From NCBI GenBank assembly GCA_002104905.1, contig MCFE01000343.1, positions 1-64,000 of the forward strand: a stretch of DNA of 64,000 nucleotides, given 5' to 3'. Source of the DNA: Basidiobolus meristosporus CBS 931.73. Taxonomy: Eukaryota > Fungi > Basidiobolomycota. The position numbers were made by a program, and so were the translations under genes. Shown here in pieces: positions 1 through 64,000 of this stretch (position 1 is the first letter of the stretch; each line of letters starts with the position of its first letter). The notes beneath the pieces are model-generated. The model was given only the letters and a program-made list of their open reading frames with translations. It did no database searches and had not been told where the DNA came from.

Positions 1-1400
1 TGATGCATCATAGTAGCATCCATTGTGGCAATAGTAAGGCAAAACAGTTATACATCACCTACTCATTCATAGCAATGCAGTGTAGCACTGCTTCAGATTA
101 GTGTGATACCTTTTGGGTGTTTCTAAAGGACAAGCAGATTAGATAATCAAGGAAGCTGATATTGGAGACTTGTGCAGGTTTAGGGATACAACAATAGCTG
201 ATCTAGTGATAGTAATCACCAGAAATAGCATCATGTTGCCGGACTTTACTAAGAAATGCTTTGCTAAAATTACATTGTGGCTGCCTTGCATACACTAACT
301 AAGTTGGTGTACAACCTATTAGCTGAGCACTGTGACAACATGTATATTTCCACCACTTAGAGTGACTTATGTATGCTTCATAGTTATAATTACATTGATT
401 TTTAGACAGTCTGTATATGCCAAACTCACAGCTTAGCCGCTGAATGGTAATCATTGTTGTATCTACACACAGGCTTGGTAACCCTTTGTTTAACAGTCAG
501 CTAGCATAGAGTCCCTTTGCCCTTTTGAATTTAGTTCTTTGAGCTTTCTCCAGTAGCTAACTTATGCTCAGTAGAAAAGTAGTTAAAGATGAGCAAAATA
601 CCATTGTAATATTTACTGAACTCAGTGCTTAATGGAGCTAATAAATATCAATATCTCTGGCCCTAGCTATTGAGCAGACAAGAGGAATAGACACTAACAG
701 GAGGCTAGACCAAACAACAGACACATCAATTTGCCAATAAGTTGCATAAAACTTTCATCAATATCACTGAATAGAAATAAGAAGGAAAGCACCCGTTGAG
801 TGCCAGATAAGTACCCTTGGAATAAAAGTCAAATACCAACACATTATCAGAAGAGTTGCAAGTTTCAGATTGCTCATGGTGGAACAAGTACTCACTCATG
901 TGTTTTAGTGAACATTTATCAACTCTGACCACTCAGAGGGTTGCAAAATAGTACAAGTCTATAGGAGGCTTAAAAACAAGCAAAATCAACAGTTACAAGC
1001 AAGTTAGAAGTCATGTAACACAAGCAGCACCTATACTGCATTCACTGGCCATAGAGGAAGAGCAGAAATACTCTGGTTTTTACAACATCTACACATGACT
1101 TTGGAGAAGGACTAATCATACCTTCACTGCTTTAAAAGAAGCATTAATCTATATTCATGTAGCACACTACATATGCAAAGTTTTGAAAGTGCAACTGGAT
1201 GATTTCATGGTATCTTAGTCTTTAAAGGGGCATATTTTTCCAATATAATCTGGAGCCCCAATGCATCTGTAGACATGACTGATTTGATTGAGAGTTGCTG
1301 ATTGATGGCTAAAAGTATCAGCAAGTTGATGGCTAGCACAATAGTAACAGATTAATACAATGGAGCAAAAAAATGAGGCATTATGCACAACTACAACACT
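1..1400. mobile_element. Decayed CpG-depleted sequence, probably an old transposon remnant (family not identifiable)
   Basis: Very few CG dinucleotides, excess TG/CA, no long ORF; same compositional signature as the identifiable TE remnants at 18-64 kb. No diagnostic motif recognised. Confidence 0.3.
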
Positions 1401-1950
1401 TGTTTACTCTGACAATCAAAACTATCTATCAACCATGCAAAGATACACTCCAAAGATGGTAACAAGAATAAATATAATAAGAACAACATATATAAATATG
1501 AAGGATAAGAGGTCCTTGCCGATATGACCATATTACGGATGTGCAATACCAAAGAATAAAGTTTATATATATGCTATCCCTAGTAAGCTATCCATAGTAA
1601 TCTATACAGAGTAGCATAAGAAAACAGATAAAGTGCCTAATTGAAGGTTGCTTCATACGGCTATAAGAGTCGCGTGTGATTTTGTCAAAAGTAGAAAGAA
1701 CAATTCGTTCCAGCTCATTGTTACTCTTTACTCATATACCTCTGCATGCATTCATTCAGATAAGAAGAAAGAATCACTACGGCATTAAATTACGTTTAGA
1801 GGCCCAAGCCACGCACACTATCGAGTTATATTGCACTCACCACACATACGCCAAGTAGCAAAAATCTATTCATGTGCATAGGCCAGTTGTTTTATAAGAG
1901 TGAATGTAAGCCTCGAATATACGTACTCATCGGTTTTATTGTCAAGAATA

Positions 1951-2109
1951 TTAATGAAGTTGAATGGAGTATATTGCATCCTCCGTATCCCCCGTAGCGC
2001 CCATATCCCCAACGCCCTCCATAACCTTCTCGTCCCCAGTATCCACGGGCCTTCCAAAGGCACTGGCGACCATTAGTAGAGCACAAGCTGCGGTAGGTTG
2101 CTTGTACAT
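1951..2109 (-). pseudogene. GYRW-peptide copy A: internal deletion joins the signal peptide to the out-of-frame core (52-aa ORF MYKQPTAACALLMVASAFGRPVDTGDEKVMEGVGDMGATGDTEDAIYSIQLH)
   Basis: Signal region nearly identical to copy F; junction CCCGTGGAT|ACTGGGGACG skips the whole pro-region; YWGR..YGGRWGYGRYGGYGGC is still readable in another frame. Confidence 0.8.
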
Positions 2110-2582
2110 TGTGAATGTTGAACACTCGATTTATATACTAAACCAGGTTAATAGACATTGCATCTAGGACACTTCGCAGAATTGATGGGTTTCAGTCGAA
2201 TCTATGTTACAAGCATTAGGAAGCTTTGTGCTAGCTCTATTATACTGTTGTTAGTAAGATAAGGACAAGCATACTGATGAAGTAAGTATGTGTGTTTCCA
2301 CTAACGTGGCCGGTAAACATGCTGCGAAAAAGAAACACTTCGATTGACTGCCAAACTGTTGATACCCACCTACACATCCACTACCACAACCTATCTGACT
2401 TGTTATCCCTACTGCAGCTTGAGGAACTATGAAAACTGCAGCTTGATGAACTATACTAACATCACCGAGTGGCTTCTGTTAATTACGATGAGGCTTAGTA
2501 TGGGGCGTTGCCTATTGAAAGTATGAAGTTGAGCATGAAACATTGACAATGTGATGTTTATTTAAGGTAAGGATGTGGTGAA

Positions 2583-2989
2583 TTAGCAACCCCAGTCGCA
2601 TCCACCGTAGCCTCCATAGCCAACATAGCCACCATATCCCCAACTGCCTCCGTAGGCACCATAACGACCGTAACGTCCTCGTCTCCAGTATCTACTCCCC
2701 TGTATTCCATAGCCACCATATCTACCCCAAAGCTTGGCCTCTTCAGAGTCAGTGTCTTCACTTGTTCATCTGCCAACCCACCGCCTGACATTTGGCCGAA
2801 TATGTCGTCAAGAATGGCGCGAGTATCTTCGTCTTTTGTGGATTGAAATTGTGATATCATTTTGCCGCTTTGTGGGTCTCGGATGGAGATGGAAGCACTT
2901 GCTATATTGGTCACTTCTGTCTACACAGGAATCGCCATCGCATACGAAGCGATTAAGAGAGTAATGGTGATGAAGAAGTGCAGGTGCAT
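2583..2989 (-). pseudogene. GYRW-peptide copy B (copy-C subtype) with premature stop and frameshift
   Basis: ATG at 2989 gives MHLHFFITITLLIASYAMAIPV* (CAG->TAG at 2921-2923). A 13-nt deletion relative to copy C (GAAGTGTCTCCTA) shifts the core out of frame. Confidence 0.85.
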
Positions 2990-4187
2990 TTTGAATCTGA
3001 ATGAAGGAGTTGAGCGGATTGTACATATTAGCCACATATTGAGGATACCGCTGTTGATTGTGTGGACCAAATTTTGACTCCAGTTGCAGCCATCTCCATG
3101 TCCCAATGTGCCCCAGAAACGTAGCGTCCTAATCTCCTTCCGTTGCTGCCATAACTCCCTCCACATCTTCAGGAATGGAATGATGATGAAGCTTGATAAA
3201 CCTATCTAGTTACATCCAACTCCAGTATTTATTCCTAGCCGGTTACTCATGCCACAGCACGCCCTGAAGTATATATGGAGTCAGTGTATAGCTCAGCTGA
3301 ACGGTGGTATACGAAATATAAAGATTATTGTACTTCTGTACTTATACAATATATTCCCTTGTAGTGCATATAGTTCGTTTGATATTCGTATAAGCTGGTT
3401 CAAGTATTGAAGGATTCTTATCAAGCAACGTCCATTTATTAAGTGATCATTTTTAGTTGTATAGTCTCATTTGTGAATATCTCCAATGAGTTGTAGCAAG
3501 CGTGTTCAAATATTAGGACATTGTAGAAAACATATACCACAAAGTCCACCAACATGCTTTATGCTACAAAGGTATCTATTGTGAGGTCAGGAATAAGTTT
3601 ACCGACTTTATATTTTACCAGTAGAGCAAAAGCTATGGAAAGCTCTTATATTCACTTAGCAATAGTCAACATAGAACCAACATACTGTATGAATATATCC
3701 TATAGCTACCTGAAGTGGGAATACAAAGCAAGTCATGTGTTGGAATTTGCTATGAGTACCAAGAAATAATGCTTGTTGCTTGGCTGATGTCATGTTTATG
3801 CTTAGTGAGCTGAATAGTGAAAGCATCTCCGAAAGACTGCTGGAGTACTGTACAAAGCCTGCCAATCTCTCAGTATATCGAGACTTCAGCCATACCTGTG
3901 AAGGAAGAGCTGGGGATAGCAGTGAGTATTTCTGCTAAGAATGCTGAAAAGATAATGGTTCTTTGAAACCTTATGGACTTCTATACACCAGAGATATGAT
4001 GGTTGAAGTGTCAGTCAGTGATCAGAGTGTAAGTAATGATGTGATAGATACTCCAGCATGAGTGTATTTATCTACCATAGCCACCAAGGTTAGATACACT
4101 CCACAAAGCTCAGAGGGTAAAAAATCTTATCCTGTTTTGAGGCAGACGATTTTGAACCAGAATCCTCGTATGAAAGGCTTATCTACG

Positions 4188-4234
4188 CATCAACGGGGCA
4201 TCAACGGGGCATCAACGGGGCATCAACGGGGCAT
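4188..4234 (+). repeat. 11-bp tandem repeat (CATCAACGGGG)x4
   Basis: Four perfect units; the paralogous site at ~7418 has one unit plus a diverged one. Confidence 0.9.
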
Positions 4235-4506
4235 TATCTTTCAGCACCACTATCAGTCATATGCCTAACGGTAAGACTATAGAGATTTCAATGAGTTATT
4301 TCACTCTACGATTATATGCATGCATTCAATCAAAGCAACTATGCCATTTGTTTACGTATCGAAATCCAAGCCACACACACTATAACAAGTCATACACACG
4401 ATAAAGTTGTATATTATTCCCCTTCATTATCTTAGTAACTCTGCTTATCCCCTTATGGCTCTACACAATCTTCTTTAATATTCGATTCAACGGTGAAGTA
4501 CTCACA

Positions 4507-4764
4507 ATACGACTCAATACCGTTCTCTCCTCCTTAAACATGGTACTGCCAACCTGCGTATCAACCTTGACTCATGGCAGCACGTGACTGCCGGGCCATT
4601 GGATACCGTAAGCATAACTCCCGGACCACCCGGCACCTCTGCCAAAGCAATCCTGTACCTTTCTCTGCAAGATTGCAACAGGAAAAGGTTCAGGTTTGCT
4701 GCGATTACCTCGAAACTACGGAAAAGAAGTGACCGTTGGAGCAGTGAGAGTCTCTGCTAACTAG
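4507..4764 (+). pseudogene. Secreted partner protein pseudogene 1 (internal deletion, ATG->ATA)
   Basis: Aligns to 12284-12710 but lacks ~150 nt including the intron; start codon lost; frameshifted. Confidence 0.8.
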
Positions 4765-4889
4765 CATTCTCAATAAGAGTCATAATCACATGGCCATTCA
4801 CTATCAATAGATAAAATGCAACGGTACTTTATTCAAGCACACAGACAAGCTGTGCTGTTGGAGTGAATGAAAACCTTGATTCTTATTAT

Positions 4890-5292
4890 TCAGCAACCCC
4901 GGTCGCATCCACCGTACCCTCCATATCCCCCGTAGCGCCCATATCCCCATCGACCTCCATAACCACCGTAGCGAACGTAACGTCCTTGTCCCCAGTATCT
5001 CCCCCATAGCTCGGCCTCTTTAGGATCGCCCTCCTCTTCCTCGACTCCTTGGTCGGCGCCTTGCTTGCTCGAGAGAGTCTGATCGAACGTATTCCTTGAC
5101 ATCTGGCCGAGAATGCCATCGATATAATGTCAAATATTCTGCGCATCCTCTTCCTTGTTGGACGAGAACCTCTTCACCACTTGGCCGCTTTGTGGATCCC
5201 TATCGGGGATTTGTGCTTGACACATCCACAGGACTTCCAAAGGCACTGGCGACCATTAGTAGAGCACAGGCTGCGGTAAGTTGCTTGTACAT
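4890..5292 (-). pseudogene. GYRW-peptide copy D (copy-F subtype)
   Basis: 17-nt deletion (GTAGCGAGCGCGTCCAT) gives an early TAG; additional CGA->TGA; in-frame 30-nt deletion in the core between two AGATAC repeats. Confidence 0.85.
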
Positions 5293-5985
5293 TGTGAATG
5301 TTGAATACTCCAATAAAGCTCAGCACCAGCCTTTATATAAAGATACAGCATTTGGCCAAAACGGAGGTTTATAGATATCGCATCTTATGATGGGTTTCGG
5401 ACGAACGATGTATTGTATTTTGCATCTATTCTACAGGCATTAGCAAGATACAATAAGAGCTTCTAGAATAGTGAACTAGCTCTAGTATATACTAATTAAG
5501 CTAAGAACACATAAGCATTATATTAGTAGTAGTCAGGTCATTATATACTATAGAAAGCAGAATATAAAGTAAAATGGTTTGTACTAAGTACACTGATGGG
5601 CACTTTGATACTTTCCAAGGAAACTTTCATAATGATGAATCTCTATTGTGGACCAAGGAGACATAGATCCACTCACAACTACAGCACCACATGAATATGA
5701 GAAAGCTATAGATGGCATTCATGGAAGATCAGGCAAGTGTGAAGCGAAAAAAAAGACTTTACTAACAGTACACCATTAAAAGATAAAAATTGACAGCATT
5801 TAAAGGTAAAGATTTATGAAGATAATTGACTGCCAAACTGCAATAAGACTTATCTTTGCCTAGACATCCACCTTATCCATACACATATCTGACTTTCTCT
5901 CCCAACTGCGGCTTGGTAAACATCACTGATTAATTACGATGAGCATTGGCATTGTGATGTTTATTAAACGTAAGGATGTAGTGCA

Positions 5986-6405
5986 TTAGCAACCCCAGTC
6001 GCATCCACCATAGCCACCATATCCCCCGTAGCGCCCATATCCCCATCGGCCTCCGTAGCCACCATAGCGACCGTAACGTCCTCGTCCCCAGTATCTGCTC
6101 CCCCACCTTCCATAGCCACCATATCTACCCCAAAGCTCGGCCTCTTCAGAGTCAGTGTCTTCACTTGTAGGAGACACTTCTTCATCTGCCAACCCACCGC
6201 CTGACATTTGGCCGAATATGTCGTCAAGAATGGCGCGAGCATCTTCGTCTTTTGTGGACTGGAATTGTGTTATCATTTTGCCACTTTGTGGGTCCCGGAT
6301 GGAGATGGAAGCACTTGCTACATTGGTTGCTTCTGGCTGCACAGGGGTTGCCACCGCATATGAGGCAATTAGGAGAGCAAAGGTGACGGAGAAGTGCTTG
6401 TACAT
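5986..6405 (-). CDS. Intact secreted Gly/Tyr/Arg/Trp-rich prepropeptide, copy C (139 aa)
   Basis: ATG in TTCACAATG context with a TATA box upstream. MYKHFSVTFALLIASYAVA signal peptide, acidic pro-region ending EEAE, core LWGRYGGYGRWGSRYWGRGRYGRYGGYGGRWGYGRYGGYGGYGGCDWGC. Confidence 0.9.
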   Translation of the reverse strand: MYKHFSVTFALLIASYAVATPVQPEATNVASASISIRDPQSGKMITQFQSTKDEDARAILDDIFGQMSGGGLADEEVSPTSEDTDSEEAELWGRYGGYGRWGSRYWGRGRYGRYGGYGGRWGYGRYGGYGGYGGCDWGC

Positions 6406-6441
6406 TGTGAATCTGAATGAAGCACTTGAGCTGATTATGAG

Positions 6442-6449
6442 TATATATA
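6442..6449 (-). promoter_or_regulatory. TATA box of copy C
   Basis: TATATATA ~37 nt upstream of the ATG; equivalent position to TATATAAA upstream of copies F, D and H. Confidence 0.6.
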
Positions 6450-7773
6450 CCCGCACAGCATTAAAGACACTCAACTTTACCTCTGCTTTCAGTGGGAAGC
6501 GCTGCGGGTGATCCATTTGGTCGTTCAATAGAAACTGCTTAGTGGCTCTTCATTCAATCAAACACGCATAACACAACAAAAAGCTTAAAAAGATCATTTG
6601 TTTAGCAGATATGCTACAGGTTAGCCACCTCCATATTAACCATATGCTAATATTGATTGTGTGAACTTCCAGTTGCAGTCATCTCCATGTACCAATGTAT
6701 CCTGTCACTGTAGCGTCATTATCCCTTTCTGTTGATGCCATAGATTCCTTTATATCTTCATATTTACTGAAGAATGGCATGATTGATGACATCTCTTGAG
6801 CCAACTCCAGCATTTATTCCCAGTCGGTTACACATACAGTTAACCTGCCGCAGTAAATCCTGAAGTATATACTTGGCCGGTGTATGGTAAGCGGAATTAG
6901 TAAGCTCCAAGTTAGGCTGCGATAATATAAAAATTAGTGTACTTATCGAATATATTCTCACTGCATATAGCTTGTTGTAAGTTCATGCTAGCTGATATTG
7001 GAAGGGGTTGCGGTTCAAGCACTGAGAACTAGCTGCAATCATTATTACTAAATGACAACCATTGATCATAGCAATGAGTGCTGAGGTCAGAGTATTTCTG
7101 CTGAAAATACTGAGGAGATAATGGTTCTGTGAAAATGACTACGACAAACCTTATGATCTTCTATACACCAGAGATATGATGGTTTAAGTGTCAGTCAGTG
7201 ATCAGAGTGTAAGTAATAACTTGACTAGTAGCTTGATGTGATAGATACTCCAGCATGAGTGTATTGATCTACCATAGCCGTCATGGTTAATAAGCAAACG
7301 CTCAAAAGATACACTCCACAAAGCTCAGATGGTCACAAGATCTTGTCTTGGTCAAAATCCGTGTTTGAGGCAGACGATTTTGAACCAGAATCCTCGTATG
7401 AAAGGCTTATCTACGCATCAACGGGGCATCAACTGGGTATCATCTGTCAGCACCACTATCAGTCATATGCCTAACGGTAAGACTATAGAGATTTCAATGA
7501 GTTATTTCACTCTACGAACATATGCATGCATTCAATCAGGTTTTGCACTTATAGCAACTATGACGTTTTGAAGTCTTTCTATGTTACTAGTAGCAAGGAA
7601 CGGGCTCTCTTGGCTAGAAACTGAAGTAATCATATGCGTACTCCCAAGACTGAAAAAAGTACTCTAATAGAATATTCCCCTTCTCTGCCTGTCTCTCCTT
7701 GCCAACAGTGCTTATCCCCTTATAGCTCTATACAATCGTATTTAATATTCGATTTAACGGTAAAACACACACA

Positions 7774-8008
7774 GTGCGATTCAATACCGTTCTCTGCTCC
7801 TTAACCGTGGCACTGCTAACCCGCGTATCAACCTCGGCTCATGCTAGCATGTGACCGGTAGATACCGCAAGCATCACTTCCGGACCATCCAGCACCTCCG
7901 CTAAAGTAATCCTGTACCCTTCTCTGTAAGATTGCAACAGGAAAAGGAACAGGATTGTTGCGACTACCTCCAAATAACGGAAAAGAAGCAGGTGTCTCAG
8001 CCAACCAG
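7774..8008 (+). pseudogene. Secreted partner protein pseudogene 2
   Basis: Same internal deletion as pseudogene 1; ATG->GTG; internal TAG/TAA stops. Confidence 0.8.
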
Positions 8009-8136
8009 CATTCACAATAAGAGTTATAAAGAATACATCCCATCGAATTATACATACGGCCATTCACTATCGGTAGATAAAATGCGACAGTACTTTATTC
8101 GTTGCTGGAGTGAATGAAAGCCTTAACTCTTATTAT

Positions 8137-8318
8137 TCAGCAACCCCAGTCGCATCCACCATAGCCTCTATATCCCTACCGACCTCCATAACCACCGTAG
8201 CGACCGTAGCGTCCTCGTCCCCAGTATCTGCCCCTCCACCACCCATACCCGCCGTATCTCCCATATAGCTGGGCCTCTTCACGATTGCCATCCTCTTCCT
8301 CGACTCCTTGGTTGGCAT
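8137..8318 (-). pseudogene. GYRW-peptide copy E, 5'-truncated
   Basis: F-type pro-region end and core (EEEDGNREEAQLYGRYGGYG...) fused at ~8318 directly to sequence homologous to the upstream region of copies B/C (GCCATCTCCATGT). Confidence 0.8.
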
Positions 8319-9730
8319 TCGCCATCTCCATGTGTCCTATCACCGTATCCCCTTCCGTTGCTGCCACAACTCATATTCATTAAAGAGTGGCATGGTTGAT
8401 TAAAACATTTATCACATATCTTGAACCTATCTAGTTACATCCATGTATTCCTAGTCGGTTACGCATAAAGTCAACCTGCCGCAGTACATCCTCAAGTATA
8501 GGTCAGCTGAACGAGGAAAAAATAAGCTTAAAGTTAGGCTGCGATAGTATAAAATTAGTATACTTCCGTACTTATCTCACTGTGCATATGACTTGTTTGT
8601 AAGTAAGTTCATTGTAGGTGATATTGGCAGGGATTGCGGCTCAAGTACTGTTAACTGCCATAAGTATTCGGACTACTACTTTGTCATTCTTAGTTATATA
8701 GTGCCTGTTGTAAATATTTCAAATATTAAAGCATTGTGAAGAATGTTTGGTACTTGATATGGTACCTGAAGCTGACAGTGCAATACCGGTTCTGAAGTGT
8801 CCAGTCAACCAAGGGTTCTGGTGATATTTAAATGAGGAAAGCAGAGACCTATTGTACCTGGGCAGCCTGTAAGTAATTATCAATCATCAATTACATAAAG
8901 AACTGCTCACTAAGGAGTCGATGTAGGTTTAAAATCCCTACTGCAGGCTAACTCCAAGAGCCAACAGTATGGATCAAGGAGCTATCAGCACCATTCTATA
9001 TGCTGCAAGGTTATTTATTGCGAAAATATGAGTTGGAATGCTGCCTAGAACAAGTTTACTGAGCTTATGTTTTACCAGTAGCTTTAGAGCAATGGAGAGT
9101 TCCTACTCTTGCTTATCATTGTTCAAAATAACACCAAATTACTATATGAAGTAGAGTCCTATGCAGTACAATTGTATATCTGCTAGCTACCTGCAGTGGG
9201 AGTACAAAGCAAGTCATGTGTTGGTATTTGGCTTTCTGCAAAAGGTAATTAGTAACAAGAAATAATGACATGGCTTATATATGCTAGTGTGCTGTAATCA
9301 GCTAAACAGTACGGGCCTCTCTGAAAGACAGCTGGAGCACCGTACAAAGCATGCCAATGTCCCAGTATATTGAGACTTTAGCCATACCTGTGAAGGAAAC
9401 TGTTCATAACAGCAAGTGCTGAGGCCACTGCACTGCTGTTGAGAATACTGAAGAGATAATAATATTTTGAGTATGACTACAATGAACCTTATGATCGTCT
9501 ATGTAAGTATCAGTAGGTAATAACTTGGCAAGTGGAATGCTGCTAGCTTGATGTGATAGATGCTCCATCTTACCATCAGGCGCCAAAGTAAGTTTATTTA
9601 TCTATCATAGCCATCATGGTTATCGAACAAACGCTCAAAAGATACTCTCCACAAAGCTCAGATGGTCATAAGATCTTATCCGTGCTGTGGGGCAGACGAG
9701 AGGTTGAATCAGAATCCCCGTATGGAAGCC

Positions 9731-9927
9731 GGTGAGGGACTACCGTGGTAGGGAGTGATGGAGGTTCAATAGGACGTAATCCCCGTCCCTCATCGTGTAT
9801 CTCCCCGGTTTCGTCCCCACGTCTTTAGAAGAGTCTTCGAGAACCCCGACCTCGTGGAACCTTTCACTAAGCACCGATACTTACATTTCACTTGGGATAA
9901 ATACCTAAGTTGGTAAAGCCTTTCACC
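9731..9927. mobile_element. 197-bp insertion with short inverted ends (GGTGA...TCACC), MITE-like
   Basis: Absent from the paralogous sites at ~4170 and ~7400 (TATGAAAGGC|TTATCTAC); CpG-rich; no clear target-site duplication. Confidence 0.55.
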
Positions 9928-10325
9928 TTATCTACACATCAACTGGACGTGTCTTTCACCACCACTATCAGTAGTGGAAAGGCTATAAAGATTCGTGTTT
10001 TGTATAGATTTCCACAAGAGCCAGTGAGTTATTTCACTCTACAAATATATATGCATGCATTCAATCCGGTTTTACTCTTACAGCAAATAGAAACTCAAAT
10101 CACTCACACTATAACAAGTCGCTCATACTATACTATTGTAGTGCCCATACTTCACGTGATTTTAGTAGCAAGGAACGGGCTCTCTTGGCTAGAAACCGAA
10201 GTAAGGGTGATACTCCCCTTCATTGCCATGGTAACTCTGCCTATCTCTCCTTGCCTACCGTCCCTATCCCCTTATAGCTCTATACAATCCTCTTCAGTAT
10301 TCAATTCAACGGTGAAACACACACA

Positions 10326-10557
10326 ATGCGATTCAATAACGTTCTCTGCTCCTTAACCGTGGTACTGCTAACCCGAGTATCGATATCAGCTCTTGCCGGC
10401 ACGTGACCTGCGGACCGGCAGATACCGCAAGCATCACTTCCGGACCACCCAGCACCTCCGGCAAAGCAATCCTGTACCTTTCCTTGCAAGATTGCAACTA
10501 CCTCGAAGCAACGGAAAAGAAGTGACCGTTGGAGCAGTGAGAGTCTCTGCTAACTAG
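10326..10557 (+). pseudogene. Secreted partner protein pseudogene 3
   Basis: ATG kept (MRFNNVLCSLTVVLLTRVSISALAGT*), same deletion/frameshift, plus a further deletion near the C-terminus. Confidence 0.8.
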
Positions 10558-10682
10558 CATTCTCAATAAGAGTCACAATCACATGCCCATTCACTATCAA
10601 TAGATAAAATGCAACGATACTTTATTCAAGCACACAGACAAGCTGTGTTATTGGAGTGAATAAAAGCCTTGATTCTTATTAT

Positions 10683-11132
10683 TCAGCAACCCCAGTCGCA
10701 TCCACCATACCCTCCATATCCCCCGTAGCGCCCATATCCCCATCGACCTCCATAACCACCGTAGCGACCGTAGCGTCCTCGTCCCCAGTATCTGCCCCTC
10801 CGCCGCCCATATCCACCGTATCTCCCCCATAGCTGGGCCTCTTCTGGATTGCCCTCCTCTTCCTCGACATCTTGGTCGGCGTCTTGCTTATCCGAGAGGG
10901 TCTGATCGAACGTATTTCTTGACATCTGGCCGAGAATGCCATCGATGTAGTGTCGAATATTCTGCGCATCCTCTTCCTTGTTGGACGAGAACCTCTTCGC
11001 CACTTGGCCACTTTGTGGATCCCTATCGGAGATGGACGCGCTCGCTACATTTGTGCTTGACACATCTACGGGACTTCCAAAGGCACTGACGGCCATTAGT
11101 AGAGCACAAGCTGCGGTAAGTTGTTTGTACAT
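10683..11132 (-). CDS. Intact secreted Gly/Tyr/Arg/Trp-rich prepropeptide, copy F (149 aa)
   Basis: MYKQLTAACALLMAVSAFG signal peptide, a KR dibasic site, acidic pro-region ending EEEEGNPEEAQ, 49-aa core with 21 G, 10 Y, 10 R, 4 W ending CDWGC. TATATAAA at 11172-11179; AATAAA (minus strand) at 10621-10626. Confidence 0.9.
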   Translation of the reverse strand: MYKQLTAACALLMAVSAFGSPVDVSSTNVASASISDRDPQSGQVAKRFSSNKEEDAQNIRHYIDGILGQMSRNTFDQTLSDKQDADQDVEEEEGNPEEAQLWGRYGGYGRRRGRYWGRGRYGRYGGYGGRWGYGRYGGYGGYGGCDWGC

Positions 11133-11171
11133 TGTGAAAGTTGAATACTCCAATCAAGTTCAGCACCAGCC

Positions 11172-11179
11172 TTTATATA
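11172..11179 (-). promoter_or_regulatory. TATA box of copy F
   Basis: TATATAAA 40 nt upstream of the ATG; a TATAAA core is conserved at ~5331, ~13189 and ~15062. Confidence 0.65.
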
Positions 11180-11486
11180 CAGATACAAGATGGAGGTTGA
11201 TTGATATCGCATCTAGGAAGCTTCAATCAAATGATGTAGTATATTTCGGAGGCAACCACCGCAGCCAAAGTACAAACACTCGATTTCTGTTAACAACAAC
11301 ACTAGTCGTGGTATAGAGATTTCTATACTATGTTATATGAAAGTGGCAAGTATCTCGTAAACGGAAATGGGTAGATAAACAGCGAGAGCCTCAAAAGAGA
11401 GCCTCAAAAATTGTCATTTATTTTGCATGATTTAGAGTTGCGGATGATCGCAATATTCGTAGTAAGCTTAACAGCATGGTGTATTA

Positions 11487-11695
11487 AATTAGCATCCCAA
11501 ACAAGCCCTCCAAGTTCCCAGCGACCATCATGGTCCCCGAAGTGACCATAACGTCCTCGTCACCTGTTCACTCTGGTGCGAGCGTCTTCTTCCTACACAC
11601 CGCTTCCGGGCTTTGGAAAAGAGATGGACACACTTGCCACAATGGCTGTACCGGAATTTAAAAAGCATTAAAACGATGGAAAAGTACTTGCGCAA
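11487..11695 (-). pseudogene. Diverged GYRW-family remnant G1
   Basis: TTG-CGC-AAG-TAC-TTT-TCC resembles MYKHFS; AATGT(A/G)GCAAGTG segment conserved with copy C; core remnant RGRYGHFGDHDGRW. Confidence 0.6.
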
Positions 11696-12198
11696 GGTGA
11701 AAACCAAAGGATAAACGGAGCCTCCTCTTGTGTATCCTTAACATTGTCAATCCTATACCACCATTTGTCGTTCATCATCAAAAGGCATCACCACCACCTG
11801 CCTTCCTTCATCAGGAGACGAATGAGTGGGCTACCTATGTGTAACACTCAAAATTCCCTCGAACAAACCAAGAATGCACTCAATATTTATAGCCTCAGTG
11901 TAACAGAAACTACAACACTTTGTTTACGCCTAGATCGCACTCACCGTATTCCACGTAAGTCTCGCTATGATACTAATGGAAGTGAGCAGGCAAAGCATCC
12001 GCGCCACATATGCAGGCCAACATTAGTCATCCTGGTGTTATTGAACAATACAAGGATCAGCAGTTTCTCCTAAAAAAGAAGTGCTTAGCCCAAAGGCAAT
12101 TTGGAGTGAATGCGATACTACGGTATATAGTATAAAATATTCCGCTTCATCATCATGGTAGCTCAGCCTGTCTCTCCTTACAAGCCCGGCTAATTCCC

Positions 12199-12205
12199 TA
12201 TAAAA
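12199..12205 (+). promoter_or_regulatory. TATA box of the intact partner gene
   Basis: TATAAAA ~80 nt upstream of the ATG; retained at 14136-14142 and ~15652. Confidence 0.6.
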
Positions 12206-12283
12206 TCGCTTGTAATGCTTACCTTCTTCATCAGGAATACACACAAAAGCACTCACAGAAGCACACACACAAAAGCACTCACA

Positions 12284-12710
12284 ATGCGATTCAATACCGT
12301 TTTCTGCTCCTTAGCCATGGCACTGCTAGCCTGCACAACAACTTCAGCACAATCCTCTAGAGCGTTACTAAGTATGTAATCAGTATATAACTCAACTAGC
12401 CGCAACCAGCGAGCCTTACTAACCAAATACTTACAATGTAGAATTGGTAAATACTCCTGAAGATACTGCACAACAACTACCATTCTCAGCTGGCTCATGC
12501 CAACGCGTGACCTTTGGACCGGTGGATACTGCCAGCATCACCCCCGAATCACCAAGTATCTCTGCCCAAGCCATCTTGTATCCTTCTCTGCAAGATTGTA
12601 ACAATCGCAGGAACAGGATTGCTGCTATAACATCCAATCAACTCGAGGTACATATCGCGAAGAACGGAAAAGAAGTGACTGTTGGAGCAGTAAGAGTATC
12701 TGTCAGCTAG
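12284..12710 (+). CDS. Intact 118-aa small secreted protein, two exons (12284-12371, 12442-12710), function unknown
   Basis: Signal peptide MRFNTVFCSLAMALLACTTTSA; 70-nt intron GTATGT...TACTAAC(12417-12423)...TAG joins in frame (A+AA=Lys) to LVNTPEDTAQQLPFSAGSCQRVTFGPVDTASITPESPSISAQAILYPSLQDCNNRRNRIAAITSNQLEVHIAKNGKEVTVGAVRVSVS*; AATAAA at 12718-12723. Confidence 0.85.
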
Positions 12711-13105
12711 CATCCTCAATAAACCGCATTGTTCAGTCAGGAGTTACAAAGAATGTATCCCATTAGATATACACAGCCAGAATGAAAGAGCAACTGTAAC
12801 AGACTAGTGAACGAAAGCCTAGAATATGCCTACATATCATTATGATTATCCAGCAAAAGGTGAATGGAGTGTATCCTCCGTAGCAACCGCAACGTCTTTG
12901 TGATACTAATAGCAAGGCACGGGCTCTCTTGGCTAGAATCTGAAATAAGCGTGATGAATTGGCATCATATCCGTTCTTCCAATAATCAAATATTCCCCTT
13001 CATTGTCATGGTAACTCTGCCTGTCTCTCCTTGCCAACAGTGCTTATCTCCTTATAGCTTTATACAATCCTCTTCAATATTCAATTCAGCGGTGAAACAC
13101 ACACA

Positions 13106-13167
13106 ATGCAATTCAAATCCGTTCTCTGCTCCTTAACCGTGGTACTGCTAACCCACATATCTAACCC
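13106..13167 (+). pseudogene. Partner-gene 5' fragment fused to an F-type promoter (the intervening GYRW gene is deleted)
   Basis: Signal-peptide codons run into AATAAAGCTCAGCACCAGCCTTTATATACAG, which elsewhere lies just upstream of the D/H ATG. Confidence 0.75.
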
Positions 13168-13524
13168 TAATAAAGCTCAGCACCAGCCTTTATATACAGA
13201 TACAGCATTTGGATAAGACGGAGGCTTATAGATATCGCATCTAGGAAGCTTCAGTCAAATGATGTAGTATATTTCGGAGGCAACCACCGCAGCTGAAGTA
13301 TAAATACTCGATTTCTGTTTGCCTTCTACCGCAATAAACAATGCTAGTCATGGTATAAAGATGCCTATACTGTGTTTCATGAAAGTGGTAGGTACTTCTC
13401 TTATAACCGGAAATGGGTAGAAAAGTAGCGAGAGCCTCCAAAGGGTGCCACAAAAATCGGCCTTTATTTTGCATGATTTAGAGTTGTGTTTGATGACAGT
13501 ATTAATAGTAAGCTTAACAGCATG

Positions 13525-13680
13525 ATGTGATGGATTAGCAGCTCAAACAAGAGAGTATCTTCTCTGGTTGGCTGGAACCTACACACCATTTCCCGGCTTT
13601 GGAGAAGAGATGAACACACTTACCACATTGACTGTACCGGAATTTAAAAGCATAAGGACGATGGAAAAGTGCTTGCGCAT
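13525..13680 (-). pseudogene. Diverged GYRW-family remnant G2 (MRKHFSIVLMLLNSGTVNVVSVFISSPKPGNGV*)
   Basis: Paralog of G1 at the same position in the duplicated block; N-terminus resembles copy C; core lost. Confidence 0.6.
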
Positions 13681-14194
13681 GGTAAATACCAAAGGATAGA
13701 TGGGGCCTCCTCTTGTGTATCTTTTACGTTATCAATCCCATACTGGTCCTCTTTTTCTTTGACCACCACTATCTGTCTTCCTTCATCAGGGGATGAATGA
13801 GTGAGCTACAAATGGGCAATACTAAGCATGCTGAAGTGTAGCAGAAACCACATCACTTTATTTAAGCCTAAATTGCACTCACCATATTTGGCGTTACGAT
13901 ACTAATGGAAGTGAGGAGGCAACGCATCCGTGCCACATATCATCCGTGCCACATATGCAGGCCAACACTAGTCATCCTGGTGCAATCGAACAATACAAGG
14001 ATCATCACTTGAGTTCACTAGTTTCTCCTTAAAAATAAAGTGCTTAGCGCAAAGCGAATTTGGCAAATAGTATAGAATATTCTGCTTCATCATGGTAGCT
14101 CAGCCTGTCTCTCCTTACAAGCCGGGATAATTTCCTATAAAATCGCTTGCAATGCTCACCTTCTTCATCAGACATACACACAGAAAAACACACA

Positions 14195-14474
14195 ATGCGA
14201 TTCAATACCGTTTCTGCTCCTTGACCATGGCACTGCCAACCCGCATATCAACCTCGGCTCATATCAGCACGTGATCTGCGAACCGGTAGATACCGCAAGC
14301 ATCACTTCCGGACCTCCCAGCACCTTCGCCAAAGCGATCAGGTACCCTTCCATACAGGATTGCAACCGTAAAAGGAACAGGATTGCTACAATTACCTCCA
14401 AACAACTCTAGATACACATCGCGAAGTACGGAAAAGAAGTGACCGTTGGAGCAGTGAGAGTTTCTACCAGCTAG
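14195..14474 (+). pseudogene. Secreted partner protein pseudogene 5
   Basis: 1-nt deletion after codon 6, the shared internal deletion, and GAG->TAG; promoter is of the intact-gene type. Confidence 0.8.
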
Positions 14475-14599
14475 CACTCTCAATAAGAGTCATAATCACA
14501 TGGCCATTCACTATCAATAGATAAAATGCAACGGTACTTTATTCAAGCACACAGACAAGTGGTGTTGTTGGAGTGAATAAAAGCCTTGATTCTTATTAT

Positions 14600-15023
14600 T
14601 CAGCAACCCCAGTCGCATCCACCATACCCTCCATATCCCCCGTAGCGTCCATACCCCCACCGACCTCCGTAACCACCGTAGCGTCCTCGTCCCCAGTATC
14701 TGCCCCTCCGCCGCCCATATCCCCCGTATCTCCCCCATAGCTCGGCCTCTTGAGGATCGCCCTCCTCTTCCTCGACTCCTTGGTCGGCGTCTTGCTTATC
14801 CGAGAGAGTCTGGTCGAAAATATTCCTTGACATCTGGCCGAGAATGCCATCAATATAGTGCCGAATATTCTGCGCATCCTCTTCCTTGTTTGACGAGAAC
14901 CTCTTCACCACTTGGCCGCTTTGCGGGTCCCTATTGGAGATTTGTGCTTGACACATCCACGGGACTTCCAAAGGCACTGACGACCATCAGTAGAGCACAA
15001 GCTGCGGTAAGTTGTTTGTACAT
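14600..15023 (-). pseudogene. GYRW-peptide copy H
   Basis: Same 17-nt deletion as copy D, giving TAG after codon 30; downstream frame otherwise open with a core lacking one GRY unit. Confidence 0.8.
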
Positions 15024-15688
15024 GGTGAATGTTGAGCAATCCAATAAAGCTCAGCACCAGCCTTTATATACAGATACGAGATGAAGGTTAACAGACATCG
15101 CATTTAGGAAGCTTCACGAAATTGATGGGCGTCAGCCGAATAATGTAGTATATTTCGAAGTACAAACACGTGATTTCTGTCACCATAATGCTGGCGATGG
15201 TAGAGAGATTCCTATACCATGTTATATGAAAGTGGCTAGTATTTCTCTAGTAAACGGAAATGGGTAGAAATGCAGCGAGAGCCTCAAAAGAGAGCCTCAA
15301 AAATTGGCCTTTATCTTGCATAACTAAAGGATACCTCTTGTATATCTTTTCGTTATCAATCACATACTGGTTATCGTGTTCTTTCACTACCACTAAGAGA
15401 TGAACACATGGGCGATACTTATGTAACCGCTCAATATTATCCTCCATCCTTATACCCCGAACAAACTATGTATGCACTTAATACTAATAGCCTCAGTGTA
15501 ACAGAAACTACGACGCTTTATTTACACCTAGATCGCGCTCACCAGTGCTTATATTCGGGGTGAATACAATATTATGGTATAAATATAAGATATTCCGCTT
15601 CAGCATCATGATAGCTCAGCCTGTTTTTCCTTACAAGCCGGGCTAATTCCATATAAAATCGCTTGTAATGTTCACCTTATTCATCAGC

Positions 15689-15745
15689 CAACTTCAGCAC
15701 AATCCTCTGGTGCACTACTAAGTATGTAACCAGTATATAACACCA
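15689..15745 (+). pseudogene. Partner-gene fragment (end of exon 1 and intron donor only)
   Basis: CAACTTCAGCACAATCCTCT...CTAAGTATGTAA matches 12339-12390; preceded by the intact-type promoter block. Confidence 0.7.
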
Positions 15746-16068
15746 CAAGTCGCAGCTAAAGTGACCATTATGTTGTGGTAAGTTCACGAATTAAATCAGA
15801 ATTTTGACTGTTGTTTCTTATCAATAGGATTCAAGTACAGCCCAACTATGATGTTGAATCAATTGTGGCTGAGTCGTCATACTATTTAATCGCTATATTG
15901 TGATACTTAAATTGCATCTATCTATACACACTATGTGTACACACTATCTATACGTATTACAGATTAAGCTACCCGAGAATGCCTTATACCTCGCTGGGCA
16001 CGCACCTTTATAACACTTTGTGAATTCTAATAAACACAACGCTGTTCCTTCTGCAACAGGATGTTTAT

Positions 16069-16335
16069 TCATTCGCCCAAGCCAGCTTGGGATGTGCTAG
16101 CTTTAGGTTCAAACACAATGGCTGTCAAGGCTTCACAAGCAGGCGAAGTCTCCAGAGGCTCGTCTATATTCCTACGCATAGCTGGCTTCCCTTTAAACTT
16201 TGCTACTACTTCACCATTCTCCATCGTTAGCTCCTGCAGCCCATGTGTTGCTGAGAATACCTCGCACACCACGCGAAGAACCAGCATGGCTCTTTCTCTA
16301 TAGATACGGTCCTGGGCTTGCACCATGGTTTGCAT
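16069..16335 (-). CDS. Uncharacterised 88-codon ORF, possibly an exon or decayed gene
   Basis: Protein-like composition, CpGs retained, unique sequence; the upstream continuation appears broken by a stop and frameshift. No family recognised. Confidence 0.3.
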   Translation of the reverse strand: MQTMVQAQDRIYRERAMLVLRVVCEVFSATHGLQELTMENGEVVAKFKGKPAMRRNIDEPLETSPACEALTAIVFEPKASTSQAGLGE

Positions 16336-17339
16336 AACAGTGTCAAGCCATTGTCCCTTTATAGCGAAAACTTCACTCCAATATGATCAGATGACGGCTC
16401 GAACAATGGCCCTTTGTAAGTTCAATTAAAACTGGATTTCAACCATTGTTTCAACCATTGTTTAGTATTGATAATATGCCAACAACGATATGAGGCAATC
16501 CCGTTCAAGTTACATGCCAAGTAATGATGATGCTGAATTTTATTTATATAGCTTGAGCCAATTGGGGCGTGGGAGCTGAGTCACCGTTCTGTTGGAGAGG
16601 GGCTTGCTGTTGTGAACAGAACGGTGAGTTGACAGTAAATTGAGAATATTGAATGCTCGACATTAGCTTATATACATGGCTAATTGATATGCAGTCAAAT
16701 GATGTAGTACATTCCGGAAACAACCACTGCACAAACACTCGCTCATGAAAACAAATCACAATGCAAGTCAAGAAAAGAGATTCCTATATTAAATCAAGTC
16801 GAGCAAAGAGATTTCTAACAACTACCATGGCCCTTCATCACACTATGCATGCATTCAATCCGGCCTAACATTTATGGTTGTAAAGAAAGCGCAACTATAT
16901 CACTTGATCTTTGCTCACCATGGCACTAGTAAAGTCTTATCCGCAATGAGCAGACAGCATCAGTAGATACCCATAGCTATTCACTCTTTCTTAGCCTGCA
17001 AGTCAACTCAAATTAGTATGTAGTCGATGTCTAGCTTGACTGGACGTAACTAGTGACTGTTGATTGCTCGAATAAAGCTTAGCACTGTTTTCGGCCAAGA
17101 TGGAGGTTGATTGAAATCCCATCCATGAAACTCCTCGGAATTGGTGGGTTTTAGTTGAATGATGTAGTGTATTTTGGAGGAAAACACCGCAGCTAGCATA
17201 CAACCACTTTTCCTTCTGTCTTCCACAGCAATAAGCGACTAAGCTAGCCATAGCAGAGAGATTCTTGTGTGAAAATGTCAAATATTGCTCACGTAAACAA
17301 ATACAAGTGGGCAAGCAGCAAACAGCACGGCATAGTAGG

Positions 17340-17614
17340 TTAGTAATTCAAAACACACCTAAAATTGCATCCGCACCCTCCATATTTCCAACAACCACTA
17401 TAGTACTCATGACATTGTCGCCACCAATATTTGCCCTGCCCTTTCTGGCACAAGCGTCTTCATCCTTGGTTGGCTGGGACCTATGTACATCTCTCAGGCT
17501 TTGAGGAAGAGATGAAGGCACTTGCCCCATTGGTATCCTTTGGCTGCACCTGAGTCCATACTAAAATCCTCAGACCATTAGGAACACACGGATGATGGGA
17601 ATATGCTTGTGTTT
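17340..17614 (-). pseudogene. Diverged GYRW-family remnant I
   Basis: QVQPKDTNGASAFIS matches PVQPEATNVASASIS and TKDEDA matches copy C; start codon lost; several stops and frameshifts. Confidence 0.75.
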
Positions 17615-18284
17615 GGTGAGCACCAAAGAGATAAACGTAACCTCTTGCTTTTGCTATGCAAAAATGCTGATGCAGGTGAAGAGTGCTAAGTACAACAACT
17701 GGTATGAGCAATTTGAGGCAGTAACCACCATTGAGTACTGTCAAAGCTCATCTGCACTTCAACTAGCATTGACGTTTGATCACTGTTCTTAATACACATT
17801 TTAAGATAACACAATAGTAGTGCCGCCCTCCAAATATAGCTGACATACACTGCAATTGTTTACGGGCTGATACCAGATATTCTAAATACTCAAAGAGCTA
17901 ATGATAAATACGCTTGGTGTAGACAACCATAATTAAGCTTAAACAATTTCCTTATTTTATTCAAACTAGCTTTAACATGTAAAAGGGTCAATTAATATCT
18001 GCCTCCATATATGTCTTCATTGGCATTGTTGGCAACGTCTACATGATGGTTGATTGCTGGAGTCACTCTCATTGTTGACTTGATGCAGAAAGTTCCAATA
18101 AACATCCAGTGTGTCACCATGGAGTGCTGGTGCAGTGGGCAGCTTGGGTGACCAATAATTGCTCTATTATGCTGCATTTGAGATTTAATGTTGAACACTG
18201 TGAACCATCTACTTATACTATTTATTCAACCCAATCATACAATACAGATATAGCATCATAGTAAAACCCTCACTTCACACTTAC

Positions 18285-18525
18285 TATTCTCTGGTTTGAT
18301 GTTGCAATGGATGAGGATGGCACCATTCTGCTGTCCGTACCCAACATGACACCAATGAACTGCACAAACAACCTGTGCAAATATGCTCCACACCCAGCTT
18401 GGCTGTAGAGAACATCTGGTGTGCTTATTGAGATTTGAACTCTGGATGATCAATTAAAGAAAATACCTGTGTGTTTTGCAAAGCTGCAGTACATTTTGCA
18501 AGTCCCCATATGCGCAGTACTCCAT
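18285..18525 (-). pseudogene. NIMA/NEK-like Ser/Thr kinase fragment with intron
   Basis: Splicing 18466-18416 (GT..AG, 51 nt) gives MEYCAYGDLQNVLQLCKTHRCSLQPSWVWSIFAQVVCAVHWCHVGYGQQNGAILIHCNIKPEN, followed by GTAAGT. It matches the hinge-to-catalytic-loop pattern of NIMA kinases; HRD->HCN is explained by CpG transitions; no DFG exon found. Confidence 0.65.
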
Positions 18526-20903
18526 TAACATAATATCACAGAGGCGTCACTGTATATAAAGTGAGGTTTATTCTTCACCCAGATTCAACATTGCCTCAAT
18601 GGGATCTTCTGTTCTATCACTGATATGGTACCTTTGTTGAGCCATCAAGCTGATATCCACAATAGGTGTGCAACAAACCTGTTTTTGGCTTCCTTTGTGG
18701 ATCACCATACAGAGGTCTTCAACAAATTGAATCACACAATGATACTCATGGTTGAGTACACTGCCATCTGCCTCTGCTTTGCTGGTAGTCACCCAGTTGC
18801 GCAACCACTCTGGTAGGGTATTCATTCCTTTGGTTGTATTGTTGCCATCTTGCACACAAGGCAATATGCTGCTACTAGGGGTTGGGGATATGCTGCTAGG
18901 GACTGCACTGCTACTTGGGACTGGGGGTATTTGCATTGCATCAGTCAAGGCTGGACCACTGGTGCAGGTGGCATCTCAGCCTGGGGGTTGCTTAGTTCTT
19001 GCCTTTTTCTTGCACTTAGCTACAACTTTATCATTGGCAAAGGCACTACACATTTCCTCCTTTGAAATATCACTCCAGTTTGGCACTTATAACACATATC
19101 TCCTTGACTCCACACCTCAATGGTGTCATCAATATGCTGAAAGCCCCAAACTCCACCAGGTACTGCCAGTACCTGGAATGCAACTTCTCTGTTTGAAATC
19201 TCTGTTGCCAAAGAAGCCGCTTTGCCAACAGCACTAGAGGCAACAGACCAAGTGAGTTATGTCCCATAATTCAAGTTATGGAATATGTGCTTTGCTGTCC
19301 ATGCTTATTTTAGCACTTTGAAAATAAAGACATGTCACCCAATCAACACTTCAAGGATGTCCAGATGCAACAAAGAGGCAAATATATAGTGCAGCTTTGA
19401 TGCATTAGAGCATTGCCCAATATATGGTGTCACTCAATGCCCTACTCACTTGGATCCTGATGACAATGAAGGACCTTTAGTAATATACAAAGTATTCATT
19501 GGTACAATTCTACAGGTAAATATATATTTTTGCAATAGAATACATATGCACTGGACACCACGTGTAATGCTTTTCTGATTTGGTAGCCATCATGGTTTGG
19601 AACTAAAGGGTTGCTTGTTACGCATCAATAAGTGATACCTTGCATAATAGCTAGTATTCTGACTAGACCTTTTGGTTGGAATCAGGCAGATTCACTCACT
19701 TTTCTACAAACTGGCCTAGTGTCTTTCATTCTGAATTGTTTGTCATGCTCAGACAAACTTCTGATTCCAATTTGTTGTTTGTATCAAATACCACAAATCC
19801 ATTCAAAAGCATGTCTTCTGCTGGTGCACACCCTGATGTCAATGAATTTGTATTGGCATTTAAGCTTCTTAATCAACATGTTGCACTCAAATATTGTTCA
19901 TATTTTGGTTTTTTTGTGCTACAGCTGGTTCAGACTTATTATGTTATTATTGCATGGCCAATGGCAAAAAGTGTGGGGCTTTGAAGGGTTGGATGTTGGG
20001 TTCTATGCTCAATTAATCCTTAAGCAAGTTGTAGTGTGCCAAGCCTATCTGCATTGGCTGCTGATACCACTAATAACACTTCCACCCAAATTCTTTGCTG
20101 AAATGTTGCATGAAAAGTAGAGACCATCTGTGCAAGATTCTTCTTGCAGCTGTTGTGGTGTAAGTCACTTGGAGGTACACTTCACCTTTCTGTAGAACAA
20201 CATATTTCATGTGAAATGCTGCCTTCAATCAAGGGGGAGAGTTCAAGTAGAAACATGGCTGCCTTAAAATTCAATAAATATGATGGATCTCCAAGCTGGT
20301 ACTTTTCTTACAAAGGATATGCTAAGTGTTTACCTGGTTTAACATAGGCTTCTTTCAGGGTCTCACAATGTCACGGCATGAAAAATACTGAATTGGCTGA
20401 AAACAATCTGCTCATGCTGTATTGGGCCAGTAATAATACTCCTAAATGGTACTCTGAGTAGGAATTCCATGAGATTTACACTTCACTCTTATTTGTTGTT
20501 TTCTCAGCACCAAGACATTTCAGGACTACTGTCACAGTAGATCTGAGCCCTATTTAATGAGAACATTTAGTAACAAAGTCACCCCAGTGTTTCAGCTGCA
20601 TATCTACAGGAAGCTTGATTATGGGTATTCTGTATGATCTGAAGTTATTGTTCAGAGTGTTATTGATCTGCAACCAATCAATTACACCTTTCAGTTACTA
20701 TTGTGCTTTACAATTCATTGTTAATAGTCACTGCAATAGAAGGTCAATATTCAGTTTTCTCTGGTAAAACATTTGAAGATCAGATATTACTTAGCATCAA
20801 CATGCTGACCAAGACCACCTTGCAAAAACACAGCCCATGATCTTCCCTAGTGCTTGGCATACTTAAGGATGTACTCACCTAATAGGAAATATTGGTCTCT
20901 ATT

Positions 20904-21074
20904 TAACTTATTCCACTCATTTGAGCTGATCATTGCATCACAGAGTGCCAAAACATGATGTGTTGTGCAAGATTAGGATCAAAACTTACATGCATATGAC
21001 TCTGAAATACAAATTATTAGCTAATTATACAGCACTACCTGAGACTATGAGTACTGGCACAGTATAACAAGTCT
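20904..21074. mobile_element. MITE of the AGACTTGTTCCAT-TIR family, ATT target-site duplication
   Basis: Reverse-complement homolog of 60950-61160; ATT at 20901-20903 and 21075-21077. Confidence 0.7.
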
Positions 21075-22949
21075 ATTAAACTTGTTCTATTGTACTGTGG
21101 CATGGTGTTTTGGGCATTTGATGGTCTCAAAGTACATTGGGAGTAGTAATATAGCTACCAGTAAGCAGGATTGCTCATGGATGATTTTGCACTGTGTGTG
21201 ACAATCTTGTGCACTATGGCATAATCTGACACAATGAAGCTGGAACAGTATATTGTACCAACTTGGAATGTGAATATCATGCATGCCATTAGATGTTACC
21301 AAGTCATGGTCCTTTTGTTGTGAACAACTGTAAGTAATCAATTATACCTGTTAAAAACTATCTTCAAAGTTCCTGAACTTAATCCTAATAAATGTGGGTG
21401 TGAAATCATTAATCTGATTAATTGCTTCCTGTCCTTGCAGAAATAAACAAGTTAAAGTTCATTGGATTTCTAACTGGTAATTAGCTGGTATTCTTATATT
21501 ATTTTGCTGGAAGTCAGTTGGTGATGCAGCTTTAAGTTTTTGTTTGCAATCTTTGGTAAAATAATGAGCAACTAATAACCAAATTGGTATGAGTGCTGGT
21601 AGGCCCAGTCTTCCCCTGGAAGGGATGTCTGCATATCCTTCTATGGGAAACTCCCAAAACATGATATGAAAAATAATGTTCTTTGCTCACCAAGCACAAT
21701 AGAATAGCTACTAGATACAGTAGCAGCAGAGGTCTAAATATGCAGATTTATGCTTGCAGTATTACCACACAACTCCCATCACAAATTCCTTGCATAAAAG
21801 CTGTAGATGATCCACTCCTGCATACATATTACCATAATGTCAACACTTGACTTCAATGCCTCCAATGTTTACTGGAAAGAATTTGCTAGAGAAGACCACT
21901 TGAACCAATATATATCCAGCTCATACAATTCTTGCATTTGCATTGTTGCATATTCTTATTAATAAGTATTGCAGTTTGTGAGAAGTATTTTGAATAGCAG
22001 ATACTCTTCTGGCTTGTAACATCTGCTTATACAATCAAAGACTACTTTAATACAATCTGAATGCCATACAAGCCATGCAAAAAGACTGTTCAAGTGCTGT
22101 CCAGCTGGTTACTCTGTTTTGCACAATTACAGCAGAACACAGTCCCAATTCCACCATAAGGTTGTGACTTGAGTCAACATTCACAATGTGCTGTCCAAGT
22201 AACGTTTTCATTGTAGGATTCTGATGGCTGATATAGATCAGTTCAACCCACACAACCATTTATTTTCATTCTGAGACTAAATCTCATAGTTGCCAAGAAG
22301 AATTGTGGACAAAACAACAGCTATTCTCAAAAAAGGTGAAGGTGTGGCCCTCTGAGCCAGACTCCATTGAAGTAGGCAAGTTTGTAGGAAAAGGCATTTT
22401 GTACACTGCAGCTTCTACATCCTGCACTGTTTACAAAGCAGAGATACCTCTGATGGGTAAAAAAACAACATCAAGAAATCAGAGAACTATGATAATGCTT
22501 GCAGCAGATTCTTGCAATATAAATATGCATACCAAAATTATGCAGCACCTCTTCATTGGCAGTATTTGCTAAATGACCTAAATGTTGTAAGGACTTATTG
22601 CAAAGACTGCCAGATGAGGTGCTAGACCTTGCAATTGTAGCAGATCAGGACCTATGGGAACCAGTAACAAAACCGTGGCATAAATCCATAGAATTCCTGC
22701 TGAAGTCATGAGTGAAGGCAGAAGAAGATGTAGGAACTGCACCATATCCAACCAATGTCCATCAGGTAACCCCTTCTGTACCATTACATTCAATTGAGAC
22801 TATGCTGGCAGGACACAACAGCACAATGATGGTGACAATGAATAGAGTGTTGATTGCTTAGATGCAGTGGTCAAAAGTCATCAGGAAGCAAGAGAGAGAC
22901 AAGATGAGCAAGTATCATTCGTAGAATAATTTCTATACATTGTCACAAA

Positions 22950-24200
22950 TATAATAGCATTGATGCAAACAGGAAGCTCAAACAGGATTACAACAGCATC
23001 AAGTATAGACCCAAATCCCAACTTCTCAGTATATATACACCATAGAAACCTGGAAGCACAACAAAGTTATACAAAGATTAGGCCTGTAGTACAGCCAGAG
23101 ATAGCATGAGGGAGTGATAGTATAGTATACATATGCTGCCATGATATCAGAAGAAATTCTAATACAGGAGGCTGTTGAATGTGGCAATAAAGAGTGGGCT
23201 GATATACAGGAGTCCATAAGAAAATGACACAAAGTTGTCTAAGGAATGGCATAGATTGGGTCCATCTGCCCCCAAAGAGAAGCATATGGCACTTAATGAG
23301 TTTCATTCACAGTATCCTGGATTCAAGCATGCAAATGGGTCCTGGGCTGGTATTGAACTATTCTAAAAATATCTGAAGAATATTAAACGCTATTGGAGGC
23401 AGAAAACCAAGTGATAGCAGCAATGGTGATAATAGTAGAAGGAAAGGCAAAGAGAAAGTAAGGGAAGTCCCTCTAAAAGGAAATCAGAGAAATGTCTAAG
23501 AAACACAATATTTTGTAGTAGCCAATACTCTGATGCAACAAAGCTCCAAATCTCTAGAGAGACAAGAAGAAACACCAAGAAGATCAAGGGTATTTCAGCA
23601 GGTGCAGCAACATGGCCCTTTAAGCAATTGCCTGAAGATGCTGAGGAACCTGTGGAGATTCAGAACAAGCCTACTACAGGCAGTTGTGTAGAGATCTCAC
23701 CCACTAACAAAGCAGCACCACTAAAAGATGCAAATTGATCCAAATGACCTTGGTAGATTTTTGTAGGTCAACAATGCATGCCATATCACTCCAGAAGACC
23801 TTTAATGGAGATGAGAGCATAAGTGCCTACAATTATGGTGGAGAGTTAATGGAGGAACTAGCTAAAGCATTGCTAAATAAAGGAATCCTCAATGCACTGG
23901 AATGTATGGGAATGAGTGAATAATAGCTGGCACAAGACTGTTTGGACACAACCAAACAATTGGAGGATAGATGCTTGCATTGAACACTACTTGAATGGTG
24001 GGTTTTAATGGGACAACTGATACAGTGTAAAATTGGGGAATGGCATGATAGAGCTATTGGACTTATGTACTAGTCCATACATAAAAGTATTGAGAAACAA
24101 CTGAGGATTGTGATAAAATAAGCTATGAGCATACAGGAATATTGAGGGAGTAATAAGAGCTCAAGAAGCAGGAGCATGACCAATATAAGATGGCCAATGA
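22950..24200 (+). mobile_element. Decayed dispersed repeat, copy 1
   Basis: 23200-23400 aligns with 57060-57270 and 23655-24130 aligns with 58165-58560; shared peptide remnant PPKEKH..L...HS.YPGF.HA..SW.GI.L..KYL. Confidence 0.6.
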
Positions 24201-24489
24201 ATGAGCAGTAATAGTAGCAGAATAATGAGAGTGCACAATCAGGAAGTAAGAGACAAGAATGATAACCAATTAATGACAATATGAAGGGTAATAGATAGTC
24301 AGAATATGACTTAGTGTCCACCATAATTAGGGTGCAATTCTTTTCTAGCAGATTATATATGGGATCCTTGTAGACATATGACCCCTCACTTATGTGATAT
24401 TAATTTGGCAATGGCCCTTTGGTAGGATTGTTACTCAGACTTCTAATAGAGTATTCCTTGGAAAGCAGTGCACCAATGCCACCTTGATG

Positions 24490-24882
24490 CATCTACAGCT
24501 ACTATGTGAGGACTTTGTAGTAAGATACAACCAGGTCTTTTACAGGCACAGGCCATAATATGAATACTTTTGTAACTATAGTATCCACTCTCTGTTACGC
24601 CTGGCAAATAGTGTGAAGACTATAGGGCCATGATTTACATTCTGCAAGTTTCCAATGGAGTGGATGTGTGGGGAGATGGAAAGAAGGGCTAAATTGCAAG
24701 CAATTTCATATACAAACCTGATCAAGAATATAACATCAACATCTGTAATAGATGTGATGAGTTGTCATGTAGAGTATGCTGAAGAAGTAGTGAAAGAAAA
24801 TGAACACAGGTGCACACATGGAGATAAATATGGAAATAGGACAACAAAGACAAGTCTGCCAAAAGCATGTACAACAGGTTAA
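24490..24882 (+). mobile_element. CACTA/EnSpm (CMC)-type transposase remnant
   Basis: Translates across stops as ..FVVRYNQVFYRHRP..CNYSIHSLLRLANSVKTIGP*FTFCKFPMEWMCGEMERR..YTNLIKNI, matching the H-x-L-x-H...GP...W-x-F-P-x-E-R motif of this family. Confidence 0.65.
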
Positions 24883-25814
24883 CACTACACCTCTTGGTAT
24901 GATATCCACCAAAAGGAAAGAGGAATAACAAACAGGTGGGGGACTAATGTCCAGCAAGCAGAAGGAAAGAAATGGCTGAAAATCAACTGGTACTTTGTGG
25001 ATATCAAAGAGCTGATAATGGCAAAGGTGGCCAACATATTGCATAAGTTAGCCAAGTACATCTACTACCTACCATATAATGAATATGGCTACTATGCAGG
25101 CATCAAGTGGAACTACTGGCAACTAGAGGTAACAGAAGTATGCCAATTGCAGCAGGTATGTGCATATACAAAGGCAAATTGAGAAAACCCAATAGTATTA
25201 TTTTATTCAAACTATATGTGGAGTATCCATGGTATGATGGGCAAAATAAACAGGCAATCTGTTTATAACAGAATATGCTTCTAGTAAAATGGGTTGGGGT
25301 TGTTCTTTTGCCTTTTTAGACTCATTGCTGCTTTAAGAAGATTGCTTCTTTTCACAGTAGTTGTTTTATGGTAGAGCCTCTTGCATATAACTGACTGCAC
25401 CATTGTCCATGCCCAAGTATTGTGATAATATGGCTCAAAAAGGTTTTAGTCTTGTTTTCCTTGCTTAAAGCCACCTGTAGTATTAATGCCCACATATCTG
25501 CATTATGTGCCATTGTAAGGATTTAAGTGGTGGGAAAGTCCTTTGGCACTTGTTAAGACATGATTGGATTGTTCTAACCTATGCATAAACATTCTGCTGC
25601 CAAAATTAATATCTCAAAGGTTACAACAGAAGTTTTCATACTTGACAGCATCTGGAAAGTACTTGTGGGACATTCTTGATTCCAGCCAGTCATTTATGGC
25701 ACTACCAAATATAAGCATCTATACACTCAGATTCAAACTGGTGAGGATTATTTAGCTTCCAGAATGAATGACATGGAGCAGGCTTAGTAAGCAAAGTATT
25801 GGACCAGCAGCACT

Positions 25815-26063
25815 TTGCCATTCCGAGGAGTATTTCCTGACAAGATTGGTATTAGAAATATCTTGGATGCTGTTCCAGTCAGGATTAGAAGGCCCAAAAG
25901 AAGCCAAAGAGACTTTTTTCTGGCCAGGTACAAAAACCACCATGTAAGACTCCTGGCATTACATGACTATGAAGGAAATATCATAACAATTGATGAGCTA
26001 TACATGGGAAAGCATCCTAACATGCAGCTATGGGTGAGAAGCCTAGCACCATTTCAGCAATAA
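25815..26063 (+). mobile_element. PIF/Harbinger-ISL2EU (DDE_Tnp_4-like) transposase fragment
   Basis: FPDKIG..ILDAVPVRIRRPKRSQRDFF..RYKNHHV..LALHDYEGNI......GKHPNMQLW matches the IDG-x4-I-x-RP...Q..FYS..K..H...D..G.I...G...D..W pattern. Confidence 0.6.
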
Positions 26064-26339
26064 TCACAGCCTAAGACCTATGTAAATAAGTAAGCATGAA
26101 TATCTAGTCTTGAACTTGATAATTACAACACGCATGGCCTAGAGCCAGCTTTGGTTCACTATTGACTTACATCCTAGCTTACAAAAGACTAATTTGATAT
26201 AATGGTAAATCTTCTACTTGCTCCATGAAATCTCCAGAGTACTGGCATGTATTTGATCTTGGGTGCTTTGGCATACTTGAATTCTTGCATAAAAGCTCAC
26301 ATCCAGAGCCTAGGTCAGGATCACAAAGCTGACATCTAA

Positions 26340-29300
26340 GATTTGAGTCAAGGTGTTGGTTGTTAAGATATAGAACCAGGGTCAAGGTGCAAAACAGAGA
26401 TCTAGCACCTGGGTAATGGCAGTGAAAGTTGAGATCTAGGACCTGGGCCAAGGTGTTGAGAGATAAGATCCAGGATGTGGGCCAATGTGAAGAAAGCAGA
26501 GATCTAGGACCTGGGCAATGATGATGAAAGCTGAGATATAGAACCTGGATCATGGTGATGGGAGTTGAGAACCAGGATGTGGGTAAAGGTGAAGAAAGTA
26601 GAGAATTAGGACCTGGGGAATTGTGATGTAAGCTGAGATTTAGGACCTGGGCTAAGGGGATGGTGATGATAGTCAAAGTCTAGGACCTGGATCAAGGTGA
26701 TGAAATCTGAGATTCAGGATGGTGGTCAAGGTGAAGAAAGTAGAGATCAAGAACTGAAGTGAAGGTGAAGAAAGTAGAGATCTAGGACTGCAGTCAAGAT
26801 GAAGAAAATTAGATCTATGATGTTGTTAAGGTGAAGTAAGTAGAGATGTGGGGCCTGCATAAGGGTGATGAAAGTTGAGTTCTAGGGCCTGAATCAAGGT
26901 TATGAATGTTGAGATCTAGGACCTGGATTATGGTGATTAATGTTGAGATCTATGACTAAAGTTATGGTGATGAGAGCTGATGCCTAGGGCTTTTGTATAC
27001 AGTAATGACAGTGGAGATCTAGGATCAGGTTAAGGTTATGAAAGCTGAGATATAGGACCTAGATTATGGTGATTAATGCTGAAATCTATGACCTAAGTTA
27101 TGGTGATGAAAGTCAATGCCTAGGGCTTGCATATATGGTGATGATGGTTGATATCAAGTACCAGGTTAAGGTGATGAAAGTTGAGATCTAGGACCTGGAT
27201 GATAGTGATGAAAGATGAGATCTAGGACCTGGGTCATGGTGGTATAGATCTAGGTCTTGGGTTATCGTGATGCTAGTAGAGATCTAAGGCCTGGCACATG
27301 AGTATTAAAGTTGGGATCTAGGACCTGGGTAATAGTAATGAGAGTTGAGATCTAGGACCTGGGTAATGGTGATGAAAGTTGAGATCTTAGAACTGGGTAA
27401 TAGTGATGAAAGTTGAGATCTAGGACCTGGGTAATGGTTATGAAAGTTGAAATCTAAGACCTGGGTAAGAATGAAGAAAATTGAGATCTACAACCTAGGT
27501 GATTGTGATGAAAGTTGAGATCTATTACCTGGGTTAAGGTGATGAAAGTTGAGATATAGGACCTGGGTAATAATAATGAATGTTGAGATCTAGGACCTGG
27601 GTAATAGTGATGAAAGTTGAGATTTAGGACCTGAGCTAAGGTGATGAAAGTAGAGATCTAGGACATGGGTAATGGTTGTGAAAGCTGAGATCTACGACCT
27701 GGGTAAGAGTGATGAAAATTGAGATCTAGGACCTGAATAATAGTGATGAAGGCCGAGATCTATAACCTGGGTAAGAGTGATGAAAATTGAGATCTAGGAC
27801 CTGGCTGAGGTGAAGGAAAATGAGATCTAGGACCTGGGCCAAGGTGATGAAAGTTGAGATCTAGGACCTGGGCTAAGGTGATGAATGTTGAGATTGAGGA
27901 CCTGGGCTAAGGTGATCGAAAATGAGATCCAGGACCTGGGCCAAGGTGATGAAGTTGAGATCAAGGACCTGGACCAAGGTAATCAAAGTTGAGATCTAGG
28001 ACCTGGGTCATGGTGATGAATGTTGAAGTTTAGGTCCTGAGCTAAGGTGATGAAAGTTGAGATTGAGGACCTGGGCTAAGGTGATGGAAAATGAGATCCA
28101 GGACCTGGGCCAAGGTGATGAAAGTTGACAATTGAGAGCTAGGACCCGGCTAACGTGATGGAAAATGAGATCTAGGACCTGGGCCAAGGTGATGAAAGTT
28201 GAGATCTAGGACCTGGGCTAAGGTGATGAAAGTTGAGATTGAGGACCTGGGCCAAGGTGATGGAATATGAGATCCAGGACCTGGGCCAAGGTGATGAAAG
28301 TTAAGATCTAGGGCCTGGACCAAGGTAATCAAAGTTGAGATCTAGGACCTGGGTTATGGTGATGAATGTTGAAGTTTAGGTCCTGGGCTAAAGTGATGAA
28401 AGTTGAGATTGAGGGCCTGGACCAAGGTAATCAAAGTTGAGATCTAGGACCTGGGCCAACGTGATGAATGTTGAAGTTTAGGTCCTGGGCCAAGGTGACA
28501 AAAGTTGAGATTGAGGACCTGGGCTAAGTTGATGAATGTTGAGATCTAGGACCTGGGCTAAGGTGATGAATGTTGAAGTTTAGGACCTGTCTAACGTGAC
28601 GGAAAATGAGATCTAGGACCTGAGCTAAGGTGATAAAAGCTGCGATCTAGGACATGGGTAATAGTGATGAAAGGTCAGATCTAGGACCTGGGCTAAGGTG
28701 ATGAAAGTTGAGATCTAGGACCTGGGTCATGGTGATGAAAGTTGAGATCTATAACCTGGGCCAAGGTGATGAAAGTTGAGATTGAGGACCTGGGCTAAGG
28801 TGATGGAAAATGAGATCCAGGACCTGGAGCAAGGTGATGAAAGTTGAAAATTGAGATCTAGGACCTGGATAATAGTGATGAAGGTTGAGATCTATAACCT
28901 AGGTAAGAGTGATGAAAATTGAGATCTAGGACCTAGCTAACTTGATGGAAAATGAGATCTAGGACCTGGGCCAAGGTGATGAAAGTTGAGATCTAGGACC
29001 TGGGCTAAGGTGATGAAAGTTGAGATTGAGGACCTGGGCTAAGGTGATGGAAAATGAGATCTAGGACCTGGGCCAAGGTGATGAAAGTTGAGATCTAGGA
29101 CCTGGGCCAAGGTGATGAAAGTTGAGATCTAGGACCTGGGTCATGGTGATGAAAGTTGAGATCCAGGACCCAGGTCACGGTGATGAATGTTGAGATCTAG
29201 GACCTGGGTCAAGGTGATCAAAGTTGAGATCTAGGACCTGGACTAAGGTGATGGAAAATGAGATCTAGGACCTGGGCCCAGGTGATGAAAGTTGTGATCT

Positions 29301-32170
29301 AGGACCTGGGCTAAGGTGATGAATGTTGAATTTTAGGTCCTGGGCTAAGGTGATGGAAGTCAAGTTCTAGGACCCGGGTCATTGTGATGAAAGTTGATAT
29401 TGAGGACCTGGGCCAAGGTGATGGAAGTTGAGATCTAGGACCTTGGCTAAGGTGATGGAAAATGAGATCTAGGACCTGGGTCATGGTGATGAATGTTGAG
29501 ATCTAGGATCTGGACCAAGGTGATGAATGTTGAAGTTTAGGTCCTGGGCCAAGGTGATTAAAGTTGAGATCTAGGACCCGGGTCATGGTGATGAAAGTTG
29601 AGATTGAGGACCTGGGCCAAGGTGATGGAAGTTGAGATCTAGGACCTGGACTAAGGTGATGAAAGTAGAGATCTAGGACCTGAGCTAAGGTGATGACTGT
29701 TGAAGTTTAGGACCTGGCTAACATGATGGAAAATGAGATCTAGGACCTGAGCTAAGATGATAAAAGCTGAGATCTAGGACATGGGTAATAGTGATGATAG
29801 TTCAGATCTAGGACCTGGGTTAAGATGATGAAAGTTGAGATCTAGGACCTGGGTCATGGTGATGAAAGTTGAGATCTATAACCTGGGCCAAGGTGATGAA
29901 AGTTGAGATTGAGGACCTGGGCTACGGTGATGGAAAATGAGATCCAGGAACTGGATCAAGGTGATGAAAGTTGGAAATTGAGATCTAGGACCTGGATAAT
30001 AGTGATGAAGGTTGAGATCTATAACCTGGGTAAGAGTGATGAAAATTGAGATCTAGGACCTGGCTAACTTGATGGAAAATGAGATCTAGGACCTGGGCCA
30101 AGGTGATGAAAATTGAGATCTAGGACCTGGGCCAAGGTGATGAAAGCTGAGATTGAGGACCTGGGCTAAGGTGATGGAAAATGAGATCTAGGACTTGGGC
30201 CAAGGTGATGAAAGTTGAGATCTAGGACCTGGGTCATGGTGATGAAAGTTGAGATCTAGGACCTGAGTCATGGTGATGAAAGTTGAGGCTGAGGACCTGG
30301 GCCAAGGTGATAGAAGTTGAGATCTGCAACCTGGGCTAAGGTGATGGTAAAGGGATCTAGGACCTGGGTCAGATCTACAACCTGGGCTAAGGTGATGGAA
30401 AATGAGATCCAGGACCTGGGCCAAGGTGATGAAAGTTGAGATCTAGGACCTGGGTCATGGTGATGAAAGTTGAGATTGAGGACCTGGGCCAAGGTGATAG
30501 AAGTTGAGATCTAGGACCTGGGCTAAGGTCATGGAAAGTGAGATCTAGGACCTGGGTCATGGTGATGAATGTTGAGATCCAGGACCTGGGCCAAGGTGAT
30601 GAATGTTGAAGTTTAGGTCCTGTGCTAAGGTGATGAAAGTTTAGATTGAGAACCTGGGCTAAGGTGATGGAAAATGAGATCTAGGACCTGGGCCAAGGTG
30701 ATGAATGTTGAGATCTAGGACCTGGGCTAAGGTGATGAACGTTGAGATCCAGGACCTTGGCCAAGGTGACAGAAGTTGAGATCTAGGACCTGGGCCAAGG
30801 TGATGAAAGTTGAGATCCAGGACCTGGGTCAAGGTTATAAAAGTTGAGATCCAGGACCCAGGTCATGGTGATAAATGTTGAGATCTAGGACCTGGGTCAA
30901 GGTGATCAAAGTTGAGATTTAGGACCTGGACTAAGGTGATGGAAAATGAGATCTAGGACCTGGGCCCAGGTGATGAAAGTTGTGATCTAGGACCTGGGCT
31001 AAGGTGATGAATGTTGAATTTTAGGTCCTGGGCTAAGGTAATGGAAGTCAAGATCTAGGACCTGGGTCATGGTGATGAAAGTTGATATTGAGGACCTGGG
31101 CCAAGGAGATGGAAGTTGAGATCTAGGACCTTGGCTAAGGTGATGGAAAATGAGATCTAGGACCTGGGCCAAGGTGATGAATGTTGAAGTTTAGGTCCTG
31201 GGCCAAGGTGATGAAAGTTGAGATCTAGGACCCGGGTCATGGTGATGAAAGTTGAGATTGAGGACCTGGGCCAAGGTGATGGAAGTTGAGATCTAGGACC
31301 TGGGCTAAGGTCATGGAAAATGAGATCTAGGACCTGGGTCATGGTGATGAATGTTGATATCTAGGACCTGGGTTAAGGTGATGAATGTTGAGATCCAGGA
31401 CCTTGGCCAAGGTGATGGAAGTTGAGATCTAGGACCCAGGCTAAGGTGATGAAAGTTGAGATTGAGGACCTGGGCTAAGGTGATGGAAAATGAGATCTAG
31501 GGCCTGGGACCAGGTGATGAAAGTTGTGATCTAGGACCTGGGCTAAGGTGATGAATGTTGAATTTTAGGTCCTGGGCTAAGGTGATGGAAGTCAAGTTCT
31601 AGGACCCGGGTCATGGTGATGAAAGTTGATATTGAGGACCTGGGCCAAGGTGATGGAAGTTGAGATCTAGGACCTGGGCTAAGGTGATGGAAAATGAGAT
31701 CTAGGACCTGGGTCATGGTGATGAATGTTGAGATCTAGGACCTGGGCCAAGGTGATGAATGTTGAAGTTTAGGTCCTGGGCCAAGGTGATGAAAGTTGAG
31801 ATCTAGGACCCGGGTCATGGTGATGAAAGTTGAGATTGAGGACCTGGGCCAAGGTGATGGAAGTTGAGATCTAGGAGCTGGGCTAAGGTGATGGAAAATG
31901 AGATCTAGGACCTGGGTCATGTGATAAAAGTTGAGTTCAACAATTTGGTTGAAGGTACAGAATATTGAACAAAAGGATAAAGTAAAGTGATTGTCAAGAT
32001 TCAATACCTATGTCAAGACAATAATAGGCGGTACTAGGACCTTGGTTAAGGTTATTAAAGCACATATCTAGGACCTGGGTAAGGATTAAAATAGCAAACA
32101 TCCGGGTCTTGGTTTAAGGTGACAAAAGCTGAATATCATGACCAATGTCAAAGTGACATCAGTTGAGATA
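26340..32170 (+). repeat. 34-bp satellite, left array (AGGTGATGAAAGTTGAGATCTAGGACCTGGGCCA)n
   Basis: Degenerate at 26.3-27.3 kb; homogeneous at ~27.3-31.92 kb (roughly 135 monomers); internal ~1.13-kb block duplication (28570 vs 29697). Confidence 0.95.
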
Positions 32171-33999
32171 TAGTATTTTGATTAGATGATGTAAAGGAAT
32201 TGCGGTTTCTTCTGGTAAGACATGATACTGATCTGACAGATAATACTGATATATTGTTAGGTTAATATTTATTGCTAAATATCTTGACTAATGCTAGATC
32301 TAATTTGATAAAATAAGTGGTAGACTGTACCAAAAGGAGCTACAATTTTTACAAGACTGACCAAGTGCTGTTAGTTACTCCAAGTAGCAAGTCTGTTGAA
32401 TAGGGCCTGAATTTGCTTTTACTAAGTAAGCTGATATATAATAAATCAATATGGACCAGATAGGTTTTATCATTGGAAATTGCCTCAAATGCAAACTTTG
32501 ATCCACCAACACTCTATCACTAGCTGTTTAAGTTTTGGCTTTAGTCCATGTGACTCATGAAAACACTCAGAAATATGGTTAGTTTCAGATGAAAGCAAAT
32601 TATTGTGCTTAAATGGTCTAAATACTATTACTGCCACAATGAGTGTTTATATGGATTTTTGATATTGTAAGTGTACAAGACAATTAGTTAAAAATTCAGG
32701 AGGAATCATAGCAACCAAAGAGAGAGCAGGTTTACACATAGATATGTATGTCATTTATGTTGCACATATTATCCTCATTAGATGCTCATAATGAATTGGA
32801 AAGATGCTTCAACAATTGGTTAGCCACCCAAAGATGTGTTCACCATCCTGAAGAAAGATTCATACCTAATCCATCCTGGCTTGCAAAAAACTTCCTACAT
32901 TTGCCATGGAAGTCAAAGAGGTATCTGGATATGCAAGAATGCACAAGCAAAAGTGAATATAGATCAAGTTATTGCTCATAAGAATGGCAGCCAAGTATAC
33001 GCACCTCTGCAGAAGAAATATAGCGTAAAACTATGCCAAGTGCCCACCATTTATTCAAGAGTGTATAGTGGAATTTTTATGCTAGTGATTTTAAAGCGCA
33101 CACTTGATTTCTACAACAGAAATAATCATATGATCCTAAATGATGGAAAGGGCAAAGTAACCAAATGTAGGCCCTACATACACCAATCCTGTGTAAAACT
33201 GCTATAAAAATTAAACTTTTGAATGACACAAAACAATCCAGTGTTTCAATATTGAGAGTATTGATGATATCTATGTAGCAAGTTCCACAAAATCAAAAGT
33301 GTACAATTGTTTAATGCAGTGCAACTAGCAATATGAAGAGTTTTTTTGTGTCATAGATGCCTGCTACTGACATCTAGACTGGACAATCTGATGTGTTTAT
33401 TTGTTAAGTAAATATGCCAAAGTAATGCCAGTCACTTGAAATTACAATAATAGCTGTTCTGATACACTCATCAGATGAGAGTGAACCAATAGCATGTGGA
33501 AATGCTGGAAGTTCACAATAGTATTGAGAGGTATGGCTTATATGTAGCAAACCAAACAGGTGTCTAAGATCTCTGTATTAACCTGGCCTAGGACCTGAAT
33601 CTAGAATCCAATGATCTTAGCTATAGATCCCAATGTGGCATTTAACTACCTTTGAAAGTTGCTTCATCTGTACTTAAATCAGTAGTTATTGTCATGAGCT
33701 TGATGTTTGATTACTTCTGACACCAGTTCTGAATTTACTTGCTATTTGTAGACTCTGATCATGAGCACAGATTTGATGCCATTGCCTAAAATGCTTGTTC
33801 TTATACTCTATTGTATGTTAATTTCCAGGTTAATAGGCAACCATTACATGTATTCTGGTATCACTCTTACTTGCTTGCAAAGTCCAATTCTAGTTTTTCA
33901 TCTGCTGGTCAAGGTTAACAGAAAAATTGGATAACCATAACATGTGAATTCATCCTGTATTGTGATATATTACAAAGGTCCTAAAGAAAGTTGTTGAAC

Positions 34000-34081
34000 A
34001 TTTGCCCTAGGCCTCCCTGGCGCACTATGGCATTATTTGGCACTTGTGGCTCAATGTGGCACTATCCAACAGAATAAGTCT
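34000..34081. mobile_element. Terminal fragment of the ATT-TSD TIR family
   Basis: Matches the reverse complement of 59448-59530, ends ...AATAAGTCT followed by ATT; the other end was not found. Confidence 0.6.
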
Positions 34082-37000
34082 ATTAAGTAATGTCCAAGAT
34101 TTCTACATTCTGCACCTGACCAAGTGTTATATGCAAGAGAGAAATGTGATAAAAACTTTTCAATGGTTTTGACTAGATCATAGAGACAAGTAAGAATTTA
34201 TTCTAGAAGTGTCAGGAAGTGGCTAAAGTAGTGAAAGTAAGGTTCTGGTCAAATACTTGTATTAAATATTGCTGGCTTAGCTATAAAGACAATGCAGTAG
34301 ATTTGCTATGCAGCCTAGGCTTGGTGCTCTTAGAGTGGTAGATGTACTAGGCTTGCAAAGAAGCTAGAAAGAATTGTTGAACTCTCAATGTTATTGAGTA
34401 ACAATCCTCATTTTCTGGGAAATACACTATGCCTGAAGGTTATTCAAGTTTTATTTATACTTTTCTGATCAATGTGAATTAGTAAGCACCAATATGCTGG
34501 ATTTCTAATGGAAATTTTTAGGTGCTGAATGGTAGATAAGATAAGTTAAAATGCATTATCATCAGATGGTGTCTAGGCAAGTGACAAGGTATTGGATAAG
34601 TCTTATATGAGTATTCACCTGGGTAGGCTTGGCAGATCAATTGATGATGTGATAATCAAACAAAAATAGGTTAGGTGCAATAGCTAAAAACTGATTCTTA
34701 GATGGGATACAAAGTAAACACGGGTGAGCATTGGTTATTTTTGGGTTAGGACAAATCAGTTAGGGCACTTGATTTTCTGAATTAGCAAACTTAACTATGG
34801 TTTGAATGTTGATGCACAACACCAAGGCCAAGATCAATACCTAAATCACCTACACTTAGGCTGTGGATATTAGCTCATATGACTGTGGGCATTTCAAAGA
34901 TTCTAACTTTTCAGCACCTTTACCTTAATGTTACATTCAACTGATGCTACCTGGTTCCATGTCCTGTATATCAGCTCTTATGATATGGAGCAATGTCTAA
35001 TATTACTACTTTTTGCACATTCAGTAAGGTCATAATTCTCAGCCTTCATCATCTGGGCATGGGCTCAGGTATGCAGCTATTATCACTTGTACTCAAGTCC
35101 CAGGTTACAACTTGAATCACCTGGACTGAGGTTTGGGACTTTAACTTTCAACTCTTGCACCCAAGGTCCTGGATCTCATCCTAAATTGTCTGTTCACAGG
35201 TTCTGAATAAGATCTCTCATTACATTGAGTAATATACAGGATTACAACAACCAGCACATGGCCCCAATCCTGGAACCCAATTTACATCTCCATACCCAGG
35301 TCTTGGGTATCATCTCTCTTCAAATTTAGCTCTATCAAACACACAACTTTGAGCACCTTTCAGTTCAGTCTTGTATCTCAATAGTTATCACCTGGACCAT
35401 ACTCTGGCAATCAACTTGAGTCAAATTATGCAATATTCAATAATACAACTTTCAGCACTTTGAATAAGGCCTTACAGCTCAACTTCCATCCACCAGATCA
35501 AGGCCCAGAGTTTTGAGCTTACATTACTTTGTCTAGGTTGTGGATATTAGTCTCCAATAAAATTGAGGAATAATCCAAGAATATCACTTTAGCGACTGAA
35601 TCCAATTCCCAGGTCTTAGCATTTGACACTTTGTTCAGGTCCTGGACTTCTATTTATATTACATACCTATAATTCACAACTTTAAACACCTTGAGCCCAG
35701 GTCCTACATCTCAGCATTCATGTGCTGGACCATATCTTAGATCTTTGTTATCCTCACCTATACCAATAATCCAAGATGTCTTACTCTCAGCATCTCTATC
35801 CATGTCCACAATACCAACTCTCAAAACATTGAGTAATATTCAGGTTTACAACTTTCAACATCTTGGCTAGGTTCAGCATCTTGACTTTTATCATTGGGTA
35901 CTGGTTCCAGATTGTAGCTCTCTTTACCTGCTCCTAGGACCTGGATATCAAATTTCAGTACCTTGACCTAGGTCTTAGATCACCACCTAAATCACCAAGA
36001 CCTAGGCCGTAGATGTCAACTGTGATTATTTTTAACAAAATCAAAGATTACAGCCATCTACACCTGGAAGTGGGTTCTAGATCTCACTTAAGTCATTGTA
36101 CCAAAGTTCTAGATATAAACTCTCTTTGAATTGGATATTATCTAACACTACAATTTTCAGCACCTAGACTCAGGTCATTATATTACCTTGCTTGGGACTG
36201 GGTTCTCTGATCTCTAGATATTAAGAAATATATAATATTTCAGCATTAAGCGCATTAAGCTAAGGACTTATATCTCAAGCTAGATCAAATTGCCTAGGTA
36301 TTGGACTTTTATTTTTGCTACCTTGAGCAACAACCAAGATTGAAACTTACAGCATACTTAATAAAGGTTGTAGACCTTAAAATATACTCCTGTAGCAAGG
36401 TTAATCTTGTCTTGAATTACCATGCCCAGGACTTCACTGTCAACTATCAATTGGTGTAGCAGTACACAAGATTACAACTTTTAGCACCTTGACCAAGATA
36501 TTGGATCACAGCTTACATCTTCTAGTTTCAGAATCTACATCATAGTTTATATTATTTTACCCAGGTTGTGAATATTGACTCTCCTTAAATTGAGTAATAG
36601 TCAGCACTACAACTTTCAGTTCCTAGAGCACAGATCCTACATCTCAACTGCACCTAGACCCAAGCTCTAGATCTTTGCACTAATCTCCTGACCCCAGGAC
36701 CTATATATCAACTCTCAGCACCTTGACTCAGGTCCTAAATGATAACACTCATTTTATTGGATAATATCAGAAGTTTCAGCTTTAGCACCTGGATCCAGAT
36801 CCTAGATCACACCATTCATCTCCTGTACCCAGGTCCTGTACTGTAGAATGCATTACCATGGTCAGGTCCTATGCATCAAACCAAGCAATAACCCACATCT
36901 CATCTTTCATCACATTAGCCCACCTTCCGGATTTCTGCCATCAGCACCTGGACCCAGGTCCTATATCAATGCTCTCATCACCTGGACCAAGGTCCTAATG

Positions 37001-38265
37001 ACACCTCCCAATTCCTTGCGGAGTATCCAAAATTACAACTTTGAGCACCATTATGCAGTTCTTTGACTTGTACTTTCACCATATGGACCCAGGTATTAGG
37101 TCTTAGCATATATTGTCATGCCCTGGTCCTGGGTATCATGTCTGATTAAATTGACCATAATCTAATATTATAATGTTTGGCACCTTGAACCAGGTCCTAC
37201 ATCTTCTGTTTCATCACCTGGACCTAGATTCCAATCTTAGCTATCATCACCTGTAACCAGTTGCTAAATACCAACTCTCAGCACCTTGACCCTGGTTCTA
37301 TATATATATCCTTGTTTGATGGAGCAATATCAAGGTTTCACTTCACAGCAGCATTTCAATTAGCAATATTCAAAGTTTCAACTTTTGTCAACTGGATTCA
37401 GGTCCAATATCTCACCTTTCATCAACTAGAGCCCAGGTCTTGAATCTTAGCTTGCAGTAGCTTGACCAGGTCTTGTATATCAGATCTCATTCAAGTGCGC
37501 AATATCCAACATACCAATTCTTGGTGTCTTGAGTCCAAGTCCTGCATCTCAACAGTCAGCCCTTTGAGCCAGATTGTAGATTTTGCCTTCACCATCTGGA
37601 CCAAGGTCCTGGATGCCTACTCTCATTTCATTGAGTAATATCTAAAGTTTCAACTTTTGGCATCTGGACCCAGGTTCTACATGTCAACTTTCAACCGATG
37701 GACCCAGGTCCTGGGCCTCAGCATGCATCACTACACACAGGTCCTGGATATCAACACTTAGTAAATTGGGCAATTTCTAGCATTGCAACTTTTTGCTCCT
37801 TGATCCCAGGTCCTATATCTCAGCTTTTATCAACCTATTCCAGGTTCTTGATCTGTGCACTCATCACCTGGGCTCAGTTCTTGGGTGTTAGCTTGCATTA
37901 TCATGCCCTGGTCCTTACTATGAAATATCATAATATTGAGCAATATTCAGCATTACATGTTTCCCAGCTAGAGACCAGGTCCTACATCCTGACTTTCATC
38001 ACCTAGAAAGATTATAGATTCTTGCCCTCATCACTTGGACTCTGGTCCTATATCTTTGCTCTCATCAACTGATTCAAGAACTTATTGACACCCCCCATTT
38101 TGTAGAGGAATATCCGAAATTTCAACTTTCAGCACCTGGACCCAGGCACTGGATCAAAACTTTCATCACTTAGACCCAGAACCTGAATCTTAGCCTGCAT
38201 AAAAATGCCCAGGTCCGCAATATAAAATATCATCAAATTGAGCAGTTTCCAACTTGCAATTTTTG

Positions 38266-38631
38266 TGTTATGATCTGCCACTTGAATGTTTAAATTATAT
38301 CAGTTCTTAGTCAAATCAATTAGTTATATGTTTAGGTTATCAGTATATCAGTATTATCTATCATATCAGCAACATCAGTCAGCAAATGAATCAGCAGATC
38401 CTTATCAGACAGAAATAGATATATTAAGTAGGACCTTATTGGGTGACAATGCAATCAAGTGCGTCAGCAGCCACATCCTACATCAGGAAACTCAATTAGT
38501 CAGCAATTGATCTGGCAAAATGTATATAAGGAGCTGCTGGAACCTGAATAAAGATCAGTTTAAGCTTTAGTAGATACAATACTGGCTAAACTCCCTATTC
38601 CTCTACAACTCTTATACCAAGACTTGTTACA
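38266..38631 (+). mobile_element. Solo LTR (family B), 366 bp, TSD TTTG
   Basis: TGTTATGA...TGTTACA termini, TATATAAG and AATAAA inside, TTTG on both flanks; homolog at 60792-61372. Confidence 0.8.
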
Positions 38632-39767
38632 TTTGATGATTTGAGCACATGTCCCACGCCCCTACTTTCATCACCTTGAACCAGGCTTTAGATGTTTGCC
38701 CTCATCACCTTGTCCAGGCCTTAGTTTTTGCCCTTATCACCTGGACCAAGGTCTTCCATGAAAGCCCTCATTTCAATGAGTAATATCCAAAATTTCAATC
38801 TTCAGCACATGGACCCATGCCATAGATCTCATCATTCATCTTTAGAAGGTGAGGGCTAGCCCTCAGCTAGCATTTCCATGGCCCAGTCCTGGATATCTAA
38901 TCTTATTAAATGGCGCAATATCCAACATTACAACATTTTGCACCTTAAACCCATGTCCTACATCTCAGTGGTCATTGCTTGATCCAGGTTATGGCTCATT
39001 GCTCTCATCAACTGGATGTAGGTTCTGGATCTTTGCCCTTATCAACCTGACCAAGGTGCTGATTGGCAACTCTCATTTCATTGAGAAATATCCAAATTTC
39101 CAACTGTCAACACTTGAAACTAAGACCTAAATCTCAACTTTCATCTCTTGGACCCAGCTCCTACGCCTTAGCTTGCATTACCACTCACAGGTTCAGGTTA
39201 TCAACACTCATTTAATTCAACAACTTTTAACATTATAACTTCTGGCACATTAAAACTATGCCCTACATGGGAAGCTTCATTACCTGGACCCAGGATCAAG
39301 ATCCCAGCTATCATCACCTACACCCAGATTGTAAGTATCAAATCTTGGTACCTTTACCCTTTTCTGGGATATCAAGCATTATTTCATTGAGTAATACCCA
39401 AATTTCATCTTTTGCCACCTAGACCCTGGTTTTAGACTTCAACCTTACTCCCTTGGCCCCTGGCCCATGATCTTAGCATGTACTACCATGCCAGGGTCCT
39501 TAATATTGACTATTATTAAGTTGAGCAGTATAAAATAGTACAAGTTATAGCACCTTGATCCCAGTCCTTACATTTCAGGTTCCATCACCTGGTCCTAGAC
39601 TCATTATCTTAGCTATTATAACCTTTACTCAGGTCCTGGATATCATATTTATCAAATTGACCCTGTTCTTGGATCTCAATCCTCTTTTCATTAAGGAATA
39701 TCAAAAATCTCAGCTTGCAGCATCTAGACCTGTGTCCTAGATCTAATCTTTTATTACATTGACCCGG

Positions 39768-40790
39768 TGTAGTGGGGTGACAGTGACACCCACTAACAGA
39801 TGTGCTCATTCCCTTATTTTCTACTTCCCTATATCCCTACTACACTCATTTTAGTTTTATCCCATTTGTCTTACCCAATCAGTACTATCCCATAAGCCGG
39901 TTGACTATCACACCTGCTTACCTTATTGCATAAGTTACCCCTCACTTTATGTAAGATTACTAGTTACAAGTGCTTCTATATTAGGCAAGTACCCGCGCCA
40001 GTACCCGTGACACATGATCAACCCGTGTCACCATCCCTACCATTTCCATACCATATATGGTATCCCCATGTTACACAGGTTTCAGAATACTGATTCCTGA
40101 TTGGTTGGATGTGCTGTGCCTCTTAGAACCTTCCGGCACCTACTTAGAACATTCTTAGGTCATTCTGATGTCATTAAGATTTCTATTGAACTCCGGAACC
40201 TTCTGGAACACCATGATTAGTAATCACTTAGCCAGTGAAGAAAAGTATATAAGGGAGGCTATCCCTCAACAATAAATCATCATCCCTTTTATCAATATAC
40301 CGACTTGTTGATTAGTGTGATCACTGCTACCTGCTGCTACCTGAACTTCCAACCCTAGACCACAGGACACTCCCAGGAAACCGCGCTGACAGCCAACTGA
40401 CCTTGGAGGCACTACTTGTGAGGAATACTCAGAGTAGGTATCTTTTATTATATTTGATTCTTTCCCAAGTTTGTTCTTGTACAGGCAAAGATACTTTTCT
40501 GTCTTTGTAACTATTGACCAAAGCTGCATTCTTATCAAGTCCCTGCTGGTGGAGTTTACAGTTGTTTTGACTTTGGAAGCTTTAGTACATTGTCATCTCA
40601 AAGGACGCTGAACCCAGCACATACTTTTGTTAAGACGCCAACTAAGTTGGGGATTGTAGCTCAATAGTTTTCCCTTGACAAGCTTGTGGCTTTATTCCCC
40701 TTCACATTAGATTAGAGACAGAACCCAAGTATTCCTAGCAAGCTTTTGCCAGAGGTTATCGCACCCAGTGAACACCCCACACACAAAACA
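39768..40790 (+). mobile_element. LTR-like insertion related to the Ty3/Gypsy LTR at 61.4-62.2 kb
   Basis: TGTAGTGGGG...CCCCACACA ends, TATA and AATAAA; 40540-40700 aligns with 62068-62225. The right boundary and TSD are uncertain. Confidence 0.65.
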
Positions 40791-43299
40791 CTTGAGAAGT
40801 GTTGGACGTATCTCTCCCTTGGACTTATACACCACCACACCGGGCCCGTGCTACTAGCTTGCATTATTTTGCCCAGCTCCTGGATATTGAATATCTTTAT
40901 ATGAGGCAATATCCAACAATACAACTGTTTCATCTTGAGCTAAGGTCCTACATCTCTGCTCTAATAGCCTTGATCCTGGTTCTAGATATCAACCCTGGTT
41001 ACCAGACCCAAGTCCTTGATCACACCCCTTGTATCCTTGAGCAATATACAGAATTTCAACTTTCAGCACTTGGACCCAGGTCCTAAATCTTGACTCTAGT
41101 CCATTGAGCCTAGGTGCTGAATCTTAGCTTGTATTTTCAAGCCCAGATCCTTAATATTAAATCTCTTAGAATTAAGCAATACCTAACATTAAAACTTCAG
41201 GAACCTTGAGCCCAGGTTCTACATCTCAGCTTTGATAACCTAGATCCAGGTTTTAGATATATGATCTGATTTTGTAGACCTGAGTCCTGGATGACACTCC
41301 TCATTCCCTTAATCAATGTCCAATATTTCAACTTTCAGCACCTGGACGCAGGTCCAACATCTAACCTTTCATCAATTGTGGCCCAAGTCTTCATATCTTA
41401 GCTTGAATTACCATGCCCAAGTACTGGATATGAACTCTGATTAAATTGAACAATATTTAACTTCACGTAGTGGCACCTTGAGCCCAGGTCATATATCTCA
41501 GCTTAAATTACCTAAATCCAGGTTCTAGATCTTGACCCTTATCACATTAACCCAAGCCCTGGATGATACCCACATTTCCTTGAGCAATATCCTACATTCT
41601 GACTTTCAGGACCTGGACTCTGGTCATTAACCTCAACTTGCATTACTATTCTTAGGACCTAGTATTGAATTCCATCAACTTGAGTCATATACAACAATAC
41701 AACTTTTGGCATCTTGAGCCTGGGTTCTATATCTTAGGTTTCATCTCCTGGACCTAGGTTCAAGATTTTAGCTACTATTGCCTATACACAGTTTCTTGAT
41801 ATCAACATTCAGCAACTTGACCCTGGTCCTAGATAACAACTCTAATATCAACAAGCAATATGCCAAATATCAACTTTCAGCTGCTGGACACAGGTCCTAG
41901 ATTGCACTTCTCAGCACCTAGAACCTGATCCTAGATCTCAACCTTAGGCACCTGGATCCAGGTCCTAGTTCTCACCATCCTGCATCTGCCCCAATTTCCT
42001 GGATCTATACTTTTAGTACATTGACTCAGGTTTTGAATCTTAGCTAGCATTATATTTCTCAGATCCTGGATATTAAATTCTACTAAATGAGGTAATATCC
42101 AACACTACAACTTTTTGTGGCTTGAGCCCAGGCCCTACATCCCGCCTTTAAAATCCTTGATCTGGTTGTCAATTTTTGTACTATCACCAGGACCCAAGTC
42201 ATAGATAACGCACCTCATGTTCTTGAGCAATATTCAAGATTTCAAAGTAGCTTGCATTCTCATACCCACATCCTAAACATCAAATTGCGTTATACTGAAC
42301 AATATCTAATATTACAAGCTTTCCAGCTTAAGAGCTGGTCCTATATCCCAACTTTCACCACCTTGAACCAGGCTCTAGTTATTTGCCCTCATCACCTGGG
42401 CCAGTTCCTTGTTCTTTGCACTCATCACCTTGACCAAGCTTCTGGATGACAATCCTAATTTTGCAGAGCAATATCCAAGAGATAAACTTTCTGCACCTGG
42501 ACCTAGGTCCTAACTCACTACCTTGAGCAATGTCCAAAACATCAACTTTCAGCACCTGGACATAGGTCCTAAATCTCAGCTTTGAGCACTTTAACACAAG
42601 TCCTGGATTTCAGGACTCATTAAATTGAGCAATATATACCATTAAACTTCTGTCATCTAGAGCCCAGGTCCTGCATCTGAAGTTTCTTCCCCTTGAACCA
42701 AGCCCTAGTACTTTGCCCTCATCACCTGGTCCAAGGTCCTGGAAAGCAACCCTCATCTTATTGAGCAATATCCAGAAGTTCAACTTGCAGCACCTGGACC
42801 CAGGTCCTAGATTTCAACTTTTAGCACTTGGACCAATGCCATGGATATCTAGTTTAGATTAATAGAGTAATATCCAACATGAAAACATTTGGTAGCTTGA
42901 GCCCAGGTTCTCAATAGCTACCCTGAGTACGTACATTAAGCTTGTGGATAACACACTTCATCACCCTGCTCAGTGTCCAATATGTAAACTTCTGGCATCT
43001 GGACCTTGGTCATAAATCTCAACTTTCAGCACTGGGATAACAATCCTGGATACCAGGACTGATTGAATTGAGCAATATCTAACAGTAAAACATCTAACAA
43101 CTAGAACCCAAATTCTGTTTCTTGACTCTCATTCCCTTGAACAAGGCCCTAGCTCTTTGCCCTCACAAACTGGTCCAGTGTCCTGTATGACATCCCTCAT
43201 TTCATTGAGCTTTATCCAAAAGCTCATCTTTCAATACCAGGACGCAGGTTCTAAATCTCAACCATCAGAACTTGCACCCAGGTCCTGGAAGTAATAATG

Positions 43300-46200
43300 G
43301 AATTAATAGATTGATATCAAACATGGAATTGGCACCTGTCTCTAGGTCCTAAATCCCAACCTTCAGAACCTGGACCCAGGTCCTAGATGTGATACTGGAA
43401 TTAACAGAGTAATATCAAACATGCAATCAGCACCTGGCTCTAGGTCCTGAGTCTCAGCCTTTATCACCTAGACCAAGGTCCTAGATGTTGTACTGGAGTT
43501 AATAAAGTAATAAACAACATGAAGTCCTCACCTGGCTCTAGGTCCTTGATCTCAGCTTTCAGCACCTGGACACAGGTCCTGGATGTCATACAGGAATAAG
43601 TATAGAATTATCAAACATAAAATTGGCACCTGGCTGCAGGTGCTAAATCTCAGCTTTAAGCACCTAAACCCAGGTCCAGGATGTCATATTGGATTAGACA
43701 GAGTATTAACAAACATGAAATCTGCACCTGGCTCCAGATCCTAATTATTAGTCCTCAGCACCTGGACCAAGGTCCTTGATGACATACTGGTATTAATAAA
43801 GTAAAAACAAACATGAAATCAACACCTGGCTCTGGGCCCTAAATCTCAGCTTCAAGCACCTGGACCCAGGTCCTGGTTATCATATTGGAACTAATAGAGT
43901 GATATTCAACTAGCAATCAACATCTGACTCTAGGTTCTAAATCTGAGCTTTAAGCACCTGGACCCAAATCCTGAATATCATACCGGCATTAATAGAGTAA
44001 TAACCAGCATGAAATCCTCACCAGGCTCTATGTCCTAAATCTCCACCTTCAGCACCAGGAACCAGGTCCTGAATGTCATACTGGAATTAATAGAGTAATA
44101 TCAGACATGCAATCAGCACCTGGCCCTAGGTCCCAAATCTTAACCTTCAGAACCTGGACCCAGGTCCTGGATGCAATACTGGAATCAACAGTGTAATATC
44201 AAACAGGCAATCAGCACCTGGCTCTAGGTCCTAAGTCTCAGCTTTCAGCACTTGGGCCCAGGTCATAGATGACATACTGGAGTTAATAGAGTAATAACAA
44301 TCATAAAGTCAGCACCTGGTTCTGAGTGCCATATCTCAGCTCAAGGCAGCTGGGCCCAGGTCCTAGATATCATACTGTAATTGATAGAGTAATATCAAAC
44401 ATGCAATCAGCACCTGGCTCTAGGTCCTAATACTCAGCTTTAAGCACCTGGACCCAGGTCCAGGATGTCATATTGGAATTAATAGAGTGATATGCAACAT
44501 TTAATCAGCTCCCAGCTCTGTTTCCTAAATCTCAGCTTCCAGCACCTGGGGCCAGGTCCTAGATGTCATACTGTAATTAATTTAGTAATATCTAAAATGA
44601 AATATGGCACCTGGCTCCAAGTCCTAAATTTGAGCTTTAAGCACCTAAACCCAGGTCCAGGATGTCATATTGGAATAAGCAGAGTAATAACAAACATGAA
44701 ATATGCACCTGGCTCCAGGTCCTAAATAATAGTCTTCAGCCCTAGACCAAGGTCCTGTATGACATATTGGAATTAATAGAGTAATAACAAACACAAAATC
44801 CACATCTAGCTCCAGGTCCTATATCTCAGCCTTCATCACCTAGACCAAGGTCTTGGATGTCATGCTAGAATCAATAGAGTAAAAACAAACATGAAATCAA
44901 CACCTGGCTCTGGGCCCTAAATCTCAGCTTTAAGCACCTGGAACCAGGTACTGGATATCATATTGGAATTAATAGAGTGATATTCAACAAGCAATCAGCA
45001 TCTGGCTCTAGGTCCTCAATCTCAGCTTTAAGCACCTTGACCCAGGTCCTGAATGCCATACTGGAATTAATAGTGTAATAACCAGCATAAAATCCTCACC
45101 TGACACTACATCCTAAATCTCCACCTTCAGCACCTGGAAGCAGGTCCTGGATGTCATACTGGAATTAATAGAATAATATCAAACATGCAATCAGCACCTG
45201 GCTCTAGGTCCCAAATCTTGACCTTCAGAACCTGGACCCAGGTCCTGGATGTAAAACTGGAATCAAAAGTGTAATATCAAACATGCAATCAACACCTGGC
45301 TCTAGGTCCTAAGTGTCAGCTTTCAGCACCTGGGCCCAGGTCATAGATGACACACTGGAGTTAATAGAGTAATAACAACCATAAAGTCAGCACCTGGTTC
45401 TGGGTCGCAAATCTCAGCTCAAGGCATCTGGGCCCAGGTCCTAGATATCATACTGTAATTGATAGAGTAATATCAAACATGCAATCAGCACCTGGCTCTA
45501 GGTCCTAATACTCAGCTTTAAGCACCTGGACCCAGGTCCAGGATGTCATATTGGAATTAATAGAGTGATGTGCAACATTTAATCAGCTCCCAGCTCTGTT
45601 TCCTAAATCTCAGCTTCCAGCACCTGGGGCCAGGTCCTAGATGTCATACTGTAATTAATTTAGTAATATCTAAAATGAAATTGGCACCTGGCTCCAAGTC
45701 CTAAATTTTAGCTTTAAGCACCTAAACCCAGGTCCAGGATGTCATATTGGAATAAGCAGAGTAATAACAAACATGAAATATGCACCTGGCTCCAGGTCCT
45801 AAATAATAGTCTTCAGCCCCTAGACCAAGGTCCTGTATGACATATTGGAATTAATAGAGTAATAACAAACACAAAATCCACATCTAGCTCCAGGTCCTAT
45901 ATCTCAGCCTTCAGCACCTAGACCAAGGTCTTGGATGTCATGCTAGAATCAATAGAGTAAAAACAAACATGAAATCAACACCTGGCTCTGGGCCCTAAAT
46001 CTCAGCTTTAAGCACCTGGAACCAGGTACTGGATATCATATTGGAATTAATAGAGTGATATTCAACAAGCAATCAGCATCTGGCTCTAGGTCCTCAATCT
46101 CAGCTTTAAGCACCTTGACCCAGGTCCTGAATGCCATACTGGAATTAATAGTGTAATAACCAACATGAAATCCTCACCTGACTCTATATCCTAAATCTCC

Positions 46201-47950
46201 ACCTTCAGCACCTGGAACCAGGTCCTGGATGTCATACTGGAATTAAAAGAATAATATCAAGCATGCAATCAGCACCTGGCTCTAGGTTTTAAATCTTGAC
46301 CTTCAGAACCTGGACCCAGGTCCTAGATGTAATACTAGAATCAACAGTGTAATATCAAACACGCAAGCAGCACCTGGCTCTAGGTCCTAAGTCTCAGCCT
46401 TTATCACCTGGACCAAGGTCCTGGATGTCATACTGGAATCAATAGAGTAATAACCAACATGAAATCCTCACCTGGCTCTAGGTCCTTGATCTATGCTTTC
46501 AGCACCTGGACCCAGGTCTTGGATGTCATATTGGAATCAATAGAGTGATATGCAACATTTAATCGGCACCTGGCTCTGGGTCCTTAAATCTCAGCTTAAG
46601 GCATCTGGGCCCAGGTCCTAGATGTCATACTGTAATTAATAGAGTAATATCAAGCATGCAATCAGCACCAGGCTCTAGGTCCTAATACACAGCTTTAAGC
46701 ACCTGGATCCAGGTCCTGGATGTCACACAGGAATAAATATAGTAATATCAAACATGAAATTGGCACCTGGCTCCAAGTCCTAATTCTTAGCCTTCAGCAC
46801 CTAGACCAAGGTCCTGGATGACATGCTGGAATTAATCAAGTATTTAACAAACATGGAATCAACACCTGGCTCTGGGCCCTATATCTCAGTTTCAAGCACC
46901 TGGACCCAGATCCTGGATATCATATCAGAACTAATAGAGTGATATTCAATAAGCAATCAGCATTGGCCTCTGGGTCCTAAATCTCAGCTTTAATCACCTG
47001 GACCCAGTACCTGGATGTCATACTGGAATAAATAGAGTAATAACCAACATGAAATCTGCACCTGGCTCTAGGTCCTAAGTCTCAGCCTTTAGCACCTGGA
47101 CCCAGGTCCTTGATGTCATATTGGAATTAATAGTGCAATATTCAACATGCAATTAGTACCTGGCTCTAGGTCCTTAATCTCAATCTTCAGCGCCTGGACC
47201 CAGGTCCTGGATGTCATATTGGAATTACTAGGGTAATATCTAACATGCAATCAGCACCTAGCTCTAAGTCATAAGTCACAGCCTACAGCACCTAAACTCA
47301 GCTTTAAGCACCTATCCCAGGTTCTGGATGTCATATTGGAATTAAGAGAGTGATAACCAATATGCAATCAGTACCAGACTCTAGGTCCTAAATCTCAGTT
47401 TTCAATACCTGGAACCAGGTCCTGGCCTTAAACATATTCACCTGAACCATGGTCCTGATTAACAATTCTTAATTAGTAGAGTAATATCAATCTGCAATCA
47501 GCACCTAGCTCTAGCCCTAAATCTCAGCCATCAGCACGTAGACTCAGATCCTTGATGTCATATTGGAATTACTAGAGTATTATCTAACAGGCAGTCAGCA
47601 TCTGGCTTTAGGCCCTAAATCTCAGCCTTCAGCACCTGGACCCGGTTCCTGGATGTAATACTAGAATTAATAAAGCAATATCAAACATGCAATCAGCACC
47701 TGGCCCCAGATCCTAAATCTTGGCCTTCAGTACGTGGACCCAGGTCCCAGTTTTCAACTTTATTCACCTGAACCTTGTTCCTGAAGAACACTTCTCAATT
47801 AATAGAGTTATATCTAACATGCAGTCAGCACCTGGCTCTAGGTCCTAAATCCCAGCCTTTATCCCCTAAACCCAGGTCCTTGATGTTGTATTGGAATTAA
47901 TAGAGTAATATCAAATTTGCAATCAACAACTGGCTCTAGTTCCTAAGTCT
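43300..47950 (-). repeat. 98-bp higher-order repeat domain with a 1,078-bp super-repeat
   Basis: Two satellite monomers plus an AT-rich third unit recur every ~98 bp; diagnostic variants recur at 44501/45579 and ~43801/44879/45957. Confidence 0.85.
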
Positions 47951-50900
47951 CAGGCTTCAGCACCTGGACCCAGGTCCTAAGTATTGGCTCTTATCCTTCA
48001 GCACCTGGATCCAGGTCCTAGATCTCACCTTTCAGCACCAGGACCCAAGTCCTAGATCTCACCTTTCAGCACCTGGACACAGGACCTGGATCTCATCCTT
48101 CCGCACCTAGACCCACATCCTGGATCTTAAGCAACAGCACCTGGACTTGGGTCTTGAATCTCAACTTTGATCACCAGGATCTTGATCATGAATGACAATC
48201 TCATTTAGTAGAGCAATATGTGACATGACAACCTCTGGCATCTGGAGACAACCTCAGGCATCTGGTGCCCAGATTCTAAACATCTTCACTTATCTCCTAC
48301 ACCTAGGTTGTGGATGAAACTCCTGATTTTTTAAGCAATGTTCAAAAAGTCCATCATCAGCACCTGGACCCAGGTCCTCTATCTCATATTTAAGTACTTG
48401 GACAAAGGTCTGGGTTACCAAGACCCACTTTGTAGATTTCAACCTTCAGCACCAGGATCCAGGTCCTATATCTCAGCTTTTAGTACCTGGACCCACATCA
48501 TGTATCTTATCCTTGAGCACCTTGACCCAGGTCTTAGATCACTTCCTTCAACACCTGGACCCATGACCTAGATCCCAACTTTGAGCACCTGGACTAAGGT
48601 GCTAGGTCTTATCATTCAACACCAGGTCCCAAACCATGGCTCTTATCCTTCAGCCCCTGCACTCACATCATGGATCTTTTCCTTCAGCACCTTGACCCAG
48701 GGCCTAGGTCTCATCCTTCAGCACCTAGTCCCAGGTCACATCTGTTATCCTTCAGCACATGGACCTAGGTCCTTGATCTCAACTTTCAGCACTTGGACCC
48801 AGATCCTAGGTCTCATCCTTCAGCACCTGGTCCCAAGCCATGGCTCTTATCCTTCAGCACCTGGACCCATGCCCTAGATCTCATATATAAGCACTTGAAC
48901 AAAGGTCCTGGTTACCAAGACCCAGGTTGTAGATCTCAACCTTCAGCACCTGGACCCAGGTCCTAGATCTCAACTTTAAGCACCTGGACCTAGATCCTAG
49001 GTCCCATCCTTCAGCACTTGGACCTAGATCCTAATTCTCATCCTTCAGCACTTGGACCTAGGTCCTGGGTCTCATCCTTCAGCACCTGGACCTAGGTTGT
49101 TGATCTCAACCTTGAGCACCTGGATCCAGGTCCTAGATCTCAACTTTAAGCACCTGGACCTAGGTCCTAGGTCTCATCCTTCAGCACCTGGACCTAGGTT
49201 GTAGATCTCAACCTTCAGCACCTGGATTCAGGTCCTAGATCTCAACTTTTAGTACCTGGACCCACATCATGGATCTTATCCTTGAGCACCTTGACCCAGG
49301 TCTTAGATCACTTCCTTCAACACCTGGACCCATGACCTAGATCCCAACTTTGAGCACCTGGTCCAAGGTGCTAGGTCTAATCATTCAGCACCAGGTCCCA
49401 AGTCATGGCTCTTATCCTTCAGCACCTGGACCTAGGTCTAAGATCTGAAGCTTCAGCACCTGGGCTCACATCATGGATCTTTTCCTTCAGCACCTTGGCC
49501 TAGGTCCTAGGTCTCATCCTTCAGCACCTGGTCCCAGGTCACATCTGTTATCCCTCAGCACCTGGACCTAGGTCCTTGATCTCAACTTTCAGCACTTGGA
49601 CCCAGATCCTAGGTCTCATCCTTCAGCACCTGGTCCCAAGCCATGGCTCTTATCCTTCAGCACCTGGACCCATGCCCTAGATCTCATATATAAGCACTTG
49701 AATAAAGGTCCTGGTTACCAAGACCCAGGTTGTAGATCTCAACCTTCAGCACCTGGACCCAGGTCCTAGATCTCAACTTTAAGCACCTGGACCTAGATCC
49801 TAGGTCCCATCCTTCAGCACTTGGACCTAGATCCTAATTCTCATCCTTCAGCACTTGGACCTAGGTCCTGGGTCTCATCCTTCAGCACCTGGACCTAGGT
49901 TTTTGATCTCAACCTTGAGCACCTGGATCCAGGTCCTGGATCACCACTTTCAGCACCTGGACCCAGGTCATAGGTCTTATCCTTCAGCACCTGGTCCCAG
50001 GTCATTGCTCTTATCCTTCAACACCTGGACCTAGGTCCAAGATCTCAAGCGGCATCACCTGCTCCCAGGTCATTATTCTTATTGTTCAGCACCTATGCCC
50101 AGGACCTGGATCTCATCCTTTAGCACCTGGATCCAGGTCATGGATCTCCACTTTCAGCACCTGGAACCAGGCCATGGATCTTCACTTTCAGCACCTGGAC
50201 CCAGATCCTATGTCTTATCCTTCAGCACCTGGTCCCAGGTCATTGCCCTTATCCTTCAACACCTGGACCTAGGTCCAAGATCTCAAGTTGCAGCACCTGG
50301 ACCTATGTCATGGATCTCATTCTTCAGCACCTGGCCCCAGGTCATTATTCTTATTGTTCAGCACCTGTGGCCAGGACCTAGATCTCATCCTTCAGCACCT
50401 GGATCCAGGTCATGGACCTTGTCCTTCATCACCTGCACCCAGGTCCTATATCTCAAATTTCAGCACCTGGGCCCAGGTCCTAGATCTCATTCTTCAGCTT
50501 AAGGTTGTAGAACTCTACTTTGAGCACCTGGATCCAGGTCCTAAATCTCAGTCTTCAGCATCTGGACACAGGTCCTATATATCATCCTTCATCATGGCTC
50601 TTATCCTTCATCACCTGGACCCAGGTCTTAGATCTCAACTTTCAGCACCTGGACACAGGTCCTAGATCTCTTCCTTCAGCACCTGGACATAGGTCCTAGA
50701 TCTCATCCTTCAGCACCTGGATACAGGTCCTAGATCTTATCCTTCAGCACCTGGATCCAGATTATGGCTTTTGTTCTTCAGCACCTGGGCCCAGATCCTA
50801 GATCTCAAGCTTCAGCACCTGGACCCAGGTTGTTGATCTCAACCTTCAGCACCTGGACACAGGTTGTTGATCTCAACCTTCAGCACCTGTACACAAGTTT

Positions 50901-53900
50901 TATATCTTCATCCTTCAGCACCTGGACCCAGGTCCTAGACCTCAATTTTCAGCACCTGAACTAGGTCCTAGATCTCAAGCTTCAGCACTTGGACCCACCT
51001 GATGGATCTCATCCTGCAACACCTGGACCCAGGTCCTAGATCTCAGCCTTTCAGCACCTGGACACAGGTCCTAGATCTCATCCTGCAGCACCTGGACCCA
51101 GGTCCTAGATTGCAACTTTCAGCACCTGGGCCAAAGTCCTAGATCTCAACTTTCAGCACCTGGAACCAGGTCCTAGATCTCAACTTTCAGTACCTGGACC
51201 CAGGTTGTTGATCTCAACCTTCAGCACCTGTACACAAGTCCTATATCTCATCTGTCAGCACCTGGACCCAGGTCCTAGATCTCAGCTTTCAACACCTGGA
51301 CACAGGTCCTAGATCTCATCCTGCAGTACCTGGACCCAGGTCCTAGATCTCAACTTTCAGCACCTGGACCCAGGTCCTAGATCTCAACTTTCAGCACCTG
51401 GACCCAGGTCCTAGATCTCAACTTTCAGCACCTGGGGCCAGGTCCTAGATCTCAACTTTCAGCACCTGGGGCCAGGTCCTAGATCTGAACTTTCAGCACC
51501 TGGGGCCAGGTCCTAGATCTCAACTTTCAGCACCTGGACTCAGGCCTTGGATCTCAACTTCAATCACTTGGACCTATATCATGGATGACAAGTCTCATTT
51601 AGTAGAGCAATATGTGACATGACAACCTCTGGCATCTGGAGCCCATGTCTCTTCCCTTATCTCCCAGACCTAGGTTGTGGATGAAACTCTTCATTTTTTT
51701 GAGCAATGTCCAAAATGTCCACCATCAGCATCTGGACCCAGTCCCTAAATCTCAAATTTAAGAATTTGGACAAAGGTCTGGGTTACCAAGATGCAGGTTG
51801 TAGATCTCAACCTTCAGCACCAGGATCCAGGTCCTAGATCTCAACCTTCAGTACTTGGACCCAAGTCATGGATTTTATCCTTCAGCAGCTGGGCCCAGGT
51901 CATAATTACTTCTTCACACCAGGACCCAGGACCTAGATCTCAACCTTCAGCACCAGGATCCAGTTCATGGATATCCACTTTCAGCACCTGGACCCAGGTC
52001 ATGGATCTCCACTTTCAGCACTTAGACCCAGGTCATTATTCTTATTGTTCAGCACCTGTGCCCAGGACTAGATCATCCTTCAGCACCTGGATCCAGGTCA
52101 TGGACCTTGTCCTTCATCACCTGCACCCAGGTCCTATATCTCAAATTTCAGCCTGGGCCAGGTCTAGATCTCATTCTTCAGCTTAAGGTTGTAGAACTCT
52201 ACTTTGAGCACCTGGATCCAGGTCCTAAGTCTCAGGTTCAGCATCTGGACACAGGTATAGATATCATCCTTCATCATGGCCTTATCCTTCATCACCTGGA
52301 CCAGTCTTAGATCTCAACTTTCAGCACCTGGGCACATGTCCTAGATCTCATCCTTCAGACCTGGACACAGGTCCTAGATCTCTCTACAACACTGGCACAG
52401 GTCCTAGATCTTATCCTTCAGCACTGGACCAGATGCTGGACCTAGGTTCCAGGTCTAGTCCTTCAACACCTGGTCCCAGGTCTTATATTCAACTTTTGCC
52501 ACCTGCACCCAGGACCTTAACACCATCTTTGCACCCGGATCCAGATTATGGCTTTGTTCTTCAGCACCTGGGCCATGTCCTAGACTCAAGCGTTCAGCAC
52601 TGGGGCCATGTCCTAGATCTCAAGCTTCAGCACCTGGACCCAGTTGTTGATCTCAACCTTCAGTACTGGACACAGGTCCTAGACTCATCCTTCAGCACTG
52701 GACCAGGTTGTGATCTCAACCTTCAGCACTGTACACAAGTCCTATATCTCATCCACCAGCACCTGGACCCAGGTCCTAGATTCAGCTTTCAGCACCTGGA
52801 CACAGGTCCTAGATCTCATCCTGCAGAACCTGGACCCAGGTCCTAGATCTCAACTTTCAGCACCTGGGGCCAGGTCTTAGATCTCAACTTTCAGCACCTG
52901 GACTCAGGTCTTGGATCTCAACTTTGATCACTTGGACCTAGATCATGGATGACAAGTCTCATTTAGTAGAACAATATGTGACATGACAACCTCTGGCATC
53001 TGGAGCCCATGTCTCTTCCCTTATCTCCCAGACCTAGGTTGTGGATGAAACTCCTCATTTTTTGAGCAATGTCCAAAATGTCCACCATCAGCATCTGGAC
53101 CCAGGCCCTAAATCTCAAATTTAAGAACTTGGATAAAGGTCTGGGTTACCAAGATGCAAGTTGTAGATTCAACCTTCAGCACCAGGATCCAGGTCCTAGA
53201 TCTCAACCTTCAGTACCTGTACCCAAGTCATGGATTTTATCCTTCAGCAGCTGGGCCCAGGTCTCAAATTACTTCCTTCAACACCAGGACCCACAACCTA
53301 GATCTCAACCTTTGGCACCAGGACCTGGGTCCTAGTTCTCAACTTTCAGCACCGGTTCCAAGGTCCTAGGTCTCATCCTTCAGCACATGGTCCCAGGTCA
53401 TGGCTGTTATCCTTCAGCACCTGTACCTAGGTCCTGGATAACAAATCTCATTTAATAGGGCAGTATCTGACATGTAAACATCCAGCATCTTGAGCCCAGG
53501 TTTGAAATCTCTTTCCTTATCATCTACACCTAGGTTATGGATGATACTCCTCAATTTCTTGAGCAGAGTCAAACTTGTCATCATTCAGCACCTGGACCCA
53601 GGTCCTAGATCTAAACTTTCATCACTTCAACCCGGGTCCTGGATCTTAGGTTGCATTAGCATGTCTGGGTTCTGGATGTCAACTCTGATTAAACTGAGCA
53701 ATATTGAATATTTCACCTTCTGGCACCTTGAACTCAGGTCCTACATCTTTACATTTATCACCCCAACATAGGTTCACAATCTTGGCTATTATCACCTATA
53801 ACCAGGTCCAAGATATCCACCTTCAGCACCTTGATCCTGGTCCAGATATCAACCCTTATTTAATAAGCAATATTCAAAATTTCAAATTTCACAAATTGAA

Positions 53901-56900
53901 CATAGGTTTTATATATGACCTTTTATTGCTTAGACCCAGGTCCATGTTATTAGCTTGCATTACCATGCTCAGGTTTTAGAATGAAATATAATCAAATTGC
54001 ACTATATCCAACATTATAACTTTAGGTACCTTGAGCCCAGGTCCTACATTCCTACTTTCATCACCTTAAACCAGGTTCTACATCAATGCCCTCTTCACTT
54101 GGACAAAGGTCCTGGAAGACAACCCACATTTTGTGGAGAAATATCCAAAGCTTTACTTTCTGCACCTGAACCCACATCCTATATCTCCACTTTCATAATT
54201 TGGACCAAGGTTCTAAATCTTAGCCTGCACTGCCATGTCTAAATCCTGGATATCAACCCTGATTGATTTGGGCAATACTCAACATTACAACTTTCAACAT
54301 CTTGAACCCAGGTCCCGCATGTCAAGTTTCATGACCTGGGCCCAGGCTCAGGATATTAGCTATCATCACCTATACTCAGGTACCAGATATCTACCTTCAA
54401 CCCTTTAACCTGGTCCTGGATAGTAACCCTCATTGTATCAAGTAATATCCCAAACTTTCAGCACCCAGACCCTGGTCCTGCATCTCAGCTTTCATCACTT
54501 GGACCCAGGTCTGGGATCGTAGCTTGCATTACCAAGCTGAGGTTCTAGGTACAAAATGTCATTACATTGAGCAATATTCAACAGCTTAGCTTTTAGCACC
54601 TTGAAACCTGGCCTGGGATCTTAGCTTGCATTACCAAGCTCAGGTTCTAGATACAAAATATCAATAAATTGAGCAATATTCAACAGCTTTGCTTTTAGCA
54701 CCTTCAGACCTGGTCTTGTATCTCAGAGTACATATACACAGGTTCAAGATCCTAGCTGTGATCATCTAAGCTCAGGTCTTGGATATGAAGTTTAAGCACC
54801 TTAACCCTGTCCTTGATATCAACCCTCATCTTATTGAGTAATATCCACAATTTCAACTTTCAGCTACTTGAACAAGGGTTGTACATATCAAATTTTGTCA
54901 CCTGGACCCCAGCTCAAGATCTTACCAATCATCATGCCTGCTCAGATCCTAGATATCTACTTTCAGCACCTTGACATTGGTCTTGGATATTAGCACCTAT
55001 TGCATTGAGCAATATGCATAATCTTAACATTACACACTTTGACTCCAGTTGTAGATCTCACAATACATCACATTGCCTAGGTCTATGAATATCCATTATT
55101 ATAATTTTCAGCATCTTGACTAAGATTTTATATCTTAGATTGCAACAAATTGGCTATGTCTGGTATATACTTGTTATAATGAGCAGTATCAAAGATTAAA
55201 ACTTTTGCCACCTTGACAGAGTTATAGATCTAACATTAATCATTGGTACCCAGGTAGATCTGTTGCATTATTATTATGTCCTGAGCTGTGATATTAACTA
55301 TCATTGAGTGGTGCAGTATATAAGATAACTTTTTCTAGTGCCTTGGCCATAGTTGTAAGTCTCAACCTTCCTCACTTGGACCCAGGTCCTAGATTTTAGC
55401 TTGCATTACTATGTCCATTTCCTGGATACCAAATCTCATTAAATTGAGCAATATCCAACAATTTGGGTTTTAGCACCTTGAGCCCTGGTCCTACATCTCA
55501 ACTTTCATCACCTGAATCCAGGCCCTAGATGTCAACTTTTGGCACCTTGACCCAGGTTCTGGATACTAGCGCTCAAAACATTGGGCAGTATCATCAACTA
55601 CAGCTTGCAGCACCCAGGTCCTAGACCTCAACTTTTAACACTTGGACCCAAGTTCTAAATCTTAGCTTGTATTGCTATTCACAGGTCCTGGATATCAAAT
55701 CTTATTAAAAAAAGTAACATCCAACAACACAACTTTCAACACCTTGAGCCCAGGTACAACATCACAACTTTTATCACCTGTATTTAGGTCTTAGATCTTG
55801 GCTCTTATTGCCTCAGCTAAGGTCCTGGCTATCAACCCTCATTACATTGAGCAGTATGTAAGATTGCAACTTTCAGGAACTGGACTATTTCTTAGATTTA
55901 AACCTACATTACATGCCCTGGTCCTGAATTTGTATGCTCAAGAAATTGAGCAATATCCAGTATTTTAACTTTCTGCATCTGGACCAAGTTGTTGGATGCC
56001 ACCCTTCATCATTATGCAAAGGTCCTGGAGATCAACTACCCTTGCATTGAGTAATATCCAAGATTGCAACTTCCAGCACCTTAGTCAAGGTCCTTGATAT
56101 CATTTTATATTACCAGGTGCAAGTCCTGAATACTAACTTTCATAATACTGAGCAATGTCAATGATCACAACTTTCAGCACATGGACTCAGGTCTGAGGTC
56201 TCAACTTGCATCATAATGCCATGGCACTGGATTCCCAGTTTCATTACATTGAGCAATATGCATAGTTACAACTTTCAGCACCTGGACCCAAGTTTCAGAT
56301 CTCAATTCTCATGAGATTGAGCAATATTCAATATTACAACCTTCAGCATCTAGACCAAGGCTCTATATCTCAGTTACATTACCTTGCCTAGGCCCTGGAC
56401 TTCCACTGTTGTTACATGGAGCAATATGCATGATCAAAATTATTGGCACCTTGATAAAGGTTTTAGATCCAAAATTTATCACCAGGACCAAGGTAGATCT
56501 GAACTGGTCTCACTATGCCCAGGTCCTTGATGTCAGCCACTTCACTCCAGGCCCATCCTAAATCTCTATTTTTGTATTGGATCACTATTCCAGGGGCAGG
56601 AACTTTTGATAAGTCTTTTCTCTATTTGTCTTTGCTATTTTGTTAAAGCAGCTGTGTTCATGAGGGTAATATATTTCATGATCAGCACAATGGTGCTGAT
56701 ATATTGCTTTTAGCTGAGTTGTTGCAGGCTTGGATATTCTCATGTACAAGTCATTGGTATCTTATAAAGCCTAGATGGGTTGACTTTAAACCACAGTAAA
56801 CAATTTATATAGGCTTGTTGCACCTCCCATCAAATTACTAATCCCACTATGCTCTATTATTTGGCCTCATTAGCCTATAAATTCTACCAAAAAGAATTTG

Positions 56901-56939
56901 AAAGCCAGATTCATCAGAGCCAAGCACCATAACCTGCAT

Positions 56940-58600
56940 AAATCAAAGTTCAGTAATTCAGAAGCTTGCTTTGGCAGCAGAGAGAATAGTATACATACCC
57001 AAGCCCAGATATCACAAGATATTGAATACACAAGATGCCTTTAAATGCACTGATAAAGAGAAGACTAGTATTGAGAAGACTCCTGATATTAGATATGATA
57101 TTGTGTAAGGATTGGAAAAGGGTTTGGACAATGAGCCCCCCAAAGAAAAACATCTGGTACTAGAGCAGATTCATTCATACTATCCTGGATTCAGGCATGC
57201 ATACTGGTCCTGGACTGGCATTAAACTACTTTGAAAATATCTTATGAAGTATAGACACTATCCAAGACAGTAAACCAGGAACCATTATACAAGGAAATGT
57301 TAAGTTATAAAGAGCCTGACTCTGGTATGGCAGACAGTTCCCAACAAGTGGCATAGCAGTAGCTAGTAGCTAGTAAAAGGCCAGAATGTAAATAAGTCCT
57401 TTGACACTAATCTGAAAATTTACAACTTCCTATATGTGTATACTGGATTTCATGTAATTTGGGAGTTTTAATACTTTGATAGAAGATAATACTTTCACTT
57501 TCAGTGTACTTTATGAGCTTCAGCTGAGAAGGGCTGTAAATTGCTCTGCTAGCTATTATTAGATGTTTCTTGACAAATTGGCTTATTTCCTACAATGGAC
57601 AAACTCCTTGTTTGCAAATAAATATCTTTACTGGAAACAAGCTTCCTTATTTGAAAATTCCCAACTCTGCATTAACCTTGAGGATTTCTTAAAGAGATCT
57701 CACATGGGCCTGCTGTAGAGGGCTTCTAATGAGGACTTTACACCCAAAGGGGTGTCTAAAGGAGTTTCTTTAACATAATTGGGTCACCCAAAGGGGACTT
57801 TTCCATCAAACCAAACAAGGTCAAAGTCTGTAGAAGAGCTGTAGTTTGGTCTGTAGAACTTACTGAAAAAATAGCTGGATGGATTATGTATATGAAATCC
57901 CTGTAGGATCAAGCTCTGCAAGTGATTGCATGTGATATACACCTGCTGCAAAGCTGATATTTGTGTTTAGTCTGAGTGGATATAGTTGCAGCACCTGTGA
58001 AAATGAGATCTAATTTGATTGGCTGGATCAAAAATTGTATGTGTTTGAATGTTACAAATTATTTCAAGCTTATAAGCCATGTGAGTTTTGAGTCTTCAAT
58101 GTTTGAATGACTATAACCCCTTAAATACTGCACTGAGCAATTGTCTGAAGATGCTAGAGAACTTGTGGGGAATGAGAACAAGCCTACTACAGGCAGTTGT
58201 TTAGAGATTCTACCTAGCAACAAAGATGCAAAGTGATCCAAATGGCCATAGTAGAGTTTGTAGGTCAACAATATACTCCAGATTACTCCAGAGGGTCTTT
58301 AATGAAATGAGTGAGTAAACACATACAAGCTTTGTGGAGAGCTAATGGAGTCACTAGCCAAAGTACTGCACTGTACATGGAAGTCTCCACTGCTCAGAAC
58401 ATGTATGGGAAGGAGTGGAAAAAAGCAGGCACAAGGCTATTGGGAGGGTAGGTCTTGATAAAGCTACTAATTGAGTGTAAGGTTGGGAAAGGCACAATAG
58501 AATCACTAGTCTTATGTACCAGTCCATACAAGGAAGTAATGAGAATTATCTGAGGTTTGAAAAGAAAAAATGAGATAACTAAGAGCCTATTAATGAAATC
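56940..58600 (+). mobile_element. Decayed dispersed repeat, copy 2 (homolog of 22950-24200)
   Basis: Direct nucleotide similarity, e.g. AGAACAAGCCTACTACAGGCAGTTGT in both copies. Confidence 0.6.
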
Positions 58601-59447
58601 ATGGGGGAAGTAGATTTTCAAATTTTACCATGTTTTTCACCATAGCATGGATTCAATTTTCTTTTAACACAAAACATAAGGGATCTGTATATGCTTATGA
58701 CCACTCTCTCACATAGTTTTTAATAAGTGAGTGTGTTTTGAGCAAATTGTTATTCAAACATTGCAAGGTATATTTCTAGCTTTTACATGGTGATAATGCT
58801 GCATATATGGGACAGTTTAAAACAAGTAAAATGTCCAGCTCAAAAATAAGATAGTAGTGCCATAATGGTTATTGTTGATCAATTCTCCCTCAAGGCAGCA
58901 ACTGCTTTGCATGAAATAATATAGACTACATAATAAGAAACCATGATACTACTGTAGCAAGCTTTTTAGACATTAAACTCAAATACAGCATGAAGAATGC
59001 TTCAAAAAACATGGCCATTGTTTTTCTGCACAAATATGATATTAAGAAGTCAGTGAAATGGCATGTTTCCACTTTCATTAGTAACAGAGGTCTGAGGACT
59101 TACTGCTGCTGCTTGCTGAAGTTTTGCCACTTGGCAAGAAGCAACTAATGTGATAGAATTGGAGAGATATAATGAGACTGGCTACATGTCACTCAAGGCT
59201 AGTACTAAAACCATCAGGTATTAATGGCTATATGGCATTATCATCAAAGTATGATGCTTTTACCAAGTATCAAACTTGCATGGATTTACTGCCAATAGTG
59301 GCAGCCAGTATTCATTTTCTAGATATATTCCAATGATACCCCATCTGAAAACTTTGATGCAATCAAATGAATACTGCCAAGTTAAGTTGTACAGTTTACA
59401 CCTTGAGCAATCACATATATTTGAAGATATCTTCAATGGAGAATATT

Positions 59448-60189
59448 AGACTTGTACCATTGGATAGTGCCAAGTTGAGCCATGAGTGCCAAATGATGCC
59501 ATAGTATGCCAGGGAGGCCAAGAGTACCTTTACATGGCCACAGAGTGTGAAACACAGCTCTTCATATTCATCCAAAGCAGCCCCTGTGTTTCACACATCA
59601 TGCTGGAGAAAATCCATTTTTTGACCTTTTGTTTGGATCAAAGTTGTGCAGGATGTGTAAGAGCTCAAAAGAGTTGAAGACATGTATCTGGTACTCAATA
59701 CCCATGGCACTCCAGATCTAGCTGCTGTGGCTTGTATCATGACACAGAGGTACGTGGCACTATCTTGGTCCACTAGTGCTATCAAACATTATATTTAAAT
59801 ATTAGCCCTAAAGTAAAACCTATACTAAGAACTTATAGTTCCAGATAGTTCCAGTGGACCGGGATAGTGCCATGCATCTTTGTGACATGATACATACCAC
59901 AGGAGCTAGATTCAGAGTGCCATGAGTACTGAGTACCAGATGCATGTGTTCAATCTTTTTAGCTCTTCTGAATCTTGCACAACTTTGATCCAAAAAAAAA
60001 GTCAAAAAATTGATTTTTTCTAGCATGATATGCAAAACAAAGTGGCTGCTTTACATGAAGATGCAGAGCTATGTTTCACACTCTGTGTCCAAGCTTAGGT
60101 CTGCTATATCCTCTCTGGCACACGATGACACTATTTGGCAGTATTTGGCACTCATGGCTCAATGTGGCACTATCTAATGGAACAAGTCT
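59448..60189. mobile_element. 742-bp foldback element of the ATT-TSD TIR family
   Basis: Arms 59448-59776 and 59851-60189 are inverted copies around a 74-bp spacer; termini AGACTTGTACCAT / ATGGAACAAGTCT; flanks ATT / ATC. Confidence 0.8.
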
Positions 60190-60344
60190 ATCATGTTATT
60201 AGTACCTTTCAGCTGTCAGCACCATTTGAACTATCTCCCATTAGTGAACACCATGTAAGAAGGTGTAGAATCTTGCCTGTGACCAGCAGCTATCTGGAAT
60301 ACTGACCTGAAGCTTTCCTATCAATAAATTTATCATTGGTAGCA

Positions 60345-60780
60345 TCAACTATAGCTCTGGCTGCCTTGACCTTTCACCCATTTTTTTAGCAGATTTTTCT
60401 TCACTATCATATATTTGTATATATATGCATGTGTGAGCCTATTCTTGCTTTCTTTCACTCTGTCATCACTGTTCTTCAAATAACAAATCATCACATGCAT
60501 CTTGGATAATGATGTGATATTCTTGATCAAGTTTGTATATGGGAGTGCTTGCATTTTATCTCCTCTTCCTGCCTTGCTACATATCAACTCTTTATGAAGC
60601 TCCCAGAGTATGAAGCATAGACAAATAGTCTTTACACTCTTTGTTGTTATTATATCAAGTTTCTGCTATGGCAGGCAGAGAACCATATGCTCTGGCTAGT
60701 GCTGGTAAAAGTGCCATTCAAATACCACTACAAGCCTCTCATGTAGTAGCAGTAAATACATCATGTTGGCATTGGAGAGC
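60345..60780 (-). mobile_element. Second CACTA/EnSpm-type transposase remnant
   Basis: VVVFEWHFYQH..SVKTI....W...E..CS...QALPYTNLIKNIT is homologous to 24490-24882. Confidence 0.6.
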
Positions 60781-60791
60781 TGCTTTCAAAG

Positions 60792-61372
60792 TCTTATGAT
60801 CTGCACTTGAATGTTTAAGTTAGATCAGTTTTTAGTCAAATCAATTAGTATATGCTTAGGTTAGCAGTATATCAGTATTATCTATGAAATCAGTAGCATT
60901 AGTCAGCAAATGAATCAGCAGATCCTTATCAGACAGAAATAGATATATTAGACTTGTTCCATTGCGCCATTGATCATAGTGCCAGAAAGTGCTGTATATT
61001 TTGTAATTAATTTGATATTTTAGGGTCATATGCATGTTAATTTTGATCCCAAATTGGCACTATATGGCACCATCTGGCACTCTGTGGCATGATCAGGCAC
61101 CATCTGGCATGCTTTGGCACTATTGGGCACTATGATCAGCTGGAATGATGGAACAAGTCCATTAAGTAGGATCTTATTGGGTGATGATGATGCAATCAGA
61201 TGAGTCATCAGCCACAACCTACATTAGGAAATACAATTAGTCAGCAATTGATCTGGCAAAATATATGTAAGAAGCTGCTGGAACCTCAATAAAAATCAGT
61301 TCAAGTTTTAGTGAATATAATACTAGCTAAACTCTCTATTCCTCTACAACTCTTATACCAAGACTTGTAACA
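60792..61372 (+). mobile_element. LTR family B, copy 2, interrupted by a MITE
   Basis: Colinear with 38266-38631 except for a 211-bp insertion; ends TGTAACA; no matching TSD within the window. Confidence 0.75.
60950..61160. mobile_element. 211-bp MITE, TIR (A/G)GACTTGTTCCAT, TSD ATT
   Basis: The empty site is visible in the solo LTR (ATATATTAAGT at ~38440); the filled site has ATT on both sides and 12-bp perfect inner TIRs. Confidence 0.85.
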
Positions 61373-62240
61373 TTGGTCTCATGATCACATGATAGCCATG
61401 AACACCCATGCCAAGTTTCAGCTTCCTAGCTGAATTTCTAAGAGATTCCTTCTGGAACCTCCTACCACCTTCCAGAAAGTTCCTGACCATTCCAAACCAT
61501 TGTTACACAATTGAACATTCCATGGAAGCTTCCCATCGTATTTTTCATAGTCCAGTACCATATATGGAAATACCAGATCACATGACCTAGTCACATGATC
61601 AGGTGACCCATCCATTTCCCCATCCTGTTTCAGTACCTTGCCTTCTATATTATTATTCCCAGCACAGTGCTGCGCCTCACCCCACAACCCCATTAGTATT
61701 AGCCAATATCTCTTGGCATCAGTATAACCAAAAAGTATATATAGTCCTATTCCCCCTTAAGTATTACTCAGTCTGATAAACACAGGTCTTGAATAAACAG
61801 CCTTGCCTTGATGATCCACACCTAAGTCCTTTCCTGGTCCTGCCTTGCCTAGCTCTACTCTCCTGCCTTGTGTCTATTCATAACAGTTTTATCAGACTCT
61901 CCTGACTTACCTGTGGATCCCTGCCTTCTGCCCAAAGTTTGAAGAAAACTTGTAAAAGGAATACTCACCTTAGGTATAACCCATCATCTTTCCCTAGTCT
62001 TGTCCTATAAAGGCAAAGATACTTTATCTTTGTAAGACTATTGGTCAAAGCTGCATTCACTTTATTACCCTGCTGGTGGAGTTTACAGTTGTTACAGTAT
62101 TGGAAGCTTTAGTACAATACTCTATCAAAGGATGTTGAAACCAGTACCTTCTGAAGTGATGCTAACTTATTTAAGTTGGGGATTGTGGCTCAATAGTTGT
62201 ATTCTTGACATACTAGTGGCTTTACAAACCCACAACACAG
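61373..62240 (+). mobile_element. Probable 5' LTR/leader of a Ty3/Gypsy element
   Basis: TATA-like AAAAGTATATATAG, AATAAA, homology to 39768-40790, directly upstream of gag; exact ends unclear. Confidence 0.55.
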
Positions 62241-62291
62241 TATAGTATATTCCAGTATTCCTTGCAAGTTCATCCGCCTTTCTCTGCTACC

Positions 62292-63223
62292 ATGTCCAAC
62301 CTGGAGCTGAACTTTGCCCAGCTCATGGCTGCTTTTACCCAACTGCAGCAAGACCATGCAGACATCAAAAACACTTTTGCTCAGTTCCAGAACCAAAATG
62401 TCCGCAGACTAGCCATGTCCCAGTCTACCAAGAACCCAAGTATACTCCTGCTACCAAGTCCAATGGCTCTCAGAATGAATTCCGCGGCTTCATCAACATG
62501 GTAAAGAACAATCTTGCACTCCAGACCAACCAGTACCCCACTGACCAGGCCAAAGTTGGTTTCCTCTCCAACCTGCTTACTGGTACATCTCTCAAGCGGT
62601 TCTCCCCATTAGTGGAGACCAACTCTCCCCTCCTCAGAGACTACCAAGCTTTTCTCACTGAAATGGAGCTAACATTTGGTAACCTTGACCAAGCCAGAAC
62701 TTCTGCCAACAAGATCAAGACCCTCAAACAAGGGAACAAACCAGCATCAGTCTATGCCTCAGAACTCTGACAACTCTCCAGGGACCTCAGCTCCTGAGGT
62801 CAAGCAGCCTTGATAAGCTAATTCCAAGATGGCCTTAATGATGAAGTCTGTGATCTGCTACTCCTACTCCCAGATCCAGGTACATTGGTTGAAGCTATGC
62901 ACCAAGCAATCCGGTGTGACAACAGACTATTCCAGAAGAAGCAAAAGAACCGTCAAAGACACATTCCTGTTGCAGTCCCAGCCCCTCCTGCTCCCCAAGT
63001 CACTCCAGAAGATCCTATGCAGATTGATAGTGCCAAATACAAGAAACTATCAAAGAGTGAAAAGTCCAGATGTCAACAAGCCAACCTCTGTCTATACTGT
63101 GGCCAACCAGGTCACTTTGCCAAGTCCTGCCCCAGCAAGCAGTCCAGCTACAAGCTGATGCAGTCCTCCAGTAACCAACCTGACTCAGATCTGTTGGGAA
63201 ACTCCAATGTCCAGTTGCACTGA
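62292..63223 (+). pseudogene. gag: Ty3/Gypsy gag (one frameshift, three stops) with CCHC zinc knuckle
   Basis: PxKxNGS..EFRGF, YPTDQAKVGF, KQGNKPASVYASE, FQDGLNDEV, DPMQID, CLYCGQPGHFAKSC. Confidence 0.9.
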
Positions 63224-63240
63224 CAGGCTTGCAACTGGAC
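63196..63240 (+). promoter_or_regulatory. -1 programmed ribosomal frameshift signal (G GGA AAC plus 11-bp stem-loop)
   Basis: Slippery heptamer 63196-63202 in the gag frame, 6-nt spacer, GTCCAGTTGCA / TGCAACTGGAC perfect stem with a 10-nt loop; the -1 frame is the protease frame. Confidence 0.85.
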
Positions 63241-64000
63241 CCACCCATGAAAATCCAGCATATCCAAGAATCTTCCTTTGCCACAAAATCTATCCAGTCC
63301 TTGAGAATGCCTGTCAAAATCCAGATCCCTGACTCCAGTCCTATCCCAGTCCTAGCCCTGATTGATTCCAGTGCGGCATCCTGTTTCATTGACCAAGCCT
63401 TTGTCCAGAAGCACTCTATTCCTGTTACCTTGAAATCCTGTCCAGTCCAAGTAGATGTTATTGATGAAAGATCACTCTCATCTGGTGCTGTTACCCATGA
63501 AACATGCTTACTTCAGCTGTCCAGTACTGCTCACCAAGAAAGAATTGCCTTCAACATCATCAACTCACCACACTATCCTACTGTGCTTGGAAGCTCATGG
63601 CTGAGCTACCACAATTCAACTATTGATTGGAAATCCAAGATCCTGTCATTCACCAGATCCCACTAAGTCAACTCCATGAAATATCCAGACCCTGATAACT
63701 GTGAAAAGACTGTTACCAACAGTTTAACAGCCCAAGATAACTTGCCAGCTGAAGGAGCCCCCTGAGCAAGCATACCAGCCAAGTCCCAAGAGTTTGCCCA
63801 TGTCCTTGACAAGAAGAAAGCAGAACTCCTCCCTGACCATTGGCCGTATGACTGCCCTATTGACCTTGAAGATGGAAAAATCTCTCCATTTGGCCCAATA
63901 TATAACCTCTCCCAGCTGGAGTTGAAAGAACCTCATGGTAATATTGAAGAAAACCTCCAAAAGGGTTTTATTCAGCACTCCAAATCACCTGCTGGAGCCC
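63196..64000 (+). pseudogene. pol: Ty3/Gypsy pol: aspartic protease and start of reverse transcriptase (runs off the window)
   Basis: LALIDSSAASCFID (DSG->DSS), VLGSSWL..HN..IDW, then LPDHWPYDCPIDL..PFGPIYNLSQLEL..ENLQKGFIQHSKSPAGA with in-frame stops. Confidence 0.9.

What the first reader, a model, noticed from the sequence alone, without database searches (positions are those of the whole stretch)
1951..17614. Amplified family of secreted prepropeptides with a cationic Gly/Tyr/Arg/Trp core ending in CDWGC
Seen: two intact genes (5986-6405, 10683-11132) and about eight decayed copies. Each intact gene encodes a signal peptide, a conserved TNVASASISxRDPQSG..EDA..I...GQMS segment, an acidic linker ending EEA(E/Q), and a 49-aa core made almost only of G/Y/R/W (net about +7 and +9) with a terminal CxxxC. 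Known: an anionic pro-piece masking a cationic peptide is typical of antimicrobial/toxin precursors; YGGYG motifs define the nematode NLP-29/caenacin antimicrobial peptides; G/Y/R/W composition typifies the mussel adhesive Mfp-3. Inference: a processed antimicrobial/effector peptide or a spore adhesive/coacervating cuticle-binding peptide that I do not recognise as a described fungal family.
Basis: partly seen in the sequence, partly recalled or inferred. Interest (0 to 1): 0.85.

Follow-up and report, generated by a model that had tools for sequence, protein, structure and literature searches.

The report
Amplified secreted cationic Gly/Tyr/Arg/Trp peptide precursors
The frog-gut fungus Basidiobolus meristosporus carries dozens of copies of an undescribed small gene for an exported protein in which an acidic front half balances a strongly conserved, positively charged Gly/Tyr/Arg/Trp tail; it looks like an antimicrobial-peptide precursor, but expression, cleavage and activity are all untested.

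Summary
On the minus strand the window holds 2 intact genes (5986-6405, 10683-11132) and 8 decayed copies between 1978 and 17610.

The window comes from Basidiobolus meristosporus CBS 931.73. About 40 members are annotated there on at least 12 contigs, all as "hypothetical".

No Pfam, NCBIfam, PDB, metagenome or literature match exists. A profile search of 1.84 billion proteins found family-level matches only in Basidiobolus.

New here:
- The 49-aa core is the most constrained part of the gene: 42.5 synonymous against 13.5 non-synonymous events, omega about 0.1.
- The family is one branch of a wider Basidiobolus superfamily. Two tandem families with (WGRGR)n cores share the signal peptide, the N-terminal A-x-A-S-[IV]-S motif and an identical junction, PEEAE-LWGR. 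That junction is kept at the amino-acid level despite synonymous differences.
- The pro-piece charge (-11/-12) roughly cancels the core charge (+7/+9).
- The one B. ranarum relative found has the prepro part but no core.

Best reading (about 45%): a charge-masked precursor cut near EEA(E/Q)/LWGR to release a disordered, membrane-active cationic peptide. The main rival is an adhesive, coacervate or wall material.

The scan had already noted this family (s1-197461, s1-202207) and an Arg/Trp array (s1-190795) on other contigs.

The parts
10683..11132 (-). Intact type-B gene g2 (149 aa, no intron). Signal peptide codons 1-19 = 11076-11132; pro-piece codons 20-100 = 10833-11075; cationic core codons 101-149 = 10686-10832; stop codon 10683-10685.
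   Evidence: identical to P0017 of B. meristosporus CBS 931.73
5986..6405 (-). Intact type-A gene g1 (139 aa). Signal peptide 6349-6405; pro-piece 6136-6348; core 5989-6135; stop codon 5986-5988.
   Evidence: identical to P0029
11171..11179 (-). TATA box (TATATAAAG) 47 nt before the ATG of g2. It lies at the same distance in 16 of the 17 intact type-B copies (51 nt in the other one).
10621..10626 (-). AATAAA signal 56 nt after the g2 stop codon, conserved in type-B copies.
6444..6449 (-). TATA box (TATATA) 44 nt before the ATG of g1, conserved in type-A copies.
5960..5965 (-). AATAAA signal 20 nt after the g1 stop codon.
14600..15023 (-). Full-length type-B copy, broken: a 17-nt deletion at CDS nt 83 shifts the frame after codon 27, and a 9-nt in-frame deletion lies in the core. 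93% nt identity to g2.
4890..5292 (-). Full-length type-B copy, broken by the same 17-nt deletion, with an additional 30-nt deletion in the core.
2583..2989 (-). Full-length type-A copy, broken by a 13-nt deletion at CDS nt 225. 89% nt identity to g1.
8137..8317 (-). 3' half only (profile nt 252-450: linker end plus core). The same truncated form is annotated elsewhere as a 62-aa protein (P0038).
1978..2109 (-). Internally deleted remnant: the first 69 nt of the CDS joined to part of the core.
17448..17610 (-). Decayed 5' remnant (profile nt 5-173).
13558..13679 (-). Decayed 5' remnant (profile nt 2-161).
11510..11671 (-). Two small decayed pieces (profile nt 44-166 and 344-401).
12284..12710 (+). 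Neighbouring gene X, a small secreted protein of about 113 aa. Exon 1 is 12284-12372, the GT..AG intron is about 12373-12441, and exon 2 runs to 12710. Decayed pieces of X lie tail-to-tail beside other peptide copies at 14256-14474, 4568-4764, 7853-7973 and 10504-10557. Whether X belongs functionally to the peptide system is unknown.

Best explanation
These genes encode charge-masked prepropeptides of a superfamily so far found only in Basidiobolus. Shown: each is an intronless gene with a TATA box and an AATAAA signal. It encodes an N-terminal hydrophobic leader with small residues at -3/-1 (AVA|T, AFG|S), a conserved pro-segment, a fast-evolving acidic linker, an invariant junction EE(A/T)x-LWGR, and a 49-aa Gly/Tyr/Arg/Trp core ending in C-x3-C. 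The core is the most strongly constrained part and is predicted to be disordered. The pro-piece charge (-11/-12) roughly cancels the core charge (+7/+9). Inferred: the leader directs export. The acidic pro-piece keeps the cationic tail harmless and soluble during transit. An unidentified non-dibasic endoprotease then cuts at or next to the conserved junction and frees the 49-mer, whose two Cys close a small C-terminal loop. The free peptide binds anionic microbial envelopes through Arg and aromatic side chains, as Trp/Arg-rich and Gly/Tyr-rich antimicrobial peptides do. This would give the gut-dwelling fungus a ribosomal weapon against bacteria or other fungi. Tandem and segmental amplification would supply dosage, with constant birth and death of copies.
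For: Identity and spread:
- g1 and g2 are exact matches to B. meristosporus CBS 931.73 proteins.
- About 40 members are annotated on at least 12 contigs.
- 27 intact CDS were collected from 9 loci. In the eight other loci there are 36 full-length and 26 partial copies.

Selection:
- Pairwise NG86, type A against type B: core omega 0.059 (14.5 synonymous against 3.8 non-synonymous differences), pro-segment 0.067, linker 0.37, signal 0.53.
- Events counted on a tree: core 42.5 synonymous against 13.5 non-synonymous, ratio 0.10, P=3e-15. The other regions give 0.32-0.66.

Gene signals:
- The TATA box lies at -44 in 7 of 10 type-A copies and at -47 in 16 of 17 type-B copies.
- AATAAA lies at +20 in 9 of 10 type-A copies and at +56 in 13 of 17 type-B copies.

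Charge:
- Pro-piece against core is -12/+7 (A), -11/+9 (B), -15/+13 (RW2) and -14/+15 (RW1).

Superfamily:
- The profile search also recovered P0040 and P0041.
- Their loci hold tandem arrays with (WGRGR)n cores.
- These share the leader and the A-x-A-S-[IV]-S motif. hhalign on the prepro parts alone gave E=3.9e-5 and probability 70%.
- They also share the junction [DN]PEEAE-LWGR-[YWF]G, with different codons in each family.
- A junction kept while the core changes is what a recognition or cleavage site predicts. Arg/Trp repeats are the classical minimal antimicrobial pharmacophore (established knowledge).

Structure and ecology:
- AlphaFold gives pLDDT about 40 for the core.
- Basidiobolus is a dominant herptile-gut fungus whose abundance co-varies with bacterial community structure (PMC10964425).
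Against: - There is no expression evidence: no RNA run was listed.
- Cleavage, secretion and activity are untested.
- No dibasic (Kex2) site lies at the junction, and no protease is known for EEA(E/Q)/L.
- The residue just before Leu varies (E, Q, D, G), so the exact cut site cannot be placed.
- Many host-defence peptide families diversify their mature part (nlp-29 cluster, PMC2453101). Here the mature part is almost frozen, which fits a material or a fixed molecular target equally well.
- The pro-segment is itself conserved, so it may do more than mask charge.
- Part of the core's uniformity reflects recombination between subfamilies. The chimera L005:10001-10420 has a type-A prepro part with a type-B core and 3' flank.
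Confidence: 0.45

Rival explanations
1. Extracellular material. The protein, cleaved or not, is a building block of a spore or hyphal surface layer, or of the adhesive of the capilliconidium. Arg-aromatic (cation-pi) contacts would drive condensation or coacervation once the acidic half is removed or neutralised, possibly followed by Tyr cross-linking.
For: - The core is Gly/Tyr/Arg/Trp only and is predicted to be disordered. Established knowledge links this composition with phase separation and with wet adhesives.
- The near-frozen core and high copy number fit an abundant material made in bulk.
- The matched opposite charges within one chain suit self-coacervation.
- Basidiobolus makes adhesive capilliconidia (PMC13370150, listed; general mycological knowledge).
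Against: - The sister families keep the junction and charge balance but have no Tyr, so Tyr/DOPA chemistry cannot be the shared function.
- No tyrosinase or peroxidase gene was seen next to the arrays.
- There is no match to any characterised structural glycine-rich family: Pfam GRP scores E=0.6, 11 bits against a cut-off of 30.
- There are no stage-specific expression data.
Confidence: 0.25
2. Uncleaved secreted zwitterionic disordered protein, or Arg-rich cell-entering effector. It would act on the animal or insect host or on nucleic acids or polyanions (for example mucins), not on microbes.
For: - No recognisable protease site lies at the junction.
- The pro-segment is under purifying selection of its own.
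- Arg-rich tails are typical of cell-penetrating sequences (established knowledge).
Against: - The conserved junction across families with different cores is more simply explained by processing.
- The linker between the two conserved parts evolves almost freely: omega 0.37 to 1.4.
- No host-related domain is present.
Confidence: 0.12
3. Precursor of a heavily modified ribosomal natural product (RiPP), with the conserved pro-segment acting as a leader recognised by tailoring enzymes.
For: - The pro-segment and junction are conserved.
- UniRef labels two members 'RSAM-associated Gly-rich repeat protein'.
- Basidiobolus is rich in specialised metabolism (PMC10964425).
Against: - The label could not be reproduced: NCBIfam gives no match for those very proteins.
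- No tailoring-enzyme gene was found in 64 kb or in the eight other loci. The only Pfam hits there are a kinase and retroelement pieces.
- The family has no Kex2-flanked repeats like fungal KEPs or dikaritins (PMC7329392).
Confidence: 0.05
4. Non-functional amplified ORF: a low-complexity reading frame carried along by a segmentally duplicating repeat, over-called by gene prediction.
For: - More than half of all detectable copies are broken or partial.
- Broken copies were themselves duplicated: both broken type-B copies in the window carry the same 17-nt deletion.
- The arrays lie beside large satellites and near contig ends.
Against: - The strong excess of synonymous over non-synonymous change, strongest in the low-complexity core, is not expected for a non-coding or neutral repeat.
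- Promoter and poly(A) signals are conserved.
- 27 intact copies exist.
Confidence: 0.03

Closest known systems
Basidiobolus (WGRGR)n precursor arrays (L010:8924-20168 and L011:1899-3666; P0041, P0050, P0051, P0040): unnamed, annotated as hypothetical
   Same: Same species. Same order of parts: leader, A-x-A-S-[IV]-S motif, acidic linker, junction [DN]PEEAE-LWGR-[YWF]G, Gly-spaced cationic aromatic tail. They also form tandem arrays and show the same charge balance.
   Different: The core is Arg/Trp/Gly only (34-39 aa, +13/+15) and has no Tyr, no Cys and no CDWGC. The pro-piece is longer. In RW1 a KR site is followed by a His/Lys-rich insert of variable length.
Caenorhabditis NLP-29 cluster and caenacin (CNC) Gly/Tyr-rich antimicrobial peptides
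   Same: Small secreted Gly/Tyr-rich peptides with YGGYG-type repeats, encoded by recently expanded tandem clusters (PMC2453101).
   Different: No sequence relationship: no nematode protein reached E<=1e-3 in the exhaustive profile search. From my own knowledge, the nematode precursors lack a long conserved acidic pro-piece and the C-x3-C end. The nlp-29 cluster shows positive selection (PMC2453101), whereas here the core has omega about 0.1.
Animal antimicrobial-peptide precursors with an anionic pro-piece (alpha-defensins; anuran dermaseptin/brevinin-type prepropeptides)
   Same: Signal peptide, then an acidic pro-piece that offsets the charge of a C-terminal cationic peptide (established knowledge; for example PMC2803202 and PMC7073735, listed). 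The C-terminal disulfide loop recalls the 'Rana box'.
   Different: Not homologous. Those are released at dibasic or defined protease sites, and the mature parts fold as beta-sheet or helix. Here there is no dibasic junction and the mature part is Gly-rich and disordered. The loop is C-x3-C.
Trp/Arg-rich antimicrobial peptides (indolicidin, tritrpticin, lactoferricin core, synthetic RW repeats)
   Same: Arg plus aromatic residues as the active principle. The sister-family cores are natural Gly-spaced RW repeats.
   Different: Those are 6-13 residues long and unrelated in origin. The window's core is 49 aa, dominated by Gly/Tyr, with only 4-5 Trp.
Mussel foot protein Mfp-3 and other Gly/Tyr/Arg-rich wet adhesives
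   Same: Small, secreted, cationic, disordered, rich in Gly/Tyr/Arg/Trp (my own knowledge).
   Different: There is no evidence for DOPA formation, and those adhesives have no acidic pro-piece. There is no sequence match, and the sister cores lack Tyr.
Plant glycine-rich protein family (Pfam PF07172 GRP)
   Same: Signal peptide plus a Gly-rich region.
   Different: Scores 11 bits against a cut-off of 30, E=0.6, for one gene and nothing for the other.

Membership tests
Basidiobolus charge-masked cationic-tail superfamily (defined here: GYRW types A and B plus RW1 and RW2) | N-terminal leader followed within about 10-15 residues by the A-x-A-S-[IV]-S motif | tested here: met
   Alignment A3. hhalign on the prepro parts only gave local E=3.9e-5 and probability 70% over leader plus motif.
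Basidiobolus charge-masked cationic-tail superfamily (defined here: GYRW types A and B plus RW1 and RW2) | Acidic linker ending in the junction (P/S)EE(A/T)x-LWGR-(Y/W/F)G | tested here: met
   Present in all 27 intact GYRW copies and all 11 RW copies. The codons differ between families.
Basidiobolus charge-masked cationic-tail superfamily (defined here: GYRW types A and B plus RW1 and RW2) | C-terminal Gly-spaced Arg/aromatic tail whose charge is offset by the pro-piece | tested here: met
   Pro-piece against core: -12/+7, -11/+9, -15/+13, -14/+15. One long RW1 variant gives -4/+15 because of its His/Lys insert.
Nematode NLP-29 / caenacin antimicrobial peptides | Detectable sequence relationship to nematode NLP/CNC proteins | tested here: not met
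   The exhaustive profile search of 1.84 billion representatives returned no nematode protein at E<=1e-3. Of the six non-Basidiobolus hits, five were checked and are Gly/Tyr low-complexity matches: one fly 'suex-1-like' protein and unnamed metagenome or assembly proteins. P0045, the weakest hit, was not checked.
Nematode NLP-29 / caenacin antimicrobial peptides | Induction by infection or wounding, and antimicrobial activity | not testable with these tools
   No RNA run was listed and no assay is possible.
Antimicrobial-peptide precursor with anionic pro-piece (functional class, not a homology family) | Signal peptide, acidic pro-piece and cationic C-terminal peptide with compensating charge | tested here: met
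Antimicrobial-peptide precursor with anionic pro-piece (functional class, not a homology family) | Proteolytic release of the cationic peptide | not testable with these tools
   Only indirect evidence: the junction is conserved across families. No dibasic site is present.
Antimicrobial-peptide precursor with anionic pro-piece (functional class, not a homology family) | Growth inhibition of microbes by the released peptide | not testable with these tools
   Needs synthesis and an assay.
Pfam PF07172 GRP (plant glycine-rich proteins) | Score above the gathering threshold (30 bits) | tested here: not met
   11.2 bits, E=0.6 for g2; no hit for g1 or for the core alone.
rSAM-associated Gly-rich repeat protein (UniRef label on P0020 and P0024) | Match to the NCBIfam/TIGRFAM model behind the name | tested here: not met
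   NCBIfam release 20 gives no family for P0020, P0024 or g1, and only an unrelated E=0.23 hit for g2. No radical-SAM gene was seen nearby.
Fungal Kex2-processed repeat proteins (KEPs; PMC7329392) | Signal peptide followed by several repeats separated by KR sites | tested here: not met
   The precursor carries a single core. There is no KR at the junction, and the only KR (type B, residues 46-47) is not conserved in type A or in many type-B copies. The family's accessions are absent from the supplement text that is held.

The most novel reading that the evidence does not exclude
Basidiobolus has evolved its own ribosomal host-defence-like system. It would be a superfamily of charge-masked, intrinsically disordered Arg/aromatic/Gly peptides (GYRW-CDWGC and WGRGR types), released at a new non-dibasic processing motif (EEA-x / LWGR) by a dedicated, still unknown protease. 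Dozens of gene copies would produce these peptides to shape the bacterial community of the amphibian and reptile gut. This would be the first linear cationic antimicrobial-peptide precursor system with an anionic pro-piece described in an early-diverging fungus, and a gene-level handle on the reported Basidiobolus-bacteria co-structuring.
Probability: 0.35. Interest if true: 0.8.

Novelty: new variant of a known kind. Interest (0 to 1): 0.62.

Why it matters
If the peptides are released and active, they would be a new source of simple Gly-spaced Arg/Tyr/Trp antimicrobial sequences. They would also reveal a new pro-peptide processing signal in fungi. They would give a testable molecular explanation for how a dominant gut fungus of amphibians and reptiles interacts with gut bacteria; so far only its non-ribosomal and horizontally acquired metabolism has been discussed (PMC10964425). 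If they prove to be a material instead, they would be a natural one-chain acid/base coacervate system from a fungus. Either way, about 40 annotated 'hypothetical' genes plus two unrecognised sister arrays become one defined family, and several mis-framed gene models can be corrected.

Tried and rejected
- Expression: the look-up of sequencing runs (kind rna) on 5700-11400 listed no run. None was listed, which does not mean none exists.
- Pfam, NCBIfam and the PDB sequence profile gave no family.
- The UniRef name 'RSAM-associated Gly-rich repeat protein' was not reproduced.
- ESM Atlas: the first two calls failed. The third gave one lead at 0.83, an oomycete 'glycine-rich protein' cluster, which is within the chance range the tool states. 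I did not pursue it.
- Metagenome scan: 64 pattern matches, none confirmed by tblastn.
- AlphaFold on two alignments gave mean pLDDT 47-49. Only the leader helix and a helix at about 52-80 recur. The models are too poor for fold search, so none was run. Complex prediction was not used, because a disordered pro-piece/core contact is not a fair test.
- RiPP idea: Pfam scans of the other larger ORFs of the window found only a retroviral-type aspartyl protease fragment and a sub-threshold DUF.
- KEP paper: B. meristosporus has the most KEPs of 1461 fungi (PMC7329392). However, the held supplement text does not contain this family's accessions or the WGRGR string, so no link can be claimed.
- Telomere repeats: none in the window.
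- B. ranarum: its only relative found (P0039, L009:3185-3532) stops before any core, and no core is readable downstream in any frame. The contig carrying the B. ranarum orthologue of gene X has no peptide gene. Absence from that species cannot be concluded, because the assembly is fragmented and no eukaryotic genome search was available.
- Literature: no paper on Basidiobolus glycine-rich, secreted or antimicrobial peptides was found.

Full report
**1. What is in the window**

All copies lie on the minus strand.

- A nucleotide profile built from 27 intact family CDS finds eight more copies.
  - Three are full-length but broken: 14600-15023, 4890-5292 and 2583-2989.
  - Five are fragments: 8137-8317, 1978-2109, 13558-13679, 11510-11671 and 17448-17610.
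- The two broken type-B copies carry the same 17-nt deletion at CDS nt 83. The type-A copy has a 13-nt deletion at nt 225. Broken copies have therefore been duplicated along with the array.
- A self-comparison shows duplicated units of about 0.5-1.2 kb around each copy and two clear subfamilies.
- With upstream alternative starts, the two intact genes are among only five ORFs of 150 aa or more in the 64 kb.

**2. Source organism and spread**

- g2 and g1 are letter-for-letter identical to P0017 and P0029. These are listed without accession, which is how the tool marks the window's own proteins. They sit in clusters whose other members are all Basidiobolus meristosporus CBS 931.73.
- The word-based search found 12 clusters, all from that strain and all "hypothetical". 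The two main clusters hold 28 and 11 members on at least 12 contigs.
- Eight further loci were fetched. They are 84-96% identical to the window in blocks and hold head-to-tail arrays.
  - 25 more intact CDS were collected.
  - These loci hold 36 full-length and 26 partial copies.
- Several JGI models translate the +1 frame of the core (GDTGDEDVTVATVVME...) or start after the 17-nt deletion (MCQAQIS...). These are annotation artefacts or pseudogenes.

**3. Anatomy**

- Alignments of 10 and 15 members confirm the following invariant or nearly invariant elements:
  - a leader with K3 and a 13-15-residue hydrophobic stretch ending AVA|T or AFG|S, read by the -3/-1 rule because no SignalP was available;
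  - the motif T-N-V-A-S-A-S-I-S, then P-Q-S-G, (E)DA, I.GQ(M)S;
  - a variable acidic linker;
  - E-E-(A/T)-x, then L-W-G-R-Y, and a 49-aa tail ending CDWGC.
- Among the 27 intact copies there are only 12 distinct cores. Ten copies share one core and five share another.
- Core composition is G21 Y10 R8-10 W4-5 C2. Core net charge is +7 (type A) and +9 (type B). Pro-piece net charge is -12 and -11.
- The promoter region has a TATA box, at -44 in 7 of 10 type-A copies and at -47 in 16 of 17 type-B copies. Both types share the ATG context TTCACAATG.
- AATAAA follows the stop codon, at +20 in 9 of 10 type-A copies and at +56 in 13 of 17 type-B copies.
- AlphaFold on two alignments gives mean pLDDT 47-49. 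Only the leader helix and a helix at about 52-80 recur, and the core scores about 40, meaning it is predicted to be disordered.

**4. Selection**

| Region | Pairwise NG86, type A vs B | Events on an ML tree |
|---|---|---|
| Core | omega 0.059 (14.5 syn vs 3.8 non-syn differences) | 42.5 syn vs 13.5 non-syn, ratio 0.10, binomial P=3e-15 |
| Conserved pro-segment | 0.067, with saturated dS | 0.34 |
| Linker | 0.37 (1.4 within type A) | 0.44 |
| Leader | 0.53 | 0.66 |

- The low-complexity tail is therefore the most strongly protein-constrained part, not a drifting repeat.
- Caveats:
  - Pairs are not independent.
  - Parsimony undercounts change on the long A-B branch.
  - Recombination occurs. 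L005:10001-10420 (P0032) combines a type-A prepro part with a type-B core and 3' flank. This also explains why dS in the core (0.59) is lower than in the pro-segment.

**5. Relatives elsewhere, and the main new result**

- A profile of 15 members was scored against 1.84 billion representative proteins. It gave only 15 hits at E<=1e-3.
- Nine are Basidiobolus proteins: eight from B. meristosporus and one from B. ranarum.
- Of the other six, five were checked and are Gly/Tyr low-complexity matches (a fly "suex-1-like" protein and unnamed metagenome or assembly proteins). P0045, the weakest hit, was not checked.
- Three Basidiobolus hits are informative.
- P0039 from B. ranarum carries the leader and pro-segment (36% identity in the alignment). 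It stops before any cationic tail, and none is readable downstream.
- P0040 and P0041 from B. meristosporus end in ...DPEEAE-LWGR followed by WGRGR repeats.
- Their loci hold further tandem arrays:
  - L010:8924-20168 has at least nine copies at a spacing of about 1.2 kb (RW1). These carry a KR site and a His/Lys-rich insert of variable length, and the core is 39 aa with charge +15.
  - L011:1899-3666 has two copies (RW2), with a 34-aa core of charge +13 that begins LWGRFGGRRRWGRG. This is intermediate between the RW1 core and the type-B core LWGRYGGYGRRRGRYWGRG.
- The families align collinearly.
- With the cores and junction removed, profile-profile comparison still finds the leader plus A-x-A-S-[IV]-S region (local E=3.9e-5, probability 70%).
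- The junction [DE]-x-T-[DN]-[PS]-E-E-A-[EQ]-L-W-G-R-[YWF]-G is identical in amino acids but uses different codons in each family: GAA GAG against GAG GAA, GCC/GCT, CTT/CTA/CTC, AGA/CGC.
- Charge compensation holds in all four groups.
- The window's family is therefore one branch of a Basidiobolus superfamily. The junction and the charge balance are kept while the cationic tail is exchanged.
- The scan had already noted the GYRW family on two other contigs (s1-197461, s1-202207) and an Arg/Trp array (s1-190795). The homology link between them was tested here.

**6. Surroundings**

- No tailoring-enzyme or protease gene was found. Other ORFs of the window give only a retroelement protease fragment.
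- A small secreted-protein gene X lies at 12284-12710 on the plus strand. It has two exons and an intact leader.
- Decayed pieces of X lie tail-to-tail next to four peptide copies. This agrees with note s1-212609.
- X has a B. ranarum orthologue (P0054). Over 85 codons pS is 0.82 and pN is 0.15, so X is a real, constrained gene. That contig carries no peptide gene.
- X has no Pfam match. Its relation to the peptide is unknown.
- Large satellites (34/102-bp and 98-bp units) fill 26.4-31.9 kb and 43.2-53 kb. The same satellite borders another array, at L002:1-1649.

**7. Interpretation**

- Firmly shown: this is a real gene family under purifying selection, found so far only in Basidiobolus. It has an export-type leader and the stated architecture, and it turns over rapidly by birth and death of copies.
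- Inferred (about 45%): it is a charge-masked precursor cut near EEA-x/LWGR that releases a disordered cationic peptide acting on microbial envelopes.
- Arguments for this reading:
  - the junction is kept across families whose tails differ;
  - acidic and basic halves are matched;
  - the sister tails are Arg/Trp repeats, the classical antimicrobial pharmacophore (established knowledge);
  - the fungus lives in the gut, and its abundance co-varies with bacterial community structure (PMC10964425).
- Arguments against:
  - there are no data on expression, cleavage or activity;
  - there is no dibasic site at the junction;
  - the mature part is frozen, unlike the positively selected nlp-29 cluster (PMC2453101);
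  - the pro-segment is conserved in its own right.
- The main rival (about 25%) is a coacervating or adhesive surface material. The Tyr-free sister cores argue against Tyr chemistry as the shared principle, but not against cation-pi condensation.
- The RiPP reading and the "junk ORF" reading are poorly supported.

**8. Comparison with known families**

- This is not a member of the nematode NLP/CNC family, the plant GRP family (PF07172), fungal KEPs or the rSAM-associated Gly-rich family. In each case a defining feature was tested and not met.
- It works most like animal antimicrobial-peptide precursors with an anionic pro-piece, but it is not homologous to them.
- I rate it a new variant of a known kind. 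Function remains untested.

**9. Limits**

- No RNA run was listed, so expression is open.
- No eukaryotic genome collection could be searched, so the family's range within Basidiobolaceae is unknown.

Noticed in passing
window 26397-31935; 43246-47293; 48439-52950; also L002:1-1649: Very large minisatellites: a 34/102-bp unit in about 163 copies, with GC skew up to +0.45; a 98-bp unit in 41 copies; and the 34/102-bp unit again in the opposite orientation. The same 34-bp satellite borders another peptide array (L002). Most arrays lie within 0-20 kb of contig ends, so the family sits in satellite-rich regions that are hard to assemble.
   Followed up: partly
window 12284-12710 (+); decayed pieces at 14256-14474, 4568-4764, 7853-7973, 10504-10557: Gene X encodes a two-exon small secreted protein of about 113 aa (P0052/P0053) with no Pfam match. 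It is co-duplicated tail-to-tail with the peptide genes. It is conserved in B. ranarum (P0054: 76% identity, pS 0.82, pN 0.15), where no peptide gene lies beside it.
   Followed up: partly
L010:8924-20168 and L011:1899-3666 (B. meristosporus contigs MCFE01000402.1 and MCFE01001163.1): Tandem arrays of secreted precursors with (WGRGR)n tails. In L010 the JGI models fuse neighbouring copies into multi-exon genes of about 400 aa with a faint 'Phosphodiest' hit. The simple one-ORF reading gives 197-220-aa precursors. The RW1 copies also carry KR followed by a histatin-like His/Lys-rich insert whose length varies between copies.
   Followed up: partly
L005:10001-10420 (P0032): A chimeric copy with a type-A leader and pro-piece joined to a type-B core (GRRRG) and type-B 3' flank. 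This is direct evidence for recombination or gene conversion between the subfamilies inside the core.
   Followed up: partly
P0002, P0006, P0009-P0012, P0037; window 14600-14977: Many annotated 'proteins' of the strain are frameshifted copies read in the +1 frame of the core (…GDTGDEDVTVATVVMEV…), or leaderless ORFs starting MCQAQIS after the shared 17-nt deletion. These are likely pseudogene models.
   Followed up: partly
window 4187-4234 (11-bp unit GCATCAACGGG x 4.4); L007:15371-15616: An 11-bp microsatellite between the copies reads as GINGASTGHQR repeats. In one paralogous locus it was called as an 81-aa gene, which is probably not a gene.
   Followed up: no
window 63229-63666 (+): An ORF with a retroviral-type aspartyl protease domain (RVP_2, E=7e-6). 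This is a retrotransposon remnant at the far end of the window.
   Followed up: no
L009:3185-3532 (B. ranarum JASJQH010008265.1): P0039, the only relative found in B. ranarum, keeps the leader, the I-A-S-S-S-V-S motif and the helix region. It ends in an acidic stretch without any cationic tail. It is either a tail-less ancestral form or a truncated copy.
   Followed up: partly
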